Source: an uncultured Peptococcaceae bacterium
GTDB lineage: Bacteria; Bacillota; Dehalobacteriia; UBA4068; UBA4997
NCBI GenBank assembly: GCA_965149945.1
Contig: CBCTTQ010000007.1
Span: 1,645 to 65,644, forward strand
Length of the DNA stretch: 64,000 nt
Direction: 5' to 3'
Shown: one piece after another, positions 1-64,000 of the stretch
Position numbering within the stretch: position 1 is the stretch's first letter
How the letters are laid out: each line of letters opens with the position of its first letter
Program-made: the position numbers and the translations under genes
Notes under the pieces: generated by a model
The model's database searches: none
Told to the model about the DNA's origin: nothing
The model's input: the letters and a program-made list of their open reading frames with translations, nothing else

Positions 1-1103
1 GGATTTTTATCCGGAATAGTATCCGCTACCAATGTTTCAAAACAGAAGGTACAAGAAATGCAACGATTGATTTCATCTTCTCGTCCTTCATAAGCTTTTT
101 TCATCCATTCGGGATCCGCCACAACAGCTCTGCCCAGACCGACAAAATCAACCAAATCGTCTTCCAGCATTTTTTCCGCGAACCAAGGTTCCTTAACCAT
201 ATTCACCGCGATAACCGGAATAGAGACCGCGTTTTTGACCGCGCGAATCAAATGAGTACGACAACCCTGCGGATAGGTAGTCGGTTCAGACAAAGAATTA
301 AAAGATTCATAAATTCCATTGGAAACATTCAGGTAAACCAATCCCATTTTTTCCAATTCTTGACAAATTTTTACACCGTCATCCAAACGGAGATATTCTT
401 TTACGCCATTAGGCTCCAGCAGTTCATCCACAGTCAGACGAATACCGATAGGATACTCTTTTCCGCAGGCTTCTTGAATACCTAAAATAATTTCTTTTAC
501 AAATTGCAATCTGCCTTCAAAAGATCCCCCGAAACGGTCGGTTCTCTGATTCGTATACGGACTCAGGAACTGAGAAATCAAGTAGCCGTGGGCGCCGTGC
601 AATTCCACACCGTCGCAGCCTGCTTTTTTGGCACGAACAGCCGCGTCAATAAATTTCTGAATGACAATTTCCACTTCTTCTGTAGTCATTTCATGGGTTT
701 CTTGTTGACAGACGCCGCAAGGTCTGGAGGAAGAAGACCAAAGAGGAACATTACCGTTGATATTCATAAATGTTTCTCGACCGGGATGGTGCAATTGCGC
801 AAACACTTTGACACCTTCACCATGCAAAGCGTCAATCGCTTTTGCGGCCGGTGCGATTTGTTCATCCCGCGCGAAACTTGCTTGTTTCGGGGCGGCAACA
901 CCGTGTTCATCATCCACTCTGGTGTTTTCTAAAACAATCATGCCAATGCCGCCTTTGGCGCGTTCCATCAAATAATCCAGGAAATCTTCGCCGATGCACT
1001 GGTTTTTGTCCGCAACACCCATTGCTAAAGCACACATTACACTTCTATTTTTAATAGTCATATCGCCGATTTTTCCGGGTGTAAACAATTTTGGATACTT
1101 CAT
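1..1103 (-). CDS. NADH:flavin oxidoreductase (old yellow enzyme / 2-enoate reductase family), 3' end truncated by window edge
   Basis: Own reverse-strand translation from ATG 1101-1103 gives MKYPKLFTPGKIGDMTIKNRSVMCALAMG...HGAHGYLISQFLSPYTNQRTDRFGGSFEGR...CISCTFC. This is a TIM-barrel OYE with a C-terminal Cys-cluster motif. RBS GAGGAGG lies upstream. It is not in the ORF track because no stop codon falls inside the window. Confidence 0.85.
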   Translation of the reverse strand, partial: MKYPKLFTPGKIGDMTIKNRSVMCALAMGVADKNQCIGEDFLDYLMERAKGGIGMIVLENTRVDDEHGVAAPKQASFARDEQIAPAAKAIDALHGEGVKVFAQLHHPGRETFMNINGNVPLWSSSSRPCGVCQQETHEMTTEEVEIVIQKFIDAAVRAKKAGCDGVELHGAHGYLISQFLSPYTNQRTDRFGGSFEGRLQFVKEIILGIQEACGKEYPIGIRLTVDELLEPNGVKEYLRLDDGVKICQELEKMGLVYLNVSNGIYESFNSLSEPTTYPQGCRTHLIRAVKNAVSIPVIAVNMVKEPWFAEKMLEDDLVDFVGLGRAVVADPEWMKKAYEGREDEINRCISCTFCFETLVADTIPDKN

Positions 1104-1371
1104 CGCAATTCCTCCTCTTCATTCTCTGTTCTTTTGCCTTTTCGTTACAATCGACCTAAGCAATAGAGCTCCTCTCTATGCTCTCATTATACATTCCGCT
1201 GGGCAGAATGTCAATTTCCAAAAAATTATAGCTCCTATAACATAATGCTATAAACAGCGAACAAATCACTATTCTCCCATTTATTCGTCCAATTTGACAG
1301 AGGAAAGCTACTCTCGTTTTCTGTTTTCTTATCGAATACAATTCTTCATTATAGATGCATAAATTGTATGA

Positions 1372-1401
1372 TTTTACATTTTTACATTTTTACATTTTTA
1401 C
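1372..1401. repeat. short tandem repeat (TTTTTACA)x4 in the OYE upstream region
   Basis: Direct reading: attttacatttttacatttttacatttttac. Confidence 0.8.
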
Positions 1402-1421
1402 TTCGTTCCATATCCCCTTCT

Positions 1422-1736
1422 TTACATATCCCACTGATTCTTTTTTAAATCCACACAACCATTCTTTTTTAAAACCACCCCTTCTGCCTGCAAAAGCTTT
1501 TTCTGCTCAGTCCAGCCGGGCGCCGGACGCCCTTGATGGTTTACCACCCGATGACAGGGATAATTTCCGTAACTTCCTGCTCTGCGCAGTACCTGCCCCA
1601 CCAGACGGGCATTCTTTTCCCTGCCAATTAACCGCGCGATTTGACCATAGGTAGCCACCTTGCCAAAGGGAATTTCCGCCACCACCGAAAGAACTTCATA
1701 GATCAGCGCTTCTGTTAAACAATATCCCATTCTCAT
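1422..1736 (-). CDS. methylated-DNA--protein-cysteine methyltransferase, short form with only the C-terminal DNA-binding/active-site domain
   Basis: 104 aa carrying the PCHRVV active-site motif plus the helix-turn-helix-like region. Confidence 0.75.
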   Translation of the reverse strand: MRMGYCLTEALIYEVLSVVAEIPFGKVATYGQIARLIGREKNARLVGQVLRRAGSYGNYPCHRVVNHQGRPAPGWTEQKKLLQAEGVVLKKNGCVDLKKNQWDM

Positions 1737-1792
1737 CCCTCTGCCTTTATTTTCTCATTTTTATTATGGTCTTTTTAAGTCGATCCTTTCTG

Positions 1793-2326
1793 TTACCATG
1801 CTCCTTTTAAAGGAATCAGCGCCGCAGGATCAAGACCTTCATTTTCCAACAAAAAGCGTTTTTGTTCCAAACCGCCCGCATACCCAGTCAATCGACCGTC
1901 GCTGCCGATCACTCGATGACAGGGAATGATAATAGAAATGGGATTTCTTCCCACCGCGCCGCCTACAGCACGGGGAGACACCGATAATCGTCCCGTTTTT
2001 TCTGCCATTTTTTGAGCAATACCGCCATAAGTCACCACTTTCCCATAAGGTATCTCGGATAAAACGCGCCAAACCGCGCGCTGAAAATCGGTACCCCGAG
2101 GCGCTAAAGGTAACAGTGTCGGATTAGGACGCGCTCCCGAAAAATACTGTTCCAGCCAAAACTCAGCCGCGCGGAAAACAGGCAAATCTTCCCGTTCAAC
2201 CGACGGATTTCGCAAAGTCGCGCCAAAGTATTTTTGCTCCGGCAGCCACAAACCAATCAAATGATCGCCATCACTTGCCAAGGTAAGCTTTCCCAACGGC
2301 GATCGATAACCAGTCACAAAGTCCAT
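1793..2326 (-). CDS. ogt: methylated-DNA--protein-cysteine methyltransferase (Ogt/MGMT), full length
   Basis: 177 aa with an N-terminal domain and the IPCHRVIGSDG...GGLEQKRFLLENEG motif. Confidence 0.85.
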   Translation of the reverse strand: MDFVTGYRSPLGKLTLASDGDHLIGLWLPEQKYFGATLRNPSVEREDLPVFRAAEFWLEQYFSGARPNPTLLPLAPRGTDFQRAVWRVLSEIPYGKVVTYGGIAQKMAEKTGRLSVSPRAVGGAVGRNPISIIIPCHRVIGSDGRLTGYAGGLEQKRFLLENEGLDPAALIPLKGAW

Positions 2327-2404
2327 ACCTTTCCCTCCCTTAGATTTCCTTTATTTATTATATCATTTTTTACGGTTTACCGCACAGAAATTTTTCTCTT
2401 GGCG

Positions 2405-2437
2405 AAAAAACAGGCGGCAACCGCCGCCTGTTTTTTT
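2405..2437 (-). terminator. rho-independent terminator downstream of the rib operon (bidirectional hairpin)
   Basis: caggcggc-aa-ccgccgcctg stem flanked by an A-run and a T-run. Confidence 0.7.
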
Positions 2438-2489
2438 CTGATCTTTACTCTTTTATCCAACTTTTTCTTTTTCCTTCAGATTTCCGTTT

Positions 2490-2957
2490 TTATTCATCCA
2501 TGTTCCGCAACAAATTTACCATTTCAATAGCGCCTAAAGCGCAATCATAACCCTTATTACCCGCCTTGGTACCGGCTCGTTCAATAGCCTGTTCAATATT
2601 TTCCGTGGTCAAAACCCCAAAGAGAACAGGGATCCCGCTGTTTAAAGAAATTGCCGCAATTCCTTTGGTTACTTCGTTGCATACATATTCGTAATGGCTG
2701 GTATTGCCGCGAATAACCGCCCCCAGACAAATCACCGCGTCATAGTTTTCGCTTGCGGCCATTTTCGAAGCGACCAAAGGAATTTCGAAAGCGCCGGGCA
2801 CCCAAGCTATTGTAATATTCTCTTCTTGCACATTATGGCGGGACAAACCATCTAATGCGCCGCTTAACAATTTCGCCGTAATAAATTCATTAAACCGAGC
2901 GGCAACGATACCGATCCGCATTTTTTCCGCGACCAAACTTCCCTCATAAACTTTCAT
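2490..2957 (-). CDS. ribH: 6,7-dimethyl-8-ribityllumazine synthase
   Basis: [27 protein letters not shown]...; start moved to the internal Met that matches RibH N-termini. Confidence 0.9.
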
Positions 2958-3021
2958 CAGAACAATCTCCTTTCTTTTACCATCCACAGGACAACGCCCA
3001 TCTAATAAAATGTTCAATCCT

Positions 3022-4227
3022 CTATTCTTCTACATCTAAATAATGCCCCATTCGTTTCTGCTTTGTCCGCAGATAATGCCGGTCATACTCAGTAGCCGCA
3101 ATTTGAATCGGTACACGCTCCAAAATTTCCAAACCGAATTCCACCAACTGATAAACCTTATCGGGATTATTAGTAAGCAGCCGCATACTTTTCACTCCCA
3201 AATCCCGCAAAATCTGAGCGCCGATATAATACTCTCGTTGATCGCCGGCAAACCCCAGCGCCAAATTGGCTTCCAAAGTATCCAACCCCTGCTCTTGCAA
3301 TTCATAAGCGCGTAATTTATTGATCAAACCGATGCCGCGTCCTTCCTGCCGCATATACAAAAAAACACCGCGCTGCTCTTTTTCAATTTCCGATAAAGCC
3401 ACTGCCAACTGCTGACCGCAGTCACAACGCAAAGAACCGAAAGCATCCCCCGTCAAACATTCCGAATGTACGCGGCAAAGAATGTTTTCGCCGTCTCCAA
3501 TATCCCCCTTCACCAATGCCACGTGGTGTTCTCCGTTCAAACGATTTACATAACCGTAGGCGACAAAATCGCCATACTTAGTAGGCATTTTAGTCACTGT
3601 TACCCGATCTACCAGTTTTTCGTGGCATTTACGATATTCTTGCAGATCCTTGATGGTAATTAATTTTAATCCCCAGCGCCTGCTCATCTCCGACAACTCC
3701 GTTGTGCGCATCATGGTTCCGTCAGCTCGCATCACCTCACAACAAAGACCGCAAGGCTTTAGCCCCGCTAAACGACAGAGATCCACAGTCGCCTCTGTAT
3801 GACCGGCACGTTCCAAAACACCGTTCCGTTTAGCCAATAGGGGAAACATATGACCGGGGCGGCGAAAATCTTCTGCTTGAGCATTCGGATCTACACATTT
3901 TTGGGCTGTTACCGAGCGTTCTTCGGCGGAAATCCCCGTGCTTGTCGAAACATGATCAATGGAAACAGCAAAGGCTGTCTCATGGTTATCCGTATTTCGT
4001 TGTACCATTTGAGGCAATCGCAGTTTTTGTATATACTCCTCTGACATGGGCATACAGATTAATCCCTTGCCGTAAGTCGCCATAAAATTCACATTCTCCG
4101 TGGTGGCAAATTCTGCCGCGCAAATAAGATCTCCTTCGTTTTCCCGTTGCGGATCATCGGTCACTAAAATCATTTTTCCTTGTCTCAAATCTGCCAAAGC
4201 TTCTTCAATAGATGCGAATTGTGCCAT
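3022..4227 (-). CDS. ribBA: bifunctional 3,4-dihydroxy-2-butanone-4-phosphate synthase / GTP cyclohydrolase II
   Basis: 401 aa; a DHBP synthase N-terminal half and a GTP cyclohydrolase II half (CDCGQQL...RQEGRGIGL). Confidence 0.92.
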
Positions 4228-4239
4228 TTTATTTCCTCC

Positions 4240-4887
4240 TTAAAATCCGTGCTGAAGCAAAAAATCCCTGCTGATCCCTTGCTTTTTCTGTTTATCGATT
4301 GGGGAACGCAACAATTTTTCCACGTATTTCCCGATAATATCCGTTTCCAAATTGACCAAATCCCCCTGTCGGCGGTCACCCAAAATCGTAGCCGCTACCG
4401 TATGAGGAATAGCGGAAACAGAAAATCGATCACTTTCCACCTTTGCTACAGTCAAACTGATTCCGTCTAAAGTAACAGAGCCCTTCTCTACCACATAGCG
4501 TAGAATTTCCGCTGTTGTCTGTATTATATACCAAATTGCATTGTCATCTCGTTGAATTTTTATAATCTCACCGATCCCGTCAATATGACCGGAAACAATG
4601 TGACCGCCAAACCGTCCGTCGACCGGCAAGGCTCGCTCCAAATTCACACGACTGCCAACATTGAGTCGCGCCAACGCGGTGCGAGACAATGTTTCATGCA
4701 TCACATCCACAGAAAATGATTGTGAAAAAATTTTTGTCACCGTTAGGCAAATCCCATTTACAGCAATGCTGTCCCCGATTTGAGTTCCCTCTAAAACTTT
4801 CCGCGCGGCAATGATTAACTCACCGGAATGAACACCGTAATTAACTTGGCGAATAGCGCCGATTTCCTCAACAATCCCCGTAAACAT
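4240..4887 (-). CDS. ribE: riboflavin synthase alpha subunit
   Basis: MFTGIVEEIGAI... with the two lumazine-binding repeats; the internal Met was chosen as start. Confidence 0.9.
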   Translation of the reverse strand: MFTGIVEEIGAIRQVNYGVHSGELIIAARKVLEGTQIGDSIAVNGICLTVTKIFSQSFSVDVMHETLSRTALARLNVGSRVNLERALPVDGRFGGHIVSGHIDGIGEIIKIQRDDNAIWYIIQTTAEILRYVVEKGSVTLDGISLTVAKVESDRFSVSAIPHTVAATILGDRRQGDLVNLETDIIGKYVEKLLRSPIDKQKKQGISRDFLLQHGF

Positions 4888-5974
4888 TGGCCGCCACCTC
4901 ACTTTCTATCAACCAATCTTGCCCTAAATGCAAAATACGACTGCTTTCCAACAAAATTCCGTGATCAGGATCGGGGAATCCCGCTCCCTCCACGGGACTT
5001 TTAGCAGTTTTTCCGCCGAGGAGTAACGGCGCGAGATAAGTCTGCACCCGCTGTACAACACCTGCTTGCAAAGCGGACCAGGCCAAGGTTCCCCCGCCTT
5101 CCAACAAAACACTGTCAATTTTCTCTTCTCCCAAGCAACGCAGAAGCGCTTTCAAATCCACCTGTCCGGAAACTTCCGGCACTGTCAGCACATGACAACC
5201 CGCCGCTTCATAAAGAGCAATACGTTCTCGATCTTGGCGGCAAGTCGCCAATAAAGTAGGAACAGTCTTTGCGGTTTGAATTATCCGCGCTGTCAGCGGC
5301 GTTCGCAAATGAGAATCACAAATCACCCGCAAAGGGTTTTTGCATTCCGGCAATCGACAGGTCAGCAGAGGATCGTCCGCCAATACCGTTCCCACCCCTA
5401 TCATAACGGCGCTGTGCACATGACGCTGATAATGAGCGTGTTCTCGCGCTTCTTTACCGGTGATCCAACGAGACTTTCCGGTATAAGCCGCGATTTTACC
5501 ATCTAAAGTCATGGCATATTTTAAAGTCACAAAAGGTATTCCGCTTTGAATATAATGAAAAAAGATTTGATTCAACCGCATACATTCTTTTCCCAAAACA
5601 CCTTCTGTCACTTCTACCCCGTGTTCCCGTAAAATCCCATTACCCTTGCCACTGACCAAAGGATTGGGATCCCCGGCGCCTACTACCACTCTTGTAATAC
5701 CGGCATCAAGCACCGCGTTCACACAGGGCGGCTGCTTACCGTAATGGCAACAAGGCTCTAGTGTAACATACAAGGTAGCGCCTCGGGGAGACTCTGTGCA
5801 AGAAGCCAGCGCGTTTCGTTCAGCATGGGGTCCCCCGTACCGTTCATGCCAGCCCTGACCGATGATTCTCCCGTCTTTAACAATGACAGCGCCGACCATC
5901 GGATTAGGAGCAGTCCAACCACGACCTTTTGACGCCAACCGCAAGGCAATTTTCATATAATCCTGATCCCGCAA
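4868..5974 (-). CDS. ribD: bifunctional diaminohydroxyphosphoribosylaminopyrimidine deaminase / 5-amino-6-(5-phosphoribosylamino)uracil reductase
   Basis: CMP/dCMP deaminase zinc motif (HAE...PCxxC) plus a reductase domain. The track Met is actually TTG preceded only by a T-run. The GGAGGTG RBS sits 6 nt before the in-frame TTG at 5972-5974, giving M-RDQDYMKIAL; ATG at 5954-5956 is the alternative start. Confidence 0.85.
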   Translation of the reverse strand: MRDQDYMKIALRLASKGRGWTAPNPMVGAVIVKDGRIIGQGWHERYGGPHAERNALASCTESPRGATLYVTLEPCCHYGKQPPCVNAVLDAGITRVVVGAGDPNPLVSGKGNGILREHGVEVTEGVLGKECMRLNQIFFHYIQSGIPFVTLKYAMTLDGKIAAYTGKSRWITGKEAREHAHYQRHVHSAVMIGVGTVLADDPLLTCRLPECKNPLRVICDSHLRTPLTARIIQTAKTVPTLLATCRQDRERIALYEAAGCHVLTVPEVSGQVDLKALLRCLGEEKIDSVLLEGGGTLAWSALQAGVVQRVQTYLAPLLLGGKTAKSPVEGAGFPDPDHGILLESSRILHLGQDWLIESEVAANVYGDC

Positions 5975-6142
5975 AATATTCACCTCCAAAAAAAACAGCC
6001 CTGAACAATTGGTTCAGGGCTGTGGAAACTTTGCAATGCTTTTTGCAATTTTTCATCGTATTGAAAACAAAAAAACTCCGGAATACCATGTATCCCAGAG
6101 CAATTTTTCATCAAAGATTTCCTTTTTTCTTGCAATAAAAAT

Positions 6143-6247
6143 CTTCTTCCATCCAGACTGTACTGTCGGCTTCGGAATTGCACCGAATCATGCCTCGCGG
6201 CTCGTGGGCTCTACCACCGGTAAGGACTTTCACCTTGCCCTGAAGAT
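6143..6247 (-). ncRNA. FMN riboswitch (RFN element) in the rib operon leader, followed by a terminator hairpin before ribD
   Basis: The minus strand reads GGGCAAGGUGAAAGUCC...ACCGGUGGUAGAGCCCACGAGCCGCGAGG...GGUGCAAUUCCGAAGCCGACAGUACAGUCUGGAUGGAAGAAG, which matches conserved RFN boxes. A terminator (cagccctgaacc...ttcagggctg plus a T-run) lies between the aptamer and the ribD RBS. Confidence 0.85.
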
Positions 6248-6353
6248 TTGTTATGAAACTTTCACTATATAAATAATAGAACTTCTTTTTTCCTTTGTCA
6301 AGGAGAAAAAATTTTCAGAAAATTATTTGCTTCCATCTTTCCCACCAAACCAC

Positions 6354-7334
6354 TCAGGCATTTTTATATTTATCGGGAAAAATCACATCTCCATAAATAA
6401 CAGTTTTTTCTTCACCTTCTGCCGTTTCGATGATCAAATACCCTTCTTCGTTCATAGATTTAGCAACACCCCGCGTTTCCTCTGTCACCGTCTTTACTTG
6501 CACACGCTGCCCAATGGTAATATTAGACCGCAGCCATTGCTCCCGAATCGGCAAAAATCCCTTTTGGTATAACGTTTCATAAGCATCTTCCAAAGCATTT
6601 AACAACTCTGCCGCTACTTGATTTCTGGAGGGGCATTTTTTTTGGTGTTTTCTCGCCTCTAAATACAAAGAGGTCGCCGTATCGCTTAATTCTCCGGGGA
6701 ATTCCTCATTTTTTACATTGATACCAATTCCTACGATTACATGGTTGATTTTATCCATATCAGCATCCATTTCCGTCAGGATTCCGCAAACTTTTCTGCC
6801 GTCCAGGAAAATATCATTGGGCCATTTGATTCCCGGCTGAAAACCCAAAGTTGTCAAAGCATTAGCAATTCCCACCGCTGTGGCTAAGGTCAGTTGCGGC
6901 GCCACCGCCGGAGCCAACCGCGGCCGCAATAATACAGAAAACCAAATACCCTGACCGGCAGGACTGCTCCAAGGACGCCCCAAACGTCCTCTCCCGCTTC
7001 GTTGCTGATCCGCAAAAATCACAAATCCATTAGGTTCCCCGCGTTCACCGGCAGCTCGTCCTTCTGTAATGGTACTGTCCGTCACTGCAAAATACTCCTG
7101 TTTTCTGCCCAACCATTTTGTTCGCAGATAAGGTGCAATTTCTCCTCGATGCAAACCGGAAACAATCAGTCGATAACCTTTTCTGGTCACCGCTTCGATT
7201 TGACAGCCTTCTTCCCGCAAAGCTTTGACATGTTTCCAAACTGCCGCGCGAGAGATGCCTAAACGTCGACTCATTTCTTCACCAGACAAAAAACCCTCAG
7301 CTTCCGTTAACATCAAAAAAATTTTTTCGCGCAT
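6354..7334 (-). CDS. birA: bifunctional biotin--[acetyl-CoA-carboxylase] ligase and biotin operon repressor
   Basis: 326 aa with an N-terminal HTH (GEEMSRRLGISRAAVWKHVKALREEG), a BPL catalytic domain (GRGRLGRPW) and a C-terminal domain. Confidence 0.9.
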   Translation of the reverse strand: MREKIFLMLTEAEGFLSGEEMSRRLGISRAAVWKHVKALREEGCQIEAVTRKGYRLIVSGLHRGEIAPYLRTKWLGRKQEYFAVTDSTITEGRAAGERGEPNGFVIFADQQRSGRGRLGRPWSSPAGQGIWFSVLLRPRLAPAVAPQLTLATAVGIANALTTLGFQPGIKWPNDIFLDGRKVCGILTEMDADMDKINHVIVGIGINVKNEEFPGELSDTATSLYLEARKHQKKCPSRNQVAAELLNALEDAYETLYQKGFLPIREQWLRSNITIGQRVQVKTVTEETRGVAKSMNEEGYLIIETAEGEEKTVIYGDVIFPDKYKNA

Positions 7335-7568
7335 TTTTCTGCCTCCAATGGTTGCCTTGCCGAAATTGAAACCGGCGTCAAAAGTTTTTCTTCCTATTGA
7401 TTATTATATCACAAATCCTCCTTTTTTCAAATCAGAAACAACCTAATTCCTTCAGATCTTTCAACAAGAAAAACAGCGCCGCCGCAGTTATCCTTCCGCG
7501 GCAGCGCTGTCGGGACAGTTTCGGAAACGTATCCACTTAGAATTTATTCCAAATTTTTTGCTTGAGTG

Positions 7569-8147
7569 CTATTCCTGCGCATCCCCGCAATGAAAAAAAG
7601 GGAATCCGTTGCCATTCCCACAGCTGTTTCCGCAGGTACAGGTGCAGGTGCAATTGCAATTTTGGTGAATCTGATTGGCTTTGCAGGCACATTCCTGGGC
7701 ATATTGGTACAAGGCGGCAATTCTTTGCGCGTGGGTTCGTTCTTCGCCGATAATAGAACAAATAATCTCCCGATGACGCATATCGCAGAGATAATAGGCC
7801 AGATTTTCATAATTGCTGACCGCTTGCATTTCGTCACAGATAGCCGCTTTCATAGCACGGCAAAAACCTCTGGGACGTTTGACACTGACATCACTGACGC
7901 AATAACACTCACAGGTCAAATCACGATAAATTTCTTGTAACAAACGATAGTGCTTTTTCTCATCGTTACGGATTTCTCTAAACATCTCTTTGTCTGATTC
8001 GCACTGACTCTTATCCATCATGTAACGATAAAATTTTGCCGCTTTCTTTTCTTCTTTCATGGCAGATTTGATCATTTCCAACACATCCACATTGGAATCG
8101 CATTCGCAATCGTAATAAAATGGACGGTTTTTTGAGCTTCTGGACAT
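7569..8147 (-). CDS. ferritin-like diiron four-helix-bundle protein with Cys-rich termini
   Basis: Start moved to MSRSSKN, which has a GGAGG RBS. E...ExxH motifs occur twice (DEKKH, EERTH). The C-terminus reads CACKANQIHQNCNCTCTCTCGNSCGNGNG. Confidence 0.6.
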   Translation of the reverse strand: MSRSSKNRPFYYDCECDSNVDVLEMIKSAMKEEKKAAKFYRYMMDKSQCESDKEMFREIRNDEKKHYRLLQEIYRDLTCECYCVSDVSVKRPRGFCRAMKAAICDEMQAVSNYENLAYYLCDMRHREIICSIIGEERTHAQRIAALYQYAQECACKANQIHQNCNCTCTCTCGNSCGNGNGFPFFHCGDAQE

Positions 8148-8258
8148 ATCGATAACCTCCTGTTTCTCTCTCGGAGCATTCATTATATAGTATAATCTAT
8201 TAGGAAGGGCTTCTTTTGGTGCTTGTCCAAAAAAAATCCGCGAATTTCCTTCGCTTTC

Positions 8259-8288
8259 TTGAATTGTCATTGGTTATTTGATATAATT
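8259..8288 (+). promoter_or_regulatory. sigma-A type promoter for the UPF0371 gene
   Basis: TTGAAT, 18-nt spacer, TATAAT, about 80 nt upstream of ATG 8371. Confidence 0.6.
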
Positions 8289-8370
8289 TTTAATGTATAA
8301 ATTAAATTTTTTCATATAGAATCATCACAATTTTTATTTTGTGAATTGGGGTTAGAGGAGTGACAAACAA

Positions 8371-9855
8371 ATGAAAACCGTTGGTTTTGATAACGACAAA
8401 TACCTGCAAATGCAATCAGAACGTATCAAATATCGCATCAGTCAATTCGGCGGAAAATTATACCTGGAATTCGGAGGAAAACTGTTTGACGACTACCACG
8501 CGTCTCGTGTTTTGCCCGGATTCAAACCGGACAGCAAAATCAATATGCTGTTACAACTAAAAGATCAAGCGGAAATCATCATTGCCATCAATGCAAATGA
8601 TATCGAAAAAAACAAAATCCGCGACGATTTGGGCATTACCTATGACCTGGATGTGTTGCGTTTGATTGACGCCTTTCGCGGTAAAGGGCTTTATGTAGGC
8701 AGCGTAGTCATGACCCAATACAAAGGACAACCCTCAGCGGAAGCTTTTCAAAAACGTTTGGAAGCATTGGGAATCAAAGTCTACCGCCACTATGAGATAG
8801 AAGGCTATCCTGCCAATATTCCCCTGATTGTCAGCGACGAAGGCTATGGTAAAAACGACTATATCCAAACAGAACGTTCCCTGGTTGTAGTAACAGCCCC
8901 CGGTCCCGGCAGCGGTAAAATGGCTACCTGCCTTTCCCAACTGTTCCATGACCATAAACGAGGCATTAATGCCGGTTACGCTAAGTTTGAAACTTTTCCC
9001 ATCTGGAATCTGCCCTTGCGTCATCCTGTCAATATCGCCTATGAAGCCGCAACAGCTGATTTAAATGACGTAAACATGATCGACCCCTTTCATCTGGAAG
9101 CCTACGGAGAAACCGCTATTAACTACAATCGAGATGTGGAAATCTTCCCCGTGCTCAACGCCATCTTTGAAAATATCTACGGAGCCTCTCCTTATAAAAG
9201 CCCTACGGATATGGGAGTCAACATGGCAGGGAACTGCATCATCAACGACGCGGTAGTTAAAGAAGCCGCCAACAATGAAATTATTCGTCGCTACTACAAA
9301 GCCACTGGTGAATACAAACAAGGACTTTGCGACAAAGAGGTTGTCTACAAAACAGAATTGCTGATGAAGCAGGCCGGATTGACCATTGAAAACCGCCCCG
9401 TCGTCAAACCAGCGTTACAAAAAGCGGAAGAAACGGGAGAACCCGCCGCCGCTATGGAAATGAACGACGGTACCATCATCACCGGCAAAACCTCTGATTT
9501 ATTCGGACCTTGCGCCGCTCTGTTGATCAATGCACTGAAGTACTGCGGCAAAATTCAAGATGAAATCCATCTGATTTCTCCCATCATCATCGAACCCATT
9601 CAAAATTTGAAACTAAATCATCTGGGCGCCAAAAATCCCAGACTCCACACCGACGAATTGTTATTAGCATTGTCCATTTGCGCCGCTACCAATCCAACGG
9701 CGGCTCTAGCGCTTCAGCAATTATCCAAACTGGAAGGCTGCGAAGCACACTCTTCTGTGATGCTCTCCCATGTAGATGAAAAACTCTTCCGCCGGTTAGG
9801 CATTAATTTAACCTGTGAACCACAATATGAAACCAAAAACTTGTATCATAAATAA
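8371..9855 (+). CDS. UPF0371/DUF1846 family protein of unknown function
   Basis: 494 aa, with length and sequence style typical of the Firmicute UPF0371 family; a strong promoter and a terminator flank it. Confidence 0.7.
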   Translation: MKTVGFDNDKYLQMQSERIKYRISQFGGKLYLEFGGKLFDDYHASRVLPGFKPDSKINMLLQLKDQAEIIIAINANDIEKNKIRDDLGITYDLDVLRLIDAFRGKGLYVGSVVMTQYKGQPSAEAFQKRLEALGIKVYRHYEIEGYPANIPLIVSDEGYGKNDYIQTERSLVVVTAPGPGSGKMATCLSQLFHDHKRGINAGYAKFETFPIWNLPLRHPVNIAYEAATADLNDVNMIDPFHLEAYGETAINYNRDVEIFPVLNAIFENIYGASPYKSPTDMGVNMAGNCIINDAVVKEAANNEIIRRYYKATGEYKQGLCDKEVVYKTELLMKQAGLTIENRPVVKPALQKAEETGEPAAAMEMNDGTIITGKTSDLFGPCAALLINALKYCGKIQDEIHLISPIIIEPIQNLKLNHLGAKNPRLHTDELLLALSICAATNPTAALALQQLSKLEGCEAHSSVMLSHVDEKLFRRLGINLTCEPQYETKNLYHK

Positions 9856-9860
9856 AAGAA

Positions 9861-9894
9861 AGCAGACGGCACACCAAGGTGCTGTCTGCTTTTC
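9861..9894 (+). terminator. rho-independent terminator after the UPF0371 gene
   Basis: agcagacggcac...gtgctgtctgct stem followed by TTTT. Confidence 0.7.
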
Positions 9895-9998
9895 AGAAAA
9901 ACGCTAAAAACAATGAACGTTTACAAAATAAGTCTCCCCGGTTCCTTCAGAAACAAATTTTAAAAATGAAAGTTTTTGAAAATTTTATAAAGGAACCA

Positions 9999-10027
9999 TT
10001 GACTTTCTTTCTCTTTTTCGGTATAAT
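9999..10027 (+). promoter_or_regulatory. promoter of tRNA-Trp
   Basis: TTGACT, 17-nt spacer, TATAAT, ending 13 nt before the tRNA. Confidence 0.65.
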
Positions 10028-10039
10028 AGATATTGCTGT

Positions 10040-10115
10040 AGGGGTATGGCTCAATTGGTAGAGTAGTGGTCTCCAAAACCATTGGTTGTGGGTTCGAGTC
10101 CTACTGCCCCTGCCA
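10040..10115 (+). tRNA. trnW: tRNA-Trp (anticodon CCA)
   Basis: Cloverleaf folded by hand: acceptor AGGGGTA/TGCCCCT, anticodon stem GTGGT/ACCAT with loop CTCCAAA, T-arm GTGGG-TTCGAGT-CCTAC, 3' CCA encoded. Confidence 0.9.
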
Positions 10116-10116
10116 A

Positions 10117-10147
10117 AGACCTGTTCTTTTGAACAGGTCTTTTTTTG
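10117..10147 (+). terminator. rho-independent terminator after tRNA-Trp
   Basis: agacctgttc-tttt-gaacaggtct followed by a T7 run. Confidence 0.8.
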
Positions 10148-10195
10148 TTTTTTTACAGTTCTCGACCTTTTTATCAAAATGCAATAAAAGTGTAC

Positions 10196-10236
10196 TAAAA
10201 AAGCGATAAGAAAACTTATCGCTTTTTCTTTTTTCA
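10196..10236. terminator. bidirectional terminator; recA terminator on the minus strand
   Basis: gcgataag-aaaa-cttatcgc stem flanked by an A-run and a T-run. Confidence 0.65.
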
Positions 10237-10262
10237 ATTCTCCTTGTACAAAAGAAACTCTC

Positions 10263-11285
10263 TTACGCTTCTTCTTCCGCGACACCAAATTCCAATCGAT
10301 TGCTGTTAACAGAAAGCTGCAACACTTTATTTTCGATCTCTTTAGCAATATCGGGATGTTCTTTCAGATATTTTTTAGCGTTTTCTCGACCTTGACCGAT
10401 TTTTTCTCCATTATAGGAAAACCACGCTCCGCTCTTTTTAACAACATCCAAATTAACCCCTAAATCCACTAAAGTACCCTCGCGGGAAATACCTTCTCCG
10501 AAAACAATATCAAATTCGGCAATTTTGAAAGGGGGCGCCACTTTGTTTTTCACAATTTTCGCTTTGGTGCGATTACCCACACTATCGGTTCCGTGTTTCA
10601 AAGTTTCGGCTCGTCGGACATCAATGCGCACAGTCGCGTAATATTTCAAAGCACGACCACCGGGGGTCACTTCCGGATTGCCGAACATAATGCCCACTTT
10701 TTCTCGCAGCTGATTGATGAAAACAATCGAACAGCGTGTTTTGCTGACAACGCCGGTTAATTTCCGCAACGCCTGGCTCATCAAACGAGCTTGCAAACCA
10801 ACATGAGCATCTCCCATATCGCCTTCTAATTCTGCCCGAGGCACCAATGCGGCAACAGAATCCACCACAACCAAATCCACCGCGCCACTACGCACTAAAG
10901 CTTCTGCAATTTCCAAAGCCTGTTCACCAGTATCCGGCTGAGAAACCAGCAGTTCATCCAAATCTACTCCCAGATTCTTCGCGTACAAAGGATCTAAAGC
11001 ATGTTCCGCGTCAATAAACGCCGCGGTTCCACCGGCCTTTTGAGCTTCCGCCGCAATATGAAGCGCAACAGTAGTTTTCCCGGAAGATTCCGGTCCGTAA
11101 ATTTCGATGATCCGTCCCCTCGGAATTCCGCCAACACCCAAAGCAATATCCAGCGGTAAACAACCGGTAGGAATTATCTCCACAGTTTGCGCTGCCTGTT
11201 GTCCCAAGCGCATAATGGATCCCTTGCCAAAGGATTTTTCTATCTGTTTGAGAGCATTTTCCAACGCTTCATTTTTCTCCGACAT
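10263..11285 (-). CDS. recA: recombinase RecA
   Basis: 340 aa: [25 protein letters not shown]..., Walker [10 protein letters not shown]. Confidence 0.97.
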
Positions 11286-11320
11286 AACTGCCTCCTATTC
11301 CTTTTCACTATCTATCAAAT

Positions 11321-11334
11321 CGAACATTTGTTTG
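11321..11334. promoter_or_regulatory. LexA/DinR (Cheo) box upstream of recA
   Basis: CGAACATTTGTTTG matches the CGAACRNRYGTTYC consensus at 12 of 14 positions; it lies 36 nt upstream of the recA start. Confidence 0.55.
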
Positions 11335-11404
11335 TGTTCTTATTATATTCCTTTTCTTAGGGAATTGCAATAGTTTTTCATCATTTATCAAACAAATTTT
11401 CGTT

Positions 11405-11920
11405 CTATTTTTCTTCTTCCAAATATTCCAGCGCCAAATTCCAATATCCGGCAGCATGCGTAATGTTGGAAGCCACTCGTTCATCATCCAGTGTTTTTTT
11501 GATCTGGCAAGGTACACCCATCACCAAAGAATTAGGCGGAATCACCTTTCCGGGAGGAACCAGCGCCCCTGCTCCGATAATGGAGCCGCTGCCAATCACC
11601 GCACCGTCTAAAATGATAGCGCCCATGCCGATTAGGCAATTATCCTCAATGACACAGCCATGTACGGTGGCGTTGTGCCCAATGGTCACAAAATTACCGA
11701 CCCGTACCGGGTAATCATCATCCACATGAATCACAGTGCCTTCTTGAACGCTGACACAATCACCGATGACTACTTCACTCAAATCACCGCGGATGGTAGC
11801 TTGGTGCCAAACACTGCTTTTTTGACCGATACGCACATTGCCGATAATATCTGCCGACGGTGCCACATAGGAGATCGGGCTGATTTCTGGTTTCCATTTT
11901 TTAAAACTTACAATACTCAT
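11405..11920 (-). CDS. gamma-carbonic-anhydrase-like / hexapeptide-repeat protein (PaaY/YrdA family)
   Basis: Left-handed beta-helix hexapeptide repeats (IGDCVSVQEGTVIH...IGHNATVHGCVIEDNCLIGMGAIILDGAVIG). The start was set at MSIVSF because GGAGG sits 9 nt upstream. Confidence 0.8.
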   Translation of the reverse strand: MSIVSFKKWKPEISPISYVAPSADIIGNVRIGQKSSVWHQATIRGDLSEVVIGDCVSVQEGTVIHVDDDYPVRVGNFVTIGHNATVHGCVIEDNCLIGMGAIILDGAVIGSGSIIGAGALVPPGKVIPPNSLVMGVPCQIKKTLDDERVASNITHAAGYWNLALEYLEEEK

Positions 11921-11974
11921 TCTTTGCATCCTCCAAAATCTCTTTTTATTCGATTACACATGCATCGTGATTCT

Positions 11975-12979
11975 CTAATAGTTCCGTTTGATTACCATAT
12001 CCGCAACTTCCGTCAAAGCGCGACAATGCTTGCCCGGTTTCAAACGATTGACCTGCGCCAAGGCTTTTTCAATAAACGCATTCGCCACATCGCGGGCATA
12101 TTCCATCCCACCGTCTTCTTTCACCAGTTCAATAATAGGCATCACCAGTTTTTTATCCTCTCTACTGGATAAAATCATAGTTTTGAGTTCTTCCCGACGA
12201 GCGGAACGGCGCAAACAATCAATTACCGGCAGAGAAAGGTTTCCCTGTCTCAAATCACTGCCTACCGGTTTTCCCAGCACGCTTTCTTCCGCCGTCATAT
12301 CTAAAATATCATCCACTACCTGAAAAGCCATGCCCAAATAATAGCCGTACTGCCGCAGAGCCTCAATTTCCTCGTCAGAAGCGCCGCTCACACAGGCGCC
12401 TGTTTCACAACTGGTAGAAAACAGCAAGGCGGTTTTTCTCTCAATACGATAAAAATAATCTGATTCTTCCTGATCAACCCGATAAAAATCGGCAATCTGC
12501 CGCAACTCGCCTCTGGTCATTTCCGTCACTGTTCGCTCAATAGCGGAAATAATACGGTCGTCTTGGTATTGGGAAACCAGTTCAAATGCTTTTCCCACCA
12601 AAAAATCCCCGATAAAAATAGCGGTTTTATTACCATGAATAGAGTTGACTGTCGGAATCCCCCGTCGCTTACTGGCGCCGTCGATAATATCGTCATGGAT
12701 CAAACTGCCCGTATGGAGCAGTTCCAAACCGGCCAATAACGACAACATCTCATTTAAATCATAATGATTGGCCTGAGCAGCCAAAATAGCAAATTTCGGG
12801 CGCATTCGTTTGCCTCCGGAACGTATCAAAGGCAGCACCGATTTGGCTACCATGGGTTCTTCCGAAGTAATACATTGAAGCAAATATGTTTCAAAAAATT
12901 GCATATCCGCCCGCAGTTCATTCACATAACGATTTTTTACCAATTGCTTCATTTCATCTGTCCCAATTTTTAAAATCAA
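11975..12979 (-). CDS. polyprenyl diphosphate synthase (heptaprenyl/octaprenyl type; HepT-like)
   Basis: First Asp-rich motif LIHDDIID and second motif VVDDILD. Confidence 0.85.
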   Translation of the reverse strand: MILKIGTDEMKQLVKNRYVNELRADMQFFETYLLQCITSEEPMVAKSVLPLIRSGGKRMRPKFAILAAQANHYDLNEMLSLLAGLELLHTGSLIHDDIIDGASKRRGIPTVNSIHGNKTAIFIGDFLVGKAFELVSQYQDDRIISAIERTVTEMTRGELRQIADFYRVDQEESDYFYRIERKTALLFSTSCETGACVSGASDEEIEALRQYGYYLGMAFQVVDDILDMTAEESVLGKPVGSDLRQGNLSLPVIDCLRRSARREELKTMILSSREDKKLVMPIIELVKEDGGMEYARDVANAFIEKALAQVNRLKPGKHCRALTEVADMVIKRNY

Positions 12980-12987
12980 ACCAACCC

Positions 12988-13791
12988 TTAAGCTAAATCC
13001 GAAAGTACCTTCCTCGGCATAGGTACTGATAAGCGATTTACCAGCTTGTTCAAAACTTCACGGGCATCCCGCGCCAACGCCTCCGGCAAAGAGAGCAGAT
13101 ATTGCTCACAGTAATTGCAATAAGTATCGGCAATACCCGACTGTTCCTCGTGGTATCCGTTCAGTAAAATCCCCTGAATCACACCGACATAAAACGAAAA
13201 CGCTGTATAAACCTGGCTGGCTTCAGGATCCAGTTCACCCGCCTCCGAACCGATAATTCCGGATAAAGCGGAAAGTTCCGCATATTCTTTTTGCAGGTTA
13301 TCTACTTTTTCATCTACCGGTACATAACTGCGATCCGACCAGCTACTGCGTACCGCGCAGCCTTCATTCATCCGGCAAATCACATTTCCCATCCGTTCCA
13401 ACCATTTGGTCTGATTCTCTTTGACCAAACCTTTAATGGCTGCGGCAAACAAAAAATCTCCGATCAAAATAGGCATCCGATAACAACTCCCGTCACCTTT
13501 CTGGGGAGCATGATTATGTATAAACTGCGCCAAATAGGACATCTCGATCATGGAAGCCAAATTGACTTCCTTTTTGGTTGCCTTACCAATGACAGCGGCT
13601 GGCAATAATAGCAATGTCGGCAATAAAGCCGAATTCAGCCAGTTATCCGGCGCGATTTGTTTTTGCTCCAACAAATCTTTATACAATAAATAGTCTTCGT
13701 TTAAACGATTTTTCACCTGCAAAAGTAATTCTGACAAATTATTTTTCAATACTCTATCCCCGATCAATTTCGTATTTGCACCACAATTCAC
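12988..13791 (-). CDS. probable heptaprenyl diphosphate synthase component I-like protein
   Basis: 267 aa located immediately upstream of the polyprenyl synthase with 8-nt spacing; no DDxxD motif. The HepS assignment comes from operon context. Confidence 0.4.
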   Translation of the reverse strand: MNCGANTKLIGDRVLKNNLSELLLQVKNRLNEDYLLYKDLLEQKQIAPDNWLNSALLPTLLLLPAAVIGKATKKEVNLASMIEMSYLAQFIHNHAPQKGDGSCYRMPILIGDFLFAAAIKGLVKENQTKWLERMGNVICRMNEGCAVRSSWSDRSYVPVDEKVDNLQKEYAELSALSGIIGSEAGELDPEASQVYTAFSFYVGVIQGILLNGYHEEQSGIADTYCNYCEQYLLSLPEALARDAREVLNKLVNRLSVPMPRKVLSDLA

Positions 13792-13812
13792 ATCTTTTTC
13801 AACAATAACTTC

Positions 13813-15564
13813 TTAGTAGTTTCCCAATTGATGAGCAATATAAGATTCTACCCACGAAGCCGCTTCGTCCAAGGGCACTTCTACCACTTCTTTGGTTTTG
13901 CGAATGCGGATTTCCACCATTTTCTTTTCCAATGATTTGGCACCTACTGTAATTCGCACAGGATATCCAATTAAATCGGCGTCTTTAAATTTTACTCCGG
14001 GTCGTTCCTTGCGATCATCCAAAACCACTTCTATCCGATCATGACAAAGCTGACGATAGATATCTTCCGCCACATTCATCAGTGTCTCATCTTTACTGTT
14101 GACCGGCACCACCACTACATGATACGGTGCCACTGCCATGGGCCAGATAATACCATCTTCGTCGTTACATTGTTCAATGATCGCGGCCAGCGTCCGACCG
14201 ACACCAATACCGTAACATCCCATCACCGCAGGGATTTCCTTACCGTTTTCATCGGTATATACCGCGTGGAGAGCTTCGCTGTATTTTGTATGCAATTTAA
14301 AAATCTGCCCCACTTCAATCCCACGAGCCGTATGCAAGGTACCGCCGCAACAAGGACAGCTTTCCCCCGCGGAAACTTCCCGCAGATCCGCCACATCATC
14401 AATAACAAAATCTCCCCGGCGATAGTTCACATTGAGAATATGATATCCTTCTTCATTGGCGCCTACCACCGCGTTATACATCAGCGGAACTTCTTTATCC
14501 GCGACAATTTTCACCCCTTTGATTCCGATGGGACCAAGATATCCCACCTTGCCGCCGAATTGCTCCACTTCCGCATCTGTAGCCATCATTAATTCATTGC
14601 AGCCCATGTAGTGCTGTAATTTCACTTCATTGACTTTGCGGTCGCCGCGGATCAGCACCACAATAACTTCCTTGTCTCCTTTATAATACATGGTTTTGAT
14701 GATTTTGTGTACGGGCACACCCAAAAAAGCCGCCACATCTTCCACCGACTCACAGCCGGGAGTCGCAACTTTTTGCTGCTCCGCGAAAGCTTCTTCCGGA
14801 ACATCATCGGGAATTTTACTTTCAAATTCCACTGTCGCCGCATGATTGCAAGAGTCACAATATAAAATTTCACTTTCCCCGGAATCTGCCAGAGCCATAA
14901 ATTCATGACTGCCGCTGCCACCGATGGCGCCGCTGTCCGCTTCTACGGGACGACATTCCAATCCACAACGGTTAAAAACATTGGTATACGCCTTGTACAT
15001 CACTTTATAGCTTTGTTCCAAACCGGCTTCATCCAAATCAAAAGAATAGAGATCTTTCATGATAAACTCCCGTCCCCGCATCAAACCAAACCGTGGGCGG
15101 CGTTCATCACGAAACTTCGTTTGAATTTGATATAAACGCAAAGGAAGTTGTTTGTAAGAACGAACATCGTTGCGGAAAGTTACGGTGATGACTTCTTCAT
15201 GGGTGGGACCAAGGCAAAAATCGCGGTCGTGCCGGTCTTGCACTCGCCAAAGTTCTTTTCCGTAAACATCCCAACGCCCGGATTCTTTCCACCATTCCGC
15301 CGGTTGCAGAGCAGGCATCAATAATTCCTGACCACCCGCAGCATCCATTTCTTCCCGAATAATGGTTTCGATTTTTTTCAAAGAACGCCATGCCAACGGC
15401 AAATAAGTATAAATACCGGAAGCCACTTTCCGCATCATCCCTGCCCGCAACATCAATTTGTGACTGATAATTTCCGCTTCCGCCGGAACTTCTCGCAAAG
15501 TAGGCGCGAATAAATTACTTGCTCTCATCCGTAACAAAACCTCCTGATTCTTCTCTGTTTCCAA
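13813..15564 (-). CDS. proS: proline--tRNA ligase
   Basis: 583 aa bacterial-type ProRS with an editing domain insert. Confidence 0.95.
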
Positions 15565-15577
15565 TATCTTAACATCT

Positions 15578-16642
15578 CTATTCTTGCATCATAGCGTACA
15601 ACCGTTTCATCAGCTCGTCCACCAATTGTTCTTGAGGGAATTTACCGATAGCTTTTCCTTTTTGGAACAACAACCCCTCTCCGTCACCGCCGGCAATCCC
15701 AATATCTGCCTCTCTGGCCTCTCCGGGACCGTTAACTACACAACCCATCACGGCAATCTTTACAGGACGAATAATGGGCAGCGATTCCACCAACCGTTCC
15801 ACCTGTTCGGCGATTTTTTCTACTTGGATTTTCGTTCTGCCGCAAGTAGGACAAACAATAAACTCAGCGCCTTGATGATACAGCCCCAAAGAACGCAAAA
15901 TCTCTTTGGCGACAAATATTTCCTCCACAGGATCCGCCGCCAGAGAAACCCGAATCGTATCTCCGATGCCCTGCGCCAACAAAGCGCCAATACCAACAGA
16001 ACTTTTGATGCTGCCCCGTTTGGCGGTGCCGGCTTCAGTCACACCGATATGAAACGGATAATCAGTCACCTCGGCCAATTTTCGGTAAGCTTCCAGCATT
16101 AAGGGAACATTGGAAGCTTTCAAAGAAATTTTAATTTGATAAAAACCCTGTTCTTCCAAAATTCCCACCTGTTTCATGGCGCTTTCCACCATGGCGTCAG
16201 CGGTTACTCCTCCATATTTTTTTAAAAACTCCTTTTCCAAAGATCCCGTATTGACTCCCACCCGAATGGGAATATTTTTGGCTTTGGCAGCGGCGGCTAC
16301 TTGACGCACCCGCTCGGCGCCGCCAATATTCCCCGGATTCAGACGCAATCCCTGAACACCGGCGGCAATCGCGGCCAATGCCATCCGATAGTCAAAATGA
16401 ATATCCGCAATACTCGGCACAGGAGATTCCCGCAAAATCGCAGGAAGCGCCGCAGCGCTGGCTTCATTGGGTACCGTACACCGCACAATCTGACATCCCG
16501 CCTGTGCCAATCTACGAATTTGAGCCAAAGTAGCTTCGGCATCCGCCGTATTTGTATTGGTCATGGATTGAATGGCTACCGGCGCCTCTCCGCCGATGGG
16601 AACATCCCCTACCCAAATCTGTTTCGTTACTCTTCGCTTCAT
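15578..16642 (-). CDS. ispG: 4-hydroxy-3-methylbut-2-en-1-yl diphosphate synthase
   Basis: [30 protein letters not shown]..., with C-terminal CPTCGR and CxxNGPGE cluster ligands. The track start is GTG; ATG with RBS GGTGGAAGAA was preferred. Confidence 0.93.
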
Positions 16643-16671
16643 TTCTTCCACCTGCCTCACAACCGTTTGGC

Positions 16672-17679
16672 TTATCCTACCAAACGACCGATATCATTTA
16701 CGGTAACCACTACCATCAGCGCCATTAAAGCCACCAATCCAATGAAATGAATCATGGCCTCTTTATTAGAAGGTACCGGTTTTCTCCGAATTCCCTCGAT
16801 AGCCAAAAATACCAATCGAGAACCGTCTAATCCGGGGAAAGGCAGCAAATTAATTACTCCCAAATTTACACTGAGCATTCCCGTAAATAAAAATAACGTC
16901 ATCAGCGCTGTATCAGCGTATTCCCCGACAATAGACACCATGCCCACCGGACCGGCGATATCTACCGCCAGTTGGCCGGTGATCATCTGATAGAGGGATT
17001 GGATCAGTAACACCGTAAATTCATAGGTTTGTACAAATCCCATCTTAATGGACTGTAAAAAATTGGCCTTTTCAATATGCTGTGTAATACCAATCATCCC
17101 GTAGCCGTTTTCTTCATTATAGGTGGGAACAATGTTTGTTTCAAAATTTTGTCCGTCTCTCTCCACTTCCAGACGGAGAGTTTCCCCGGAGGCAGGCTGG
17201 ATATAGGACACCATATCATTCCAGGTGCTGACCGCGTTCCCGTCAATGGCCAAAATAATATCCCCCTCCTCCAGTCCCGCTTCATAAGCGGGGCCGTCTA
17301 CCGTCACCTCGCCGATGACAGAATCATCATCCGGCGTTCCGAAATACATAAACGCGACCATGAAAAAGAGTATGGCAAACACAAAATTCATCAAAGGACC
17401 GGCAAACACCACCGACATCCGCGCCAACACGCCTTTATTGCAAAAAGCTCTGGGATTCTGTGAGCTCTCATCTTCTCCCTCCATCTGTACATATCCGCCG
17501 ATGGGAAACAGACGAATGCTGTAACGGGTATCTTTCTTGCCCCATTGCGCCAATTTGGGTCCCATACCCAAAGAAAACTCCTTTACATAAATCCCGTTTA
17601 ATTTCGCGACAATAAAATGTCCAAACTCATGCACCAAAATCAATACGCACAAAATGATAATGGTATAAATGATATTCAT
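16672..17679 (-). CDS. rseP: RIP metalloprotease RseP/RasP (site-2 protease)
   Basis: HEFGHF zinc motif, a PDZ domain and the LDG motif. Confidence 0.92.
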   Translation of the reverse strand: MNIIYTIIILCVLILVHEFGHFIVAKLNGIYVKEFSLGMGPKLAQWGKKDTRYSIRLFPIGGYVQMEGEDESSQNPRAFCNKGVLARMSVVFAGPLMNFVFAILFFMVAFMYFGTPDDDSVIGEVTVDGPAYEAGLEEGDIILAIDGNAVSTWNDMVSYIQPASGETLRLEVERDGQNFETNIVPTYNEENGYGMIGITQHIEKANFLQSIKMGFVQTYEFTVLLIQSLYQMITGQLAVDIAGPVGMVSIVGEYADTALMTLFLFTGMLSVNLGVINLLPFPGLDGSRLVFLAIEGIRRKPVPSNKEAMIHFIGLVALMALMVVVTVNDIGRLVG

Positions 17680-17742
17680 TCGGAACCCCCTGCTCTGTTT
17701 TTTCTATACCTTTCACAAACTGTCCTTTATAAAAACATTCTT

Positions 17743-18885
17743 TTAAACCGTCTCAGCTAAGGAACGGCTCCAGCGATCAATTTCTAAAATCTCTTCAAAA
17801 TCGGGAGCGGCAACGATCTCATGCTTTGCCAACACCTTTGCTACCCCGTCAGTGATATCGTAGAATCCGATTTCATCACGGAGAAAACGCCAAACTAAGA
17901 CTTCATTGGCGCCGTTCAACACAATCGGCATCGAACCTCCTGTTTTGCCGGCTGTAATTGCCAGACCCAAAGCGGGAAATCGTTCCAAATCCGGTTCTCG
18001 GAAAGTCAACTGTTTCAACCGAGCAAAATCCAATTTTTTTAGTGGCGTTTCCCATCTTTCCGGATAAGTTAATGCGTATTGGATAGGTACTCGCATGTCG
18101 GGATATCCCAAATGTGCCAATACGGCACTGTCGCGATATTGCACCATAGAGTGGATGATACTTTCCGGATGAATCACCACCTGAATATTTTCATAAGGAA
18201 TATCAAACAACCAATGGGCTTCAATGACTTCCAATCCTTTGTTCATCAAAGTGGCGGAATCAATGGTAATTTTCGGTCCCATATTCCAAGTGGGATGTCG
18301 CAGCGCATCTGCTTTGCCCACCCGACACAATTCTTCTTTAGTCAAATTTTTGAAAGGTCCGCCGGAACAGGTCAAAATCAAACTATCGATGCCGTCATTT
18401 TCACCCATGCATTGCCAAAGAGCAGAGTGCTCACTGTCCACCGGCAAAAGCCGCACACCGTATTGTTTTACCATCCCCATTACCAAAGAACCTGCCGCTA
18501 CCAATACTTCCTTGTTAGCGAAAGCAATATCTTTGCCCGCCTCGATACCTTTGAGTACAGGGCGCAATCCTGCCAATCCGGAAATACCAGCCACCACAAT
18601 ATCTACAGACGGTTCCACCGCTACCGCCTCAATGCCTTCCCTACCGGTCAAAATGCGGCCCCGAAAACCGGCTTCTGTCAACAACGCCCGCAAATCCTGA
18701 TAGTGGGCTTCTTCAAACAAAGCGACAATTTCCGGCTGAAAAGCTATTGCTTGCTCTGCCAGCAACTGATAATTGCTGCCTGCCGCTAATGCTCTCACTC
18801 GAAAAGATTCTTGGTGCCAACGCGCCACATCTAAAGTCTGCCGTCCAATGGAACCGGTACTCCCCAAAACCGCAATATTTTTCAT
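17743..18885 (-). CDS. dxr: 1-deoxy-D-xylulose 5-phosphate reductoisomerase
   Basis: 380 aa: MKNIAVLGSTGSIGRQTLDV... Confidence 0.95.
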   Translation of the reverse strand: MKNIAVLGSTGSIGRQTLDVARWHQESFRVRALAAGSNYQLLAEQAIAFQPEIVALFEEAHYQDLRALLTEAGFRGRILTGREGIEAVAVEPSVDIVVAGISGLAGLRPVLKGIEAGKDIAFANKEVLVAAGSLVMGMVKQYGVRLLPVDSEHSALWQCMGENDGIDSLILTCSGGPFKNLTKEELCRVGKADALRHPTWNMGPKITIDSATLMNKGLEVIEAHWLFDIPYENIQVVIHPESIIHSMVQYRDSAVLAHLGYPDMRVPIQYALTYPERWETPLKKLDFARLKQLTFREPDLERFPALGLAITAGKTGGSMPIVLNGANEVLVWRFLRDEIGFYDITDGVAKVLAKHEIVAAPDFEEILEIDRWSRSLAETV

Positions 18886-18956
18886 GATCCCCTCACATTT
18901 TCCATCAAACCCAAGCGCGAACCGTATTCCAGTAATCCGACCAGGTTAAACTTCAT

Positions 18957-20147
18957 CTATGACTTAAACAATTTAAAAAATTTCTTCTTCTGTTTAACAG
19001 GTGGAGAAACCGGAGGATTCTGCCCGCCGTTGCCTTCACCTTCTGTTCGTTTTCTTTTACCCACATGATAGGATTCCAAAGCGCCCAATACAATCACCAA
19101 TACTACCGGTCCAAAGATCAGCCCCCAAGCGCCGAACAATTCCAGCCCGATATACAATGAAGCAATCGTTGCCAATGGATGCAGTCCAATGCCGTCAGCG
19201 ATCAGTTTTGGTTGAATCACATTGCGCACGCAAAGCGCCACAATATAAACGATCAGCAAGCCAATCCCCGTAGAATAATCCCCACTGACAAAACAATACA
19301 GTGACCAGGGCACAAAGACCGCCCCCGGTCCGAATACCGGCAGCAAATCCACAAATCCAACAATCAAGCCCATGACAATCACATAATCTGTACGCAAAAT
19401 CAAAAAACCAATCATGGAGATTACCGCCGTGATGGTAATCAAAATCAACTGTGCCCGCACATAGCCGAAAAATACATCAATCATACCCAAATAGGTATCC
19501 CTGGCAGCGGTTTTCATCTTTTTCGGCATAAATTTGGTCAACAGATTGACCGCCATATTTTCGTCTTTACAAAAATAGTACGTAGCAAATGCCGTCACCA
19601 ACAACATAAACAAAATTGAAGGCGCTTCCATTAACCAATCGGCAACCTGATAAATAAAATCAGTCACCATTTTCGTCAGGGTATTGCCGAAGTTCTGCAA
19701 ACTTTCCTGAACAACAGAAGGATCAATAATATCTGCCAAAGACGAAGACAAATAAAATTCTTCCAGGTAATCCAACATTCCCTGAATATCAATACCGTAG
19801 CTGGAGTTTGAAAAATCGGCCGCCAACAAATACAGTTCTTTGACCAAATGAGAAATCAGTACCGCGATGATACCGGAAATGATTAAAAAAGCAACCAGCA
19901 AAACAACGGCAACAGACGCGCCTCGATTCATCATGGTTTTTCTTTGTAACCAATTAATGGCAGGCGTCAGCAAGATTGCCAGCAGTACCGCCAAAAAGAA
20001 AGGCAAAATCAGCGGAAATATAATGGCAAACACGTGCCCTAAAATCGGCATCACATAATCGGAAAAAAGAAATACCGCCAACAATGCCAGAACAAAAATA
20101 GAAGAGATTTTCAGCCAGCGTGTCAGCTTGACATCATCAATCTTCAT
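18957..20147 (-). CDS. AI-2E family transporter (sporulation membrane protein YtvI-like)
   Basis: 396-aa polytopic membrane protein with AI-2E/PerM family topology. Confidence 0.75.
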   Translation of the reverse strand: MKIDDVKLTRWLKISSIFVLALLAVFLFSDYVMPILGHVFAIIFPLILPFFLAVLLAILLTPAINWLQRKTMMNRGASVAVVLLVAFLIISGIIAVLISHLVKELYLLAADFSNSSYGIDIQGMLDYLEEFYLSSSLADIIDPSVVQESLQNFGNTLTKMVTDFIYQVADWLMEAPSILFMLLVTAFATYYFCKDENMAVNLLTKFMPKKMKTAARDTYLGMIDVFFGYVRAQLILITITAVISMIGFLILRTDYVIVMGLIVGFVDLLPVFGPGAVFVPWSLYCFVSGDYSTGIGLLIVYIVALCVRNVIQPKLIADGIGLHPLATIASLYIGLELFGAWGLIFGPVVLVIVLGALESYHVGKRKRTEGEGNGGQNPPVSPPVKQKKKFFKLFKS

Positions 20148-20190
20148 CAGAACACCTCACGATACTATTCTCAATTCATTTATATGACAG

Positions 20191-21015
20191 CTAAAACAGT
20201 TCATTCAAATAAATCAGCAATAAATAATAGACCGTCGGAGCAACCAACAGCATACTGTCAAAGCGATCCAAAATTCCGCCATGTCCGGGAATCGTATTAC
20301 CGGAATCTTTAACACCGACCCAGCGCTTCAGCCAAGATTCCATTAAATCGCCCAATTGTCCGATGATAGAAGCGACAGCGCCTAAAATCAGTATGAACTG
20401 GATAGGATAATGCAACACCAGCTGGTTATACAGCAACACCGCCAAAATACCGAGGATTAAACCACCGACAGCGCCCTCCCATGATTTATTGGGACTGATC
20501 GTCGGCGCCAGTTTATGTTTGCCAATAGCCCTCCCCACAAAATACGCCCCCGTATCTGTCAACCACGGGATCAGAAAAGTCATCAAAACCAACTTCCATG
20601 AATGATCAATTTGCCAAATGCCCAGCAATGAGGAAAGAGACCAGGCAATCAACACAATTCCGGCAATACCGTAAAGGAGACTTTCAAAGGGAGCCTCTCG
20701 AATCAAGACCCAAAGCAACAACAAAATAACAGCCAACAATAATGCCAAACTTCCAAAAACGCTGTCAGCAAAAATTTGCAGTCCGACTAATATGACCGCC
20801 GCCAAAAGCAAAATCCAAAAAGGCAAAGAAATTTCCTTTTTTTCTAACAACTTGCAATATTCTCTCAACCCCAAAGCGATGATGAGCAATACACCGGCAA
20901 ACCAAAACCAACTGCCCAGCCACATTAAAATCAATAGCAACGGCACAAACACACAGGCGCTGGCCACTCTTTTCCAAAGCATAACACCGCATCCTTTCTC
21001 CCACACCAATCCCAT
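20191..21015 (-). CDS. cdsA: phosphatidate cytidylyltransferase
   Basis: C-terminal signature KRWVGVKDSGNTIPGHGGILDRFDS; the start codon is uncertain (Met at aa 12 is possible). Confidence 0.9.
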   Translation of the reverse strand: MGLVWEKGCGVMLWKRVASACVFVPLLLILMWLGSWFWFAGVLLIIALGLREYCKLLEKKEISLPFWILLLAAVILVGLQIFADSVFGSLALLLAVILLLLWVLIREAPFESLLYGIAGIVLIAWSLSSLLGIWQIDHSWKLVLMTFLIPWLTDTGAYFVGRAIGKHKLAPTISPNKSWEGAVGGLILGILAVLLYNQLVLHYPIQFILILGAVASIIGQLGDLMESWLKRWVGVKDSGNTIPGHGGILDRFDSMLLVAPTVYYLLLIYLNELF

Positions 21016-21056
21016 CTTTTATAGTATTGCCACCGCGTCCCGATTCCATAACGGTT

Positions 21057-21893
21057 TTATTTCAGTCCGCCAAAACGCCGATCCCGATGCTGGTACCAAG
21101 AAATGGCCGTCAAAAGCTCTCGTTCTTGAAAATCCGGCCAAAAAACATCTGTAAAATATAACTCCGCATAGGCCAACTGCCAAAGCAAAAAATTACTCAA
21201 CCGCTGTTCCCCGGAAGTACGAATCATCATTTCCGGATCCGGCATACCGGCTGTTGTTAAATAAGTAGAAAACAATTCCTCATTCAAATCTTCCGGCTGC
21301 CGCTCTCCTTGCTGCACTTGTCGAGCAAACTGTTGCGTCGCCGTCAATATTTCCCAGCGGCTACCGTAATTGATACAAAGATTCAAGGTAAGCCCTGTAT
21401 TATGTTTGGTTCGTTCCATCAAATTGGAAAGAGCCTCTCTGGCATAGGCAGGCACAGCTGCCAAATCACCTAAAATCATTACCCGAACATTATTCCGAGA
21501 GATCTTACTCAACTTGCTGTGGGCAAATTCCACCAACAATTGCATCAATGTGTTTACTTCATCTTTCGGTCGTTTCCAATTCTCCGTGGAAAAAGCATAT
21601 ACGGATAAATAGCGAACACCCACCTCTTTGCAGGCTTCTACTACTTTATCCACAGAATTGACTCCATTGCGATGTCCCACCGACCGCGGAAACCCCTTGG
21701 CTTTGGCCCAGCGACCGTTTCCGTCCATCACAATGGCAATATGCTGCGGGATTCGTCCGAAATCAATGGGATATTCTTTCAAATCAATAAATTTCGCCGC
21801 ATATTGTTCCGCATAACAATTTTCCGAACGATCCTCACGATCCTCTTTTCGTTTTTTCTGTTTCCCAAAGAAATGAAAAATTCCTTTCCTCAT
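21057..21893 (-). CDS. uppS: isoprenyl transferase (undecaprenyl diphosphate synthase)
   Basis: HIAIVMDGNGRWA...YLSVYAFSTENWKRP; the N-terminal start is ambiguous. Confidence 0.92.
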   Translation of the reverse strand: MRKGIFHFFGKQKKRKEDREDRSENCYAEQYAAKFIDLKEYPIDFGRIPQHIAIVMDGNGRWAKAKGFPRSVGHRNGVNSVDKVVEACKEVGVRYLSVYAFSTENWKRPKDEVNTLMQLLVEFAHSKLSKISRNNVRVMILGDLAAVPAYAREALSNLMERTKHNTGLTLNLCINYGSRWEILTATQQFARQVQQGERQPEDLNEELFSTYLTTAGMPDPEMMIRTSGEQRLSNFLLWQLAYAELYFTDVFWPDFQERELLTAISWYQHRDRRFGGLK

Positions 21894-22105
21894 CTATGAC
21901 ACTCCATTTTTCAGATTGCAACTTTACGCAATTCACCCACTTTAACTTATTATATCATATGTGCACAAAGAAAGAAACCTTATTTTTCCGTCACTACCAC
22001 GGATTCTTTAAAAAACACAGGAGAAAAGCTTTCCCTTTTAACAAAAGAAAAAGGAGGCAGGAGTCTCTGCTCCTACCTCCCTATTATGCTTAGGTAACCT
22101 GAAGA

Positions 22106-22267
22106 TTAATCTTCAACGATGGCTCCAACAGGACATACATCCATGCAAGCACCGCATTCAACACAAGTATCCTGGTCGATCACATAGATATCGCCTTCTT
22201 TGATCGCTTCGCTGGGGCATTCGGATGCGCAGGAACCGCATGCCAAACATTCATCGGTAATTCTCAT
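22106..22267 (-). CDS. 4Fe-4S ferredoxin (53 aa)
   Basis: Own translation: MRITDECLACGSCASECPSEAIKEGDIYVIDQDTCVECGACMDVCPVGAIVED, two CxxCxxCxxxCP motifs, GGAGGTG RBS. It is below the 60-aa cutoff of the track. Confidence 0.85.
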   Translation of the reverse strand: MRITDECLACGSCASECPSEAIKEGDIYVIDQDTCVECGACMDVCPVGAIVED

Positions 22268-22429
22268 CGGTTACACCTCCTTTTACAAAAAATCATATAT
22301 GAAATTGAAATTCATATTTGAACACCTCTATTATAAGCCATCATCTTGAAAATAGCAACTAGAAAATGCAAGAAATTCAACAAACTTTTTCAGTTTTTTT
22401 GCAAAAATTTTTTTAAATTTTTTCTTGTA

Positions 22430-22469
22430 TAAAAAACCACTATCTGCATAAAAAGATAGTGGTTTTTGT
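22430..22469. terminator. bidirectional rho-independent terminator (frr side)
   Basis: accactatct-gcataaaa-agatagtggt flanked by an A-run and a T-run. Confidence 0.7.
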
Positions 22470-22569
22470 AACAATTTCCTTGATTAAGTGCTACCGGGAA
22501 ACAACTCCCCTTTCCACCTTATGCAGGAAGCTGTTTCCATCAGAAAACTTTACTTCCAAGCAAAAATTT

Positions 22570-23127
22570 TTATACTTCCATAATTTCTTTTTCTTTTTTA
22601 TGCAAAGTATCATCAATTTTTTTCACATATTCATCGGTGGATTTCTGAGCGTCTTCCAAGGCTTTTTTCACTTCATCTTCGGTAGCTTCGTGTTTCTTTT
22701 CACAAGCTTTCAGTTTGTCATTGACATCTCGCCGGATATTGCGAACAGCAACTTTCGCTTCTTCCGCTCTCTTATGGGCGGTTTTTACCAGTTCCTTGCG
22801 GCGTTCTTCCGTCAGAGTAGGAATCGCCAGACGAATCAATTCACCATCGTTGGAGGGATTAATCCCAATATCCGCTTTTTGAATAGCTTTTTCAATGGCG
22901 CCCAGCAATTTTTTATCCCACGGCTGGATGGTCAACAATCTCGGTTCCGGCGCATTGATATTGGCCGTCTGGTTGAGCGGCGTGGGCACACCGTAATAAT
23001 CTACCGTAATGCCGTCCAAAATCGCCGGATTGGCACGACCGACACGCATGGTAGAAAAATCATGGCACATACTGTCGTAAGATTTTTCCATTCTTTCTTT
23101 TCCGTTTGCTAAAATTTCCTGAATCAT
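22570..23127 (-). CDS. frr: ribosome recycling factor
   Basis: 185 aa. Confidence 0.95.
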
Positions 23128-23852
23128 TCTTCAGCACCTCCTAAGAATGTACCTATGCTTTCACCCTTCACGACCCGTTCAATATTGCCGGGCTGATCAA
23201 TGTTGAAAACGATCAAGGGAATATGATTATCTTTACAGAGAGACGCGGCGGTGGAATCCATCACCTGCAGCCCCATATTCAATACATCGAGATAAGAAAG
23301 TTTATCAAATTTTTTGGCATTGGGATTGGTTTTGGGGTCAGCATCATAGACACCGTCCACACCTCGTTTGGCCATCAGAATAGCATCTGCTTCCATTTCC
23401 GCCGCCCGCAAAGCCGCTGTGGTATCCGTCGAAAAATAAGGATTTCCGGTACCCGCGGCAAAAATAACAACACGGCCCTTTTCCAGATGGCGCACTGCTT
23501 TTCTGCGGATATACGGTTCCGCGAACTGCCGCATGGACACTGCCGTTTGAACTCTGGTATAAACCCCGATCTGTTCCAACGCATCCTGCAAAGCCAAAGC
23601 ATTGATGACTGTTGCCAACATGCCCATATGGTCAGCGTTGGCACGATCCATTCCTTGAGCGGAACCGGAAAGTCCCCTCCAAATGTTACCGCCGCCGACA
23701 ACCAGGCAAAGCTCAACGCCTAATTCATGTACGGACTTGATCTGCTGCGCGATGGAGCGAATGGTTTCCGGGTCAATCCCGTAGCCTTGGCTGCCGGAAA
23801 GCGCCTCCCCGCTCAACTTCAGTACAATTCTTTTATATTTGATATCAGCCAT
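23124..23852 (-). CDS. pyrH: UMP kinase
   Basis: [18 protein letters not shown]...; an internal Met was chosen; there is a 4-nt overlap with frr. Confidence 0.93.
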
Positions 23853-23891
23853 TGAAATGACCCCTTTCAGCAAATCGAAAAAAGCAACCGT

Positions 23892-24797
23892 TTATTTCTG
23901 TGTCATTTTCGCTACTTCCGCAGCCAAATCATCAACTTTCTTTTCGATGCCTTCACCTACTTCATAACGCACAAACGCTTTTACTTTAATGTCTTTACCG
24001 ATTTCTTTCGCGCAATTTTCTACATATTTTTGAACGCTCAGATCATTGTCCATTACAAAAGTCTGATCCATCAAGCAAGTTTCTTTCAGTTCTTTTTTCA
24101 GACGACCGGCAACCATCTTTTCCACAATGTTTTGGGGTTTTCCTTCATTCAAAGCTTGCTGAACCAAAATTTCCTTTTCTTTTTCCAAGAAAGCAGGATC
24201 TACCTGACTTTCATCTACAAATTGCGGATTCATGGAGCATACCTGCATGGCCACATTGCGACCCATAGCTTTGACTTCATCCAAAGCGGCTTCTGTTTCC
24301 AATTGCAACAAAACACCGATTTTACCGTTATGATTATAACCAACGCAAACGGTACCGGGATCATTAAATTTCGCAAAGCGACGAATCGTCATATTTTCAC
24401 CGATTTTCGCGATTTTAGCGGTCAAAACATCCTTCACCGTGCCGTCTTCCATGGGGCAGGCTTCCAAAGCAGCCACATCTGCCACATCGTTGGCCAAAAT
24501 GATTTCCGCAAAAGCATCAACCATATCCACAAATTCCTGGTTTTTGGCAACAAAGTCGGTTTCTGCATTTACTTCAATCACCGCGCCTTGTTTGCCATCA
24601 GCGGAGAAAGCCAATTTTACAATGCCTTCCGCGGCAATTCTGCCGGATTTTTTCGCGGCTTTGGACAACCCTTTTTCCCGCAGATAATCAATGGCTTTTT
24701 CCATATCGCCGTTAGTTTCGGTCAGGGCTTTTTTGCAGTCCATCATCCCGCTACCGGTTCTTTCTCTCAGTTCTTTTACTAAAGCAGCACTAATCAT
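23892..24797 (-). CDS. tsf: elongation factor Ts
   Basis: 301 aa: MISAALVKELRERTGSGMMDCKKAL. Confidence 0.95.
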   Translation of the reverse strand: MISAALVKELRERTGSGMMDCKKALTETNGDMEKAIDYLREKGLSKAAKKSGRIAAEGIVKLAFSADGKQGAVIEVNAETDFVAKNQEFVDMVDAFAEIILANDVADVAALEACPMEDGTVKDVLTAKIAKIGENMTIRRFAKFNDPGTVCVGYNHNGKIGVLLQLETEAALDEVKAMGRNVAMQVCSMNPQFVDESQVDPAFLEKEKEILVQQALNEGKPQNIVEKMVAGRLKKELKETCLMDQTFVMDNDLSVQKYVENCAKEIGKDIKVKAFVRYEVGEGIEKKVDDLAAEVAKMTQK

Positions 24798-24901
24798 GTT
24801 GTGATCCTCCTATCAAAATGAAATATCGTTAATCGTCTGTTTGAGTAATTCATATAAGAAAGAGGTAGTGAGGTTGTCCTCGCTACCTCTATAAAGGCAA
24901 A

Positions 24902-25657
24902 TTAAGCTTCCTGCGCTTCTTCAGCGGGTGCTTCTTCGGCGGCTTCCTGTGCTTCTTCCGCTTCGGCCATGGAGGCGCCCTGTCTTCCTTCAATCACAGC
25001 ATCAGCCATTTTTCCGGTTAATAATTTCACCGCGCGAATGGCGTCGTCATTGCCCGGAATGGGATAATCGATTTCATCGGGGTCGCAGTTGGTATCTACA
25101 ATGGCCACAATGGGAATATGAAGTTTTCTGGCTTCCGCGACTGCAATCCGTTCTTTTCTGGGGTCAACAATGAATACAGCGCCGGGCTGTTTTTTCATTT
25201 CTTTTACACCGCCCAAGAAACGGTCCAGTTTTTCCATTTCTTTTTTCAACTGAGCGACTTCTTTTTTCGGTAACATATCAAAGGTGCCGTCTTCCTGCAT
25301 TTTTTCCAGTTCTTTCAGACGGCTGATTCTGGCTTGAATGGTTTTCCAGTTGGTCAACATACCGCCCAACCATCTTTCATTTACATAGAACATATCGCAG
25401 CGCAGCGCTTCGTCTTTGATGGCTTCCTGCGCTTGTTTTTTGGTACCGACAAAAAGCACCGATTTACCGTCCTCAGCAACGGATCTCATGAAGTCATAGG
25501 CTTCGTCTACTTTGTGAACGGTTTTCTGCAAGTCAATAATATAGATCCCGTTTCTTTCTGTGAAGATAAAACGCGCCATTTTAGGGTTCCATCTTCTGGT
25601 TTGGTGGCCGAAATGCACACCGGCTTCCAACAATTGTTTCATGGAAATTACTGCCAT
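24902..25657 (-). CDS. rpsB: 30S ribosomal protein S2
   Basis: 251 aa: [27 protein letters not shown]. Confidence 0.97.
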
Positions 25658-25771
25658 TTTCTGGTTCCTCCTTTTTTGTTATACCTCCCGAAGCTTCCAA
25701 ACATCCGCACCCATCGTATCCAGGCACAAGCGGACGCAATCCACTCCAGTGAGTAATCTAAACCATAGATT

Positions 25772-25800
25772 ATTATATCAAAACCCCCATGAATTTACAA
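25772..25800 (-). promoter_or_regulatory. rpsB promoter with a leader of about 110 nt
   Basis: Minus strand TTGTAA, 17-nt spacer, TATAAT. Confidence 0.55.
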
Positions 25801-25882
25801 GGTTTTTTTCATCCTTTTCCAAAATTTTACGCAAAATGCCGACGACCGCGGATTTTTCCGCGGTCGCTGTTCTCATTTTAAT

Positions 25883-26200
25883 TTAACTTGTAGTCAGACG
25901 CAATCCAACTACGCCGATGATTACCAAACAAATAAAAAAAAGTTTTTTCCAGTTTCGGCTTTCTTTAAACACCAAAATACCAAAAGCAACAGTCAGAACT
26001 GTGCCAAGTCCCGTCCAAACCGCGTAAGAAATTCCCAGCGGCAGCACCTTTGTCACCTGAGACAACAAAAAGATTCCCAGAAATGTGATGAGAAAAGTCA
26101 GCAAAACATACCGCTTTTTCTTCAGACCGTCTGACAGTTTCATAGTCACGGTAAAACCCAGTTCACAGAAAGACGCTAAAAATAATACCACCCATATCAT
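25883..26200 (-). CDS. SMR-family small multidrug/guanidinium exporter subunit (paired SMR, Gdx-like)
   Basis: 105-aa four-TM SMR protein; there is a 4-nt overlap with the upstream partner. Confidence 0.85.
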   Translation of the reverse strand: MIWVVLFLASFCELGFTVTMKLSDGLKKKRYVLLTFLITFLGIFLLSQVTKVLPLGISYAVWTGLGTVLTVAFGILVFKESRNWKKLFFICLVIIGVVGLRLTTS

Positions 26201-26598
26201 TTTTGTTCCGCTCCTTTCGCTGCTACATCCTTATTTTTCCCCTCGTCCTCATCACAAAACCGCAGTCCGATAATACCGGTCAGCAAAATCACCAAAAAAA
26301 CCACTGTCCAAACAGACACCGCCTCATCCAGTACCAAAGCGCCGACGATGGTGGTACCTACAATGCCGATGCCGGTGAATACCGCATACGACATCCCAAT
26401 CCCAAAAGTGCGGATTCCCCGCTCCAACATAAAAAAGCTGGGCAACAAAAAAATGATCGTTAAGACAGTCGGCGCCAAAATAGTAAAGCCCTCCGACTGA
26501 TCCATAAAATACGCCCAAACAATCTCCATTAAGCCGGAAAAGATCAAACAAAGCCAGCCGATATTTTTGTTCGACAACTTACCTTTCTGCGTTTCCAT
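26197..26598 (-). CDS. SMR-family small multidrug/guanidinium exporter subunit (paired SMR, Gdx-like)
   Basis: 133-aa SMR protein directly downstream of a guanidine-I riboswitch. Confidence 0.85.
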   Translation of the reverse strand: METQKGKLSNKNIGWLCLIFSGLMEIVWAYFMDQSEGFTILAPTVLTIIFLLPSFFMLERGIRTFGIGMSYAVFTGIGIVGTTIVGALVLDEAVSVWTVVFLVILLTGIIGLRFCDEDEGKNKDVAAKGAEQK

Positions 26599-26612
26599 AA
26601 TAACACACCTCC

Positions 26613-26730
26613 AAAAAAAAGAACCCGAGAGTAGAAACCTATCCTACTCCCGGGTTTTTATCCCTCCGTGGTAGCCTCGCGGCCGTTATCTCTCGGACCA
26701 GCTCACCGGCAGATGACGGAACCCTAGATA
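26613..26730 (-). ncRNA. guanidine-I riboswitch (ykkC/yxkD leader) with an intrinsic terminator in the expression platform
   Basis: Minus-strand read: CUAGGGUUCCG...GGUCCGAGAG...ACGG...GGGAUAAAAACCCGGGAG, containing the conserved ykkC blocks. It is followed by the hairpin CCCGGGAGUAG/CUACUCUCGGG plus U8, and then the GGAGGTG RBS of the SMR gene. Confidence 0.9.
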
Positions 26731-26794
26731 ACTTTAAACATCAGTTTACAAACAATATCCGGCGTTTTCTACTGCCAGGCTCATATTTGTTTCC

Positions 26795-26823
26795 ATTATA
26801 CCTTAACATTTTACCTTTGTCAA
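26795..26823 (-). promoter_or_regulatory. promoter driving the guanidine riboswitch and SMR operon
   Basis: Minus strand TTGACA, 17-nt spacer, TATAAT. Confidence 0.65.
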
Positions 26824-26844
26824 CTACCCGCCCGATGAAAACTG

Positions 26845-26886
26845 TCTACCGCCCAAAAAGCCCCTGTTCAAAATGAACAAGGGCTT
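26845..26886 (-). terminator. hslU terminator
   Basis: agcccctgttc...gaacaagggct hairpin followed by a T-run on the minus strand. Confidence 0.65.
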
Positions 26887-26901
26887 GGTCATATTGGTTT
26901 T

Positions 26902-28302
26902 TTATAAAATATACCTGCTCATATCTTCATTATCCGCCAAGCACACCAGTTTATCCGCTACATATTTTTTATCGATAATCATATCGGCGATGGAAGCATC
27001 AGGCGCTACAAAAAGCAAATCTTCCAACACTTTTTCCAAAATGGTATGCAGTCGGCGAGCGCCGATATTTTCTGTCGAGGAATTCACTAAATAAGCAATA
27101 TGAGCCAATTCCTCAACGCCATCCTCCGTAAAAGTCACATTTACACCGTCTGTCTGCAGCAATGCCACATATTGTTTGATCAAAGAATTTTGCGGCTCCT
27201 GCAAGATACGTTTGAAATCTTCTTCCGTCAGGCTTTCCAATTCCACCCGAATGGGGAAACGCCCCTGCAGCTCCGGAATCAAATCCGAAGGTTTACTCAT
27301 ATGAAAAGCGCCGGCGGCAATAAACAGAATATAATCGGTTTTCACAACTCCGTATTTGGTATTAACACTGGAACCTTCTACCAGAGGCAGAATATCCCGC
27401 TGCACCCCTTCTCGAGAAACATCCGTATTGCTGGTATTGGCGCGTCCCGCAATTTTATCAATTTCGTCGATGAACACAATACCGCTTTGTTCCACCCGTT
27501 CAATGGCCAGCGCCGCCACATCGTCCATATCGATCAGATTCTGACATTCTTCTTGGGTCAGAATTTTTCTGGCTTCGGAGACGGTCACTTTGCGTTTACG
27601 GGTTTTCTTAGGCATCATGCTGCCAAACATATCCTGCAAATTAATTCCCATCTCATCCATAGTACCGCCGATTAATCCCACAGGAGCAGTTTGTTCTTCT
27701 ACCTCTACTTCTACAAGATGATCTTCCATTTCACCTAAAGCCAATTGTCGTTTAATTTGTTCTCGGCGGGCAGTATTGTCTTCTATAATATCTACTGTCT
27801 GAGACTCGGCGGATTTGGTATTCTGATTTTCTCCGGAAAAAGCGCCGAAAAAGGCTTCCATGGGGTTTTTGGCTTTGTTTGTTTTTTTCTTGGGCGCCAA
27901 CAAATCCAAAAGTCGTTCCTCCGCCAAAGCTTCCCCTTCAGGACGTTTCTTTTCCATTAATTCCGCTTTCACCATGCGAATACCGCATTCCATTAAATCA
28001 CGAATGATAGATTCCACGTCGCGGCCTACATAACCCACTTCGGTAAATTTAGTCGCTTCCACTTTGACAAAGGGAGCGTTGACCAATTTTGCCAGGCGGC
28101 GAGCGATTTCCGTTTTACCGACGCCCGTCGGCCCGATCATAATAATGTTTTTAGGCATAATTTCTTCCTGTAAAGCAGGACCGAGGCATTTTCGGCGATA
28201 GCGATTGCGCAAAGCCACCGCCACACAACGTTTGGCGTTATCCTGACCAATAATGTATTTATCCAGCTCAGTAACAATCTGACGGGGTGTCAGTTCTTGC
28301 AT
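26902..28302 (-). CDS. hslU: ATP-dependent protease ATPase subunit HslU
   Basis: 466 aa, Walker A GPTGVGKT. Confidence 0.95.
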
Positions 28303-28326
28303 ACTCTCAACTCCTCTTATTCTTAC

Positions 28327-28863
28327 TCAAACCGTTTCTTCCACTAAAATATGATTATTAGTAAAGACACAAATTTCCGACGCGATGCGAATGGCTTCAC
28401 GGGCAATTTCCGCGGCGCTCATTTCCGTATGAGCGGTCATGGCTCTGGCCGCGGCCAAAGCGTAGGCGCCACCGCTGCCGATGGCGGCGATATCATCATC
28501 GGGAGCGATAACTTCTCCGTTACCGGAGACAATGAGCATCTCATCACCGCCTGCGACAATCATCATCGCTTCCAATTGACGCAGTACCTTATCTGAGCGC
28601 CACTCTTTCGCCAAAGCTACCGCTGACCGAGATAAATTTCCCCGATATTCTTCCAAATAGCCCTCAAATTTTTCCGAAAGAGTAAAGGCATCAGCTACAG
28701 ATCCGGCAAACCCGATTACCACCTGGTCCTTGTAAAGGCGGCGTACTTTTCTGGCGCCGTTTTTCATGACAATGCTTTCTCCCAAAGTCACTTGACCATC
28801 ACCGGCAATGGCAATTTTACCGTTTCTTCTCACGCCGCAAATGGTCGTTCCTCTGATTTTCAT
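28327..28863 (-). CDS. hslV: ATP-dependent protease subunit HslV
   Basis: [26 protein letters not shown]; the start is the internal Met adjacent to the N-terminal Thr nucleophile. Confidence 0.92.
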
Positions 28864-28983
28864 TTTTTCACAACCTTTCTCCGAAGGCAGCTCCATGTCC
28901 TTCAACAATAAACGCCAAAGAAGCCGCCACACTCGGGTTTCCACTAAAATTCAACTGTTGATTGTTCCGTACCCCATTTATTT

Positions 28984-29922
28984 TTACGCGCGAGGATGCG
29001 TCTTTTCATAGACAGCACGCAGCGCGCTCTTGCTGACATGGGTATAAATCTGAGTGGTGGCGATGTTCTCATGTCCCAGCAATTCCTGCACCGATCGCAA
29101 GTCCGCCCCGTTTTCCAACAAATGAGTAGCGAAACTGTGACGCAACGCGTGGGGAGAAATTTTTTGCTTTAATGCCGCTTTTTCCACATAACGGTTAAGA
29201 ATCGTCCGCACACTGCGAGCGGAAAGGCGCCCTCCTCGCTGGTTCAAAAAAAGGGGAGCATTCGGACTGAAGTCCGGCAAAAACATCAACGTATTCTCCA
29301 GCGCGGTTTGGTACAACGCTTCTTGGTAATCTCGAAGAGCTACAGACGCGGTCTCCCCTAAAGGCACAATCCGCTGTTTGCTGCCTTTGCCCAGCACAGA
29401 CAAAAAAGCGCTGCTCTGATGCACATCCCCGATATTAAGACCGACCAATTCACTGACCCGCAAGCCACTGCCATAGCAAACCTCCAGAAGCGCTTTATCC
29501 CTTTTTCCCCAAAGATCCTCTCCGGGCATATTGAACAAAAGGGCAATTTCCTCATAATACAAAAACTTCGGCAAACGCTTTTCTCTCTTGAGACCAGTCA
29601 CTTCTGCGGCGGGATTGGTATCCACAATTTCCAGTTTCATCAAGTAGCGGAAAAATCCGCGCAAAGAGGCCAGTTTGCGATTGATGGTATTTTTAGCGAG
29701 ATGTTTGCTGCTGAGATAGGCAATATAACAACGCAGCAACGGATAATCCACCTGATTCACATCGTCCAGCGCCGATTCTTCTCCTGATTTTTTCAGGTAC
29801 TGCTCCAGCTGATACAAATCTCGCTCATAAGCGGCAATAGTATTGGGCGCATAGTTCTTTTCCGCGGCCAGATACAACAGAAAGTCATTCACCAAATCAA
29901 TCATGTTTTTGGTTTTCGTCAT
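28984..29922 (-). CDS. xerC: site-specific tyrosine recombinase XerC (CodV-like)
   Basis: 312 aa with R...HxxR...Y catalytic residues (HALRHSFATHLLENGADLRSVQELLGH...Y); it sits upstream of hslVU as codV does in Bacillus. Confidence 0.85.
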   Translation of the reverse strand: MTKTKNMIDLVNDFLLYLAAEKNYAPNTIAAYERDLYQLEQYLKKSGEESALDDVNQVDYPLLRCYIAYLSSKHLAKNTINRKLASLRGFFRYLMKLEIVDTNPAAEVTGLKREKRLPKFLYYEEIALLFNMPGEDLWGKRDKALLEVCYGSGLRVSELVGLNIGDVHQSSAFLSVLGKGSKQRIVPLGETASVALRDYQEALYQTALENTLMFLPDFSPNAPLFLNQRGGRLSARSVRTILNRYVEKAALKQKISPHALRHSFATHLLENGADLRSVQELLGHENIATTQIYTHVSKSALRAVYEKTHPRA

Positions 29923-29988
29923 AAAGCTGCCCTCCTTCTCCCGCTTAAGAGAAATTCATTCGAGACCGCAAAGCAAAAAAAACATCCT

Positions 29989-30474
29989 TTACTCTTTAAC
30001 CGTCTCAATATGCAATTCACGACAGATGATTTCCGCCGTTTTCCAAGCACACAATCCCGTAAATCGAATACATTGCTCTTTATGTTCTCCTTTGACCATA
30101 TCCAGACCGCGAGTCAACACGCGGCAGCAAACAGCATGTTTACCGTTATGATCTCGAAACCAATCATGTAGTTCATGAGTAAGCGCCATACATCGATTTA
30201 CCACGGGATCTTGGGGACCGGTCGGCTCCGTGCGGCCAAAAAACATACCCAAAGCAGCTATTCCGCCGTTTAACGCGCCGCAAGTACAACCGGAACGTCC
30301 GATTCCGACAGACATTCCGGAAACCAGCTTGATCACTTCTTGAGGCACATCCAACTGAAAATGATTACAAATCGCGAACATCAGCGCCTCGCAACAAAAA
30401 TAGCCGTCGCGATAAGCATCTTCCGCCGCTTTCCTCACTTTTTCCAAATTTACCTGCTTTGCGTTAACTTTCAT
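29989..30474 (-). CDS. C_GCAxxG_C_C family protein (putative redox-active)
   Basis: 161 aa with the GCTCGALNGG motif and conserved cysteines. Confidence 0.7.
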   Translation of the reverse strand: MKVNAKQVNLEKVRKAAEDAYRDGYFCCEALMFAICNHFQLDVPQEVIKLVSGMSVGIGRSGCTCGALNGGIAALGMFFGRTEPTGPQDPVVNRCMALTHELHDWFRDHNGKHAVCCRVLTRGLDMVKGEHKEQCIRFTGLCAWKTAEIICRELHIETVKE

Positions 30475-30506
30475 TTTTTATTTCATCTCTTTTCGAAAGC
30501 AAATTT

Positions 30507-31919
30507 TCATTCTTCGTTTTGCTCCTTAGCGGCGAAAGGTTCCGCCACTTGATCGGGCATAGGAAAGAGGATTCGAGGCAAATCCGATTTCATTTCATTT
30601 TTTTCCAGAAAAATGTCCAAATCCAGCAATGCCCGTTTTGCCAAAAGTTGATTTTTTTCTCGTTTTTTTCGTACTTTTTGTTCCAAAGGCGCAATCAAGC
30701 CAAATGTCACATTCATCGGCTGAAAATCGGCAGCGGGGGTTGTAATATAACGCATCAATCCCCCTAAAGCCGTAGTCAACGGCCAAACCAAAAGCGATTT
30801 GCCCAAAAGCCGACGAGCAACGTTGATGCCCACAGCCATACCGGAAGCAGCTGATTCAATATACCCTTCCACCCCGGTAATCTGTCCGGCAAAAAATATT
30901 CGCTCGTTTTTTTTCAAATATAGATGAGGATGCGTCAAATGGCCGGAGTTAATAAAGGTGTTTCGATGCATCACCCCAAGGCGCAAAAATTCCGCATGTT
31001 CCAAACCGGGGATCAAACGAAATACCCGTTTTTGTTCCGGCCAAGTCAGGCGAGTTTGAAATCCCACCAAATTAAACATAGTGCCGGCGGCATCATCCTG
31101 TCGTAATTGCACAATCGCATACGATTCCCGTCCTTCTTGACGGGGATTGTGAATTCCCACCGGTTTCAAAGGGCCGAAGCGAATGGTATCCACACCTTTT
31201 TTCGCCATGGACTCAATAGGCATACAGCCATCAAAATCTTTTTCTTTTTCAAAATTTTTCAGGGGAACCGTTTCCGCAGTCACCAATTCCTGATAGAAGC
31301 GCAGATATTCCTCGCGATTCATGGGACAATTCACATAATCTCCCTCCGGATCATCACCGCGGTCATAACGCGATCCTCTGAAAGCAATAGAAAAATCAAT
31401 AGTTTCTCCATCCACAATGGGCGCCACAGCATCATGAAAATGAAGATAGTCTTCTTGAATCAACCGAGAAACAGACTCGGAGAGCTTCTCTCCCGCCAAA
31501 GGTCCGGCCGCGATGATCAGCGGAGCCTTCTCTGCCAACAAATCGTCTAAATCTGTCACTTCCTGATGAATCACCGTAATTTGCGGATGTCCGCAGAGCG
31601 CTTCCGTAATCTCTTTGCTGAAACCTTCCCGATCCACTGCCAAAGCTACCCCCGCGGGAATTCGATGACGATCCGCCGCTTGCATAATCAAAGAATGATG
31701 GCGCCGCATTTCTTCTTTTAACAAACCAACCGCATTGCTCACCCTCGCCGCGCGCAGCGAGTTGCTGCAAACCAATTCTCCAAAATAGGGCGTTTGATGA
31801 GCCGGAGGAAATTTTTGCGGACGCATTTCATATAAGCGTACGGGGATACCCCGCTCTGCCAACTGCCATGCAGCCTCACTGCCCGCCAAACCGGCGCCGA
31901 TGATATTTACATGGTTCAC
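30507..31919 (-). CDS. trmFO: methylenetetrahydrofolate--tRNA-(uracil54-C5)-methyltransferase TrmFO
   Basis: 470 aa: MNHVNIIGAGLAGSEAAWQLAERG... Confidence 0.93.
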   Translation of the reverse strand: MNHVNIIGAGLAGSEAAWQLAERGIPVRLYEMRPQKFPPAHQTPYFGELVCSNSLRAARVSNAVGLLKEEMRRHHSLIMQAADRHRIPAGVALAVDREGFSKEITEALCGHPQITVIHQEVTDLDDLLAEKAPLIIAAGPLAGEKLSESVSRLIQEDYLHFHDAVAPIVDGETIDFSIAFRGSRYDRGDDPEGDYVNCPMNREEYLRFYQELVTAETVPLKNFEKEKDFDGCMPIESMAKKGVDTIRFGPLKPVGIHNPRQEGRESYAIVQLRQDDAAGTMFNLVGFQTRLTWPEQKRVFRLIPGLEHAEFLRLGVMHRNTFINSGHLTHPHLYLKKNERIFFAGQITGVEGYIESAASGMAVGINVARRLLGKSLLVWPLTTALGGLMRYITTPAADFQPMNVTFGLIAPLEQKVRKKREKNQLLAKRALLDLDIFLEKNEMKSDLPRILFPMPDQVAEPFAAKEQNEE

Positions 31920-31953
31920 AGTTTTCTTCCTTTCTCTGTTTTCTCATGGTATC

Positions 31954-34092
31954 TTATTCCACAGTGTCAGATGAAGATACCACCGTCACTTTTGGTTTTC
32001 GCCCCCGCTTAGCCTTTTGGGCGTTGGCGTTGGTGGGACAATCTTTGTTGGGACAAATTTTCTTCGTTTCTCCGCTTCGCAGTTTTTTCTCCGTTAATTG
32101 TGTGCCGCATTCCGGACAAACCTCATCAATAGGAGGATTCCATGCCACATATTTACAAGTAGGATAATTGCTGCAGCCATAAAAAATCCTGCCGCCGCGG
32201 CTCTTTTTTTGAATGATATTACCACCGCAGGCTTTACATTTCACACCCGTTTCCACAACAATGGCTTTGGTATTGCGACATTCCGGAAACCCGGAACAAG
32301 CCAAAAACCGTCCGTACTTTCCTAAACGATATACCATAGGGCGACCACATTTCTCACAAACTTCATCGCTGACTTCCGGAGCAATTTCCACTTTTTCCAA
32401 ATTGGCTTCTGCTTTTGCTAAATCTTCAGAAAAAGGTCCGTAGAAAGCCGCGATAACCGCGCGCCATTCCAAAGAACCTTCCTCAATTTGGTCCAAAGAT
32501 TTTTCCATACGCGCTGTAAAGTCCACATCCATGATGTCTCCAAAACATTTGATGAGAATATCCACGATCACCTGTCCCAACTCCGTGGAATAGAAATGTT
32601 TTTCTTCCCGCACCACATAGCCGCGCGCCAAAATGGTATCGATGATAGGCGCATAGGTGCTGGGGCGACCAATCCCCTTTTCTTCCAGAGCCTTTACCAA
32701 CATGGCTTCTGTATAGCGAGCCGGGGGCTGGGTAAAATGCTGCTTCGGATTCAATCCCGCTAAAGGCAAAATCTGTCCTTCACTGACTTCCGGCAACATT
32801 CCCAAGCTTTCTTTTTCCTCGTCCTCATCTTTGCCTTCCATATATAATTGCATATATCCAGCAAACCTCAGCACAGACCCGGTTGCCCGAAACTGGTAGT
32901 CTCCGGCGCTGATGTCCACTCTGGTTTCATCCAAACGCGCAGACGCCATCTGGCTGGCGACAAATCGTTCCCAAATCAATTTATACAATTTATATTGCTG
33001 CGGCGTCAGAAACGGATTTACTTCTCTGGGGAGACGCCGCACATTACTGGGACGAATAGCCTCATGCGCGTCTTGGATTTTTCCTTTGCTCTTATAAATC
33101 CAAGGGGTAGACGGCACATATTCTTTGCCGTATTTTTCCTCAATATATTCTCTGGCGGCGGTCTGCGCTTCCGGAGAAACGCGAACCGAGTCGGTACGCA
33201 TATAAGTGATCAAACCGATGGTACCTTCTTTACCCAGTTCAATGCCTTCATAAAGCTGCTGCGCCAGCTGCATGGTTTTTTTGGTCGTAATATTATGCTT
33301 ACGATAAGCCTCCTGTTGTAGACTGCTGGTGGTAAAAGGCGCCACTGGATTACGTTTTTTCTCCCGTTTAGTCACCTTGTCCACCGTGTAAGCAGCGCCG
33401 TCCAGATCTGCCAAAATGACCTGCATTTCCGTTTCGTTGTGAATTTCCGCTTTTTTCCCGTGAATCCGCTGCAATTTCGTGGGCAGAATCCCTTTGCCCG
33501 TTTCTAAATTCGCCTCTAAGCTCCAGTATTCCACCGGCACAAAATTTTCAATTTCGTGATCCCTGTCACAAATCATCCGCACCGCCACCGACTGCACACG
33601 ACCGGCAGACAATCCTTTCTTTACCTTTGCCCAAAGCAACGGAGAAATTTTATACCCCACCAATCGATCTAAAACCCGCCGCGCCTGCTGGGCGTTCACT
33701 CGATTCATATCGATTTTCCGCGGGGACTTAATGGCTTTTTTCACTGTATCTTTGGTGATCTCATTAAATTCCACCCGGCACTTTTCTTTGATATTCGGCA
33801 AATACGTACACAAATGCCAAGCAATCACTTCCCCTTCTCGGTCAGGGTCGGAAGCCAGCAAAACATTATCACATTTTTTTGCTTCATCTTTTAATGCTTT
33901 GATAATACTGCCTTTGCCGCGGATTGTAATATATTTCGGTTCAAAATTGTTTTCAATGTTGATGCCCAATTCGCTTTTGGGTAAATCACGCACATGCCCC
34001 ATAGAAGGCTTTACCACATAATGATTACTCAAAAATTTACTGATCGCTTTCGCCTTTGTAGGCGACTCTACAACAACTAACGTTTTGCCCAT
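31954..34092 (-). CDS. topA: DNA topoisomerase I
   Basis: Toprim and topoisomerase IA domains with C-terminal zinc ribbons; start set at MGKTLVVVESP. Confidence 0.95.
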   Translation of the reverse strand: MGKTLVVVESPTKAKAISKFLSNHYVVKPSMGHVRDLPKSELGINIENNFEPKYITIRGKGSIIKALKDEAKKCDNVLLASDPDREGEVIAWHLCTYLPNIKEKCRVEFNEITKDTVKKAIKSPRKIDMNRVNAQQARRVLDRLVGYKISPLLWAKVKKGLSAGRVQSVAVRMICDRDHEIENFVPVEYWSLEANLETGKGILPTKLQRIHGKKAEIHNETEMQVILADLDGAAYTVDKVTKREKKRNPVAPFTTSSLQQEAYRKHNITTKKTMQLAQQLYEGIELGKEGTIGLITYMRTDSVRVSPEAQTAAREYIEEKYGKEYVPSTPWIYKSKGKIQDAHEAIRPSNVRRLPREVNPFLTPQQYKLYKLIWERFVASQMASARLDETRVDISAGDYQFRATGSVLRFAGYMQLYMEGKDEDEEKESLGMLPEVSEGQILPLAGLNPKQHFTQPPARYTEAMLVKALEEKGIGRPSTYAPIIDTILARGYVVREEKHFYSTELGQVIVDILIKCFGDIMDVDFTARMEKSLDQIEEGSLEWRAVIAAFYGPFSEDLAKAEANLEKVEIAPEVSDEVCEKCGRPMVYRLGKYGRFLACSGFPECRNTKAIVVETGVKCKACGGNIIQKKSRGGRIFYGCSNYPTCKYVAWNPPIDEVCPECGTQLTEKKLRSGETKKICPNKDCPTNANAQKAKRGRKPKVTVVSSSDTVE

Positions 34093-34100
34093 TTCACACC

Positions 34101-35210
34101 TCATTTATATTTTCTTACATAATATTGCCCATCCTGACGGGAAATATAATCACGTAATTCCATCAATGTCAACACAGGCGCCAACTCTACCGCATCCATA
34201 TTGAATTCCGCCGCGATTTCATTGAAATGACGAGCGGTTACCAAATAATCTAAAATTTTTCTTTCCAGCGCAGATGCTTCTTCCGCCCAATCCGCGAATA
34301 GCGCCTGCTGTGCATTTTGCGCGGCTGTCTCCGCAAAAAGTTCCGGATCACGGATCTCTGACAAAATATCCTCTGCACAGGTCACCAATTTCACCTGATC
34401 ATCTCGAATCAGCTTATGAGTACCTTGACTCAAAGGACTGAAAATCGGACCGGGAACAGCAAAAATCTCTTTGCCTTGTTCCAACCCGTCATTCACCGTA
34501 ATCTGCGTTCCGCTCTTTTTGGTGGCTTCCACTACCACAATGCCGTCGGAGAGACCGCTGACCAAACGATTCCGAATCACAAAATTACGCGGCAACGGCG
34601 CACAGCCCAAAGGAAACTCACTGAAAATGCAGCCGTTTTCCGCCACTTTCGCAAACAAATCCCGATTTTCCGGCGGATAGACTACATCAATGCCGCACCC
34701 AAGCACGCCGATGTTCTGACCACCTACCGACAAAGCGCCGCAATGACCGGCAGAATCAATACCCCGCGCTAAACCGCTGACAATCACCACCCCGCGCTCT
34801 GCTAACTGACTGCTGATATATTCTGTGGCCTGACGCCCGTAAGCTGTTGCCCGCCGAGAACCGATCATGGCAATATGCACACGATTTTCAGCAGGCAAGA
34901 TCCCTTTGTAATACAACAGATAAGGAGGATCATAAATATTTCGCAAACGCCGAGGATAGGAATCATCCGCCCATGTAACAAATTTAGCGCCGGACTTTAA
35001 AAAAGATTCATAAACCTGATGAATGTTCACACAGTGTTTTTCCCGCAACAAAGAAGTCAGTCCTTTTGGATCTAAATCCAGCACGACGCCCCACTCTTTT
35101 TCGTTTTTCCAACAATCTTCCGCATTACCGAAATATTCCATCAGTCGAGTCAATTTTTGGCCCAACAAGGCATAGATGCTGTGTAACGCCAACAAATATT
35201 CCAAAGACAA
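34101..35210 (-). CDS. dprA: DNA-processing protein DprA (Smf)
   Basis: 369 aa with the Rossmann-like DprA domain (GLARGIDSAGH). Confidence 0.9.
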   Translation of the reverse strand: MSLEYLLALHSIYALLGQKLTRLMEYFGNAEDCWKNEKEWGVVLDLDPKGLTSLLREKHCVNIHQVYESFLKSGAKFVTWADDSYPRRLRNIYDPPYLLYYKGILPAENRVHIAMIGSRRATAYGRQATEYISSQLAERGVVIVSGLARGIDSAGHCGALSVGGQNIGVLGCGIDVVYPPENRDLFAKVAENGCIFSEFPLGCAPLPRNFVIRNRLVSGLSDGIVVVEATKKSGTQITVNDGLEQGKEIFAVPGPIFSPLSQGTHKLIRDDQVKLVTCAEDILSEIRDPELFAETAAQNAQQALFADWAEEASALERKILDYLVTARHFNEIAAEFNMDAVELAPVLTLMELRDYISRQDGQYYVRKYK

Positions 35211-35257
35211 CTGTTTTCTCTCCCATCCGCATATAATCTTTTGTCAGGGCTACTCGC

Positions 35258-36472
35258 TTATTTAACACCTTTACTTCCTTTGGCGCCTCCATTGGCAAAT
35301 CCGGCCAGAATATTTGTATCAAAAGAGAAATTATGACTTTCTTTGATTCGCTGTCGTTTCAACGCCAGCTGAATCAATTCATCCATCAATTCCGTAAAAT
35401 TCATTCCCGTGGCTTCCCACAAATAAAAAGACAAAGAACCGGGAATGGTGTTGACTTCATTAACATAGATTTGGTTTTGATCCACATCTAAAATCATATC
35501 CACGCGACAAACACCGCTACCGTCCAAGGCGATGAAACTGCGTTTTGCTAAATCCCGCATCGCCGCGCTCATTTCTTCCGAAAGATCAGCGGGAATTTGC
35601 CGACGGCTGCCACTCATTCCTTTAGAGCCCTTAGCACCGCCGCTGCCTTTCGTTCCCTTAGAACCACCCATATATTTATCCGCATAAGTCAAAATTTCGC
35701 TGCTGGTAATGGGTTCCTCGCAGACAGAAGTTTTGGCTTTTCCATTACCGCCCAAAACAGAACAGTTGATCTCTCTCATATTGGTGACACAATGTTCCAC
35801 CAAAAGCCGACCGGTAAAAGTAGCCGCGTAATCCAACGCCGCCGCCAAACCATCACGGTCTTCCGCTTTGCTGATGCCTACACTGGAACCTAAATTGGCA
35901 GGTTTTACAATTACAGGATACCCCAATTTTCTTTCTGCTTCGTTCAAAGTTTCTTCCCGTTCAGAATACCATTCCTCCGCGGTAAAGAAAATACCGTCGA
36001 TAACCGGTACCCCCGCGCCGCGCAGCACAGCTTTCATCATAACTTTATCCATGCCCACCGCTGCGCCCAAAACACCGGGACCGGTATAGGGAATATTCAT
36101 CAATTCCAAAAGTCCCTGCAAACAACCGTCTTCTCCATGGGCGCCGTGCATCACAGGCACCATAACATCAATGGCAATTTCCTGTTCTTTGCCAAAAAAG
36201 CCTTTTTTGGGGATGATTAATTTATGTTCCCCGCGATTGGCGGTCATACTCACCTGCTGACATTGCTTCAGCAAATTTTCCAAAGCGGCGTAATTACTCA
36301 CTTCTTTCAAAGCTTCACCGGTATACCACAATCCCTTTTTGGTAATAAAAATGGGAACTACTTCGTATTTTTCCGTATCTAAAGCAGCCATTGCTTGACA
36401 AGCAGAAATAATGGCAATTTCATGTTCCACCGAAGGGCCGCCGAAAATGACTCCTAATCTGATTTTTTGCAT
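35258..36472 (-). CDS. ddl: D-alanine--D-alanine ligase with an unusual Gly/Lys-rich omega-loop insertion
   Basis: ATP-grasp Ddl: MQKIRLGVIFGGPSVEHEI...KY[MGGSKGTKGSGGAKGSKGMSGSRRQ]IPADL, plus a Gly/Lys-rich C-terminal tail; start set at MQKIRLG because GGAGAGGA sits 5 nt upstream. Confidence 0.85.
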   Translation of the reverse strand: MQKIRLGVIFGGPSVEHEIAIISACQAMAALDTEKYEVVPIFITKKGLWYTGEALKEVSNYAALENLLKQCQQVSMTANRGEHKLIIPKKGFFGKEQEIAIDVMVPVMHGAHGEDGCLQGLLELMNIPYTGPGVLGAAVGMDKVMMKAVLRGAGVPVIDGIFFTAEEWYSEREETLNEAERKLGYPVIVKPANLGSSVGISKAEDRDGLAAALDYAATFTGRLLVEHCVTNMREINCSVLGGNGKAKTSVCEEPITSSEILTYADKYMGGSKGTKGSGGAKGSKGMSGSRRQIPADLSEEMSAAMRDLAKRSFIALDGSGVCRVDMILDVDQNQIYVNEVNTIPGSLSFYLWEATGMNFTELMDELIQLALKRQRIKESHNFSFDTNILAGFANGGAKGSKGVK

Positions 36473-36496
36473 AATCGTCCTCTCCATCTCTCTTCA

Positions 36497-38092
36497 TTAT
36501 AAATAAGTATCGGGCAAATCGTTTTCAAACAAAACATAATCCCCTGCTTTTACCATAGAACGCATTTTTTTATTGGCATCAGCCAGATTTTCCGCGATAT
36601 AATAATTTTCCGCAGGCAGTTTTGCTTCTTGGATGCCGTCAATCAAGGGCTGACTGTGCTTTTTACCCACAATAATGACATAATCACATGATGCCGCACA
36701 TTTCATGGCAAAAGCCTTGTTTTGCGCGTATTCTTCCGCTCCCAGTTCTACCATACCGGGGGTAATGATAATCTTTCGACCGCCGGGCATTTTGGAGAGC
36801 ACCTCCAACGCCATGGCAGAACCTACCGGATTGGAATTAAACGCGTCATCAATAATAGTAAACTTCCCGGCATTTTTCAACACCAAGCGGTGCGGCACCG
36901 GAGGCACCGCCGCCACAGCACGAGCAATAGTGGACAAGTCCATTCCCAAATCCACCGCCACCGCTGTAGCTGCCAAGATGTTGTAAATATTGTGCTTCCC
37001 TAAAAGCTGCGTGCGCATCGCCACAGAAGCGCCCTCTTTGCTCCGCAGTATAAACCGCATTCCCTGTGCCGAGAAGCCGATTTCTTCAGCCCAGTAATCC
37101 ACCGCGGTTCCGTCTTTTGTTGTTTTTTCCAAACCATAAGTACGGAGTCTCGCCCGTACCCGCCCGATGTTTTTTCGAATTTGCTCGTCGTCTAAATTTA
37201 AAACCGCCAGCCCGTCTTCCGGCAAACTATCGATCAATTCAAATTTGGTTGCGGCAACCGTTTCAATATTGCCAAAAGTTTCCAAATGCTGTGGACCGAT
37301 AGCGGTTAAAATTCCGATTTTCGGCTGCACCAAATCACACAATTCTTTGATATCACCTTTTTGCCGAGCTCCCATTTCTGCCACAAACACTTCGTGAATG
37401 GGTTTCAAACTGTTACGAATTGTCAGCGTAATCCCCATGGGAGTATTATAACTGTCCGGTGTCACCAAAGTATGCTTTTCTTCGGAAAGAATCCGTCCTA
37501 AAATAAATTTACTGCTGGTTTTGCCGTAACTACCCGTAATCCCGATAGTCACTAAATGAGGCATCTCCCGAATAATACGCTTAGCGTCATTGATAAATCC
37601 TTGATTAATATGCGTTTCTACCGGACGCATAATTCCCGCGGCCAACCACTGAATAAACGGACAACAAAAAGCAAAGAGCCCTGTTAAAGCAATACCCCAG
37701 CGCTGACCGAAAATCAAACAAAGCCCGGCTGCCGCGCCCAAAATCAGCGTCAGAACCAAATCACAAGCATACAATCTCATCGCCCGTTTGGTAAAAACTA
37801 ACGCCTTTTTTTCCGGAGGCCGATGCCAAGAAAGATTCAATCCCGCAAACAGCACCATGGCAACCACCGGTACAACCAAACCGTCCGCCAACCAAGAAAG
37901 TACCAGTAAAATCACAAATACCAGCAAATCCCGTTTCAGCAGATTTTCCGAAAATCGTAACTTCAGCCAGCGCCAATATCGTTCCGGTCGATAGCTGTTT
38001 TGCTGCATCATATGCAGCTGCTGCACCAAACGCCGCGACAAATAAACCAGCCAAAGAGCAAAGGCTACAAGATAAAAGACCAATTCAAACAT
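36497..38092 (-). CDS. Mur-ligase family protein, MurF-like, with an N-terminal multi-pass membrane domain
   Basis: Residues 1-170 form about four hydrophobic helices. A Mur ligase central domain follows (VTIGITGSYGKTSSK P-loop), then a C-terminal domain. The gene sits immediately upstream of ddl (9-nt gap). Confidence 0.7.
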   Translation of the reverse strand: MFELVFYLVAFALWLVYLSRRLVQQLHMMQQNSYRPERYWRWLKLRFSENLLKRDLLVFVILLVLSWLADGLVVPVVAMVLFAGLNLSWHRPPEKKALVFTKRAMRLYACDLVLTLILGAAAGLCLIFGQRWGIALTGLFAFCCPFIQWLAAGIMRPVETHINQGFINDAKRIIREMPHLVTIGITGSYGKTSSKFILGRILSEEKHTLVTPDSYNTPMGITLTIRNSLKPIHEVFVAEMGARQKGDIKELCDLVQPKIGILTAIGPQHLETFGNIETVAATKFELIDSLPEDGLAVLNLDDEQIRKNIGRVRARLRTYGLEKTTKDGTAVDYWAEEIGFSAQGMRFILRSKEGASVAMRTQLLGKHNIYNILAATAVAVDLGMDLSTIARAVAAVPPVPHRLVLKNAGKFTIIDDAFNSNPVGSAMALEVLSKMPGGRKIIITPGMVELGAEEYAQNKAFAMKCAASCDYVIIVGKKHSQPLIDGIQEAKLPAENYYIAENLADANKKMRSMVKAGDYVLFENDLPDTYL

Positions 38093-38160
38093 TTCTTACC
38101 TCCGAACCACTTGATGTTGTCTTTTCGGTGATGGATTTTCCGACAGGAAAATCGCTGTAC

Positions 38161-38952
38161 TTACTCCGCGGTGGGGGTTTTCCCCATTTCCGGCTGCAAA
38201 AAACTGTCCACAACCGCCAAAAAATTGGGTAACTGTTCCAGATACGCATAATGAGCGCTGTTTTTTCGCACTACCAAACCGGCATCCCGCATCAGTTTTT
38301 CCATTATCTGTCCGTCTTCCAATGGTGTCGTCGTATCATTCTCGCCCCAATACAACAGAGTAGGAGCTTGAATCTTGGGCAACAATTCTTTTAAATCCTC
38401 GTTGACTACCTTCACAAAGGTGCCCCGCATTTCTTCAGAAGCCTGCTGGTAATCGGTACTACCCCGTTTTCCCCGCAGATTTGTCAAAAGTTCCTCTTTT
38501 CGTTTGCGCAGTCCCGGCAAACTCAACGCCTTCTTGGCAGCCTTGTAAGAATACACCTTGGCATAATAGTCCAATCCGCGTTTGGGCTTTAATCCGGCAC
38601 AACCAGTCAAAATCATTTTGTGAGGGATCTCTTCTGCCCCCAGACGCAAAGAAAGGCGTCCGCCGAAAGAATGAGCGATCAAAATAGGGCGCACGATATT
38701 TTCTCGGGCAAAAAACGCCTTCAGCATCTCCTTATATTCCACTGTGCTCCAGGCTTCTCGGGGTTCATCACTTTCTCCGTGTCCGGGCAAATCAAAATTA
38801 TACAGATGAAATCGCCCCTCTAAATGTTCCGCTACCGGACGCATTGTTTCGTGAGAACAGCCCCATCCATGGAGCAACACCACCGGCCAGCCCTGACCGG
38901 ATTCATAATATACAATCTGTAAGCCCTGATAAGGGAAGATTTTCTTTTCCAT
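38161..38952 (-). CDS. alpha/beta hydrolase fold protein
   Basis: HGWGCSHE and an AHSFGG nucleophile elbow. Confidence 0.8.
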   Translation of the reverse strand: MEKKIFPYQGLQIVYYESGQGWPVVLLHGWGCSHETMRPVAEHLEGRFHLYNFDLPGHGESDEPREAWSTVEYKEMLKAFFARENIVRPILIAHSFGGRLSLRLGAEEIPHKMILTGCAGLKPKRGLDYYAKVYSYKAAKKALSLPGLRKRKEELLTNLRGKRGSTDYQQASEEMRGTFVKVVNEDLKELLPKIQAPTLLYWGENDTTTPLEDGQIMEKLMRDAGLVVRKNSAHYAYLEQLPNFLAVVDSFLQPEMGKTPTAE

Positions 38953-39097
38953 AACTCGTTCCTTTCCGCCGCGATTTGCTTTATTTTCACGACAAACCGC
39001 TTATTTAGGAAAAATGATTACAACTACTACTATATAATATAATGTAGAAAAATACCAGACTTATTTTAAAGTTTTTCAAAAAAAATTTTTTTTACAT

Positions 39098-39145
39098 AAA
39101 AAATAGACGGCTTTAACAGGTGCTTCTCGCCGTCTATTTATTTCT
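39098..39145. terminator. bidirectional rho-independent terminator
   Basis: tagacggc...gccgtcta hairpin flanked by an A-run and a T-run. Confidence 0.6.
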
Positions 39146-39169
39146 ACTTTTTTACTGTCGACCAATCCG

Positions 39170-40597
39170 CTATTGTGCTTCAGACGATTCTGTCGCGGTA
39201 TTTTCAGATAAACCGTCCATTCCGTTTAAATGCGCCTGCCAAAGCAGTTCCCCTACAGAAACCACTTGGTAACCTTGTTCATTCAACCAAGACAAAATTT
39301 CCGGCAACACTTTCAAATCCACTTTTTTGCCTTCATGCATCAGGATAATCTGACCATCTCCGGCATGAGCCTTGACATTATTAATAATCGTATTGGGATC
39401 GCTCACCTTCCAATCTAATGTATCGATGTCCCACATACAGGAAATCATTCCGTATTCTTGATTAAGGGATTTCACTGTATCGTTAATGTTACCATAGGGA
39501 CAGCGCATCAAATACGGGCGATAACCAACCATTTCCTTAAAGGAAGAAGAAGATTTTTCTAAATCATCCCGAATAATCTCAGCGCTGGTTCGGTTGAGAT
39601 TTTTGTGATTCCAAGTATGGGTTGCCAGTTCATTACCGCTTTCCACGATTTTCTGAACCGAATCGGGATCATTTTTCATATTCGCTCCCAACATATAAAA
39701 TGTCGCCGTGGCATTATGTTCTTTCAGGATTTTCAAATATTCATCAATGGTGCTGGCGCTGGGACCATCATCAAAGGAAAGGGCGATATATTTTTTACCG
39801 GTAGGAGCACTGAACACACTGCCCCGTTTTATATAATTTGGCTGCAAGGTTCCTTTTGCTACCTTCAACAAATAGGCATGCTTTTCCAAATTTTCTTTTC
39901 CGCCGATTCCCTTTACCAGCGCGTCATATTCAGAACGAGGAACCATTACCTTTTCCCCGCTGCCATTGAGCACATCTTCACCTACATAAACTTTTTCTCG
40001 CCAAAAATCTTCATTGTAAACAGCCATGGTCCCTTCCGCCGCAACAGCAGTCTCCGGGGCATCGTTTCCCAAAGAGCGCACCAGCCAAACGGCCAAAAAG
40101 ACCACTGTCAAAACAAGCAACAACAAAATCAGACAAGGCAGTATTTTTAAACGACGACGGCGATGTTTCGAACGCGGGGAACGAATCCCACTGTTTTTCG
40201 CAGTCCGCAAGTTGTTTCGAGAAACGCTCCGAGAAACTGTTCGACGGCTGCTCATCGGCTTCGGAACAGCCGTTTGAGTTTCCCAAAAAGAAGCGCTGAA
40301 AGACTTCGTTTCCGTTTTGTTTCGATCCGCGGCAAACTCGCCAGATCCATTTTGTTTCGCGCTATGTTCCTCGCCAAAAACACTGTATCGTTGATGTACC
40401 GGTCGAGCGGCAGAGGAATCGTAATTTTTTTCTTCATTTCTCAGCTTCGTGGAAAAAGAAGGAAACTGAGAATCTTTGCGCGGCCCAACCGATCGCGTCT
40501 CGTGAAAATTTTCCGTTTCCCGCATTCTGCCTCTTAAGTTTCTTTCCGGTTTCAACTTCTCCTGTTGAATATTATTTTTGCGTCTATTTCCAAACAT
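39170..40597 (-). CDS. polysaccharide deacetylase (NodB-domain) with a long basic disordered N-terminal region and a single TM
   Basis: C-terminal NodB motifs (ALSFDDGP, HTWNH, LMHE). The N-terminal ~150 aa are Arg/Ser-rich low complexity, followed by a TM helix; the start is uncertain (Met at aa 25 has the better RBS). Confidence 0.8.
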   Translation of the reverse strand: MFGNRRKNNIQQEKLKPERNLRGRMRETENFHETRSVGPRKDSQFPSFSTKLRNEEKNYDSSAARPVHQRYSVFGEEHSAKQNGSGEFAADRNKTETKSFSASFWETQTAVPKPMSSRRTVSRSVSRNNLRTAKNSGIRSPRSKHRRRRLKILPCLILLLLVLTVVFLAVWLVRSLGNDAPETAVAAEGTMAVYNEDFWREKVYVGEDVLNGSGEKVMVPRSEYDALVKGIGGKENLEKHAYLLKVAKGTLQPNYIKRGSVFSAPTGKKYIALSFDDGPSASTIDEYLKILKEHNATATFYMLGANMKNDPDSVQKIVESGNELATHTWNHKNLNRTSAEIIRDDLEKSSSSFKEMVGYRPYLMRCPYGNINDTVKSLNQEYGMISCMWDIDTLDWKVSDPNTIINNVKAHAGDGQIILMHEGKKVDLKVLPEILSWLNEQGYQVVSVGELLWQAHLNGMDGLSENTATESSEAQ

Positions 40598-40717
40598 TTT
40601 CCAAACCCCATTTTCTCTCTTTCCGTTTTATCCCATAGATCTCCCAAAGAGATAAATTTCACTAACACAATACACTTTTTTATTACTATTATTCCTATCT
40701 TCGACCTATAAATCAGA

Positions 40718-42253
40718 TTACTGAGAGTTTTTCGCTTCGAACCGATATTGCAATGCTTCCGCTACATGGTTTATTTTAATTTCATCAGAATTTGCCAAGT
40801 CCGCAATGGTACGCGCCACCTTCAAAATTTTATCATGAGAGCGGGCGCTTAAATGCAGGCGGACAAAAGCGCTGCGCAACAAAGCATCCGCGTCTTCCGC
40901 TAAACCACAAAACAATTGCATCTGATGACGGTTCATATTGGCGTTACAAAAAACACCTCCTTCCTTTAACCGTTTTTCTTGTATGATTCTGGCACGAATC
41001 ACCCGTTTTCGAATTTCCGCGGAAGAATCCCCCGCCCTTTGATTATGCATTTCGTCGTAATTGACCCGTTGTACATTCACCACCATATCAATTCGATCCA
41101 ACAAAGGACCGGAAATTTTCGCCCGGTACCGCTCAATTTGATGAGGCGTGCAGTTACAGGGACGATAAGGATCTCCTAAATAGCCGCAGGGGCAGGGATT
41201 CATGGCGGCAATCAGCTGAAAAGAAGCGCCGTACTCCATCTTGCCTTGCACACGAGAAATCGTAACAACCTTATCTTCCAATGGCTGGCGCAGCGCTTCC
41301 AGTACGTTACGCGGATATTCCGGCAATTCATCCAAAAAGAGAATACCATGATGCGCCAAACTTACCTCTCCGGGAGCCGGAATCCGTCCTCCGCCGATAA
41401 TCGAAGCGGCAGACGCCGTATGATGAGGCGCCCGAAAGGGTCGTTCTTTCACCAAAGCAACCCCCGCGGGCAATTCTCCCGCCACACTGTAAATACGTGT
41501 AGTCTCCAAACTTTCTTCCAGAGTCATCAGCGGCAAAATAGTGTTCATCCTCCTGGCCAGCATCGTCTTACCACTGCCGGGAGAACCGATCATCAAGAGA
41601 TTATGTCCGCCGGCCGCCGCGATTTCCATTGCCCTCTTAACAGCCTCCTGGCCTTTGACATCTGCCAGATCCAATTGGTACTCTGTTTTGGTCTGAGAAA
41701 AAATTTCTTCTATATTAATCTCCGTTTTCGGCAAATGTTCTTCACCATTCCACCAACGTACCAATTGCGCAATACTGTCAATACCGTATACTTCGCCTAT
41801 TCCCGGCAAGGCGGCTTCTTTAGCGTTGGCGGCGGGCAATACAAAAGAACGCAATCCGAATTCCTTCAAAGCCGCCGCCATGGGCAATGCGCCTTTGACC
41901 CTGCGCGCCGTTCCATCCAAGGACAATTCACCTACCAACATCGCCTGCGTAGACAAAAAGTTTTCCCGCAATTGCCCGGTAGCCAATAAAATTCCCACCG
42001 CGATGGGCAAATCAAAGGTGGCGCCTTCTTTTTTCAAATCAGCCGGCGCCAAATTAACCGTAATTCGCTTCAGAGGAAATTCATAACCTGAATTTTTGAT
42101 AGCTGTACGCACGCGTTCTCGGCTTTCCCTCACAGAAGTATCGGGCAGCCCGACAATATCAAAAGCCGGCATACCGTTACTCACATCGACTTCCACTTTT
42201 ACGGCAAAAGCATCCATACCCACTACAGCGCAACTGTTTACAATTGCTAACAT
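40718..42253 (-). CDS. comM: YifB/ComM family Mg-chelatase-like ATPase
   Basis: 511 aa with an N-terminal Lon-like domain and an AAA+ core (GSPGSGKT). Confidence 0.9.
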   Translation of the reverse strand: MLAIVNSCAVVGMDAFAVKVEVDVSNGMPAFDIVGLPDTSVRESRERVRTAIKNSGYEFPLKRITVNLAPADLKKEGATFDLPIAVGILLATGQLRENFLSTQAMLVGELSLDGTARRVKGALPMAAALKEFGLRSFVLPAANAKEAALPGIGEVYGIDSIAQLVRWWNGEEHLPKTEINIEEIFSQTKTEYQLDLADVKGQEAVKRAMEIAAAGGHNLLMIGSPGSGKTMLARRMNTILPLMTLEESLETTRIYSVAGELPAGVALVKERPFRAPHHTASAASIIGGGRIPAPGEVSLAHHGILFLDELPEYPRNVLEALRQPLEDKVVTISRVQGKMEYGASFQLIAAMNPCPCGYLGDPYRPCNCTPHQIERYRAKISGPLLDRIDMVVNVQRVNYDEMHNQRAGDSSAEIRKRVIRARIIQEKRLKEGGVFCNANMNRHQMQLFCGLAEDADALLRSAFVRLHLSARSHDKILKVARTIADLANSDEIKINHVAEALQYRFEAKNSQ

Positions 42254-43286
42254 CTATCTCTCATCCTAACCCCCCGTCTTTCAAATAATTCCCTACCAAA
42301 AGTGTTCATTTGCAAATTCCGATTTATGACAGAATTCGACAAACAAACGCAAAAAAAGTTTCCCCCTGTATATAAAGCGCTCATTTCCCGCGTAGGACAT
42401 GCCACAGACGAAAACGAAATCATTTATACAAAAATATTTATTATCAGTAAATATTATCGATAAATGTTCTTAATTTTATTATACACTATCTTGGCAGCAA
42501 GAACCAGTATATTTCTTAATTATTTTCAATTATTTCGCAAAAAAAGCAACACCGTCTTTTCTCTCAAAGTAAGGATTTCCTTTTAGCAAAGTTCCGCATT
42601 TTCTTTCATTGCAATACGTTCCCGCTCAATGAAAAAAAAGAGAATCATTCTCAAATTCTAATGCCCTATTATCCCTTCTTCCGCATTCATTGGATATCCC
42701 TATTGGACAAAAAAGCGTTTTTCCATTCAATAAAAGTACAGAAAATTTCCGCGATTCATGAATCAACCCCCAATAAAACCGGCAAATAGGGAGACCGTTA
42801 TTTACCATATTACCTAACGCCCTTCTCCTGAAGCGAATAAAAGCCATCACTCCCTGCCAAAAAATGATAAAGAACAGGATTATATCCCCCAAAGGCATAG
42901 GATTTTTGCAGTTTTTTTACTCATAATTTCACAAATCGTTCAAATTCATCCATAAAAGACAAAATCACGTATATCCTTTCCGATTAATGGAAACACAATT
43001 CCATTTTTAAACAAAAGCCTTTATACAGGGGTTTTTTTGTGAAAAACAACGGAAAACACTATCCGATTTTCTTTTTTCCGAAAAAAACAAACCAAACACG
43101 CGCTTTTTCTATTTTAAATTTCCTGTTGAAATTTTCTGAAAAATATTATAAAATGTATATCAGATGGTAGAGTTATTGAATTAGCTCACACTGAAATTTG
43201 TGTTTTATTATCTTTCCCGTTTCTTGGATTTTCGCGGGAGAGGTAACATAAAATTATACACTTTATTTGATGAGGAGGAATATCTC

Positions 43287-44714
43287 ATGGCTAACATTGA
43301 TTGGAAACAAATTCAAGAATGGGACAAAAAGTACACATTAAAAGCTTTGTTTGCTGAAGATGAATATAATCCGATGTTCATCGAACATACCGAAGGTGAT
43401 TATCTGGTTGACAAAGATGGTACCAAATGGTTGGACTTCTGTAACCAGTTGTATTGCGTAAACGCTGGTCAGAATGTTCCTGAAATTCAGGAAGCCATCA
43501 AAGAAGCCACCAAGAGATATGGTTTCTTGTGGGATGAATATGCTACCAATTATAAAGCGGAAGCTGCTAAAATTTTGATCGAAGATGTAATCAACGCCAA
43601 CACCAAAACCAAATGGGCGAGAAAAGTTCGTTTCACTCTGGGCGGCGGCGACTCTGTAGAAGTCGCGATGATGCTGGCTCGTCTGGTAACCGGCAAATCC
43701 TTGGTTGCCACTCGTATCTATGGTTATCATGGTGTTTCCACGGGTGCGGTTTCCTGTACTCGTCTGAACCCCTCTCGTAACAGTGAAGCCAGAGCTGACG
43801 GTTCCACCAAACCTTTGGCCGGCGCGGACTACCAGGGTACTTATGCTGTTCCCGCTCCGTTCTGTTACAGATGCCCTCTGGGTCACACCTATCCGGAATG
43901 TAAATGCGCTCTGCCCGGCGGTCAGCTGCCCTGCGTAAAACAAACCGAAGATTTGATCAGATCTCACGGCGTAGATCGTACCGCCGCTATCATCACAGAA
44001 CCTGCGATGGGTGCCGGTACCATCATGCCGCCGAAAGAATACCTGCCTCAGATTTTCGAAATGAAAAACCGTCTGGGCATCCTCTGGATCTGCGATGAAG
44101 TTTTGATGGGCTTCGGTCGTCTGGGTAAATGGTTCGGTCATCAGTACTACAGCGATGAAATTTATCCTGATTTGATGACAACCGCAAAAGGTTTGTCCTC
44201 TTCCTCCCTGCCGATCGGCGCTGTTGTAATCGGCGACAAGATTGCTGACTACATGGCACAGATTCGTTGGAACCACGTATCCACCTTCTCCGGTCATCCC
44301 TTGGCAGTAGCTGCCGCTGTTGCGAACATGAAATACCTGCTGAAAAACGATGCTCCCGGCAAATGTGCCGAAGCCGGCGAATATTTCCGTGCTGAATTGC
44401 TCGCTTTGCAGGAAAAACATAAAACAATCGGTCTGGTTGCCGGTGCCGGTATGTTCTGGGAAGTTGAATTGGTTAAAAACAGAGAAACCAAAGAAGCCTT
44501 CATTCCTGAAGACCGTTTCTATCAGTATCAGGGTACCTTCCCGATTCCCGTTGGTATCGTAGGCGGCGAATGCGCGAAGAAAAACGTTATCCTGACCGGT
44601 TTCTGTCCGAACACTCTGCGTATTGGCGCTTCTTGCTTCGTAAGCAAAGAATCCATGGACAAAGCCATCGATGCTTTGGACGGCGCTTTGGACGTTTTGG
44701 ACAGCCAGTGCTAA
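43287..44714 (+). CDS. class-III (omega) aminotransferase, pyruvate-dependent type
   Basis: Start at MANIDWKQ with a GAGGAGG RBS; PLP fold-type I class III features (YGYHG, DEVLMGFGRLGKWFG, TTAKGLSS). Codon usage is strongly biased (ctg/cgt/ggt/ttc/atc). Confidence 0.85.
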   Translation: MANIDWKQIQEWDKKYTLKALFAEDEYNPMFIEHTEGDYLVDKDGTKWLDFCNQLYCVNAGQNVPEIQEAIKEATKRYGFLWDEYATNYKAEAAKILIEDVINANTKTKWARKVRFTLGGGDSVEVAMMLARLVTGKSLVATRIYGYHGVSTGAVSCTRLNPSRNSEARADGSTKPLAGADYQGTYAVPAPFCYRCPLGHTYPECKCALPGGQLPCVKQTEDLIRSHGVDRTAAIITEPAMGAGTIMPPKEYLPQIFEMKNRLGILWICDEVLMGFGRLGKWFGHQYYSDEIYPDLMTTAKGLSSSSLPIGAVVIGDKIADYMAQIRWNHVSTFSGHPLAVAAAVANMKYLLKNDAPGKCAEAGEYFRAELLALQEKHKTIGLVAGAGMFWEVELVKNRETKEAFIPEDRFYQYQGTFPIPVGIVGGECAKKNVILTGFCPNTLRIGASCFVSKESMDKAIDALDGALDVLDSQC

Positions 44715-44741
44715 ACTGAAACTGCTTATTTGTTAAGAGAA

Positions 44742-44775
44742 CCGCGCAGCCCTTTTCAGGGCTGCACGGTTTCAA
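44742..44775 (+). terminator. rho-independent terminator after the aminotransferase
   Basis: ccgcgcagccc-tttt-cagggctgcacgg followed by a T-rich run. Confidence 0.7.
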
Positions 44776-45116
44776 CTTTCTATTCGTGATGTTTTTTCAT
44801 TTGTTTTTATCTATTTGTTACTCGTTGCCTTTTGTTATGATGTTTTGTATGGGGGGATGTAGGTCCTTTGTTTGCTGACAGCGAATTGTCAGAACATTTC
44901 AAAAGGATGATATATTTTTCTTAAAGTTAACAAAGAAAAAACAAAACCTATATAAAGCATCCCCATTTAAATGTCTTTTTTAGGGTGAGACATTTAAATG
45001 TTTTTCACAAGTTTCAAGGGATGGGTTTGAGAGAGGATTTGGGCTTCGTGATATCATAAGCTTCATTTTGTTTTATCCCCATCCTTGAAAAAATTTATAT
45101 TATGGAGGTGCTTTTT

Positions 45117-46565
45117 ATGGCAACTACTAAAAAAATTGGGTTTATCCCATGTGTGGCAACAGCCATCGGGATCGTTGTATCCTCTTCGGCCTTGACATTG
45201 ATGGGCGAAGGCTTCGGCGGCGGCGGTACGGCATTCCTGATTTCTATGGTAATCGCTGCCTGTTTGAACTTATTTGTAGCTTTTTCCTTCGCGGAATTAT
45301 CCGGCATTCTGCCGGCTGCCGGTGGGATCAACCACTACACCCTGCCCGCTATGGGTTATGGGATGGGGATTTTCGCGGTGCTGAATGGTTACTTCGCGGT
45401 ATCCATTTTGTCCAACGCGGCGGAATCCTTCGTCGCGGGTGACGTACTCGCCACCTATTTGTTCCCCGGTTTGGGCATTGACGGCTGGATTTGGGCGATC
45501 ATCCTGATGCTGATCCTCGGCGCCATCAACCTGCGTTCGGTAAAATCCTATGCTTATTCTCAGGTATTCTTCACCACCGTTATGGTTGGTTCCATGGTAA
45601 TCTTATCCCTCGTTGGTTTGCTGGGTCTGGGCAATGAACCCGCCATCAACCCGCAATGGGGCTTTGACCTGACTGCAGGCGGCGGTCCGCTGATGCTGCT
45701 CGGTTTCTCTTTCTGGCTGTTCATCGGGTTGGAATTTGTTTGCCCGCTGGCCGAAGAAATTGAAAACCCGAAAAAATTCATCCCGCTGGCCATGGTTACC
45801 GCACTGGTATGTATCTTCATCTCCGACGCTTTGTTCGGTCTCTGCGCGTTGAAATATGTCGACATGGAAACCCTGTTCTCCGGTGGTACACCTCACGTTC
45901 GTGTCGCTTCCGAAATCTTAGGTCGTCCCGGTGAAATCTGGATCGGTATCATCTCCCTGATGGCTACCGCTTCCACCCTGAACACCTTCATCGCGGCCGT
46001 TCCTCGTATGCTCTTTGGTATGGCGCATGAAGGTCAGTTCCCGAAAGCGTTTGGTAAATTGAACCGTCTCGGCTCCCCCTTCTGGGGCGTAATCCTGGTA
46101 TGGTTCATCACCTCCGCTTTGATCGCTTGCTTCCATGGCAGCGAAGACGCGGTAGCGTTGATTAACACCTTCATCATGTCCGGTTCTATCGGTTGGATGA
46201 TTTGTTACCTGATTGCTCACATTGACGTATTGATTCTCCGCAAAAAATATCCGGATGTACATAGAGGATTCAAAGTACCGTTCGGTCCGTTGCTGCCGAT
46301 TATCGGTATCATCGGTTTGGTCTTCGTAATCGTTTACATTTGGCCCGATGGTTGGACCACAATCCTCTGGGGTTGGCCTTCCGAAGGTAAAGAAGCCTTC
46401 ATGGGCGGTTCCGTTATCATCTACCTGTTTGCCGGCGTTTTCGCCATTCTCGCGGCAATCTGGTCTGCAATCTGGGTAAAATGCGTTATGAAGAAAGGCT
46501 TCTTTGAAACCGTTCCTCTGGAAAAACTGAAAGAAGATCTGAAAACTTCTGAAATCGGTAAATAA
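45117..46565 (+). CDS. APC-superfamily amino acid permease
   Basis: About 12 TM helices; start at MATTKK because GGAGGTG sits 6 nt upstream; it shares the strong codon bias of the aminotransferase. Confidence 0.85.
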   Translation: MATTKKIGFIPCVATAIGIVVSSSALTLMGEGFGGGGTAFLISMVIAACLNLFVAFSFAELSGILPAAGGINHYTLPAMGYGMGIFAVLNGYFAVSILSNAAESFVAGDVLATYLFPGLGIDGWIWAIILMLILGAINLRSVKSYAYSQVFFTTVMVGSMVILSLVGLLGLGNEPAINPQWGFDLTAGGGPLMLLGFSFWLFIGLEFVCPLAEEIENPKKFIPLAMVTALVCIFISDALFGLCALKYVDMETLFSGGTPHVRVASEILGRPGEIWIGIISLMATASTLNTFIAAVPRMLFGMAHEGQFPKAFGKLNRLGSPFWGVILVWFITSALIACFHGSEDAVALINTFIMSGSIGWMICYLIAHIDVLILRKKYPDVHRGFKVPFGPLLPIIGIIGLVFVIVYIWPDGWTTILWGWPSEGKEAFMGGSVIIYLFAGVFAILAAIWSAIWVKCVMKKGFFETVPLEKLKEDLKTSEIGK

Positions 46566-46616
46566 TCCATTTTACACTTATTATATAAAAACAAAACGAA
46601 TAGAAAATCCTATAGA

Positions 46617-46652
46617 GACAGGAAGCGCCGGACGGCGCTTCCTGCTTTTTAT
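46617..46652 (+). terminator. rho-independent terminator after the permease
   Basis: caggaagcgcc-ggac-ggcgcttcctg followed by TTTTT. Confidence 0.8.
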
Positions 46653-46978
46653 TTTACCTTTCTCTGATATTTTTCTTCCTTTTTTCCGCGGCAAAAATTC
46701 CCCATCACGACCGGCTTAAAGGAACGCTTCCACTGCCCGCTGTGAAATCCGTTTGATCGCCAAAAAAATAACCACTCGAACAGAGCAAAAGCTGATTCGA
46801 TGACATGAATACTTTTTCATCTCATCAGAAAATACTGTATACCAAAGAATAAAATGCCCCTGTTTCATTGACATTTGCGAATTAAATGATTACCATAATA
46901 ATAGAGAAAAAAAGATACTTATACATTTTGCGTTTTCATCACTCATAGAACGACAGTCCGCAGAAACGAGGTGTGCTT

Positions 46979-47596
46979 ATGATCGTAACACTTTTTGGGG
47001 TTGAAGTAAACCTGTTGGCCCAGCTGTTCGGGCTGATCATGTTGATTTTCATTGTCATATCCTATAATGTCCATGACAATAAATATTTTATTTTCATGAC
47101 GGTGGCGTTTTCTTTCTGTGCCTTGGAATCTATCACCTTAGGCTCCATCACTAATTTCATCTGTTGCCTGGTTTCCATAGCGCGCAGTCTTTCGGTGCTA
47201 TACTACCGCAAGCGGGATCTGGACATTCCCAAATGGTTGCCGGTGGTTTTGATTGTGCCCATCTTTGCCATCGGAGTTTGGGCAGTCGTCACCGATAATC
47301 CATGGTACCAGCTGATGCCGCCGGTATTGATTATCACACTGACCATCTTGACTATGCAAAAGAGCATGTTTATCCTGAAAACGGGCAGTATCTTCATCGA
47401 AGCCGGCTTGATGGTGTTCAATTTCTTTATCGGCGCCTATGTAGGCGTCATTCGCCAAGCCATCGCGGTGATTTCTGTTATTGTCGGCTTAATCCGCTAC
47501 CATCGAGCGCTGCAAAAAGGAGAGGCTTTTGATTCTCTGCAACGCCTGAATCATCCGGAAAACGCCCCCGAAGAAGCGGAAAAACCCGCAACCTGA
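46979..47596 (+). CDS. small polytopic membrane protein (YgjV-like?)
   Basis: About 205 aa with 5-6 hydrophobic helices, a GAGGTG RBS, a TTGACA promoter element upstream and a terminator downstream. Confidence 0.5.
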   Translation: MIVTLFGVEVNLLAQLFGLIMLIFIVISYNVHDNKYFIFMTVAFSFCALESITLGSITNFICCLVSIARSLSVLYYRKRDLDIPKWLPVVLIVPIFAIGVWAVVTDNPWYQLMPPVLIITLTILTMQKSMFILKTGSIFIEAGLMVFNFFIGAYVGVIRQAIAVISVIVGLIRYHRALQKGEAFDSLQRLNHPENAPEEAEKPAT

Positions 47597-47624
47597 CAAA
47601 ACTATCAATCATAAAACACCAAAA

Positions 47625-47653
47625 GACAGACGGAATAATCCGCCTGTCTTTTT
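47625..47653 (+). terminator. rho-independent terminator
   Basis: agacagacgg...ccgcctgtct followed by TTTT. Confidence 0.65.
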
Positions 47654-48133
47654 GCATGAGGGAACTATAAAATTTGAAACATATCAAATCTCTTAAAACA
47701 TGTTGAGAAAGAAGGGGTTCCTTTCTTTTATTCCTCGATCATCCCAATACCCAGGAACATATGATTTTCATCACACTTCACACAAGCGCACCATCTCCCA
47801 TGCTATGATGCGCGATGTTTTATCCGTCCTGATAAAAGGCGTTTTAAAACGTCGCTTTCAAAAGAACCGGATTCGCACACCACCTCCAAGCGACCAACAT
47901 CTCCGCTGTTTCCATATTTTTATGAAAGGAAAGAGACAACAAGCGGTCTGTCTTATTTATAGGAGTTTGCCGCTTCAGATGCTGCTCCTAAGAGATTCGT
48001 ATCAAAGGCAGTCAAGCATTCCTCGTCAAACTATTTTTTTAACCGAAACAATCCCGACTCCAATTTGATTTTACTCCCTTTGCATCGCCTTCAAGTATAG
48101 TGAAATTCGACAGATTCCCTTTACAGAAAGTCG

Positions 48134-48694
48134 TCAGGCGGAAGGCGTGCCGTATTTTTCCACCATAACTTTCACCGTGGGCAAAAGATCCTCGGCCATA
48201 TAGAAATCTCCCATACGGTCTGTTCCTTGATAAACATTTTCCACAGTACCTTTTGTGATTTTTCCGTAATCTATGTCTTCATACAGCGAAATAACACAGT
48301 CATCATTGAAATGAACATAGTAATAGCACATTCCTTCGTAACGGTGTTCATCGGGAACCTTCTCCCAAGAAGCGAAATCCACACTGTCGATGAGGGTCTG
48401 AATATCCGTCGGATCGGTAATGGTCGCTACACAAACCCGACTTTCCCCATCTATGAAAATCTGTACCTCCTGCGATTCCAATGGATAATTTTCTTCCAGA
48501 TATTGCTCGAGGGGAACTCCGTTGACCACCGTTTGGATATCCATCGGTTCTGCCGCCTGAGCGCCTTGTTCATTTTGCTCCTCCGTTTGGCCGGACTGCC
48601 CGTTGGGCTCCGCGGCGGGTTCCTTTGTCTCACCGCAAGCGGTGAGTCCCAAAGCAAAAATGGCAATGCAAAGAATCAACAATATTTTTTTCAT
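48134..48694 (-). CDS. lipoprotein, tandem paralog 1 (unknown function)
   Basis: MKKILLILCIAIFALGLTAC lipobox, conserved YYYVHFNDDC core, start at the MKK ATG. Confidence 0.75.
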   Translation of the reverse strand: MKKILLILCIAIFALGLTACGETKEPAAEPNGQSGQTEEQNEQGAQAAEPMDIQTVVNGVPLEQYLEENYPLESQEVQIFIDGESRVCVATITDPTDIQTLIDSVDFASWEKVPDEHRYEGMCYYYVHFNDDCVISLYEDIDYGKITKGTVENVYQGTDRMGDFYMAEDLLPTVKVMVEKYGTPSA

Positions 48695-48773
48695 AGGTAT
48701 CAATCTCCTTTCCTGATCAGATCATTCCAAAAATAACACGGGCACGAAATCAGGCTTTACCGTTATGTTGCCG

Positions 48774-49316
48774 TCAGGTGGAAGGCGTGCCGTATTTTTC
48801 CACCATAGCTTTCACCGTGGGCAAAAGATCCTCGGCCATATAAAAGTCTCCCATGTGAAAATGTCCTTCAGCACTTAAATCATGAATACTATCTACGGTT
48901 CCTTTTTCGATCCCACCATAAGAATCATCCTCATACAGCGAAACAGTACAATTGTCATTGAAATGCACATAATAATAGCAAATTCCATCGTACCCTTGTT
49001 GCGGAAGTACCTTCTCCCAGGAAGAGAAATCCACACTGCTGATGAGAGTCTGAATATCCGCCGGATCGGTAATGGTCGCCACATGAATAAGCTCCATTGA
49101 TTGATTAACAAAAATCTCTATTTTTTTCGATTCCAGCGGATAGTTTTCCGCCAGATACTGTTCGAGAGGAACGCCTTCCACGGTTTGCGTGTCCTCTTGC
49201 GTATTCTCCTGGACAGGCTGCCCGTTGGGCTCCGCGGCGGGTTCCTTTGTCTCACCGCAAGCGGTGAGACCCAAGGCGAAAATGGCAATGCAAAGAATCA
49301 GCAATGTTTTTTTCAT
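48774..49316 (-). CDS. lipoprotein, tandem paralog 2
   Basis: MKKTLLILCIAIFALGLTAC lipobox; N-terminus identical to paralog 1. Confidence 0.75.
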   Translation of the reverse strand: MKKTLLILCIAIFALGLTACGETKEPAAEPNGQPVQENTQEDTQTVEGVPLEQYLAENYPLESKKIEIFVNQSMELIHVATITDPADIQTLISSVDFSSWEKVLPQQGYDGICYYYVHFNDNCTVSLYEDDSYGGIEKGTVDSIHDLSAEGHFHMGDFYMAEDLLPTVKAMVEKYGTPST

Positions 49317-49375
49317 AGGTATCATCTCCCTTTATCCATTCTCGTATCGTTTCTTTACGAAAAATCAAACTTTGC

Positions 49376-49930
49376 TCACGCGGAGGGAGAACCGTATTTT
49401 TCCACCATTGCTTGTACCGTGGTCAAAAAGCCTTCCGGCATATTGAAGCATCCTTCTCTATCCGTGATCATATCATCTGTTACATATGAAGCATTTTCCA
49501 AAGAGGCCCTGCCGATATCCCCGTAAGCAATATCATCATACATGCCAATGATACAATCATCATTAAAATGCACATAATAATAATTTATGCCCGCATACCC
49601 ATCAGCAGGATCCGCAAGTCCTTCCCAGGAAGCAAAATCTACACTGTCGATGAGCGCTTGAATATCTATCGGGTCAGTAACGGTTACCACAGGTTTATAG
49701 AATAAGTCTCCGTCTATATTAGCAAAAATGATCACCTTCTTCGATTCCAACGGATAAGTTTCCGCGAGATACTGATCGAGGGGGACGCCGTTGATCGTCT
49801 GGGTGCCTGTCGGTTCTTCTGCCTCTGTCGCTTGTTCATTGGGATCCGCGACGGGTTCTTCTGTTTCTCCGCAAGCGGCAAGTCCCAACGCCAAAACAAC
49901 CAGCAGCAGAGCCATCCATATCTTTTTCAT
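49376..49930 (-). CDS. lipoprotein, tandem paralog 3
   Basis: MKKIWMALLLVVLALGLAAC lipobox; more diverged. Confidence 0.75.
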   Translation of the reverse strand: MKKIWMALLLVVLALGLAACGETEEPVADPNEQATEAEEPTGTQTINGVPLDQYLAETYPLESKKVIIFANIDGDLFYKPVVTVTDPIDIQALIDSVDFASWEGLADPADGYAGINYYYVHFNDDCIIGMYDDIAYGDIGRASLENASYVTDDMITDREGCFNMPEGFLTTVQAMVEKYGSPSA

Positions 49931-49978
49931 GGTTATCATCTCCCTTTATCCATTCTCGTATCGTTTCTTTACAAAAAA

Positions 49979-51454
49979 TCAAACTTTACCGTTATAGGTT
50001 TTATCACCAAGACAATACAGCGGTAAATCTAATGTGCTAAGAGAATTTCTGGTATTCACAGCAGCCGTATAAAGATAACGACTTCCATTTACCTGCGGCC
50101 AAAACTCTCTGTTGTATTGGCGCATATTCGTAACTTTCACTGTATTATAGAAACCCATGAAAAATCTATCCTGACTATTAGAAGTAATATTAAACGCACT
50201 TGCCCATGCAGGCGTACCAGTTTCACAAGCGCTTAAAAATACAAACTTCCAATTACCGTTGTAACCATCAATCGTTGTCCGATTCAAACTCCAAACGATA
50301 TCGTCTTTAGTATCTTTCGCACATATCACATCATTATCACCGTGTCCATAAAACATAAATCCATAAGCGTCGCTCTTCTTCAAAAAGCTCATAATTGTGT
50401 TTTTCAGTGAGTATTCCTTTGATGTTGTTCCTGTAGCAGAATATCCTAATCTCTTAAACGCGGCTTTTGCCAAGGACACATTACTGGAACTTTCGCTCAT
50501 ATAACCATCGCCATATGCTCCAGCAGAAAGCATCATGACATTACCTCCAATTACCTCACCAGTTACAGCATCCACATACACAAACTGATTACCGCCATTC
50601 AAAGAAATATTATAAGCCAATCTTACAAAATCTGCGGGTTCATAGGGACCGCCTTCTCTCCAGTAATAATTGGGCTGCACATAACATAATTCTGCTCCAT
50701 CCACAGTTGCTTGCAATTTTTCAATCACTGGCTGAGCTGCGACAATAGCTTCTTCTTTGCTGATTTCAGCGGTTGTAGTATTCGCTTCCAAATCAAATGT
50801 ACTCAAAAACGCCAAAGAAGCATCTTTTCTAGCAATGGTAATATTCACACCATCACATTCATTCACTAAACCATTTTCTAAAACTTGTCGATATGCCAAT
50901 AACCAATAATCAACAGTTACCTTTTCAGATTTAACTAATTTGTATTCCCCTTCCAGTTCCAACATTTCTAAAGTTTGTTCACCGGTAGCAATATATTGCT
51001 CTTCGCTTGTTGAAAAAGTTTCTTCCCATGTAGGCGCAAGCAAATCAGCATCAGCATGATAGATATCAACAATTTGATTATTGGAATCAACAGAAATATA
51101 AGATTCATCATCAATGATGTATTTGGTATAAATCTCATTGGTATAACCTATTACATCTTTCATTGTTTCTGCTTTTTTCACATTGTCTACAGAGATTCCC
51201 AATGTTTCCAAATCATCTTGGGTATCCTTATCCAAAACCGTTGTACTAATTCCAGATACTGTCGCACTTTTCAAAAGTATATCTTGTATATCACCATTAT
51301 TTTGTTCTGATACCGGAATAGGCTTCGCTTGCGCGATGACACTTTCCTTTTGCCCTACCACATCGGATGTTTCCGCGAAAGCACTCACGCCGGAAGTCAT
51401 GAATACCGCAAAAACTAAAAACAACGCCAACACTTTGGACACATTCTTTTTCAT
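49979..51454 (-). CDS. secreted caspase-fold cysteine peptidase-like protein (clan CD; CHAT/C11-like) with a PepSY-like N-terminal region
   Basis: Signal peptide MKKNVSKVLALFLVFAVFMTSGVSAFA. A putative His-Cys dyad sits in beta-strand contexts FMFYGHGDN and KFVFLSACETG, spaced about 40 aa apart. Confidence 0.55.
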   Translation of the reverse strand: MKKNVSKVLALFLVFAVFMTSGVSAFAETSDVVGQKESVIAQAKPIPVSEQNNGDIQDILLKSATVSGISTTVLDKDTQDDLETLGISVDNVKKAETMKDVIGYTNEIYTKYIIDDESYISVDSNNQIVDIYHADADLLAPTWEETFSTSEEQYIATGEQTLEMLELEGEYKLVKSEKVTVDYWLLAYRQVLENGLVNECDGVNITIARKDASLAFLSTFDLEANTTTAEISKEEAIVAAQPVIEKLQATVDGAELCYVQPNYYWREGGPYEPADFVRLAYNISLNGGNQFVYVDAVTGEVIGGNVMMLSAGAYGDGYMSESSSNVSLAKAAFKRLGYSATGTTSKEYSLKNTIMSFLKKSDAYGFMFYGHGDNDVICAKDTKDDIVWSLNRTTIDGYNGNWKFVFLSACETGTPAWASAFNITSNSQDRFFMGFYNTVKVTNMRQYNREFWPQVNGSRYLYTAAVNTRNSLSTLDLPLYCLGDKTYNGKV

Positions 51455-51684
51455 AATTATTCACACTCTCCTTACTTTTATTAGTGCCGTCCCGCCCACC
51501 CATCATTTTTTATAGCAAAAATTCTCAAGGGAATCTTGTGATCAAGCCTTCTTCCTGCTTTTTTTCATCACATTTTTAAGACCGCGTCCCCTTCGCCGCG
51601 GTTTTTATTCTCCATTTGGATGAACAAAATTTCCCCCGTATTTATCCAAATAGGATAAATGGCTCACACACTATACCCGCGTCA

Positions 51685-52095
51685 TCATTTTGTCGCATAC
51701 GCATATCTCATAATTTCATCGGTGCCGCCGGCTCCGTAAACGTATACCATGGCTTTCAAACGATAGCTGCCACTGCTAACCGGAGAATAGGTATCCACGA
51801 ACGACAAGGAACCTACACCGGTCATACGGCTCCAAGTTTTGATCGGATTGCCGTAGGCGCCGTTAGATTGCTTCTTCTGCAGATATACCGTGGACACAAT
51901 GCTTTCATTGGATTTCTGGGTGTTCACATACAATTTGCACTTCGCGGTAGAACCACTAATCGACAACATTGGCGTCACCTTCGCGTCAGAAGTCCAGCTG
52001 GGCACAATGTCCACCGTCGGCGCCGCCATGGCCACCGTCCCAAAAGCAAAAATCAGGCACAAGGCCAGCGCCAACACCGCGGGTTTCTTTTTCAT
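51685..52095 (-). CDS. small secreted protein (signal peptide plus a beta-rich domain of about 110 aa), unknown function
   Basis: MKKKPAVLALALCLIFAFGTVAMA; the ATG has RBS AAAGGAGGTG. Confidence 0.65.
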   Translation of the reverse strand: MKKKPAVLALALCLIFAFGTVAMAAPTVDIVPSWTSDAKVTPMLSISGSTAKCKLYVNTQKSNESIVSTVYLQKKQSNGAYGNPIKTWSRMTGVGSLSFVDTYSPVSSGSYRLKAMVYVYGAGGTDEIMRYAYATK

Positions 52096-52281
52096 CGGTT
52101 TCACCTCCTTTCTGTTTCATCCGAAGAGGAGTTTTTCCCCCTCTATTTATATAACACAATTGAGACAGCCAAAATCTGACAAAATTCACAAAAATTTTTT
52201 TTATTTTTTTCAAATTTTTTCCATTTCTTTTGCTGTTTCCTGTTCCCCTCTTTTTGCAGGTGTTTTTCCCTTATCCGCACA

Positions 52282-52320
52282 GAAAAAGTGACCGAACCAT
52301 TTCGATTCGGTCACTTTTTC
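52282..52320. terminator. bidirectional terminator after the anti-sigma gene
   Basis: gtgaccgaa...ttcggtcac flanked by an A-run and a T-run. Confidence 0.7.
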
Positions 52321-52338
52321 AAAAGAATCTATTACACA

Positions 52339-53052
52339 TTATTTCCGCAAACAAATTCCATCGGCAATCCGCAGCAATTCTTCCAACGGCAAAATGCCTT
52401 TGATCGCGAAGAAGTACTTGCCGTCCGCACTGGTCCAAATCAAATCGGAAGACCAACCCACATCTATGGGCTTATAGTAAATCGCTTCTTCGCCGGAGAA
52501 CAATTCCACCATACACTTTTCTCGATGTTCATTATCTACGCTATATGAGAAGTTATGACTGGCAAGCGCGATGTCTATCGTTAAAAATTGCCCTTCAGCA
52601 TTTCTAAACTCCCACACATTAATTATTTCTTCTGACCAATCCTCTGAAAGAACAAATGATTGTTCATAGGCTTCCGGAATATACTGAAATTCGACATCTG
52701 GCAATGTGTCATTTGTTTCGTTATAAAACTGATATGTCACATGGTCCGAAAGCCACTCTTCCAGCAAATTGCCGGCAATGGTCCGCGTCTGGGGAATAGC
52801 AAAAAGTGTCCCCGCCAAAATCGCCAGCACCACCACCGCGACCAAGGCATATTGGCGAATTCGCCGAGGAATGCTCCTCCCCTGGCGTTTGGCATATCCC
52901 AAAGGATCCGCCAGCATGCGGTCAAATCTCCGCCGCCATTTCTTACTCGGTTCCGCGTCATCCTCCCGCACATCCCGATAACGCTCTGCCGCCGCCAGCA
53001 ACAACGCGTCATGTAAACGAAGTTCCAATTGCGATTCGTTCATGGACATCAA
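52339..53052 (-). CDS. anti-sigma factor (cytoplasmic N-terminus, single TM, extracytoplasmic DUF4367-like domain)
   Basis: Translationally coupled to the upstream sigma gene through an ATGA overlap; TM at ALVAVVVLAILAGTLFAI. Confidence 0.7.
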   Translation of the reverse strand: MMSMNESQLELRLHDALLLAAAERYRDVREDDAEPSKKWRRRFDRMLADPLGYAKRQGRSIPRRIRQYALVAVVVLAILAGTLFAIPQTRTIAGNLLEEWLSDHVTYQFYNETNDTLPDVEFQYIPEAYEQSFVLSEDWSEEIINVWEFRNAEGQFLTIDIALASHNFSYSVDNEHREKCMVELFSGEEAIYYKPIDVGWSSDLIWTSADGKYFFAIKGILPLEELLRIADGICLRK

Positions 53053-53567
53053 TCCTCTTCTTGCAATTTTTTCATCAGCAGCTTCCGCGCCCTGGACAAA
53101 CGCTGCAAAGCGTTGTCACAAGTAATATCCCGCAACACGGCGATTTCCTTCGCGCGATATCCGTAAAGATAATACAATTCCAAAACATCCCGATATTTTT
53201 CGGGCAAGGCGTTGATGGCAGCCACCAGCTCTGTGGTTTCTTCCCCTTGTTCCGCGGCAATCCCGTCAAACAAATGATTATCTCCCACCGGAAAAGAACG
53301 CCGTTCTTTTTTCAAAATATTCAGCGCGGTATTGCGTGTGACCACCAAAATCCAGCCCCATTGCGCGGATTCATCCAACGCCAAAAATTGAGAAAAATGA
53401 TAAATCACCTGCAAAAACGCATCGTGTACCGCTTCATCCGCCAGCTCGGAAGATCCCAAAATTTCTTTGGCAACGCGGTACATTTTGCCACGATGGCGAT
53501 CGTAAATCCCCTTAAACAGGATTCGATCTCCGGGGGCTTCGACCTGCTCAAAATAAAACGCTAACAT
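53049..53567 (-). CDS. RNA polymerase ECF-type sigma-70 factor
   Basis: Region 2 (DRILFKGIYDRHRGKMYRVAKEIL...AVHDAFLQV) and region 4 (LPEKYRDVLELYYLYGYRAKEIA); start at the internal Met with RBS GAGAGGA. Confidence 0.85.
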   Translation of the reverse strand: MLAFYFEQVEAPGDRILFKGIYDRHRGKMYRVAKEILGSSELADEAVHDAFLQVIYHFSQFLALDESAQWGWILVVTRNTALNILKKERRSFPVGDNHLFDGIAAEQGEETTELVAAINALPEKYRDVLELYYLYGYRAKEIAVLRDITCDNALQRLSRARKLLMKKLQEED

Positions 53568-53785
53568 GCCAATCCTCTCATATCCGCAAAACGCGCGACC
53601 CTCCAAACCGATCGCCTTTAACAAAAAAGCTTTATCCATCGCGTTCATAAGCTATTGCCATTATAGCAAGTTTTTCTATCCTTGCCTAGTCATTTGCAAA
53701 ATTTTATCAATATTAGGAAAAGCCATTTTCTGATTTTACTCCGAGAAAATCTTCTTTTTATGCGTTTTTTTTATAAGATATGCAA

Positions 53786-53821
53786 AACAAAAAGGCCGTG
53801 ATCTTTTTCACGGTCTTTTTA
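53786..53821. terminator. bidirectional terminator after the isochorismatase-family gene
   Basis: ggccgtga...tcacggtc flanked by an A-run and a T-run. Confidence 0.65.
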
Positions 53822-53866
53822 TTAAACCATAAAATACCTGCTAAACGCAAATACTAAACCATCCTG

Positions 53867-54457
53867 TCAATCCAGCGTCTCCAATGTCACCACGCGCGCC
53901 CCCAACAAGCTTTGCATATGATTCATGGCAAAAGCTTTGTTTTCCACCGAATCACTGACAGTCGCGTCATCGGCAATGGTCACCCGATAGCCCCGATTAT
54001 AGGCGTCAATGGCAGTATGCAATACGCAAATATGCGTACACACACCACCCAGCACCACCTCTGTCACGCCGCGGGCGCGCAGCCAAACATCCAACTGTGT
54101 TCCCGCAAAAGCGGAAAATCGTACCTTACGAAAATACACCGTTTCAAAAGGATGGCTTTCATGGATCGCGGTCCATTTCTCTTTCACTTTTCCGTACAAT
54201 TCCGCACCCCAGCAACCCTGTACATTATGACGAGGGAACAATGCCGTTTCCGGATGATAAGGATCACGCGCACCGTCCTTTGTCTCCTCGTGAGAATCGT
54301 TACATACCACCACAAAATTTCCCCGTGCCAAAAACCACTCAAAATAAGCACAGGCAACCGATTCAATGGCCTGCGCCGGCAGACCGCAAGACAGCACACC
54401 GCTATCCGCAATCAAATCATTGCTGAAATCAATTAAAATAAACGCTTTTTTCTCCAT
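53867..54457 (-). CDS. isochorismatase-family cysteine hydrolase
   Basis: 196 aa: FILIDFSNDL...VVLGGVCTHICV. Confidence 0.8.
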   Translation of the reverse strand: MEKKAFILIDFSNDLIADSGVLSCGLPAQAIESVACAYFEWFLARGNFVVVCNDSHEETKDGARDPYHPETALFPRHNVQGCWGAELYGKVKEKWTAIHESHPFETVYFRKVRFSAFAGTQLDVWLRARGVTEVVLGGVCTHICVLHTAIDAYNRGYRVTIADDATVSDSVENKAFAMNHMQSLLGARVVTLETLD

Positions 54458-55339
54458 TGTTTTTCCTCCTTCCCAAAGAATTGTTCAATTATATTTTACA
54501 GAATTCAGTAATAATAAACAATAGGTTGTGTTCATTTTCTTTTTTCTCTACAAAAATATACGGAATACATTATACCATTAGAACACCCGCAAGATTTTCC
54601 CCACAGATCTTTTCGCCACAATTCATCGGTGTCAAAAAATTCAATTTTCATAGATTTAACAAGTTCGATATAGCCCTTTCGTATTCTCCGTAAGGAAACA
54701 TTCCACTATTCCTCTTCAGGTATAGGAAGAGATGATATTTTATAGTTCCTATCATGCAGACTTAGACCGGAACATCATTCCCGGCATTTCTTTCCTATCT
54801 TAAAGCCCTCACTGATTGACTGTTTTGATAGCGTTTTCTTGCTTTCGCAAGCTACATAATATTTGCGTTCCCTATGATCAGGACGCTCCAATTGCACAAG
54901 GATATTCTCTCAATTGCAGACAAGACCATCTAAGGCCGCTTTTCGCTTTTCCACAGCATAGCTATTTTATTTCCTCTATGCGCATACTTCCGATAATCAA
55001 CAGGCAAATACTCTTGTCGATTACTAAAAATTCATTGGCATTGAACTCGTATTTTGAGACGCAACCATTCAATCGAGCAACTGATACCGACTAATGAAAA
55101 CGAATAGGGTTGAGAAAAACAGAGCCCTTTTTATTTTCTTCCTAATACAAAACGAGACACCGAAAAAATTTTTCTCGATTAGCGAATAGAAAGTGTTATT
55201 TGTTTCACGCCGAATACGATATCTAATTCATTTAAAAAGAAGGAAATATTTATAATCAAAAATTCCGAAAAAAATCTAGAATTTTTTAACTCCGTATCTG
55301 TATGGTAGCCAGCCAAGCTTTTCCGACAATACACCAAAC

Positions 55340-55386
55340 AAAAAATGCAAAAAAAGACCGAACATCGTAAAAAGATGTTCGGTCTT
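55340..55386 (-). terminator. terminator of the tRNA-Met/tRNA-Glu operon
   Basis: agaccgaacatc...gatgttcggtct hairpin with a T-run on the minus strand. Confidence 0.75.
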
Positions 55387-55392
55387 AGCAGT

Positions 55393-55469
55393 TGGTGACG
55401 CGTAGGGGATTCGAACCCCTGAATGCCAGCGTGAAAGGCTGGTGAGTTCAGCCGCTTCTCCAACGCGCC
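55393..55469 (-). tRNA. trnE: tRNA-Glu (anticodon UUC)
   Basis: Hand-folded: acceptor GGCGCGT/ACGCGTC, anticodon stem CCAGC/GCUGG with loop CUUUCAC, T-arm AGGGG-TTCGAAT-CCCCT, CCA encoded. Confidence 0.85.
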
Positions 55470-55472
55470 ATA

Positions 55473-55549
55473 TGGTAGCGGTGACTGGACTTGAACCAGT
55501 GACACCCCGGGTATGAACCGAGTGCTCTAACCAACTGGGCTACACCGCC
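55473..55549 (-). tRNA. tRNA-Met (anticodon CAU; elongator Met or lysidine-modified Ile2 cannot be distinguished)
   Basis: GGCGGTGTAGCCCAGTTGGTTAGAGCACTCGGTTCATACCCGGG...CACCGCTACCA; G1-C72 is paired, so it is not an initiator. Confidence 0.85.
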
Positions 55550-55628
55550 ATGAACAGACTGCCTTATTATAATACCTTATTTAATCCCAAAAGTCAAGTG
55601 ATTTTCTACATTTTCTCGTATTTTTTTC

Positions 55629-56069
55629 CTACTTCCCCAGCATCAGACGTCCTCCTGCCACCAACAGCACCAAACCGAGGATTTGCAACCAAGAAAAGCT
55701 GACTCTTTCCATACCGAAAAGCCCCAGCCAATCGATTATCATCGCTGTCCCCAGCTGCCCCGCGATGATGGCGGTTGTCGCCACCGATGCCCCCAATTTT
55801 GGAATGGAAGCCATCACCCCGTAGATAATCCCCACATTAATAATTCCTCCCAAATATCCATACCAAGGGACTTCTCTCCATTTACTAAAATCACCGTCCC
55901 CCACGCCGATTACCAACACCAAAACAAAAATCACAAAGGTAGCAATAGCATGTACAACAAAATTCCCCTCCCAGGGACCGATTACTTTTCCCATCAAACC
56001 GTTCAACGTACCTTGTACCGCCATAAGCAAACCAGCCACAAAAGGCAAGCTCAACATCAACCAATTCAT
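55629..56069 (-). CDS. DMT-superfamily transporter (YdcZ/DUF606-like)
   Basis: 146 aa with 4-5 TM helices. Confidence 0.65.
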   Translation of the reverse strand: MNWLMLSLPFVAGLLMAVQGTLNGLMGKVIGPWEGNFVVHAIATFVIFVLVLVIGVGDGDFSKWREVPWYGYLGGIINVGIIYGVMASIPKLGASVATTAIIAGQLGTAMIIDWLGLFGMERVSFSWLQILGLVLLVAGGRLMLGK

Positions 56070-56117
56070 AAAAAAACACCTCCTGATAGGAAGTGTTTCC
56101 TTTTTTATAAATTTTTT

Positions 56118-57290
56118 TCAGTCTTTTTTTTCCAAAAATCCACTACGCGAAGGCAAAGCAAGGATTTTTTCATAAAAGGCCAGTGTGGCTTCAGCAGTTT
56201 TTTGCCAATCAAAACGAGCGCTCCACGCAAGCCCTTTCTGTCCCATCTGTCGCAACAGTTTCGGATCATTCAGCGTCTCCACCAAAACTCTTGTCATCGA
56301 ATCGGTATCCATGGCGTCAAAATAGCAAGCCGCATCACCGCCTGTTTCTCGGAGAGAAGAATTATCCGCCACCAATACAGGGCAACCACAAGCCATCGCC
56401 TCTAAAACAGGCAAACCGAATCCTTCATAAAAAGAAGGATATACCAAGGCGGATGCACCGCCATAAAAGTACGGCAACAAATTCCCAGGTACAAACCCCG
56501 GAAACACCACCCGTTCACCAATTCCCAAGGATGTTGCCAATTCTGTCAAAGCAGCGGTTTCTCTTCCGCAACGTCCGGGACAAACCAGCAGATACGGCGT
56601 GTGCCATTCTGATTGTGCCCGAGCAAAAGCCGTCAACAAACCGGACAAATTTTTCCGACGGCTAAAACCACCCACATACAGCAAATAGGCTCCGTCAATG
56701 CCGTATTGACGCCGTAACACCCCTTTGCAAGTTTCAGAAGCAGTCAACGCGTAAATCGGCTCTGCCGCCTCATAAATAACGGCAATTCGATCTTCCGGGT
56801 ATTTAAAAAACCGCAGAATATCCCTTTTGGTATGGTTGGAGACCGCAATAATTCCGTCGCTTTTGCCTATAATGGCAGGCATATCATGCAGAAATTCTTT
56901 GCGATAACCCCGCCCCACCGATTCAGGATACACATAAGGAATCAAATCGTGAATAGTCACAATGGTGCGACAAGGCGCCGCCAAAGGCAGGCCAATGCCG
57001 TTTTGCGGCACATGATAGAGAACTGCTTGTTGTTCTTTCAGCCAACAAGGCAAAAATTCTTCTTCGCAATAACGGGGATTCTCCTGAATACGGGTACATC
57101 TCGCGCTATCCGTAAAATCCAAGTCCTCGTATTCCTGCCCCGGCAGAAAAAAAGAGATTTCCTCACCGACCAACTTCCGCAAATGTACTGCCAATTGATA
57201 GGTATAGGTGCCGATGCCCGTGCCGCGATAATGAATGGCGCCCCTGGCATCCAAGGCAATTCTGCCCCCCTTTATTCCGTTTTTTGCCAT
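56118..57290 (-). CDS. glycosyltransferase family 4 (GT-B)
   Basis: 390 aa with the C-terminal EGFGLPVLEAMACGCPV motif. Confidence 0.85.
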   Translation of the reverse strand: MAKNGIKGGRIALDARGAIHYRGTGIGTYTYQLAVHLRKLVGEEISFFLPGQEYEDLDFTDSARCTRIQENPRYCEEEFLPCWLKEQQAVLYHVPQNGIGLPLAAPCRTIVTIHDLIPYVYPESVGRGYRKEFLHDMPAIIGKSDGIIAVSNHTKRDILRFFKYPEDRIAVIYEAAEPIYALTASETCKGVLRRQYGIDGAYLLYVGGFSRRKNLSGLLTAFARAQSEWHTPYLLVCPGRCGRETAALTELATSLGIGERVVFPGFVPGNLLPYFYGGASALVYPSFYEGFGLPVLEAMACGCPVLVADNSSLRETGGDAACYFDAMDTDSMTRVLVETLNDPKLLRQMGQKGLAWSARFDWQKTAEATLAFYEKILALPSRSGFLEKKD

Positions 57291-58747
57291 CTGCGATCCC
57301 CTCCGTCAGCAACCTGTTCATAGCGCACAGTGAAATATAGTTCCTCTTGCAACACCTGCCTTTCCGTCATCGCAAGATGGACAACCAACCCCGAGGGACT
57401 AACCAAACAATCATCCCCTAAAATCGATATCGGTTGTTCTGCCGAAACAGCCGCCGCTTCCATTGCCATCATCTCCGAATCCGCCCTTTCGGCATCTTCG
57501 TCTGCCGCCAAACGTTGTGAAAACTCCGCCGAAACCTGTTCCAAATCAGGATGGCGCCGTTCTTCCTCTTTCGGCGGCAAAGCGGTTTCTTGGGCCGCAG
57601 ACAAGACATCCGTATTTTCAAAGGTTCCTTGCTCCGCTTCTTCCGCCGATAGGGATTCTCTCACATTACTCGCAGCCAAAACATCCTGCAATTCCGCTGC
57701 CGACGATCGGTCTTTTTCGGAAAGCTCCGCTGCCGTCGAGACAAAATCGCCTTCTCTTGCTTCTACTTTTTCCGATTGTAAATTTTTGCAAATTTCTTTT
57801 CCTGATTGTTCATGCGAAATGGATGAACCGGCCGCGACGGGAATCGGCTCATCCGGTTGAGGATCCAACAAAGGGCGATGTTCCTTTTCAGCTATTCGGT
57901 TCCGCTTTTGCAATTTCAACAAGGCATGGCTTTTTAATGTTCCCAAATCAGTCACAGGAGATTCTGTTTCTTCCGCTTCTGCCTTTGTCTCGGTATCCGC
58001 GCGCGCCTTCTCAGAAGTTGTTACAGAGTCGGCTTTTGCTGATCGAGCATCGGAATTAAAAGATTCTCCCCCTATTCCAACAGAAGAATCTTTTTCTTCG
58101 GCCTTACGCGCTGATTTCTCTGTTTCGCTTTGAGAAACCGCTTCGGCAACAGCATAACGCGCATCCTCTGCCTGCGGAGAAACAGACAATTCTTCCTTCT
58201 CCAATGACGGTGAAGAAGGTATTGAAACAACAGATTCTGTCGATCCATATTCAGCTAAAACACGCTGTACCTCAGAACTTGGCTGATACGAGGAAGAAGA
58301 TGGCGACTCAGATTTTTCTTTTGAAAAAGACATCGATTCAGCAACATTCGATTCGGCGATCGTGACAGGCGAAATCTCCTCACAATCCGAAATGATAATT
58401 TTGCCACTGAATTCCAACACATAGGGTGACAAAACTTCTAATTCCTCAGCTTGTAATTCCGGCCGCACCCATTTTTTCTCTGTTTGTCGCCAATCGTTCG
58501 ACAGTTCCAGCTTCAGAGGCAATGTAACTCTGGTTTTATATAATTTTTGACCTTCCAGCCCCCAATAGTCCAAATGCAAGGTATAACGGCCGCTCAGCCA
58601 AATCTGTCCGCCATGGCACAGCAAATCGTCAAAGAAAAGCTTTGACGAAAATCCTTCAATTTTTCGCACCCCCATGGCGTCTTTTGCTAAAAACACCGTT
58701 TGTTTCAAGGGAAGCGCAACTTTTTGTCGATCATGTCCAGTGGTCAT
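57272..58747 (-). CDS. hypothetical protein with a structured N-terminal domain and a long acidic Ser/Glu/Ala-rich low-complexity region
   Basis: 491 aa; residues ~130-430 are low complexity; 19-nt overlap with the downstream GT4 gene. Confidence 0.5.
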   Translation of the reverse strand: MTTGHDRQKVALPLKQTVFLAKDAMGVRKIEGFSSKLFFDDLLCHGGQIWLSGRYTLHLDYWGLEGQKLYKTRVTLPLKLELSNDWRQTEKKWVRPELQAEELEVLSPYVLEFSGKIIISDCEEISPVTIAESNVAESMSFSKEKSESPSSSSYQPSSEVQRVLAEYGSTESVVSIPSSPSLEKEELSVSPQAEDARYAVAEAVSQSETEKSARKAEEKDSSVGIGGESFNSDARSAKADSVTTSEKARADTETKAEAEETESPVTDLGTLKSHALLKLQKRNRIAEKEHRPLLDPQPDEPIPVAAGSSISHEQSGKEICKNLQSEKVEAREGDFVSTAAELSEKDRSSAAELQDVLAASNVRESLSAEEAEQGTFENTDVLSAAQETALPPKEEERRHPDLEQVSAEFSQRLAADEDAERADSEMMAMEAAAVSAEQPISILGDDCLVSPSGLVVHLAMTERQVLQEELYFTVRYEQVADGGDRRWQKTE

Positions 58748-58814
58748 ATCGGTACCTCCGCAATCCTTTACTGCTACAGTCTATGACCCAATGACAAAAA
58801 ATATGCCCTCTCCG

Positions 58815-59855
58815 TTATTTTTCTGATTCATCTACCATTTGCCAAATTTCCGAAAAGACTTTCCGGCAAACTTCATCCACCTCTTCAAAATTCATCGCCT
58901 TCACATAATATTCTTCCAGCTCATTATGGAGCCGTTTCGCCGCGGCAATACTGCCAACAGCCTCCTCCAAAAAATCCTCTTCCGGCAACACAGTTTCCTC
59001 CAAAGGCGCCAGCTCTACCAAAACATCCCCCGTGAAAGGTTCCAGCTCCGGTACTGAAGCATCCACCGCAGCAAAACCGATCTGCGGCAATACCACCATT
59101 TCATAACATTCCGGCGCCAAAGTACTATGATAAATATCAATATCATGACCACGCAAAACAGCGGCTTCTTCAATGCGTCGCAAAAAAGAATCAATATCAT
59201 AGCGATTCCCGCCGCGCAGTAAAAAACGCTTCTTCATACCGGCACAAAGAGACTGACGATATCCCACCCAGCCCCGCGGTGTAATAGCGGCAGCAAAAAA
59301 ATGAGAAACTTTTGCCAAATCCTCATGAAAAATTTCTCCGATCACATCGTTTGCCAAAGCCGTAACCCGTTTTTCTCCAACGGAATGGGTTTCCGCGTAA
59401 TCATCATAAGCATTGCGATAAGCAGCCAATTTTTCGTAAGCGTCTTGAAAATAGCAGGAAATTTCTTCCGTCAGACGAATAATTTCCTGTTTGTTTTCCC
59501 GTAACAAATCGCGGTTCCAATGATCACCCAAATTAATAATCTCATCCACTGCGCCTGGATAAACCGGATCGACCAAATGAGGTGAAGTCCCATCCACCAC
59601 CGCAATTTTTAAAGAAGGCACCACTACTCCATCCAAGGAATCATTGTCAGAAGAACACTGCCAAACTTCTACATCATAACCGCGTTCCGTCAGATTAAAG
59701 GCGATTTTTTTCATTAATGTACTTTTCCCTGTACCAGGACCCCCCTTCAATACAAAAATTCGTTCCATTCCTCTCAGACCATCAGCATAAAAAGAATAAA
59801 ACCCCGAAGGCGTATTGCTGCCCGGATATTTATGAATCATGCTTCCCTTTCTCAT
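58815..59855 (-). CDS. uncharacterized P-loop NTPase
   Basis: Walker A GGPGTGKST near the N-terminus, Walker B-like VVDGTSPH, GAGGTG RBS. Confidence 0.6.
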   Translation of the reverse strand: MRKGSMIHKYPGSNTPSGFYSFYADGLRGMERIFVLKGGPGTGKSTLMKKIAFNLTERGYDVEVWQCSSDNDSLDGVVVPSLKIAVVDGTSPHLVDPVYPGAVDEIINLGDHWNRDLLRENKQEIIRLTEEISCYFQDAYEKLAAYRNAYDDYAETHSVGEKRVTALANDVIGEIFHEDLAKVSHFFAAAITPRGWVGYRQSLCAGMKKRFLLRGGNRYDIDSFLRRIEEAAVLRGHDIDIYHSTLAPECYEMVVLPQIGFAAVDASVPELEPFTGDVLVELAPLEETVLPEEDFLEEAVGSIAAAKRLHNELEEYYVKAMNFEEVDEVCRKVFSEIWQMVDESEK

Positions 59856-59984
59856 TTCAACACCTCAATCCATCTTTTTACTGCTATCCTATTCTTCAAA
59901 AGACCGGACGGTGCTTTTCCCAAACCGAAGATAAAAAAAAACAACGATAACTTTTGGTTATCGCTGTTTTTTATCTTCGTCTGA

Positions 59985-62066
59985 TTACCTTTCAGAATCT
60001 TCCTTATCAGGATTTTCTTTTTCAGTATTTGTCTCGGTGGAATTTTCCGCTTTTTCCTCCTCAATCTCTTTATCCTGTTCAATATCTTTGCCGTTCAAGG
60101 CGTAGAATCCACTTTCTATACGCCTTTCTTCTTCGGGACTGAGAGAAGAACTGTTTTTCTCCGTAGATTCGGATGACGCGGCGACTTCCGAAACATCTTC
60201 CTGCTCCGCAGCGCCGGCTTGTTCCGCCAAACGCTGATATTTGGTCACCCCATCCATGATTTCATAAAATTCAGGGGCTTCAATGGTTTCCTTATTTACC
60301 AACACTTCTGCCACGGCATGCAACTTATCAATATGCTCAGTCAAAATATCGGTCGCACGCTGGTAAGCTTCTTCCATCAATTTTTTTGCTTCTTTGTCGA
60401 TCGCATATGCGAATTCATCGCTGTAGTTTCTTTCATGACCCAAATCCCGACCTAAAAAAACCTGCCCGGAATCTTTCCCATATGTCAAGGGGCCTAATTC
60501 TTTCGTCATGCCGTATTTAGTGATCATCTGCCGAATCATGCCGGTAGCCCTTTCCAAGTCATTAGAGGCTCCGGTGCTGATATCGCCCAGCACAATTTCT
60601 TCCGCTACACGACCGCCCAAATACATTACAGCCTGATCCAGCATTTTGCTCTTGGTAATATAATTGCTGTCTTCTTCCGGTAACAACAGTGTATAACCAC
60701 CCGCCATGCCTCGGGGAATAATGCTCACCTTGTGCAAAGGATCGGAAGTAGGCAGATAATAGCTGACCACCGCATGCCCCGCTTCATGATAAGAAACCAA
60801 TTTCTTTTCTTTGTTATTAATTACACGAGATTTCTTTTCAGGACCGGCGATTACGCGTTCCACAGCGTTTTCGCAATCGTCCATTTCAATTTGTTTTTTG
60901 TTTTGACGCGCCGCCAACAAAGCCGCTTCATTCAACATATTGGCCAGATCCGCTCCCGTGAAACCGGGCGTCCGTTTGGCAAGAATTCGTAAATCAACAT
61001 CTTCCGCCAAAGGTTTGTTACGAGAATGCACACGCAAAATGGCTTCTCGACCTTTCACATCCGGCGGAGAAACACTGATCTGGCGATCAAAACGACCGGG
61101 ACGAAGCAAAGCGGGATCCAAAATATCCGGACGGTTGGTACCGGCCATCACAATAATCCCCTCATTAGCGTCAAATCCATCCATCTCTACCAACAACTGA
61201 TTCAGCGTTTGTTCTCGTTCATCATGACCGCCACCGACACCGGCGCCTCTTTGGCGACCAACCGCATCGATTTCATCAATAAAAATGATACAAGGAGCAT
61301 GTTTTTTCGCATTGTCGAATAAATCTCGCACACGAGACGCTCCCACGCCGACAAACATTTCCACAAAGTCTGAACCGCTGATAGTGAAAAAAGGTGTTCC
61401 GGCTTCACCGGCGACTGCCTTCGCCAACAATGTTTTCCCTGTTCCGGGCGGACCGAAAAGAAGCACACCCTTGGGGATCTTCGCGCCCAGCGCCGTATAT
61501 TTTCTGGGAGATTTCAAAAAATCCACAACTTCTGCCAATTCTTCTTTGACTTCATCCACCCCTGCCACATCACGGAAGGTCACCTTATTGTTAGAATCCG
61601 TCTGCATTTTGGCGCGGCTCTTGCCAAACTGCATCACATTACCGCCGCCCTGGCTCTTATTCATCATGTAGACCATCAGCCCAATCAACAGTAAAATGGG
61701 CAAAAAGGAAATAAGAATCGATAACCACTGACCGGATGTTTTAGCCGTCAAGAAGGTAACTTCCGCCCCATTTTCCTGCATCTGCGCGGCAATAGTCGTA
61801 TCTGAGGGACCAACAACAGCGTATTCTTCTCCGTTGTTTAATTTCACTTCATAATAATAATTGGTATCATTTTCATTAGGTTGGATAGTGACAGATTCAA
61901 TATCACCCGCTTCCATACTGGCGATCATATCTCCGTATTCATAAGCGGCAGTCTGTGTAGCGGTTCGATCATTATCCGAAGTAAACACATACACACATAC
62001 TGCAATCAGAACAATCAAGACATAAATGGTGATATTTTTGATGGTTCTCTTCAACGATTTTTTCAC
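59985..62066 (-). CDS. ftsH: ATP-dependent zinc metalloprotease FtsH
   Basis: AAA (GPPGTGKT), HEAGH zinc motif, N-terminal TMs. Confidence 0.97.
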
Positions 62067-62192
62067 TCCTTACCAAAAGTTCTCTCTATGTGAAACGTAT
62101 GATTATCATATACAGACTATAAAATTAATTATACAACATTATTTACTTTTTTTCAATAAATTCCAAAAGTTTTGAGAAAATCACCTTGTTTT

Positions 62193-63257
62193 TTACTTGT
62201 TTTTTTGATTTTTTTTCAGCGAAAAAAGAAAGTCTTCTCCCGGCGCGGGTAATTTCCCAATATACAGTTTATCTTTTTCGGCTTTGGCATATACTTGTCT
62301 AGGCAGAGAAAACTGTTTCCCTGTTTTCAAGTTTAAAACAGCGGCGGTTTGCTGTTGGGTCAACGTCAAAGTTTCATCCGCGTCTGCTGTAATCGGCGAT
62401 TTTTGCGTGACTGCTCGACGCCAAAGAATGCGCACCATTTGGCGCCGCAAGGCCAAATGAAGGTCAGAAAACGCTTTTCTTTCCCAATAATACCCTTTGT
62501 CATTTTCTGTAACCAAACGGCAAATGGCCTCTTCCGCGGAAACCGCGATAAAATCCGCATCTGCCTGACAAATCTCCGCCACATTGCCCAGCGCCGCGCC
62601 GAGATTAGCGTTATACGTTTCCAATATCGGCCAAAGAGAAAGACGAATTCTATTTCTTTGATAATCCTCTGAAAAATTACTGGCGTCATCACGATAAGGT
62701 AACTGATACCGAGCAATATGCGCTTCCAGCTGTTTTCTTGAAACATTGAGCAGAGGACGAATTAAATTACCGTTTTGAAAACGCATCCCACCCAATCCCT
62801 GAGTACCGGATCCCCGTAGCAAATGCAAAAGTACCGTTTCTCCTTGGTCCTCCAAATGATGGGCCGTTGCGATTTTAATTTCACGATACGATTTTTCTTC
62901 CCGATAAGCAGTGGCAAGTTGTGAAAACCAGTGATAACGACACTCTCTGGCAGTAGACTCCAAATTTTTTCCTACGGCCAGCGCCGGCACATCCAACCGC
63001 CGACAGTGAAAAGGAATAGCTGCCTTTTTGCAAAAATTTGCAACCAATGCCAAATCACGATCTGCTTCTATGCCGCGAATGCCGTGATGCAAATGAGCCG
63101 CCGCCACAAAAAAACCCATTTCCTCTTTCAAACAGCAAAGTCCATGGAGCAACGCCATGGAATCCCGTCCGCCGCTGGTACCGACGATTACTAAATCTCC
63201 GGCAGCAAGCAGCTTTTTTTCAATAATGTTTTTTTTTAAGGCTGCCAACATAACCAC
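62193..63257 (-). CDS. tilS: tRNA(Ile)-lysidine synthetase
   Basis: PP-loop SGGRDS motif; the start is GTG or the nearby ATG and remains uncertain. Confidence 0.85.
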   Translation of the reverse strand: MVMLAALKKNIIEKKLLAAGDLVIVGTSGGRDSMALLHGLCCLKEEMGFFVAAAHLHHGIRGIEADRDLALVANFCKKAAIPFHCRRLDVPALAVGKNLESTARECRYHWFSQLATAYREEKSYREIKIATAHHLEDQGETVLLHLLRGSGTQGLGGMRFQNGNLIRPLLNVSRKQLEAHIARYQLPYRDDASNFSEDYQRNRIRLSLWPILETYNANLGAALGNVAEICQADADFIAVSAEEAICRLVTENDKGYYWERKAFSDLHLALRRQMVRILWRRAVTQKSPITADADETLTLTQQQTAAVLNLKTGKQFSLPRQVYAKAEKDKLYIGKLPAPGEDFLFSLKKNQKNK

Positions 63258-63654
63258 ATTTCCTCACAGCTCCTCTTAAACCGATAAAAGCATATCAGAT
63301 GAATATAAATTCAACTTTAACTTTAAATCCTTCTATGATCAAAAAAACTCCCTTTATCGTTTTCATGAAAATATGGATTTGACAAATCACACGGCTTTTC
63401 CCGCAGAAAAGTGAAATTATTATAGTTTTCTACCTATATCAAAGATTTTCCTGCCAAAGACAGAAACGAATTTTGCAAGAATTTATCGAATAAAAAACGG
63501 AATATCCTCCTACATACCGACAAATTTTTCAGTTCTCATCCGTTATAATGGGTAAGGAAGGCGGTGAGCGAAGGTGAACGATGAAACAAAAGTATACCCC
63601 TATCAACGAGCGGCGGATGAAACAACCGAATCGATTCCACGCCGCCGCAGAAAA

Positions 63655-64000
63655 ATGTTCCCTATCCAAAAAAATTTCAAAGGGAAAAACCGTCTTCTCT
63701 ACTTTTCCGAATTATCCTGGCCTGATTGGGTGTTGGCAGCGGCAGCCCTTTGCCTCGGTTCCGCAGAAATCCTCGGCGGACTTTATCCCTTCGGCATCGC
63801 GTTTGCCGCGGCATCCACTATTAAATATCCTAAACATTGTGTGCTTTACACTCTTCTGGTTTTGTTCGGTACTATTTTGGGGCAAGGATTCGCCTCCATT
63901 CCTTACTTGATTGCCATTACAATCACCTGGTGTTTATTATATTTCGGCAGGCAAGATGAAAAGCTCCGCTGGATAATCTGTCCCGCGATGGTATTTGCAC
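63655..64000 (+). CDS. spoIIE: stage II sporulation protein E (SpoIIE), N-terminal membrane domain; 3' end truncated by the window
   Basis: Own translation of the frame starting at 63655: MFPIQKNFKGKNRLLYFSELSWPDWVLAAAALCLGSAEILGGLYPFGIAFAAASTIKY... resembles the SpoIIE N-terminus (L.PF.lAFfAA); there is synteny with tilS-ftsH. The start codon is uncertain (GTG 63574 is possible). Confidence 0.6.
   Translation, partial: MFPIQKNFKGKNRLLYFSELSWPDWVLAAAALCLGSAEILGGLYPFGIAFAAASTIKYPKHCVLYTLLVLFGTILGQGFASIPYLIAITITWCLLYFGRQDEKLRWIICPAMVFA

Follow-up and report, generated by a model that had tools for sequence, protein, structure and literature searches.

The 64-kb stretch of DNA analysed here (the window) carries on its reverse strand three consecutive genes, in the order alpha/beta hydrolase, Mur ligase and D-Ala-D-Ala ligase (ddl). 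The middle gene, which we call TM-MurF, spans 36497..38092 and encodes 531 residues from an ATG at 38092, with a GGAGG ribosome-binding site (38099..38103), read from the sequence, 6 nt 5' of it. Its product consists of an N-terminal membrane domain (residues 1-175; 37568..38092), supported by hydropathy, an AF2 model and alignment columns, a central ATP-binding domain (residues 181-380; 36953..37552), supported by Pfam Mur_ligase_M and the MurF alignment, and a C-terminal domain (residues 402-522; 36527..36889), supported by Pfam Mur_ligase_C and invariant columns, all on the reverse strand. The two Pfam matches, to Mur_ligase_M (PF08245, residues 185-379, E=1e-42) and Mur_ligase_C (PF02875, residues 402-522, E=3e-12), place the protein in the Mur ligase superfamily, and both recur in 21 of 21 diverse homologs. 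The open reading frame, Pfam, hydropathy and the AF2 model agree with the first-pass annotation of this DNA, which had described a MurF-like ligase with a membrane domain in place of its N-domain, and the P-loop central and C-terminal domains that it named are borne out as intact by Pfam and by the motif alignment. In particular, the P-loop, GITGSYGKTS, lies at about residues 183-193, and the central domain also carries E239, H269, K283 and N299/D301, which were identified from the MurF alignment and from invariant columns, K283 pairing with a lysine in the E. coli MurF segment AKAKGEIF. In the motif LLGxHNxxN, G365 and N371 are invariant and H367 and N368 at least 90% conserved, and the C-terminal domain contributes R402, DDAFNSNP (415-422) and TPGMVELG (444-451). 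Directly after this domain comes ENDLPD (523-528), which on our own reading of the alignment is specific to the family.

By sequence as well as by structure, MurF is the nearest family to TM-MurF. Namely, the best NCBIfam match is the murF model TIGR01143, with 222.3 bits, under its cut-off of 288.6, whereas the MurE, MurC and MurD models score at most 94 bits. The E. coli enzyme is matched at E=2.6e-40, and Foldseek ranks 1-9 in the PDB for the structural model are all MurF, with E-values down to 5e-27. What is more, the motifs agree residue for residue with those of E. coli and P. aeruginosa MurF and are invariant in 107 homologs, so that the protein carries MurF-specific motifs and has MurF as its closest structure. 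In other words, the central ATP-binding and C-terminal domains are common to TM-MurF and MurF (TIGR01143; 1gg4, 4cvk, 4qf5, 3zl8), as are the P-loop, the glutamate, the histidine, Lys283, DDxxNxNP and GxMxELG. The N-terminal part is a different matter: canonical MurF has a soluble N-domain of about 80 residues that holds the UDP moiety, whereas TM-MurF has instead a five-TM domain of about 175 residues. The alignment to TIGR01143 covers profile positions 69-402 of 418 and starts at query residue 175, the match to E. coli MurF (1gg4) does not begin before residue 96 of that protein, and the matches to the PDB MurF chains begin no earlier than residues 84-119 or so of those chains. Because the model and 1gg4 align only past it, we consider the MurF N-domain to be absent and not just diverged, and residues 1-175 hold no UDP-binding domain of the MurF type. 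The C-terminal ends differ too, in that TM-MurF has ENDLPD(T)Y where canonical MurF has a KGSR-type ending.

The membrane domain shows three hydrophobic blocks on the Kyte-Doolittle scale (residues 1-20, 54-90 and 107-154), which are kept across the 107 homologs. A multi-pass membrane domain of about 170 residues had been proposed in the first-pass annotation, and this part of the proposal stands, given these hydrophobic blocks, but its count of about four helices does not, as the AF2 model (pLDDT 94.7, pTM 0.87) contains five, at residues 2-31, 53-68, 73-88, 102-127 and 133-175. Averaged over the 107 homologs, the number of lysines and arginines is 6.1 in the loop 23-52 and 4.8 in the loop 90-103, whereas the two short loops have no more than 0.1-0.3. 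A positive-inside distribution of this kind gives an N-out, C-in topology, so that the N-terminus is predicted to lie outside and the catalytic domains in the cytoplasm. Among 107 sequences, the invariant residues of the cytoplasmic loops are Q30, Y34 and W42, K95, T101, R103 and R106, and P157 and E159. The conserved side chains of the domain are basic and aromatic, and they sit in the two cytoplasmic loops and the linker helix, not in the TM helices. Residues 1-175 gave no Pfam match even at E<=10, where only noise was returned, the N-domains of 21 diverse homologs matched no Pfam or Mur ligase N-domain model, and no PDB fold resembled the domain (best E=1.2). A misassembly or false fusion is ruled out by the occurrence of this architecture in about 2,000 protein clusters and by the single confident model. 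As for a free-standing version of the domain, short proteins consisting of the N-domain only were taken as fragments, and the one that we checked (P0138) was frameshifted and came from a 1.5-kb contig.

The ddl gene (35258..36487, reverse strand; 409 residues; NCBIfam NF002528) begins 9 nt past the TM-MurF stop, just as the first-pass annotation had it, or 24 nt past it if the real start is Met6. Its product scores 337 bits against the NF002528 cut-off of 262 and has kept the Lys-Tyr typical of the omega-loop in D-Ala-D-Ala ligases, and it therefore qualifies as such a ligase on both the curated model and the loop. The omega-loop is extended, with DKY, a Gly/Ser/Lys insert and an SKGM motif; the 16-residue insert is missing from PDB DdlA homologs, and the extended motif is conserved in about 65 Ddls of this gene set. 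On the other side lies a gene for a cytosolic alpha/beta hydrolase (38161..38952, reverse strand; 263 residues; Pfam Abhydrolase_1/6). This upstream gene, which the first-pass annotation did not mention, is a third conserved partner. In 71 sequences S95, D206 and H234 are 100% conserved, as are S165, D167 and Y168 of the motif G164-S165-x-D167-Y168, in which G164 reaches 94%; judged from these residues, the hydrolase is predicted to be catalytically intact. A constant partner of this kind sets TM-MurF apart from MurF, and we know of no MurF reaction that needs an alpha/beta hydrolase.

The gene order hydrolase, TM-MurF, distinct-subfamily Ddl is conserved well beyond the window. The hydrolase is directly upstream of TM-MurF in 124 of 137 loci, ddl is directly downstream in 119 of 140 (85%), and the complete trio is present in 98 of the 123 loci with room on both sides; gaps within it are mostly below 50 nt and start/stop overlaps are frequent. 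A profile search with the N-domain returned about 2,000 protein clusters, in all of which it is N-terminal in Mur ligases of about 515-560 residues, and, by record titles, the form occurs in Clostridia, some Bacilli, Bacteroidales, Poribacteria and Synergistaceae, being patchy and restricted to a few genera in Bacilli. The rarity implied at first is thus wrong: this is a large cross-phylum family, and therefore the caveat that the architecture might simply be the standard murF of the clade applies in part, in the sense that it is widespread across phyla. In PLSDB we found no full-length TM-MurF but canonical MurF only, at about 65% coverage, and nothing points to the gene being carried on plasmids.

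This distribution bears on the suggestion of a specialised paralog serving the spore cortex or an alternative stem-peptide terminus, such as D-Ala-D-Ser or D-Ala-D-Lac as in vancomycin resistance, which we consider highly improbable. The host is a Clostridia-type Firmicute, a PdaB-like deacetylase is encoded two genes upstream in the window, a VanX-like peptidase adjoins the trio in Bacilli, and the omega-loop of the partner Ddl is modified, all of which would fit such a role. Yet the trio also occurs, by record titles, in Bacteroidales, Poribacteria and Synergistaceae, in which we know of no spore formation, and because of this we reject the spore-cortex version put forward in the first-pass annotation. 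The alternative stem peptide, which had been offered alongside it, finds little support in a partner Ddl that keeps the Lys-Tyr, passes the Ddl cut-off and stays far under the cut-offs of all Van-type ligase models; what is more, among the ORFs and Pfam matches of the window there is no VanH, VanX or VanT gene beside TM-MurF.

Several of the wider neighborhoods of the trio are those of wall synthesis. In four Poribacteria loci it lies between murE and mraY, in the arrangement mraW-ftsL-ftsI-murE-[trio]-mraY-murD-ftsW, and these four dcw clusters have no canonical murF at that site. At one further locus (L159) murE starts 10 nt after TM-MurF, and at another (L102) genes for a PBP and an FtsW/RodA protein lie upstream. 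The family thus shows the genomic associations of MurF, be it in a murE-murF-mraY order or with ddl. The flanks of 165 loci, approximately 2 Mb in all, contained no second MurF-like gene, and the window contains neither a dcw cluster nor a second Mur ligase or Ddl. Its 56-63 kb region, which looked dcw-like by ORF sizes, actually holds tilS-ftsH, a glycosyltransferase and unknown ORFs, and around the operon no Rfam family and no promoter or terminator signal rose above background. Two Bacilli loci have a gene for a VanX-like D-Ala-D-Ala dipeptidase (M15) after the trio, and one of them (L001) also has one for a class B PBP there, a context that looks accessory rather than housekeeping.

Could TM-MurF then be an accessory paralog working beside a canonical MurF? 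It would complete undecaprenyl-pyrophosphate-linked MurNAc-tripeptide, that is, lipid I/II without D-Ala-D-Ala, to the pentapeptide, in a membrane-located step of repair or salvage for which the dedicated Ddl would provide the D-Ala-D-Ala. The swap of a UDP-binding domain for a membrane domain with invariant basic and aromatic residues at the cytoplasmic membrane face, the patchiness in Bacilli and the dipeptidase and PBP found there are consistent with this, and in MurT/GatD there is already a member of the Mur ligase family that acts on lipid II. We nevertheless regard it as unlikely, the murF slot of the Poribacteria dcw clusters, with no canonical murF there, arguing for the main pathway instead. 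A bolder proposal places the D-Ala-D-Ala step at the membrane after MraY altogether, with TM-MurF, its UDP-binding domain lost, gripping the same lipid-linked tripeptide by its conserved basic and aromatic loops at the membrane face, within an obligatory machine of co-conserved hydrolase, TM-MurF and loop-extended Ddl; this we hold to be improbable, and if it were true, a re-ordered precursor pathway would be common to many gut Clostridia, Bacteroidales and Poribacteria.

A comparison with known systems helps to place the trio. As in the B. subtilis-type ddl-murF operon, the MurF and Ddl genes of a Firmicute stand together outside the dcw cluster, but here murF precedes ddl, the order being reversed, and, unlike that operon, there is a third gene for a hydrolase, the MurF is membrane-integral and the Ddl has an extended omega-loop. 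MurT is a Mur-ligase-family protein without the UDP-binding N-domain that acts on membrane-bound lipid II together with a partner enzyme, in keeping with the titles of PMC6085368 and PMC3266927, and TM-MurF resembles it in the loss of the N-domain. That said, MurT is soluble, carries DUF1727 as its C-domain, works with the glutaminase GatD and performs no D-Ala-D-Ala chemistry, and TM-MurF reaches just 28.8 bits with the MurT model (NF045635), whose cut-off is 800. In poly-gamma-glutamate synthase, PgsB/CapB-PgsC, a membrane-associated amide ligase of the Mur ligase family works with a small multi-TM component, and cyanophycin synthetase combines ATP-grasp and Mur-ligase modules. The likeness to the former lies in the membrane-associated Mur-type ligase, but the genomic contexts differ and TM-MurF is specifically MurF-like; no NCBIfam PgsB/CapB model matched it at E<=0.01, and the cyanophycin synthetase model TIGR02068 scores 47.5 bits against 850.

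These systems raise the prospect of an amide ligase outside peptidoglycan synthesis, one that would join the Ddl product to some other membrane acceptor or build a peptide polymer, the hydrolase degrading or transferring the product. A set of ATP-grasp ligase, Mur-type ligase and serine hydrolase does resemble those that serve peptide polymers, the murF cut-off is failed, the C-terminal motif departs from that of MurF, and the Ddl omega-loop is altered. Such a function is very unlikely in our view, seeing that the cyanophycin synthetase and MurT scores fall far below that of MurF, that the membrane domain has no Pfam match to CapC or any other family, that the partner passes the Ddl cut-off, and that the dcw, murE-adjoining and PBP-FtsW contexts are those of the cell wall.

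Taking all of this into account, we consider it reasonably probable that TM-MurF is a membrane-anchored, putative D-Ala-D-Ala-adding enzyme (MurF) of peptidoglycan precursor synthesis. Of the readings offered in the first-pass annotation, this one is the best supported, because of the MurF motifs, the best match to MurF in sequence and structure, the linkage to ddl and the murF slot in Poribacteria. The enzyme probably serves mainstream wall synthesis, and it may be the sole MurF of the organism from which the window comes. In such a scheme, the co-encoded Ddl would make D-Ala-D-Ala, and TM-MurF, using ATP, would activate the carboxylate of residue 3 of a MurNAc-tripeptide precursor by the acyl-phosphate chemistry of Mur ligases and attach the dipeptide on the cytoplasmic face of the membrane, beside MraY. 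The conserved cytoplasmic loops might then replace the lost N-domain as the part that binds the substrate at its nucleotide or pyrophosphate end. It should still be noted that the score under the curated murF cut-off and the lack of the defining N-domain count against this assignment, and that the ENDLPD motif and the modified omega-loop of the Ddl would also be compatible with another substrate.

Mur ligases are usually regarded as soluble enzymes of the cytoplasm, and it has long been asked whether they act at the membrane, complexed with MraY and MurG (for example PMC10214165, PMC6420597). The TM-MurF family would represent a natural and widespread integral-membrane MurF without the usual domain for binding the UDP handle, which in one phylum takes the place of murF in the dcw cluster. 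Our literature search found no paper describing a membrane-anchored MurF, and the form appears to be new to the literature searched. It raises the question of whether the D-Ala-D-Ala step can take place on a tethered enzyme, and even on a lipid-linked substrate, as well as that of the part played by the conserved serine hydrolase in precursor synthesis. A practical point concerns annotation. Since the curated murF cut-off is failed and one close homolog is named only "Mur ligase family protein", automated reconstructions might score such genomes as lacking MurF. Finally, MurF and Ddl are antibiotic targets, and the divergent form found in abundant gut anaerobes may not share the usual sensitivity to inhibitors.

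By its sequence, the 531-aa product of the gene at 36497..38092 (minus strand), which we call TM-MurF, is an intact MurF-type ligase core whose N-terminal domain has been replaced. The ATG start codon, with a ribosome-binding site (GGAGG) 6 nt upstream, is sound, since the N-terminus agrees with those of close homologs. Pfam assigns residues 185-379 to Mur_ligase_M and 402-522 to Mur_ligase_C, residues 1-175 have no Pfam match, E<=10 included, and none of 21 diverse family members matches the Mur ligase N-domain. The top NCBIfam model is murF TIGR01143 at 222 bits, with its cut-off of 288.6 not reached and an alignment spanning profile positions 69-402 only; MurE, MurC and MurD models score at most 94 bits, and those for MurT and cyanophycin synthetase far less. 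Similarly, the alignment to E. coli MurF (1gg4) begins at residue 96 of the latter (E=2.6e-40), and Foldseek PDB ranks 1-9 for the TM-MurF model are all MurF structures. What is more, 107 homologs keep the motifs that can be aligned to E. coli and P. aeruginosa MurF: the P-loop (GITGSYGKTS, residues 183-192), E239, H269 within QHLE, K283 (aligned to a Lys in the E. coli MurF segment AKAKGEIF), N299/D301, LLGxHNxxN (with G365 and N371 invariant, and H367 and N368 conserved at 90% or more), R402, DDAFNSNP and TPGMVELG. It is because of these conserved motifs, together with the missing N-domain matches, that we read the protein as sharing the core motifs of MurF (TIGR01143) but lacking its N-domain, in agreement with the first-pass annotation, which had called it MurF-like with a replaced N-terminus.

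That annotation had also proposed about four transmembrane helices. The multi-pass N-terminus stands; the number does not, as the AlphaFold2 model (input 107 homologs; pLDDT 94.7, pTM 0.87) has five membrane-length helices, at 2-31, 53-68, 73-88, 102-127 and 133-175, with short amphipathic helices at 36-50. Hydropathy gives hydrophobic blocks at 1-20, 54-90 and 107-154, and the same blocks are hydrophobic throughout the 107 sequences, in which Lys+Arg averages 6.1 in loop 23-52 and 4.8 in loop 90-103 and only 0.1-0.3 in the two short loops of the domain. Following the positive-inside pattern, this distribution gives a topology in which the N-terminus is outside and the two long loops, like the catalytic domains, are cytoplasmic. 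In the helices hydrophobicity alone is conserved; the invariant residues lie in the cytoplasmic loops and the linker helix, namely in the motifs LHMxQQNSYRNERYxRWLK (Q30, Y34, W42), EKKxLVxTxRAKRLY (K95, T101, R103, R106) and PxExxIN (P157, E159). Modelled separately (pLDDT 96.6), the membrane domain has no fold match in the PDB (Foldseek, best E=1.2), and no curated model covers it.

This fused form is not specific to the genome of the window. A protein search returns thousands of relatives. Of the best 120, almost every one is full-length (515-563 aa, with coverage of 95-100% and identity of 44-99%); their sources are uncultured Clostridia and, among named Bacilli, Pseudalkalibacillus, Alkalicoccus and Sinobaca. 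A profile of the membrane domain alone, run against 1.84 billion cluster representatives (50% identity), matches 2,074 clusters at E<=1e-3, of which 1,058 also pass E<=1e-10; the domain is always N-terminal, and full-length proteins have 515-560 aa. Shorter matches are fragments, the one inspected being a frameshift on a contig of 1.5 kb. In species-representative genomes and metagenomes, among the matches listed, full-length TM-MurF occurs at 37-47% identity in several phyla, with record titles naming Clostridia (Oscillospiraceae, Lachnospiraceae, Ruminiclostridium, Christensenella), Peptococcaceae, Tissierellia, Bacilli (Gracilibacillus, Aquibacillus), Bacteroidales (Muribaculaceae, Alistipes, Rikenellaceae, Barnesiella, Duncaniella), Poribacteria, Synergistaceae, Balneolales and Chitinophagales; single MAG labels can err, but the Bacteroidales and Poribacteria matches are numerous and on long contigs. 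No full-length TM-MurF was found in PLSDB plasmids.

TM-MurF is the middle gene of a trio. Neighbors were located by tblastn in 165 non-redundant loci. Of the 137 with room, 124 have a co-oriented homolog of the alpha/beta hydrolase gene abh directly upstream; 119 of 140 have a ddl homolog directly downstream, and 98 of 123 the complete order abh-murF-ddl; four metagenome loci (L125, L136, L151, L167) have the permuted order ddl-abh-TM-MurF. Gaps are mostly <50 nt, and overlaps of 4 or 8 nt are frequent. The most constant partner is the hydrolase, which is cytosolic, encoded here at 38161..38952 (minus strand) and co-conserved with TM-MurF across phyla. Its triad Ser95, Asp206 and His234 is identical in 71/71 sequences, and the other residues of the HGWG oxyanion motif and the lid motif GSxDY are 94-100% conserved. 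Its closest relatives are generic esterases and lipases, and we know of no step in precursor synthesis that requires a serine hydrolase.

As annotated, the ddl gene (35258..36487, minus strand, 409 aa) is separated from the TM-MurF stop by 9 nt, the distance already noted from the sequence. PDB Ddl alignments, however, begin at Met6, which has GGAGAGG upstream, so that the true start may lie 5 codons further in, with a gap of 24 nt. The protein passes the curated Ddl cut-off of 262 with 337 bits and stays far under all Van ligase cut-offs. Judged by its residues, the module Ddl forms a subfamily of its own: its omega-loop DKY is followed directly by a Gly/Ser/Lys-rich insert, 16 residues in the window (GGSKGTKGSGGAKGSKG), and a conserved (S/A)KGM motif, as in the module Ddls of ~65 other loci, where the insert is variable, whereas PDB DdlA proteins have neither. 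The C-terminal tail of the window Ddl, GGAKGSKGVK, resembles the insert.

Clostridia keep the trio in a constant setting of housekeeping genes, (ispA)-comM-(deacetylase)-abh-murF-ddl-dprA-topA-trmFO-xerC-hslVU-rpsB-tsf, with which the window agrees between comM (42.2 kb) and hslU (26.9 kb), the span annotated. The polysaccharide deacetylase here (39170..40597, minus strand) has a PdaB/PgdA-like domain at aa 265-452, preceded by a basic low-complexity N-terminal region of ~150 aa and one hydrophobic helix; some Clostridia loci (L004, L087) have a shorter one in the same comM/abh interval. Four Poribacteria loci carry the trio inside the dcw cluster, mraW-ftsL-ftsI-murE-[abh-TM-MurF-ddl]-mraY-murD-ftsW, exactly at the usual murF site, and canonical murF is absent from those clusters. 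One Poribacteria locus (L041 4490-5809) has a UPF0236-family gene between abh and TM-MurF. Metagenome locus L159 has a MurE (E=5e-82 to PDB MurE) encoded 10 nt after TM-MurF, and in L102 PBP and FtsW/RodA genes lie just upstream of the trio. A CN_hydrolase gene adjoins the module in two unrelated loci (L102 2741-3544, after those genes and directly upstream of abh; L032 8178-9017). In Bacilli, a VanX-like Peptidase_M15 D-Ala-D-Ala dipeptidase follows the trio in Pseudalkalibacillus and Aquibacillus (L001 12976-15965; L021 8909-9631), in the former with a class B PBP also, which suggests a larger D-Ala-D-Ala-centered module. No canonical MurF was found within the 64-kb window, nor any second MurF-like gene in ~2 Mb of DNA flanking TM-MurF loci.

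A core of MurF type, a D-Ala-D-Ala ligase as constant partner, the murF slot in Poribacteria and the adjacency to murE or PBP-FtsW point to a membrane-anchored D-Ala-D-Ala-adding enzyme of mainstream peptidoglycan synthesis, as had been suggested at first pass. A paralog for the spore cortex, also raised there, is disfavored by occurrence in Bacteroidales, Poribacteria and Synergistaceae, groups in which sporulation is not known. Likewise, a resistance-type alternative terminus of the stem peptide is disfavored, since Lys-Tyr is conserved in the Ddl and no VanH, VanX or VanT gene adjoins the window operon.

Over the whole window, GC skew is about -0.2, negative in all 2-kb bins but the one at 44-46 kb, and the minus strand carries nearly all long ORFs, which is consistent with a single replichore of co-oriented genes. 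Near ftsH and tilS, two unrelated 491-aa ORFs without a Pfam match (49979..51454 and 57272..58747) and a 346-aa ORF with weak STAND/NACHT-type NTPase matches only (58815..59855), all on the minus strand, may form a variable island.

Returning to the D-Ala-D-Ala-adding enzyme, its core chemistry is probably ordinary. The conserved residues at the membrane face, basic and aromatic, could be a new hold on UDP-MurNAc-tripeptide next to MraY, or could mark a switch to lipid-linked tripeptide; loss of the UDP-binding domain fits both, and the latter substrate, if true, would mean a re-ordered pathway. Relatives currently go under the names MurF or 'Mur ligase family protein', their family stays under the curated murF cut-off, and literature searches on the topic yielded no account of a MurF that is membrane-integral. 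A widespread one with an obligatory hydrolase partner would surprise a cell-wall specialist, and it touches the old question of whether or not Mur ligases act at the membrane.

Follow-up and report, generated by a model that had tools for sequence, protein, structure and literature searches.

Gene content and strain variation of a clostridial locus with an ECF sigma/anti-sigma pair, a secreted caspase-fold peptidase precursor and tandem lipoproteins

Gene content and the conserved regulatory frame

Investigation of the window, the whole 64,000-nucleotide stretch of DNA that was analysed, revealed in a gut-type Clostridia setting a locus built of two layers, a conserved regulatory frame and a strain-variable cassette (Table 1). 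In the frame, the gene of an ECF sigma factor is followed by that of its coupled single-pass anti-sigma factor, whose ectodomain is LolA-like (DUF4367), and by a gene for a small beta-rich protein that is secreted. The cassette encodes a Sec-secreted protease precursor and one to three membrane-anchored lipoproteins. All seven ORFs of the original prediction were recovered at their given places on the minus strand.

Table 1. Coordinates of genes and sequence features of the locus (positions in the window).
Feature	Position	Strand	Description or evidence
Sigma-A-type promoter of the sigma/anti-sigma operon	53660..53688	-	TAGGCA-17-TATAAT with TG extension; consensus scan, 10/12 matches
ECF (group 4) sigma factor, 172 aa	53049..53567	-	Pfam Sigma70_r2 and r4_2, TIGR02937
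Single-pass anti-sigma factor, 236 aa	52339..53049	-	DUF4367 match, overlap with sigma stop, alignment
Intrinsic terminator closing the sigma/anti-sigma operon	52282..52320	-	17-bp stem, -25.9 kcal/mol, z -7.7, then U run
Putative promoter/leader block before the small-protein gene	52105..52200	-	TTGTCA ... TTGGCT-16-ATAAAT ... TAGAGGGG hairpin; conserved blocks
Small secreted protein, 136 aa from MKKK (139 from GTG)	51685..52095	-	Signal peptide
Hypervariable cassette (promoter region, peptidase and lipoprotein genes)	48134..51613	-	Window vs L049
Secreted zymogen-like protein, 491 aa	49979..51454	-	
Codon of putative catalytic His371	50342..50344	-	Motif FYGHG after beta strand; conservation
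Codon of putative catalytic Cys410	50225..50227	-	Motif FVFLSAC after beta strand; conservation
Lipoprotein A, 184 aa from MKKI	49376..49930	-	Lipobox LAAC
Lipoprotein B, paralogue	48774..49316	-	52% identical to A, 66% to C
Lipoprotein C, paralogue	48134..48694	-	54% identical to A, 66% to B
Terminator-like hairpin	47621..47652	-	14-bp stem, ~480 nt downstream of lipoprotein C

The sigma factor contains only the Pfam domains Sigma70_r2 and r4_2 and scores 65.7 bits against the sigma70-ECF model TIGR02937 (cut-off 42.9); its ORF is open back to 53648, and its homologues begin at MLAF, corresponding to 53567. Its predicted translational coupling to the anti-sigma gene is borne out by the sequence TGATG, in which the sigma stop overlaps the anti-sigma start, with GAAGAGGA immediately upstream. 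The anti-sigma factor has a cytoplasmic N-terminus, one membrane span at about residues 66-86 and an ectodomain that exceeds the gathering score of DUF4367 (25.7 bits, cut-off 22.1; E 1.6e-5), one of the HMM comparisons proposed earlier; a link between DUF4367 and LolA-like proteins has been described (bioRxiv 10.1101/2025.01.13.632879). The terminator predicted behind this gene proved to be a strong intrinsic one and is kept in the related locus L048, and at the position equivalent to the operon promoter the loci L004 and L005 have TTGCAA-17-TATAAT. The earlier label of an envelope-stress sigma is not supported.

The predicted small signal-peptide protein (signal peptide ending in AMA, followed by AP) is likewise present, has one conserved Cys and is beta-rich, and belongs to the conserved frame, outside the variable cassette. 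It is 59-62% identical in L004 and L005, 79% in L048 and 99.3% in L049, has only five homologues among 5.8 billion proteins and matched nothing in Pfam or the PDB. Regarding the sigma-A-like promoter proposed before its gene, the upstream blocks have identical spacing in four loci (the window, L004, L005 and L048) and read TTGGnn-16-TATAnn, which lends the proposal weak support, whereas a consensus scan for a sigma-A promoter found none there.

The peptidase precursor and the lipoproteins

The 491-aa protein consists of a signal peptide (residues 1-27), a prodomain (~57-300), a linker (301-310) and a catalytic domain of clan-CD fold (311-491). The YpeB-like PepSY-repeat prodomain, which occupies 60% of the protein from its N-terminus, was absent from the original prediction, and the HMM comparisons proposed there gave weak PepSY or DUF4901 matches within the family but no match to a peptidase or clan-CD family model of Pfam or NCBIfam. 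The caspase/CHAT-type fold is confirmed: the catalytic domain is minimal (~180 aa) with a caspase/gingipain fold, and the family profile matches the CHAT structure 8tl0_A weakly but significantly (E 3.6e-4), with Cys410 aligned to its Cys strand. The His-Gly and Ala-Cys motifs, in which His and Cys are spaced by 39 residues, each stand behind a hydrophobic beta strand, and the His/Cys dyad on which the peptidase assignment had been made to depend is conserved, both residues being invariant in an alignment of 10 relatives and at least 90% conserved among 47 diverse relatives (~20% mean column identity). The family, of caspase-fold putative cysteine peptidases, is unclassified in any database.

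In a split form of the precursor (L044/L045, L046), which had been missed earlier, the prodomain and the catalytic domain are two secreted proteins whose genes overlap by 4 nt, and the break coincides exactly with the linker of the fused protein. Because the split forms are translationally coupled secreted pairs, the PepSY module and the catalytic domain probably act together.

The three tandem paralogous lipoproteins are as predicted, with mutual identities of 52-66%, a lipobox L-[AT]-A-C each and about 165 mature residues; lipoprotein A has an acidic linker followed by an alpha/beta globular domain of ~130 aa. Genes A and B have the same 36-nt upstream spacer, which therefore belongs to the duplication unit. 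With 14 clusters in a set of 5.8 billion proteins, the lipoproteins constitute a new family that is very rare, as is that of the peptidase (15 clusters). Their fold resembles only uncharacterised structural-genomics proteins, and the comparison with solved structures matched no staphostatin or other known protease inhibitor. The hairpin beyond lipoprotein C may be common to the lipoprotein C side and a convergent YgjV-like gene.

Conserved adjacency and strain replacement

As had been anticipated, lipoprotein and peptidase co-occur: a lipoprotein gene adjoins the peptidase gene in about nine of 11 lineages. Six of them (the window, L001, L004, L006, L010-L039 and L041) encode a homologous lipoprotein at a distance of 0-300 nt from the peptidase gene, and in the human-gut lineage L010-L039 the gap is 15 nt and the gene order opposite. 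Downstream lipoproteins without detectable homology are encoded in L007 (179 aa), on the C. perfringens plasmid pCPF4969 (178 aa) and in L042, where only the first 53 aa precede the contig end; in L005 a Cys-rich mini-lipoprotein of 42 aa takes this place, and no lipoprotein was found beside the split forms. Where the peptidase and lipoprotein genes overlap at stop and start or are spaced by 15-40 nt, this points to production in stoichiometric amounts, as is known for protease-inhibitor pairs. Elsewhere the pair occurs in mobile contexts, beside ParA/RHH/HTH genes, with a resolvase on conjugative-type C. perfringens plasmids and with an integrase in L004.

The order sigma, DUF4367 anti-sigma, small protein and peptidase recurs in L004, L005, L048 and L049 (40-100% identity). 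L048 and L049 represent the chromosomal site of the window itself, while L004 and L005 have different flanking genes and sigma-frame proteins only 40-62% identical to those of the window; the sigma orthologues are 49% identical in L004, 44% in L005 and 76% in L048. Upstream of the split form in L044 there is a different ECF pair; over 222 aa the ectodomain of its anti-sigma factor shares 33% identity (E 6e-25) with the secreted PepSY partner, and both end at the motif TTGE[IV]IGGD. For the DUF4367 ectodomain in the window, no relation could be detected to the small protein, the prodomain or any of the lipoproteins. The proposed control of the cassette by the sigma factor is not supported, since no ECF-type promoter could be defined at the locus, the small-protein and peptidase genes have TATAAT-like -10 boxes, the sigma operon is self-terminated, and in most lineages the pair occurs without any sigma factor.

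The block is also hypervariable between strains, an observation missing from the earlier account. L049 and the window are 99-100% identical in nucleotide sequence up to 51613 and again downstream from 48133, and their anti-sigma factors are 100% identical, whereas the peptidases in between share 64% nucleotide and 49.7% amino acid identity, and L049 has two lipoproteins where the window has three. The replaced segment begins 72 nt after the small-protein gene. Against L048, identity is 92-100% across the 5' region and up to codon 45, and 45-48% beyond. For the lipoprotein beside the replaced peptidase dN/dS is 1.02, against 0.12-0.20 for flanking genes; lipoprotein A is 81% identical to its L049 counterpart and the accompanying peptidases only 50%, which argues against strict lock-and-key specificity. 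The characterisation of the locus as an immunity module rather than housekeeping fits this replacement of the cassette between strains.

Known relatives and possible function

Regarding clan CD (gingipains C25, CHAT, legumain C13, caspases/metacaspases C14 and clostripain C11), the peptidase resembles its members in the His-Gly/Ala-Cys dyad after hydrophobic strands and in the CHAT profile match, and RgpB in being exported as a precursor that bears its prodomain at the N-terminus, but it matches none of the clan's Pfam or NCBIfam models, is unusually small and has a PepSY-repeat prodomain, which to our knowledge is not found in clan CD. Such a module also lies N-terminal to a secreted hydrolase in the PepSY/FTP propeptides of M4/M36 and is represented by YpeB, the partner of the spore cortex lytic enzyme SleB; unlike these, the module here accompanies a cysteine peptidase and also occurs as a separate secreted protein or anti-sigma ectodomain.

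The placement of a secreted protease gene directly beside a small partner gene recalls the staphopain-staphostatin, Bfp-Bfi and KLIKK-potempin pairs, although we know of no report of allelic cassette replacement or tandem paralogue arrays in such bicistronic protease/inhibitor pairs. In B. fragilis, C10 Bfp proteases are co-transcribed with staphostatin-like Bfi inhibitors and some pairs lie on mobile elements (PMC2873492), and in T. forsythia potempins inhibit co-produced KLIKK proteases (bioRxiv 10.1101/2025.09.05.674453). These proteases belong to other clans, the lipoprotein fold matches no staphostatin, and inhibition at the present locus is putative. With polymorphic toxins carrying a C-terminal Tox-Caspase the locus shares a conserved 5' end (leader and first 45 codons) followed by a swapped divergent mature protein, and adjacent tandem small protective-type genes of variable copy number; Sec export is among the delivery routes of caspase-domain toxins, and lipoprotein immunity is found in only one family, Imm65 (Zhang et al., 2012, PMC3482391). 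In contrast to those systems, the entire mature protein is replaced and not just its C-terminal tip, RHS, LXG or other trafficking domains are lacking, and toxicity is putative. The coupled ECF sigma and single-pass anti-sigma resemble RseA-RseB (LolA-like sensing) and DdvA (CHAT anti-sigma, PDB 8rot), and DdvA also links a caspase-fold protein genetically to an ECF pair, but the caspase-fold protein here is separate and secreted and not the anti-sigma factor itself. The PADLOC defence models gave no match to the locus.

The reading that we favour, at a probability of roughly 45%, is that the cassette encodes a secreted zymogen protease and membrane-anchored lipoproteins acting as its inhibitors or immunity partners, within the conserved sigma/anti-sigma/small-protein frame. 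In the manner of the PepSY/FTP propeptides of M4/M36 metalloproteases, the PepSY module would hold the enzyme latent or folded through export, cleavage at the short linker would free the caspase/gingipain-fold domain with its putative His371/Cys410 dyad, the lipoproteins would bind and neutralise the active enzyme on the producer's own membrane surface, and the frame would set the timing of cassette expression. Counting against it, in addition to the missing peptidase-model and inhibitor-fold matches, the similarity of lipoprotein A to its L049 counterpart, the lineages that lack such a lipoprotein or a sigma factor and the missing ECF-type promoter, the structural model is of medium confidence only (pLDDT 72.9), and a Sec-released protease of a monoderm cell reaches surface targets only.

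Alternatively, the lipoproteins may be docking sites, activators or substrates, retaining or activating the enzyme on the producer surface or being shed by it, with a role in nutrient acquisition, surface-protein maturation or host interaction and with variability arising from host antibody or phage pressure. This is unlikely, but there are precedents in GerS for CwlD and YpeB for SleB, secreted members of clan CD, among them gingipains and clostripain-like C11 peptidases, act on host or surface proteins, the long acidic linkers of the lipoproteins could be cut by the protease, and the lipoproteins diverge less between strains than the proteases; mobile carriage, a dN/dS close to 1 and tandem arrays of diverged paralogues whose copy number differs between strains are more typical of immunity genes, and the close gene spacing points to stoichiometric co-production. 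It is very improbable that the C-terminal domain lacks catalytic activity and serves as a caspase-fold binding module, since pseudo-enzymes usually lack the catalytic His and Cys, which here stand at canonical positions, nearly invariant in 47 relatives, even though the lack of a peptidase HMM match and the small domain would fit.

Two further explanations concern the sigma operon, and both are doubtful. The protease could itself belong to the signalling pathway, binding or cleaving PepSY-type or other ectodomains as site-1 protease or sensed ligand of the anti-sigma factor, with the lipoproteins tuning it at the membrane; a competitor's protease may even be detectable by the cell through cleavage of its own anti-sigma ectodomain. 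As a rule, ECF anti-sigma factors are freed through regulated proteolysis, which a site-1 protease initiates, the family accompanies two unrelated anti-sigma types (DUF4367 and PepSY), and the L044 ectodomain is a paralogue of the protease's PepSY partner, but the DUF4367 ectodomain of the window has no such relation, most lineages with the pair have no sigma/anti-sigma genes nearby, and a specific enzyme-substrate pair would hardly be expected to combine a constant anti-sigma factor with a protease that is exchanged between strains. The sigma adjacency could conversely be incidental, the cassette having been inserted downstream of an unrelated ECF operon with housekeeping-type promoters of its own, in keeping with the strong terminator, the TATAAT-like -10 elements before the small and peptidase genes, the start of the cassette only 72 nt past the small gene and the sigma-free occurrences; the same order of sigma, DUF4367 anti-sigma, small protein and secreted cargo in five loci (the window, L048, L049, L004 and L005), and a second, unrelated ECF pair with the split form in L044, speak against this.

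Thus, the swapping of lipoproteins and protease between near-identical strains suggests a protease/immunity pair for bacterial competition. If so, the pair would combine a secreted effector with surface immunity, acting against neighbouring bacteria or on surface proteins.

Signalling genes and the putative caspase-type peptidase

Every feature of the locus lies on the minus strand. The sigma factor scores 65.7 bits with TIGR02937, the ECF superfamily model, which has a cut-off of 42.9, and falls below all equivalog and subfamily cut-offs, so that no ECF subgroup was assigned; its reading frame can be extended to 53648, and the orthologues begin at the MLAF methionine, with GAGAGGA just 5' of it. 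The 236-aa product of the adjoining gene is a putative membrane-bound anti-sigma factor, judged by its overlapping start, a single hydrophobic span (residues 66-86 or so) and an ectodomain whose match to DUF4367 exceeds the gathering score, and it gave no match to any anti-sigma N-terminal domain model. The translational coupling of the ECF sigma gene to the putative anti-sigma gene in the original prediction is thus confirmed, as is its gene-by-gene description of the locus, apart from the sigma-A-like promoter placed before the small gene. That promoter is soft, since a consensus scan did not return it, while a block conserved at four loci can be read as TTGGnn-16-TATAnn. An autoregulatory ECF-type promoter (AAC at -35, CGT-like at -10) was not found 5' of the sigma gene, where the promoter is of the sigma-A type.

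Features of the locus, with response regulator genes beside split relatives (window positions unless a locus is named)
Feature	Position	Strand	Remarks
Sigma-A-type promoter of sigma operon	53660-53688	-	TAGGCA-17-TGcTATAAT
ECF sigma factor	53049-53567	-	Sigma70 regions 2 and 4 only (Sigma70_r2, r4_2)
Putative anti-sigma factor, 236 aa	52339-53049	-	start overlaps sigma stop (TGATG)
Terminator of two-gene sigma/anti-sigma operon	52282-52320	-	17-bp hairpin and U run, -25.9 kcal/mol, z -7.7
Small secreted protein, 136 aa	51685-52095	-	signal peptide
491-aa protein (peptidase)	49979-51454	-
Lipoprotein A	49376-49930	-
Lipoprotein B	48774-49316	-
Lipoprotein C	48134-48694	-
Response regulator genes	L044:3173-3874, L045:1414-2115, L046:1239-1955		divergent from split pair

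Regarding the surroundings, genes for tRNA-Glu(ttc) and tRNA-Met(cat) are located about 1.8 kb upstream of the sigma gene (55393-55549), no integrase or other sign of an island was seen in the window, and an Rfam scan of 47000-55700 detected no RNA family besides the two tRNAs. A further ORF of 491 aa without a Pfam match (57272-58747) adjoins a gene for a 346-aa protein (58815-59855) with weak matches to STAND/NACHT-type NTPases.

The 491-aa protein has only 15 relatives among 5.8 billion clustered proteins, and the AlphaFold model built from an alignment of these relatives has a mean pLDDT of 72.9; in this model the catalytic domain (residues 311-491) is predicted to form an alpha/beta/alpha sandwich with a caspase-type central sheet. 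The hallmark of clan CD peptidases is a His-Gly and an Ala-Cys motif, each immediately after a buried beta strand. The putative dyad here lies in FMFYGH371G and FVFLSAC410, in the order His then Cys and 39 residues apart, with model strands at 365-369 and 404-408 directly before the two residues. His371 and Cys410 are invariant in an alignment of 10 relatives, and at least 90% of 47 diverse relatives, in which mean column identity is about 20%, retain His371, Gly372 and Cys410. The caspase-type fold with a His/Cys dyad proposed for this protein therefore stands, the dyad being retained rather than lost, and conservation of these residues suggests that the protein is catalytic.

The assignment to CHAT or C11-like families fared differently. 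Models of CHAT (PF12770), Peptidase_C11, C13, C14 and C25 gave no match to the window protein at E up to 1 and none at E up to 0.01 among the 47 relatives, none of which (0/47) matches a Pfam peptidase family; the Pfam scan of the 491-aa protein returned only a sub-threshold match to PepSY. Its single-sequence search of PDB sequences gave no match, and PDB searches with single sequences or small profiles yielded nothing but noise (myomesin, KAT2, and caspase-1 at E about 1). Of all PDB profile searches, only that with the 47-member profile reached CHAT, namely the solved chain 8tl0_A (E 3.6e-4, Cys strand aligned). Since no family model matches and this profile match is the sole link, the peptidase domain is placed as a member of the clan and of no named family. 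A profile of the C-terminal domain retrieved 321 clusters at 50% identity among 1.84 billion representatives, 150 of them at E ≤ 1e-10, and the domain constitutes a clan-CD family of unusually small size that is absent from the catalogues. When every protein of the locus was scanned with Pfam, NCBIfam and PADLOC, neither the lipoproteins nor the peptidase domain nor the small protein (itself without a detectable family) could be placed in a family, PADLOC gave no defence-system match, and no relative was found in viral contigs.

Broken copies of the peptidase gene were also observed: a second copy at locus L004 (L004:8199-9725) is split into three ORFs, the gene at L048:2993-4475 is split into ORFs of 249 and 241 aa, and that of L041 has a stop within the prodomain. 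These copies are either decaying alleles or assembly errors.

Putative prodomain and lipoprotein partners

Relatives of about 430-530 aa carry the catalytic domain at the C-terminus, behind an extension of some 250-370 residues, and relatives of about 200-250 aa consist of a signal peptide and the catalytic domain only. In both short forms looked up (L044/L045 and L046) a secreted protein of 303-304 aa is encoded directly 5', the two genes overlapping by 4 nt; this upstream protein shows homology to the fused family over residues 5-306 of the latter (E 2.4e-26), and the break coincides exactly with the linker that is modelled at low confidence in the fused form (after ...TGEVIGGD). Because the two parts are fused in some lineages and encoded by coupled separate genes in others, there is good evidence from gene architecture that the PepSY-like module and the catalytic domain work together, and by analogy with the PepSY/FTP propeptides of secreted metalloproteases the module may serve in latency or folding. 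In two separate lineages the split pair directly adjoins the gene for a response regulator (233-238 aa) whose output domain is of the Spo0A_C type. The resemblance of the prodomain to YpeB raised the question of a role in spore germination, which was rejected in view of the cleavable signal peptide, the protease domain and the lack of a SleB-like neighbour.

Regarding the lipoproteins, A, B and C share 52-66% mutual identity and all three have an L-[AT]-A-C lipobox (LGLAAC or LGLTAC, residues 18-23 numbered from MITM/MIPM), the cysteine of which is at least 90% conserved across the lipoprotein family. The predicted co-occurrence with the peptidase holds across lineages: three lipoproteins lie downstream of the peptidase in the window, one lies 26 nt downstream in L001 (a Bacillota MAG) and 32 nt downstream in L041, one overlaps the peptidase stop in L004, and one lies upstream in L006 and, at 15 nt, in the human-gut lineage L010-L039. 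Lipoprotein genes occur in the same position in L007 and on C. perfringens plasmids such as pCPF4969, where the peptidase homologue has 477 aa, and L042 has a lipoprotein start there, the gene being cut by the contig end. No homology to the window lipoproteins could be demonstrated for those of L007 and pCPF4969 or for a 162-aa membrane-anchored protein of L046. The exceptions to adjacency are L005, where a Cys-rich mini-lipoprotein of 42 aa is encoded instead, and the split forms, which lack a lipoprotein. Retention of the dyad and co-occurrence of the lipoproteins, the two computable tests of the original prediction, thus both favour a real partnership.

The mini-lipoprotein (L005:8747-8875 and L004:9722-9850) has a mature part of about 18 residues with three or four cysteines (CDNDNYDPCGTDYVHYDCG) and overlaps the stop of one peptidase allele, replacing the lipoprotein of 160-190 aa. 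Within the window, an identical stretch of 36 nt (GTAAAGAAACGATACGAGAATGGATAAAGGGAGATG) occurs in the spacers 49326-49375 and 49931-49978, before lipoproteins A and B, the first 37 or so residues of lipoproteins B and C are near-identical, and the database alleles P0018 and P0021 resemble mosaics of lipoproteins A, B and C, which points to ongoing duplication and gene conversion. On the enterotoxin plasmid pCPF4969 (L047, NC_007772.1, positions 1-3047) a two-component system and an ABC transporter for lantibiotic immunity are encoded within a few kb of the pair, in a region with many genes related to competition.

A cassette hypervariable between strains

Two database contigs, L048 and L049, carry the chromosomal site of the window, bounded by isochorismatase and YgjV-like genes. 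L049 is essentially the window's strain, with nucleotide identities of 99.8% over the sigma 3' end and anti-sigma gene, 100% over the spacer that follows, 99.3% over the small gene and 99.3% over the 536 nt 3' of the last lipoprotein. Identity is perfect to about 51613, 72 nt past the small-gene stop, and collapses beyond: the peptidases share 49.7% protein and 64% DNA identity, and two lipoproteins are present in L049 against three in the window (best identities 81% and 73%). In the more distant L048, the flanking proteins of which are 73-85% identical to those of the window, the mosaic is the converse: identity is 92% over the 230 nt 5' of the peptidase gene (about 98% over the last 170), the first 45 peptidase codons are the same in both, and the remainder of the protein is 45-48% identical; this allele is 86.6% identical to that of L049. 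Rough Nei-Gojobori estimates from single pairs gave a dN/dS of 1.02 (dN 0.125, dS 0.122) for the lipoprotein adjoining the replaced peptidase, 0.2-0.42 for the other lipoprotein pairs and 0.12-0.20 for flanking genes.

Elsewhere, mobile contexts of the pair include ParA/RHH/HTH genes, a resolvase (on mobilizable C. perfringens plasmids) and an integrase. Alleles of the putative effector are swapped behind a conserved 5' part and linked to variable genes of protective type, as in polymorphic systems, among the toxin heads of which caspase-like domains have been listed (PMC3482391). Allele swapping behind a 5' handle, tandem diverged genes of variable copy number, and mobility are together, at the population level, the hallmark of effector/immunity loci. 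Between the window and L049, however, the lipoproteins have diverged much less than the peptidases, so that a strict pairing of one with one is not apparent.

The stretch before the peptidase gene (51455-51625, compared with L048:2763-2992) is about 98% identical to L048 over its last 170 nt or so, against about 80% DNA identity in the flanking genes, and only about 82% identical to L049 despite 99-100% identity elsewhere; it is a recombination mosaic, with no Rfam match and a modest folding z-score of -2.2. Between lipoprotein C and a terminator-like hairpin (47621-47652) lie some 480 nt without a convincing ORF (47653-48133), 99.3% identical in L049.

ECF signalling and interpretation of the locus

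The order sigma factor, DUF4367 anti-sigma factor, small protein and secreted cargo was found in five places, namely the window, L004 and L005 (frame proteins 40-62% identical to those of the window), L048 (73-79%) and L049 (99-100%). This conserved synteny suggests that the sigma factor may control the cassette. When the sequences 5' of the sigma, small-protein and peptidase genes were compared between four loci (the window, L004, L005 and L048), conserved blocks (TTGTCA, TTTTGG, GTGTT, TATATA-TAGAGGGG) and a repeated GTGTGRGC before peptidase genes were seen; a shared ECF-like motif of constant spacing could be detected upstream of neither the small gene nor the peptidase gene. As the candidate -35/-10 pairing (TGTCA with GTGTT) has no fixed spacing, no regulon is claimed. 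The sigma operon, moreover, ends in its own terminator, the pair occurs without a sigma gene in most lineages, and the anti-sigma factor of the window bears no relation to the other proteins of the locus; the proposed sigma-dependent expression of the cassette did not find support in these comparisons.

The cargo of L004 and L005 also includes a second family of secreted proteins of 467-481 aa (L004:9993-11881, L005:5177-6759), which matched nothing in Pfam or the PDB; over 27 residues their signal peptides share 78-85% identity with the signal peptide of the L005 peptidase, and each gene is followed by a small membrane-anchored ORF of 142 or 51 aa. The arrangement resembles another pair of effector and partner that shares this frame.

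The reading preferred here, with a probability of about 0.45, is a conserved frame of ECF sigma factor, anti-sigma factor and small protein with a replaceable cassette, which would encode the secreted zymogen of a clan-CD peptidase from a new family, together with membrane-anchored lipoprotein partners, most likely inhibitor or immunity proteins. The lipoprotein fold shows no similarity to solved inhibitors (staphostatin, potempin, chagasin and others). The lipoproteins might instead be anchors, activators or substrates, an unlikely alternative, the strain-level pattern being that of effector/immunity loci. That the adjacency to the sigma factor is incidental seems clearly improbable, the lineages without sigma factor standing beside the order kept in five places, and a pseudo-enzyme is extremely improbable given the conserved dyad. 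The protease could also belong to an anti-sigma cleavage pathway. At the split-form locus L044 a different ECF pair lies upstream of the protease, and the ectodomain of the anti-sigma factor in this pair is paralogous to the secreted PepSY-like partner (33% identity across 222 aa at E 6e-25, same end motif), so the protease may possibly bind or cut anti-sigma ectodomains; the window anti-sigma factor shows no relation to the other locus proteins, profile-profile comparison of it and the small protein with the peptidase and lipoprotein families matching signal peptides only, and such a pathway is considered distinctly unlikely.

In an unlikely extension of this reading, the zymogen and its presumed partners would make up a polymorphic protease/immunity system that Gram-positive gut anaerobes export through Sec and that is connected with ECF signalling via the protease's own partner module. 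The caspase-fold protease would be secreted as a weapon, lipoprotein immunity arrays would shield the producer, and in some lineages a copy of the PepSY prodomain would act as an anti-sigma ectodomain decoy, which, when cleaved or captured by the organism's own or a competitor's protease, would let the attack be sensed and drive sigma-dependent expression. A DdvS/DdvA-like anti-phage CHAT/ECF system was rejected, as the caspase-fold protein is here secreted and distinct from the anti-sigma factor.

The closest known things are clan-CD peptidases, alike in fold and dyad, although the window protein lies outside every named family; PepSY propeptides and YpeB; protease/inhibitor gene pairs such as staphostatins, Bfi and potempins (PMC2873492, bioRxiv 10.1101/2025.09.05.674453); and Tox-Caspase polymorphic toxins (PMC3482391).

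If correct, the interpretation would add a new family of minimal caspase-fold peptidases with their own PepSY-type prodomain (the 321 clusters), including copies on C. perfringens enterotoxin plasmids. Most interbacterial weapons known from monoderm gut bacteria are bacteriocins or T7SS toxins; in these organisms, antagonism by a secreted protease, with lipoproteins conferring immunity, would be of a new, contact-independent kind. The sharp cassette replacement in otherwise identical strains provides natural allele swaps and a direct handle on specificity. With regard to the signals of the many clostridial anti-sigma factors of the DUF4367 and PepSY types, the anti-sigma ectodomain that resembles the prodomain suggests a testable circuit by which a protease could be sensed through an ECF system.

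Follow-up and report, generated by a model that had tools for sequence, protein, structure and literature searches.

The gene at positions 49979..51454 (minus strand) of the window, i.e. of the whole stretch of 64,000 nucleotides from an uncultured Peptococcaceae bacterium, raises the question of what kind of enzyme it encodes and how such an enzyme might be controlled. The initial annotation had proposed a secreted peptidase-like protein with a caspase fold. The open reading frame is real and encodes 491 residues, which comprise a signal peptide, three PepSY-like modules and a caspase-fold domain. The N-terminus of the precursor reads MKKNVSKVLALFLVFAVFMTSGVSAFA, followed by ETSD. Direct reading of this sequence gives a Sec signal peptide at residues 1-27 (51374..51454, minus strand), which consists of MKKNVSK, a hydrophobic core and SAFA, with the AxA cleavage site in front of ET. 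As n-, h- and c-regions are all present and the pattern is kept in the homologues (A1), the export signal assumed in the initial annotation can be accepted. A tblastn search detected no paralogue of the peptidase elsewhere in the window; the ORF at 57272-58747, which also encodes 491 residues, was considered as a paralogue and turned out to be unrelated.

Because a single-sequence AlphaFold2 run was unusable (pLDDT 35), the structure was predicted on the basis of a 150-sequence alignment, which yielded a model with a pLDDT of 91.6 and a pTM of 0.74. In this model, residues 309-491 (49982..50530, minus strand) fold into six strands and five main helices whose order is that of caspases, with a small hairpin after β3. 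The order of elements (b1-a1-b2-a2-b3-(hairpin)-a3-b4-a-b5-a4-a5-b6) fits the published description of the clan-CD fold, which names a central six-stranded sheet, five flanking helices and a small β section after β3 (PMC4357240). A Foldseek comparison with the PDB yielded 64 matches at E≤1e-3, nearly all of them caspases; the targets included caspase-11, caspases 1, 3, 6, 7, 8 and 9, CED-3 and the SAVED-CHAT protease. The E-values were 8e-6 for caspase-11 and 1.1e-5 for SAVED-CHAT, and those of the caspase and CHAT matches ranged from 8e-6 to 1e-4 with a TM of about 0.5 per target. Among viral structures, caspase-domain proteins of giant viruses were matched. The structure comparison that had been suggested as a check of the annotation hence upholds a caspase/hemoglobinase fold for the modelled, clan-CD-like domain, to which profile searches also point.

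The predicted catalytic residues are His371 (codon at 50342..50344, minus strand), which is followed by Gly372 within YGHGDN, and Cys410 (codon at 50225..50227, minus strand) in the FVFLSAC motif, which continues to FVFLSACETG. According to the model, His371 directly follows the strand E363-369 and Cys410 directly follows the strand E404-408. They are predicted to occupy the positions of the usual clan-CD dyad, with His and then Cys at the ends of β3 and β4 and a Gly beside the His. The spacing of 39 residues agrees with the earlier observation of a His and a Cys behind hydrophobic strands about 40 residues apart. Among 159 family sequences, the His is conserved in 119/119, the Gly in 116/122 and the Cys in 119/122; one of the three members that have lost the Cys is P0150, which reads FLDFSDS. 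Given these frequencies, the assignment of the dyad lies far beyond chance. A fold other than that of caspases, or variable residues at the His and Cys positions, had been named as evidence against the annotation; neither was found.

The active-site string SACET of the query is replaced by DACxT in most relatives. Residue 408, two positions in front of the Cys, is an Asp in 98 of 123 family sequences (about 80%) and a Ser in the window protein. Asp177 of PmC11 and Asp462 of MALT1, both located at this position, are the S1 residues of these enzymes (PMC4850288). Since Ser408 occupies the S1 position of C11 peptidases and paracaspases, the preference for Arg/Lys predicted for most relatives is probably not shared by the window enzyme.

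A set of 5.8 billion proteins contained 15 homologues, and a profile search for the family found at least 602 representatives (clusters at 50% identity) at E≤1e-3. A word-indexed search with the profile of the catalytic domain returned one protein, and two loci were confirmed by scanning a genome collection with a PepSY motif pattern. On its own, the query has no significant sequence match in Pfam, NCBIfam or the PDB, and its catalytic domain is recognised by none of the curated Pfam, NCBIfam or PADLOC models. The PADLOC defence models matched neither the peptidase nor the lipoprotein, the small secreted protein or the anti-sigma factor encoded next to it. Weak Pfam matches among the members reach clan-CD families only, namely C25, C14 and C13. 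C25 was matched by two of 44 isolated domains (best E 1.3e-4) and not by the query itself; C14 was also matched by two of 44 members, at a best E of 0.11. The alignment of a domain profile with caspase-1 p20, in which the LGY...SHG regions are in register, is not significant (E about 1). The best match of the domain profile A4 in the PDB is the CHAT chain 8tl0, with His and Cys in register and an E-value of 0.0036. This is the strongest link by sequence to a known clan-CD family, and it is marginal.

The CHAT proteases known so far are cytoplasmic enzymes linked to sensor domains such as TPR or SAVED. With CHAT proteases (PF12770; for example the SAVED-CHAT protease of type III CRISPR systems, PDB 8TL0), the window protein shares the predicted caspase/hemoglobinase fold as well as a His-Gly and an (S/N/D)-A-C motif, each after a hydrophobic strand. 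In contrast, the domain of the window family is much smaller (about 183 residues), is predicted to be extracellular and is fused to PepSY modules. Moreover, the Pfam CHAT model detected neither the query (E≤10) nor any of 112 full-length members (E≤0.01) or 44 isolated domains (E≤10), so that membership in PF12770 was rejected. The emphasis that the initial annotation placed on CHAT is justified insofar as CHAT is the nearest neighbour by profile; an assignment to CHAT is not.

The core of six strands and five helices and the location of the dyad on the loops behind β3 and β4 are likewise common to the C14 caspases. Unlike these, the window protein is a secreted protein, has SACET instead of the pentapeptide QACxG, and gives no hint that it dimerises or has a cleavage site between subunits; membership in C14 (PF00656) was rejected on account of the best E of 0.11 and the missing pentapeptide. 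C11 (clostripain, PmC11) and C25 (gingipains) are bacterial clan-CD enzymes which, like the window protein, are exported and made as precursors. In the gingipains, an N-terminal propeptide of about 200 residues is inhibitory (PMC3677877). The prodomain of the window protein, however, is a PepSY triplet, and the query matches neither the C11 nor the C25 model of Pfam. C11 enzymes possess an extended sheet of nine strands, whereas the predicted core of the window domain is a minimal one of six. Most of the window family shares the Asp at Cys-2 with Asp177 of PmC11, but the window protein itself has Ser. Together with the lack of any Pfam C11 match in the query, the 112 relatives and the 44 isolated domains, this led to the rejection of C11 (PF03415) membership. 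Because none of the Pfam and NCBIfam models gives a significant match, not even that of CHAT, the proteins are an uncatalogued clan-CD-like family of their own, which is closest to CHAT by sequence profile without being a member of it.

The region between signal peptide and catalytic domain had been listed as an uncharacterised N-terminal part and a central part with hints of a PepSY-like inhibitor or prodomain. The hint proved correct; the distinction between the two parts did not, because in the model the entire stretch of residues from about 55 to 306 consists of three α+β4 units resembling YpeB. Module 1 (residues about 55-135; 51050..51292) contains a helix at 76-84 followed by four strands, and module 2 (about 150-222; 50789..51007) a helix at 151-164 and strands at 172-178, 183-191, 197-208 and 213-221. 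Module 3 (about 228-306; 50537..50773; all on the minus strand) ends in the motif DAVTGEVIGG. The stretch quoted in the initial annotation, TTAEISKEEAIVAAQPVIEKLQATVDGAELCYV, corresponds to residues 228-260 and is predicted to form the helix and the first strand of a PepSY-like module. The sole Pfam match of the query is to PepSY (residues 278-303, E 0.0017); at 19.1 bits it lies below the cut-off of 24 bits and covers the second half of module 3. Pfam detected PepSY or DUF4901 in 27-28 of 112 relatives (PepSY in 28 of 112, best E 1.5e-6), and D295, A296, T298, G299 and E300 are invariant among the homologues (A1). Foldseek aligned the three-module region with the C-terminal domain of YpeB (5boi) over 259 columns with an E-value of 2.4e-8; a match of the family profile to the propeptide of LasB pro-elastase is weak (E 0.2). 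If a PepSY domain is recognised by a family model or by the α+β4 fold, the modelled window protein contains such domains.

The two halves of the protein do not always occur together. In locus L021, the PepSY half and the catalytic half are encoded by two genes whose stop and start codons overlap and whose products each have a signal peptide of their own, and stand-alone proteins of about 210 residues that consist of a signal peptide and the catalytic domain were also found. A comparable occurrence of PepSY domains in both fused and split form is known from the FTP-PepSY propeptides of M4 peptidases (LasB, thermolysin; in cis) and from YpeB-SleB (in trans). The three PepSY domains of YpeB have been proposed to be chaperone-inhibitors "akin to pro-domains in protease zymogens" (bioRxiv 10.64898/2026.06.01.729290). 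The enzymes that PepSY domains accompany in these systems are a metallopeptidase and a lytic transglycosylase, whereas that of the window family is a predicted caspase-fold cysteine peptidase. A paper describing the combination of PepSY domains with a caspase-fold peptidase was not found in the literature. In P0023, the same PepSY region is joined to SLH repeats in place of the peptidase, which shows that the region can have functions besides that of a prodomain.

Upstream of the peptidase gene and on the same strand lie genes for an ECF-type sigma-70 family factor (53049..53648; Pfam Sigma70_r2 and r4_2; TIGR02937 with 65.7 bits at a cut-off of 42.9), a putative anti-sigma factor with an extracytoplasmic DUF4367 domain (52339..53052; Pfam E 1.6e-5, above the cut-off) and a small secreted protein of 139 residues (51685..52104). 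The latter stands out by its conserved position between the anti-sigma and the peptidase gene; it is 59-62% identical to its equivalents in loci L007 and L008 and has no Pfam, NCBIfam or PADLOC match. The sigma and anti-sigma genes overlap by 4 nt, and this synteny is kept in L007, L008 and L012. A consensus scan identified a sigma-A-like promoter of the sigma gene, TAGGCA-17-TATAAT, at 53688-53660. The anti-sigma gene is followed by a strong intrinsic terminator (52282..52320, minus strand) with a stem of 17 bp and a subsequent UUUUUCU; the corresponding 81 nt (52255-52335) fold with -29.8 kcal/mol (z -5.9). The island is located among chromosomal housekeeping genes. Near L007 and L008, genes for an integrase, a CHAP/lysozyme-like protein and an HTH protein are found, L007 has in addition a decayed second copy, and both clusters contain a second, unrelated protein family with His-Gly and Cys motifs.

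Of the 32 loci examined, 16 have an ECF sigma gene next to the peptidase gene (the window, L007, L008, L012, L017-19, L021-26, L028, L029 and L031), and in about half of the loci none was within reach. The loci are partly redundant, as some stem from the same or near-identical contigs, and represent about 15 distinct types, at least six of which have the sigma gene. Based on this conserved adjacency, the ECF sigma/anti-sigma module probably controls expression of the peptidase. A consensus scan combined with a hunt for upstream motifs defined no ECF-type promoter in front of the peptidase gene; the motif hunt gave suggestive shared elements, none of which could be assigned to the ECF sigma factor.

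For the spacer of 230 nt directly upstream of the gene, the initial annotation had claimed a terminator, a promoter-like region and an inverted repeat. These claims found weak support. A GC hairpin does exist at 51581..51601, but its T-run belongs solely to the plus strand; in the coding direction (minus strand), the hairpin is followed by CUUAAAAAUG. Its fold has a z of -2.4, and the consensus scan of 51455-51684 called neither a terminator nor a sigma-70-type promoter on the minus strand, so that the hairpin was rejected as a proper terminator of this strand. The promoter-like region rests on an extended -10-like element, TGnTATAAA, at about 51504-51512 and a TATAGT box at 51668-51673, both of which were recognised by eye only. 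The inverted repeat ATTTATCC-N5-GGATAAAT (51640..51660, strand unspecified) is present as annotated, directly after a TATAGT-TG-TGTGAGCC element that resembles a motif upstream of the homologous genes in L007 and L008. It does not exceed chance: perfect 8-bp inverted repeats with spacers of 3-10 nt are common in the window, which contains 43 of them (five block shuffles gave a mean of about 10, range 1-15), and as RNA the repeat folds no better than shuffled sequences (z -0.5). A significant operator or RNA element at this site was rejected for these reasons.

Downstream of the peptidase gene, at a distance of 39 nt, begins a tandem of three lipoprotein genes on the minus strand. Copy 1 (49376..49939) encodes 187 residues with the lipobox LAACGE, copy 2 (48774..49325) 183 residues and copy 3 (48134..48703) 189 residues; copy 2 shares 52% identity with copy 1 and 66% with copy 3. 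Only two copies are present in the sister locus L012. Homologues of these lipoproteins adjoin peptidase homologues in L001, L004, L007, L010, L012 and L016, and the family is directly beside the peptidase gene in seven distinct loci, whose peptidases cover the range of 30-100% identity. In L007, there is an overlap of 4 nt between the lipoprotein and the peptidase gene. The corresponding position in L009 and L032 is taken by a second lipoprotein family, and a lipoprotein partner is missing from the sigma-adjacent loci of the L017-L029 type. The lipoproteins were considered as Imm36 or another known family; they match no Pfam model, and this assignment was rejected.

Comparison of the window with L012 revealed a divergent segment that encodes the mature protein (50008..51318, minus strand) and was delimited by blastn and GC content as an allelic replacement. 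The upstream flank is 95% and the downstream flank 84-86% identical (85-95% for the flanking DNA as a whole), whereas the body is below 70% or unalignable. The segment has a GC content of 0.371, compared to 0.46 in the flanks. At the protein level, the two peptidases are 48% identical; the leader is conserved with 80% over the first 40 alignment columns, and the rest has diverged. The lipoproteins are about 80% identical between the two strains despite the replaced peptidase body. This is not the pattern expected of an inhibitor in tight co-evolution with its enzyme. A similar imbalance exists between L007 and L008, in which the peptidases are 56% and the sigma factors, anti-sigma factors and small proteins 76-83% identical.

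Taken together, we think it probable, if not assured, that the gene encodes a Sec-exported zymogen, namely a PepSY-restrained caspase-fold cysteine peptidase of an uncatalogued family under ECF control. Peptidase activity, substrate and processing are predicted properties for all members of this family. After cleavage of the signal peptide, the three PepSY-like modules would still be joined to the catalytic domain of 183 residues, in which His371, with Gly372, and Cys410 would form the dyad. By analogy to the FTP-PepSY propeptides of M4 peptidases and to YpeB, which holds SleB, the PepSY triplet may act as an intramolecular chaperone-inhibitor that restrains the catalytic domain. Release could occur by cleavage in the conserved linker GG-x-x-M-x-x-G (residues about 303-312) or by displacement. 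The island of ECF sigma factor, DUF4367 anti-sigma factor and small secreted protein would govern expression, and the peptidase is presumably co-transcribed with the three membrane-anchored lipoprotein paralogues, whose family also accompanies distant relatives. Least certain is the function of the lipoproteins, which most likely attach to the enzyme at the cell surface and either inhibit it, thereby protecting the producer, or serve as its docking partners.

The lipoproteins and the replaced segment can also be read in a different manner, in which the peptidase is a Sec-secreted antibacterial effector of the "Tox-Caspase" kind directed against the surface of competitors, and the lipoproteins are membrane-anchored immunity proteins whose tandem array covers several alleles. 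Caspase-like C-terminal toxin domains occur in polymorphic toxin systems (PMC3482391). The window locus has in common with these a C-terminal peptidase domain, small extracytoplasmic proteins encoded directly downstream (three here and two in L012) and a conserved leader in front of a variable body; the low GC content of the replaced segment, the stronger divergence of the peptidases between L007 and L008, the integrase and accompanying genes near these two loci and the decayed copy in L007 would suit such a role as well. In contrast to these systems, however, the protein lacks trafficking and repeat domains (RHS, LXG, WXG, filamentous repeats), its neighbours are neither Imm36 nor members of any Pfam family, and it has an ECF link and a PepSY prodomain, which is typical of ordinary secreted proteases. 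Furthermore, the immunity candidates did not change with the effector allele, many family loci are without such a neighbour, and the island lies among housekeeping genes of the chromosome. An assignment to the polymorphic toxins with Imm36 was rejected, as neither trafficking or repeat domains nor Imm36 are present, and we regard an antibacterial effector as unlikely. Equally doubtful is the broader proposal of an ECF-controlled, Sec-dependent interbacterial (or anti-host-surface) weapon of gut Clostridia, consisting of an effector that is guarded by the PepSY triplet up to its export and whose mature part is swapped between strains as a cassette, and of lipoprotein arrays as immunity. If it were true, lipoproteins of at least two unrelated families would confer immunity, and the His-Gly/Cys family of L007 and L008 would be a sister effector.

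The recurrent location beside sigma/anti-sigma pairs, which are of at least six types, could alternatively mean that the peptidase is part of the ECF pathway and switches the sigma factor on, by a site-1 cut of the anti-sigma factor or by processing of the small protein into a signal. The small secreted protein is conserved between the anti-sigma and peptidase genes of four loci, and because the extracytoplasmic part of the anti-sigma-like protein of L021 is homologous to the PepSY region of the peptidase (N-terminal profile E 3e-31; Pfam PepSY weak), it could be recognised like a prodomain. Yet to our knowledge none of the site-1 proteases of ECF anti-sigma factors belongs to clan CD, and half of the family loci are devoid of a sigma gene. 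Because the sigma genes have ordinary sigma-A-like promoters and are separated from the peptidase gene by a terminator, a regulator with its target fits better, and a role within the pathway appears improbable. Clan-CD enzymes also include transamidases. The caspase-fold domain might accordingly be no hydrolase, but a transpeptidase or ligase of the GPI8 or legumain type that links proteins to an acceptor at the surface, or a non-catalytic binding module. The loss of the Cys in three members and the fusion of the PepSY region to SLH cell-wall anchors would be in line with such a reading. Since His, Gly and Cys are near-invariant, catalysis is favoured, and the context offers neither sortase-type signals nor genes for the synthesis of an acceptor; a function other than hydrolysis is very improbable.

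With an exported, PepSY-restrained peptidase as the preferred reading, the findings bear on a clan that is central to cell death, virulence and immunity and comprises caspases, gingipains, clostripains, separase and the CHAT proteases of CRISPR and CBASS systems. The secreted clan-CD peptidases of Gram-positive anaerobes are barely charted; members of the present family, found in gut and other metagenomes, are annotated as "hypothetical" and have no Pfam or NCBIfam model. New here are the adjacency to ECF sigma genes, the conserved downstream lipoprotein family and the low-GC mosaic of the segment for the mature protein. Control by PepSY chaperone-inhibitors, so far associated with metallopeptidases and YpeB-SleB, would be extended to a third class of enzymes, and the naturally occurring fused and split genes lend themselves to testing this principle. 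If confirmed, the family would justify a new MEROPS/Pfam entry and would supply candidate proteases and protease inhibitors from gut Clostridia. The ECF and lipoprotein links together with the cassette replacement suggest that the activity is extracellular, regulated and subject to diversifying pressure; it may serve self-protection, competition or surface remodelling.

The peptidase gene (49979-51454, minus strand) encodes 491 residues. The sole Pfam match of this sequence is PepSY, with an E-value of 0.0017 that lies under the curated cut-off, and searches of NCBIfam and of PDB sequences with the query alone gave no match. The N-terminus, MKKNVSKVLALFLVFAVFMTSGVSAFA preceding ETSD, is built like a Sec signal peptide, with a charged part, a hydrophobic part and an AxA site, as the initial annotation had proposed, and the pattern recurs in homologues. 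The motifs singled out there were also located: the PepSY-like stretch comprises residues 228-260, YGHGDN with His371 residues 369-374, and FVFLSACETG with Cys410 residues 404-413, which places His371 and Cys410 39 residues apart.

An AlphaFold2 model computed from the single sequence reached a pLDDT of 35; the structural reading rests instead on a model based on an alignment of 150 sequences (pLDDT 91.6, pTM 0.74). In this model, residues ~55-306 form three units, each with one helix and then four strands. Residues 309-491 are arranged as strand-helix-strand-helix-strand, a small hairpin, and then helix-strand-helix-strand-helix-helix-strand. This agrees with the caspase layout of six strands and five helices with a small beta section after beta3, in which the loops following beta3 and beta4 carry the clan-CD dyad (PMC4357240); His371 and Cys410 are found on exactly these loops. 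A Foldseek search of the PDB yielded 64 matches at E<=1e-3, led by the triple-PepSY C-terminal domain of YpeB (5boi, E 2.4e-8), caspase-11 (E 8e-6) and the SAVED-CHAT protease filament 8tl0 (E 1.1e-5), and including dozens of chains of caspase-1, -3, -6, -7, -8, -9 and CED-3. Among viral models, giant-virus "caspase domain" proteins were matched. Model and matches thus agree with the proposed caspase fold. As far as prediction allows, the gene product is an exported protein in which a caspase-fold domain with a conserved His-Gly/Cys dyad is fused to three PepSY-like modules.

A word-indexed protein search retrieved 15 homologues, none of which was named or had a Pfam domain. Among 1.84 billion cluster representatives, the profile of these sequences detected 602 proteins at E<=1e-3, of which 113 reached E<=1e-30. 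Conservation was counted in 159 retrieved family sequences, the denominators being those that cover each position. The proposed catalytic residues are conserved: His371 is kept in 119/119 sequences, the following Gly372 in 116/122 and Cys410 in 119/122. Two residues ahead of the Cys, Asp occurs in 98 of 123 sequences; the window protein has Ser there (Ser408), and its closest relatives have Ser, Ala, Asn or Leu. In PmC11 (Asp177) and MALT1 (Asp462), the residue at this position is the main S1 determinant (PMC4850288), and the Asp-bearing majority of the family would therefore be expected to prefer Arg or Lys. By the same analogy, the window protein probably has a different preference.

The initial annotation had favoured a CHAT domain. 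By sequence, CHAT is indeed the nearest neighbour: a profile built from the isolated C-terminal domains of 44 members matched the CHAT chain 8tl0 with E 0.0036 and with His and Cys in register, and caspase-1 p20 with E ~1 and the LGY...SHG region in register. However, the Pfam CHAT model matched none of 112 full-length members nor, even at E up to 10, any of the 44 isolated domains, and CHAT membership was rejected. The only peptidase families in Pfam that matched isolated domains, all weakly, belong to clan CD: Peptidase_C25 (2/44, best E 1.3e-4), C14 (2/44, E 0.11) and C13 (1/44, E 0.12). The other ten weak matches were scattered singletons from unrelated families. The domain is therefore filed as a separate family of its own, yet with the predicted fold and dyad of clan CD; by structural comparison of the model, its nearest neighbours are caspases and CHAT.

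The PepSY assignment of the N-terminal part is borne out by the relatives, of which 28/112 match Pfam PepSY and 27/112 DUF4901; the family profile also matches the LasB pro-elastase propeptide weakly. Domain composition varies. Stand-alone members of ~210 residues consist of a signal peptide and the C-terminal domain only, and in P0023 the PepSY region is joined to SLH cell-wall-binding repeats, which replace the caspase-fold domain. In locus L021, the PepSY region (L021:2976-3890) and the catalytic domain (L021:3887-4522) are encoded by two genes, the stop of one overlapping the start of the other, and each product has its own signal peptide. The coexistence of fused and split versions is a classical sign of parts that work together and argues for a partnership of the two. 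PepSY-containing propeptides are chaperone-inhibitors of M4 metallopeptidases, and by analogy the PepSY triplet would play this role for the catalytic domain.

On the minus strand of the window, the peptidase gene is preceded by genes for an ECF-type sigma factor (53648-53049; Sigma70_r2/r4_2, TIGR02937 over cut-off), a putative anti-sigma factor with DUF4367 (53052-52339, 4-nt overlap) and, beyond a strong terminator (52282-52320; 81-nt folded stretch -29.8 kcal/mol, z -5.9), a secreted 139-residue protein without family assignment (52104-51685). A spacer of 230 nt separates the latter from the peptidase gene, which is followed by three lipoprotein paralogues (49939-48134; 52-66% mutual identity, gaps 39-70 nt). 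The repeated coding sequence of the lipoprotein signal and linker gives rise to terminator-like calls on the plus strand (48598-48622, 49220-49244, 49841-49859), which are spurious. The surroundings are ordinary chromosomal genes (FtsH, TilS-like, ComM-like ATPase, permeases, glycosyltransferase). A minus-strand ORF at 57272-58747 (very acidic, Ser/Glu/Ala-rich, no Pfam match) is unrelated to the peptidase, their equal length of 491 residues being coincidental; adjoining it, 58815-59855 (minus) encodes 346 residues with a GPGTGKST P-loop and no Pfam match.

While the initial interpretation is supported overall, its details upstream of the peptidase gene are weak. For a minus-strand terminator, the T-run of the hairpin at 51581-51601 would have to lie on the other strand, and a scan of this region for terminators and sigma-70-type promoters called neither the hairpin nor a promoter. 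The inverted repeat at 51640-51660 exists, but it is one of 43 such repeats within the window and folds no better than shuffles. Directly preceding it is TATAGT-TG-TGTGAGCC, which may mark the real promoter and transcript start. It resembles the element TATArT-N2-3-TGTGTGRGC, which in loci L007 and L008 lies ~25 nt 5' of the ribosome-binding sites of the peptidase and second secreted-protein genes. The fuller element, TATArT-N2-3-TGTGTGRGC(T)TTAAT, is found 5' of peptidase and second-family genes. A different conserved element, TTGTCA(C/G)-N17-19-GTGTT, lies 5' of the genes for the secreted proteins of 131-139 residues, and sigma genes have sigma-A-like promoters, TTGCAA-17-TATAAT. The regions concerned are window 51657-51673 (minus), L007:5896-6000, L007:9735-9877, L008:3835-3941 and L008:5524-6000. 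The second-family genes, L007:9878-11323 (481 residues) and L008:3942-5345 (467 residues), lie in the same ECF clusters and encode secreted proteins that share a nearly identical signal peptide with the peptidase homologues. In the N-terminal domain they have a second, unrelated His-Gly/Cys pattern after hydrophobic strands (VVFLNSHGN and, ~60 residues on, LITFAGCLTAN). They have no Pfam match, were missed by the catalytic-domain profile, and may represent another uncatalogued clan-CD-like family.

The order sigma, DUF4367, small protein, peptidase is kept in L007, L008 and L012, the last of these from an organism closely related to that of the window. The 139-residue protein is 59-62% identical to its L007 and L008 equivalents, has a further homologue in L012, and is always encoded between the anti-sigma and peptidase genes. 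Thirty-two loci including the window were examined, several being the same or near-identical contigs, which leaves ~15 distinct locus types. In this redundant set, an ECF sigma gene adjoins the peptidase gene in 16/32 loci, in at least six different arrangements. The lipoprotein family is rare (10 database clusters) and, beyond the lipoprotein signal, has no match in Pfam, NCBIfam or PDB. It lies directly beside the peptidase gene in the window, L012, L001, L007 (4-nt overlap), L016, L010 (duplicated domain) and L004, with peptidase identities from ~30% upward. Copy number varies, with three in the window (48134-49939) and two in L012 (L012:3360-4531). A second lipoprotein family of ~180 residues directly follows the peptidase gene at L009:7515-8054 and L032:4721-5272; these two proteins can be aligned end to end (20% identity, pairwise E 3e-6) and have no detectable relationship to the window lipoproteins. 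In L007, the intact peptidase gene with its lipoprotein gene is followed by a second peptidase copy, frameshifted or decayed into three ORFs (L007:8084-9610); the locus ends with an integrase gene. In L014:1-4518, a truncated relative from a Peptostreptococcus MAG (P0149, 329 residues) has as neighbours a prophage-like Bro-N/ANT-HTH block and three genes for CW_binding_2 (Cwp-type) surface proteins, and no sigma or lipoprotein partner was found there.

Comparison with L012 revealed a mosaic. From the sigma gene to peptidase codon ~45 (53290-51318), DNA identity is 95%; in the peptidase body (51318-50008) it is <70% or the sequences are unalignable; it is 84-86% in the stretch that begins with the last ten codons, takes in the lipoproteins and reaches the YgjV-like gene. 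Between the two proteins, identity is 48% overall and 80% in the leader (first 40 alignment columns). The divergent body has a GC content of 0.371 versus 0.46 on both sides. Similarly, sigma, anti-sigma and small proteins of L007 and L008 are 76-83% identical, their peptidases 56%. These sequence comparisons therefore indicate that turnover of the mature enzyme, by exchange or by evolution, is much faster than that of its regulatory surroundings.

Such cassette replacement would fit an antibacterial effector with lipoprotein immunity, as would the tandem arrangement and variable copy number of the lipoproteins and the presence of mobile-element genes close to L007 and L008, and "Tox-Caspase" domains are an already described concept (PMC3482391). 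This role is nevertheless improbable: toxin-trafficking domains are missing, the neighbours are not Imm36, the lipoproteins did not follow the change of effector allele, and many loci lack lipoproteins. Cleavage of the anti-sigma factor by the peptidase, within the ECF pathway, would fit the sigma linkage and the anti-sigma-like protein of L021 (L021:1008-2042), whose extracytoplasmic part is homologous to the PepSY region; it is the more doubtful of the two. A ligase or non-catalytic role is unlikely because the dyad is conserved.

We favour a secreted peptidase that would be expressed under the neighbouring ECF system and to which the lipoproteins would bind on the membrane surface, either to inhibit or to dock it. 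Secreted clan-CD cysteine peptidases with prodomains are already known as a kind. What is new to the databases and literature searched is the family itself, with its architecture of three PepSY modules, the lipoproteins that accompany it, the link to ECF systems and the cassette-like variability.
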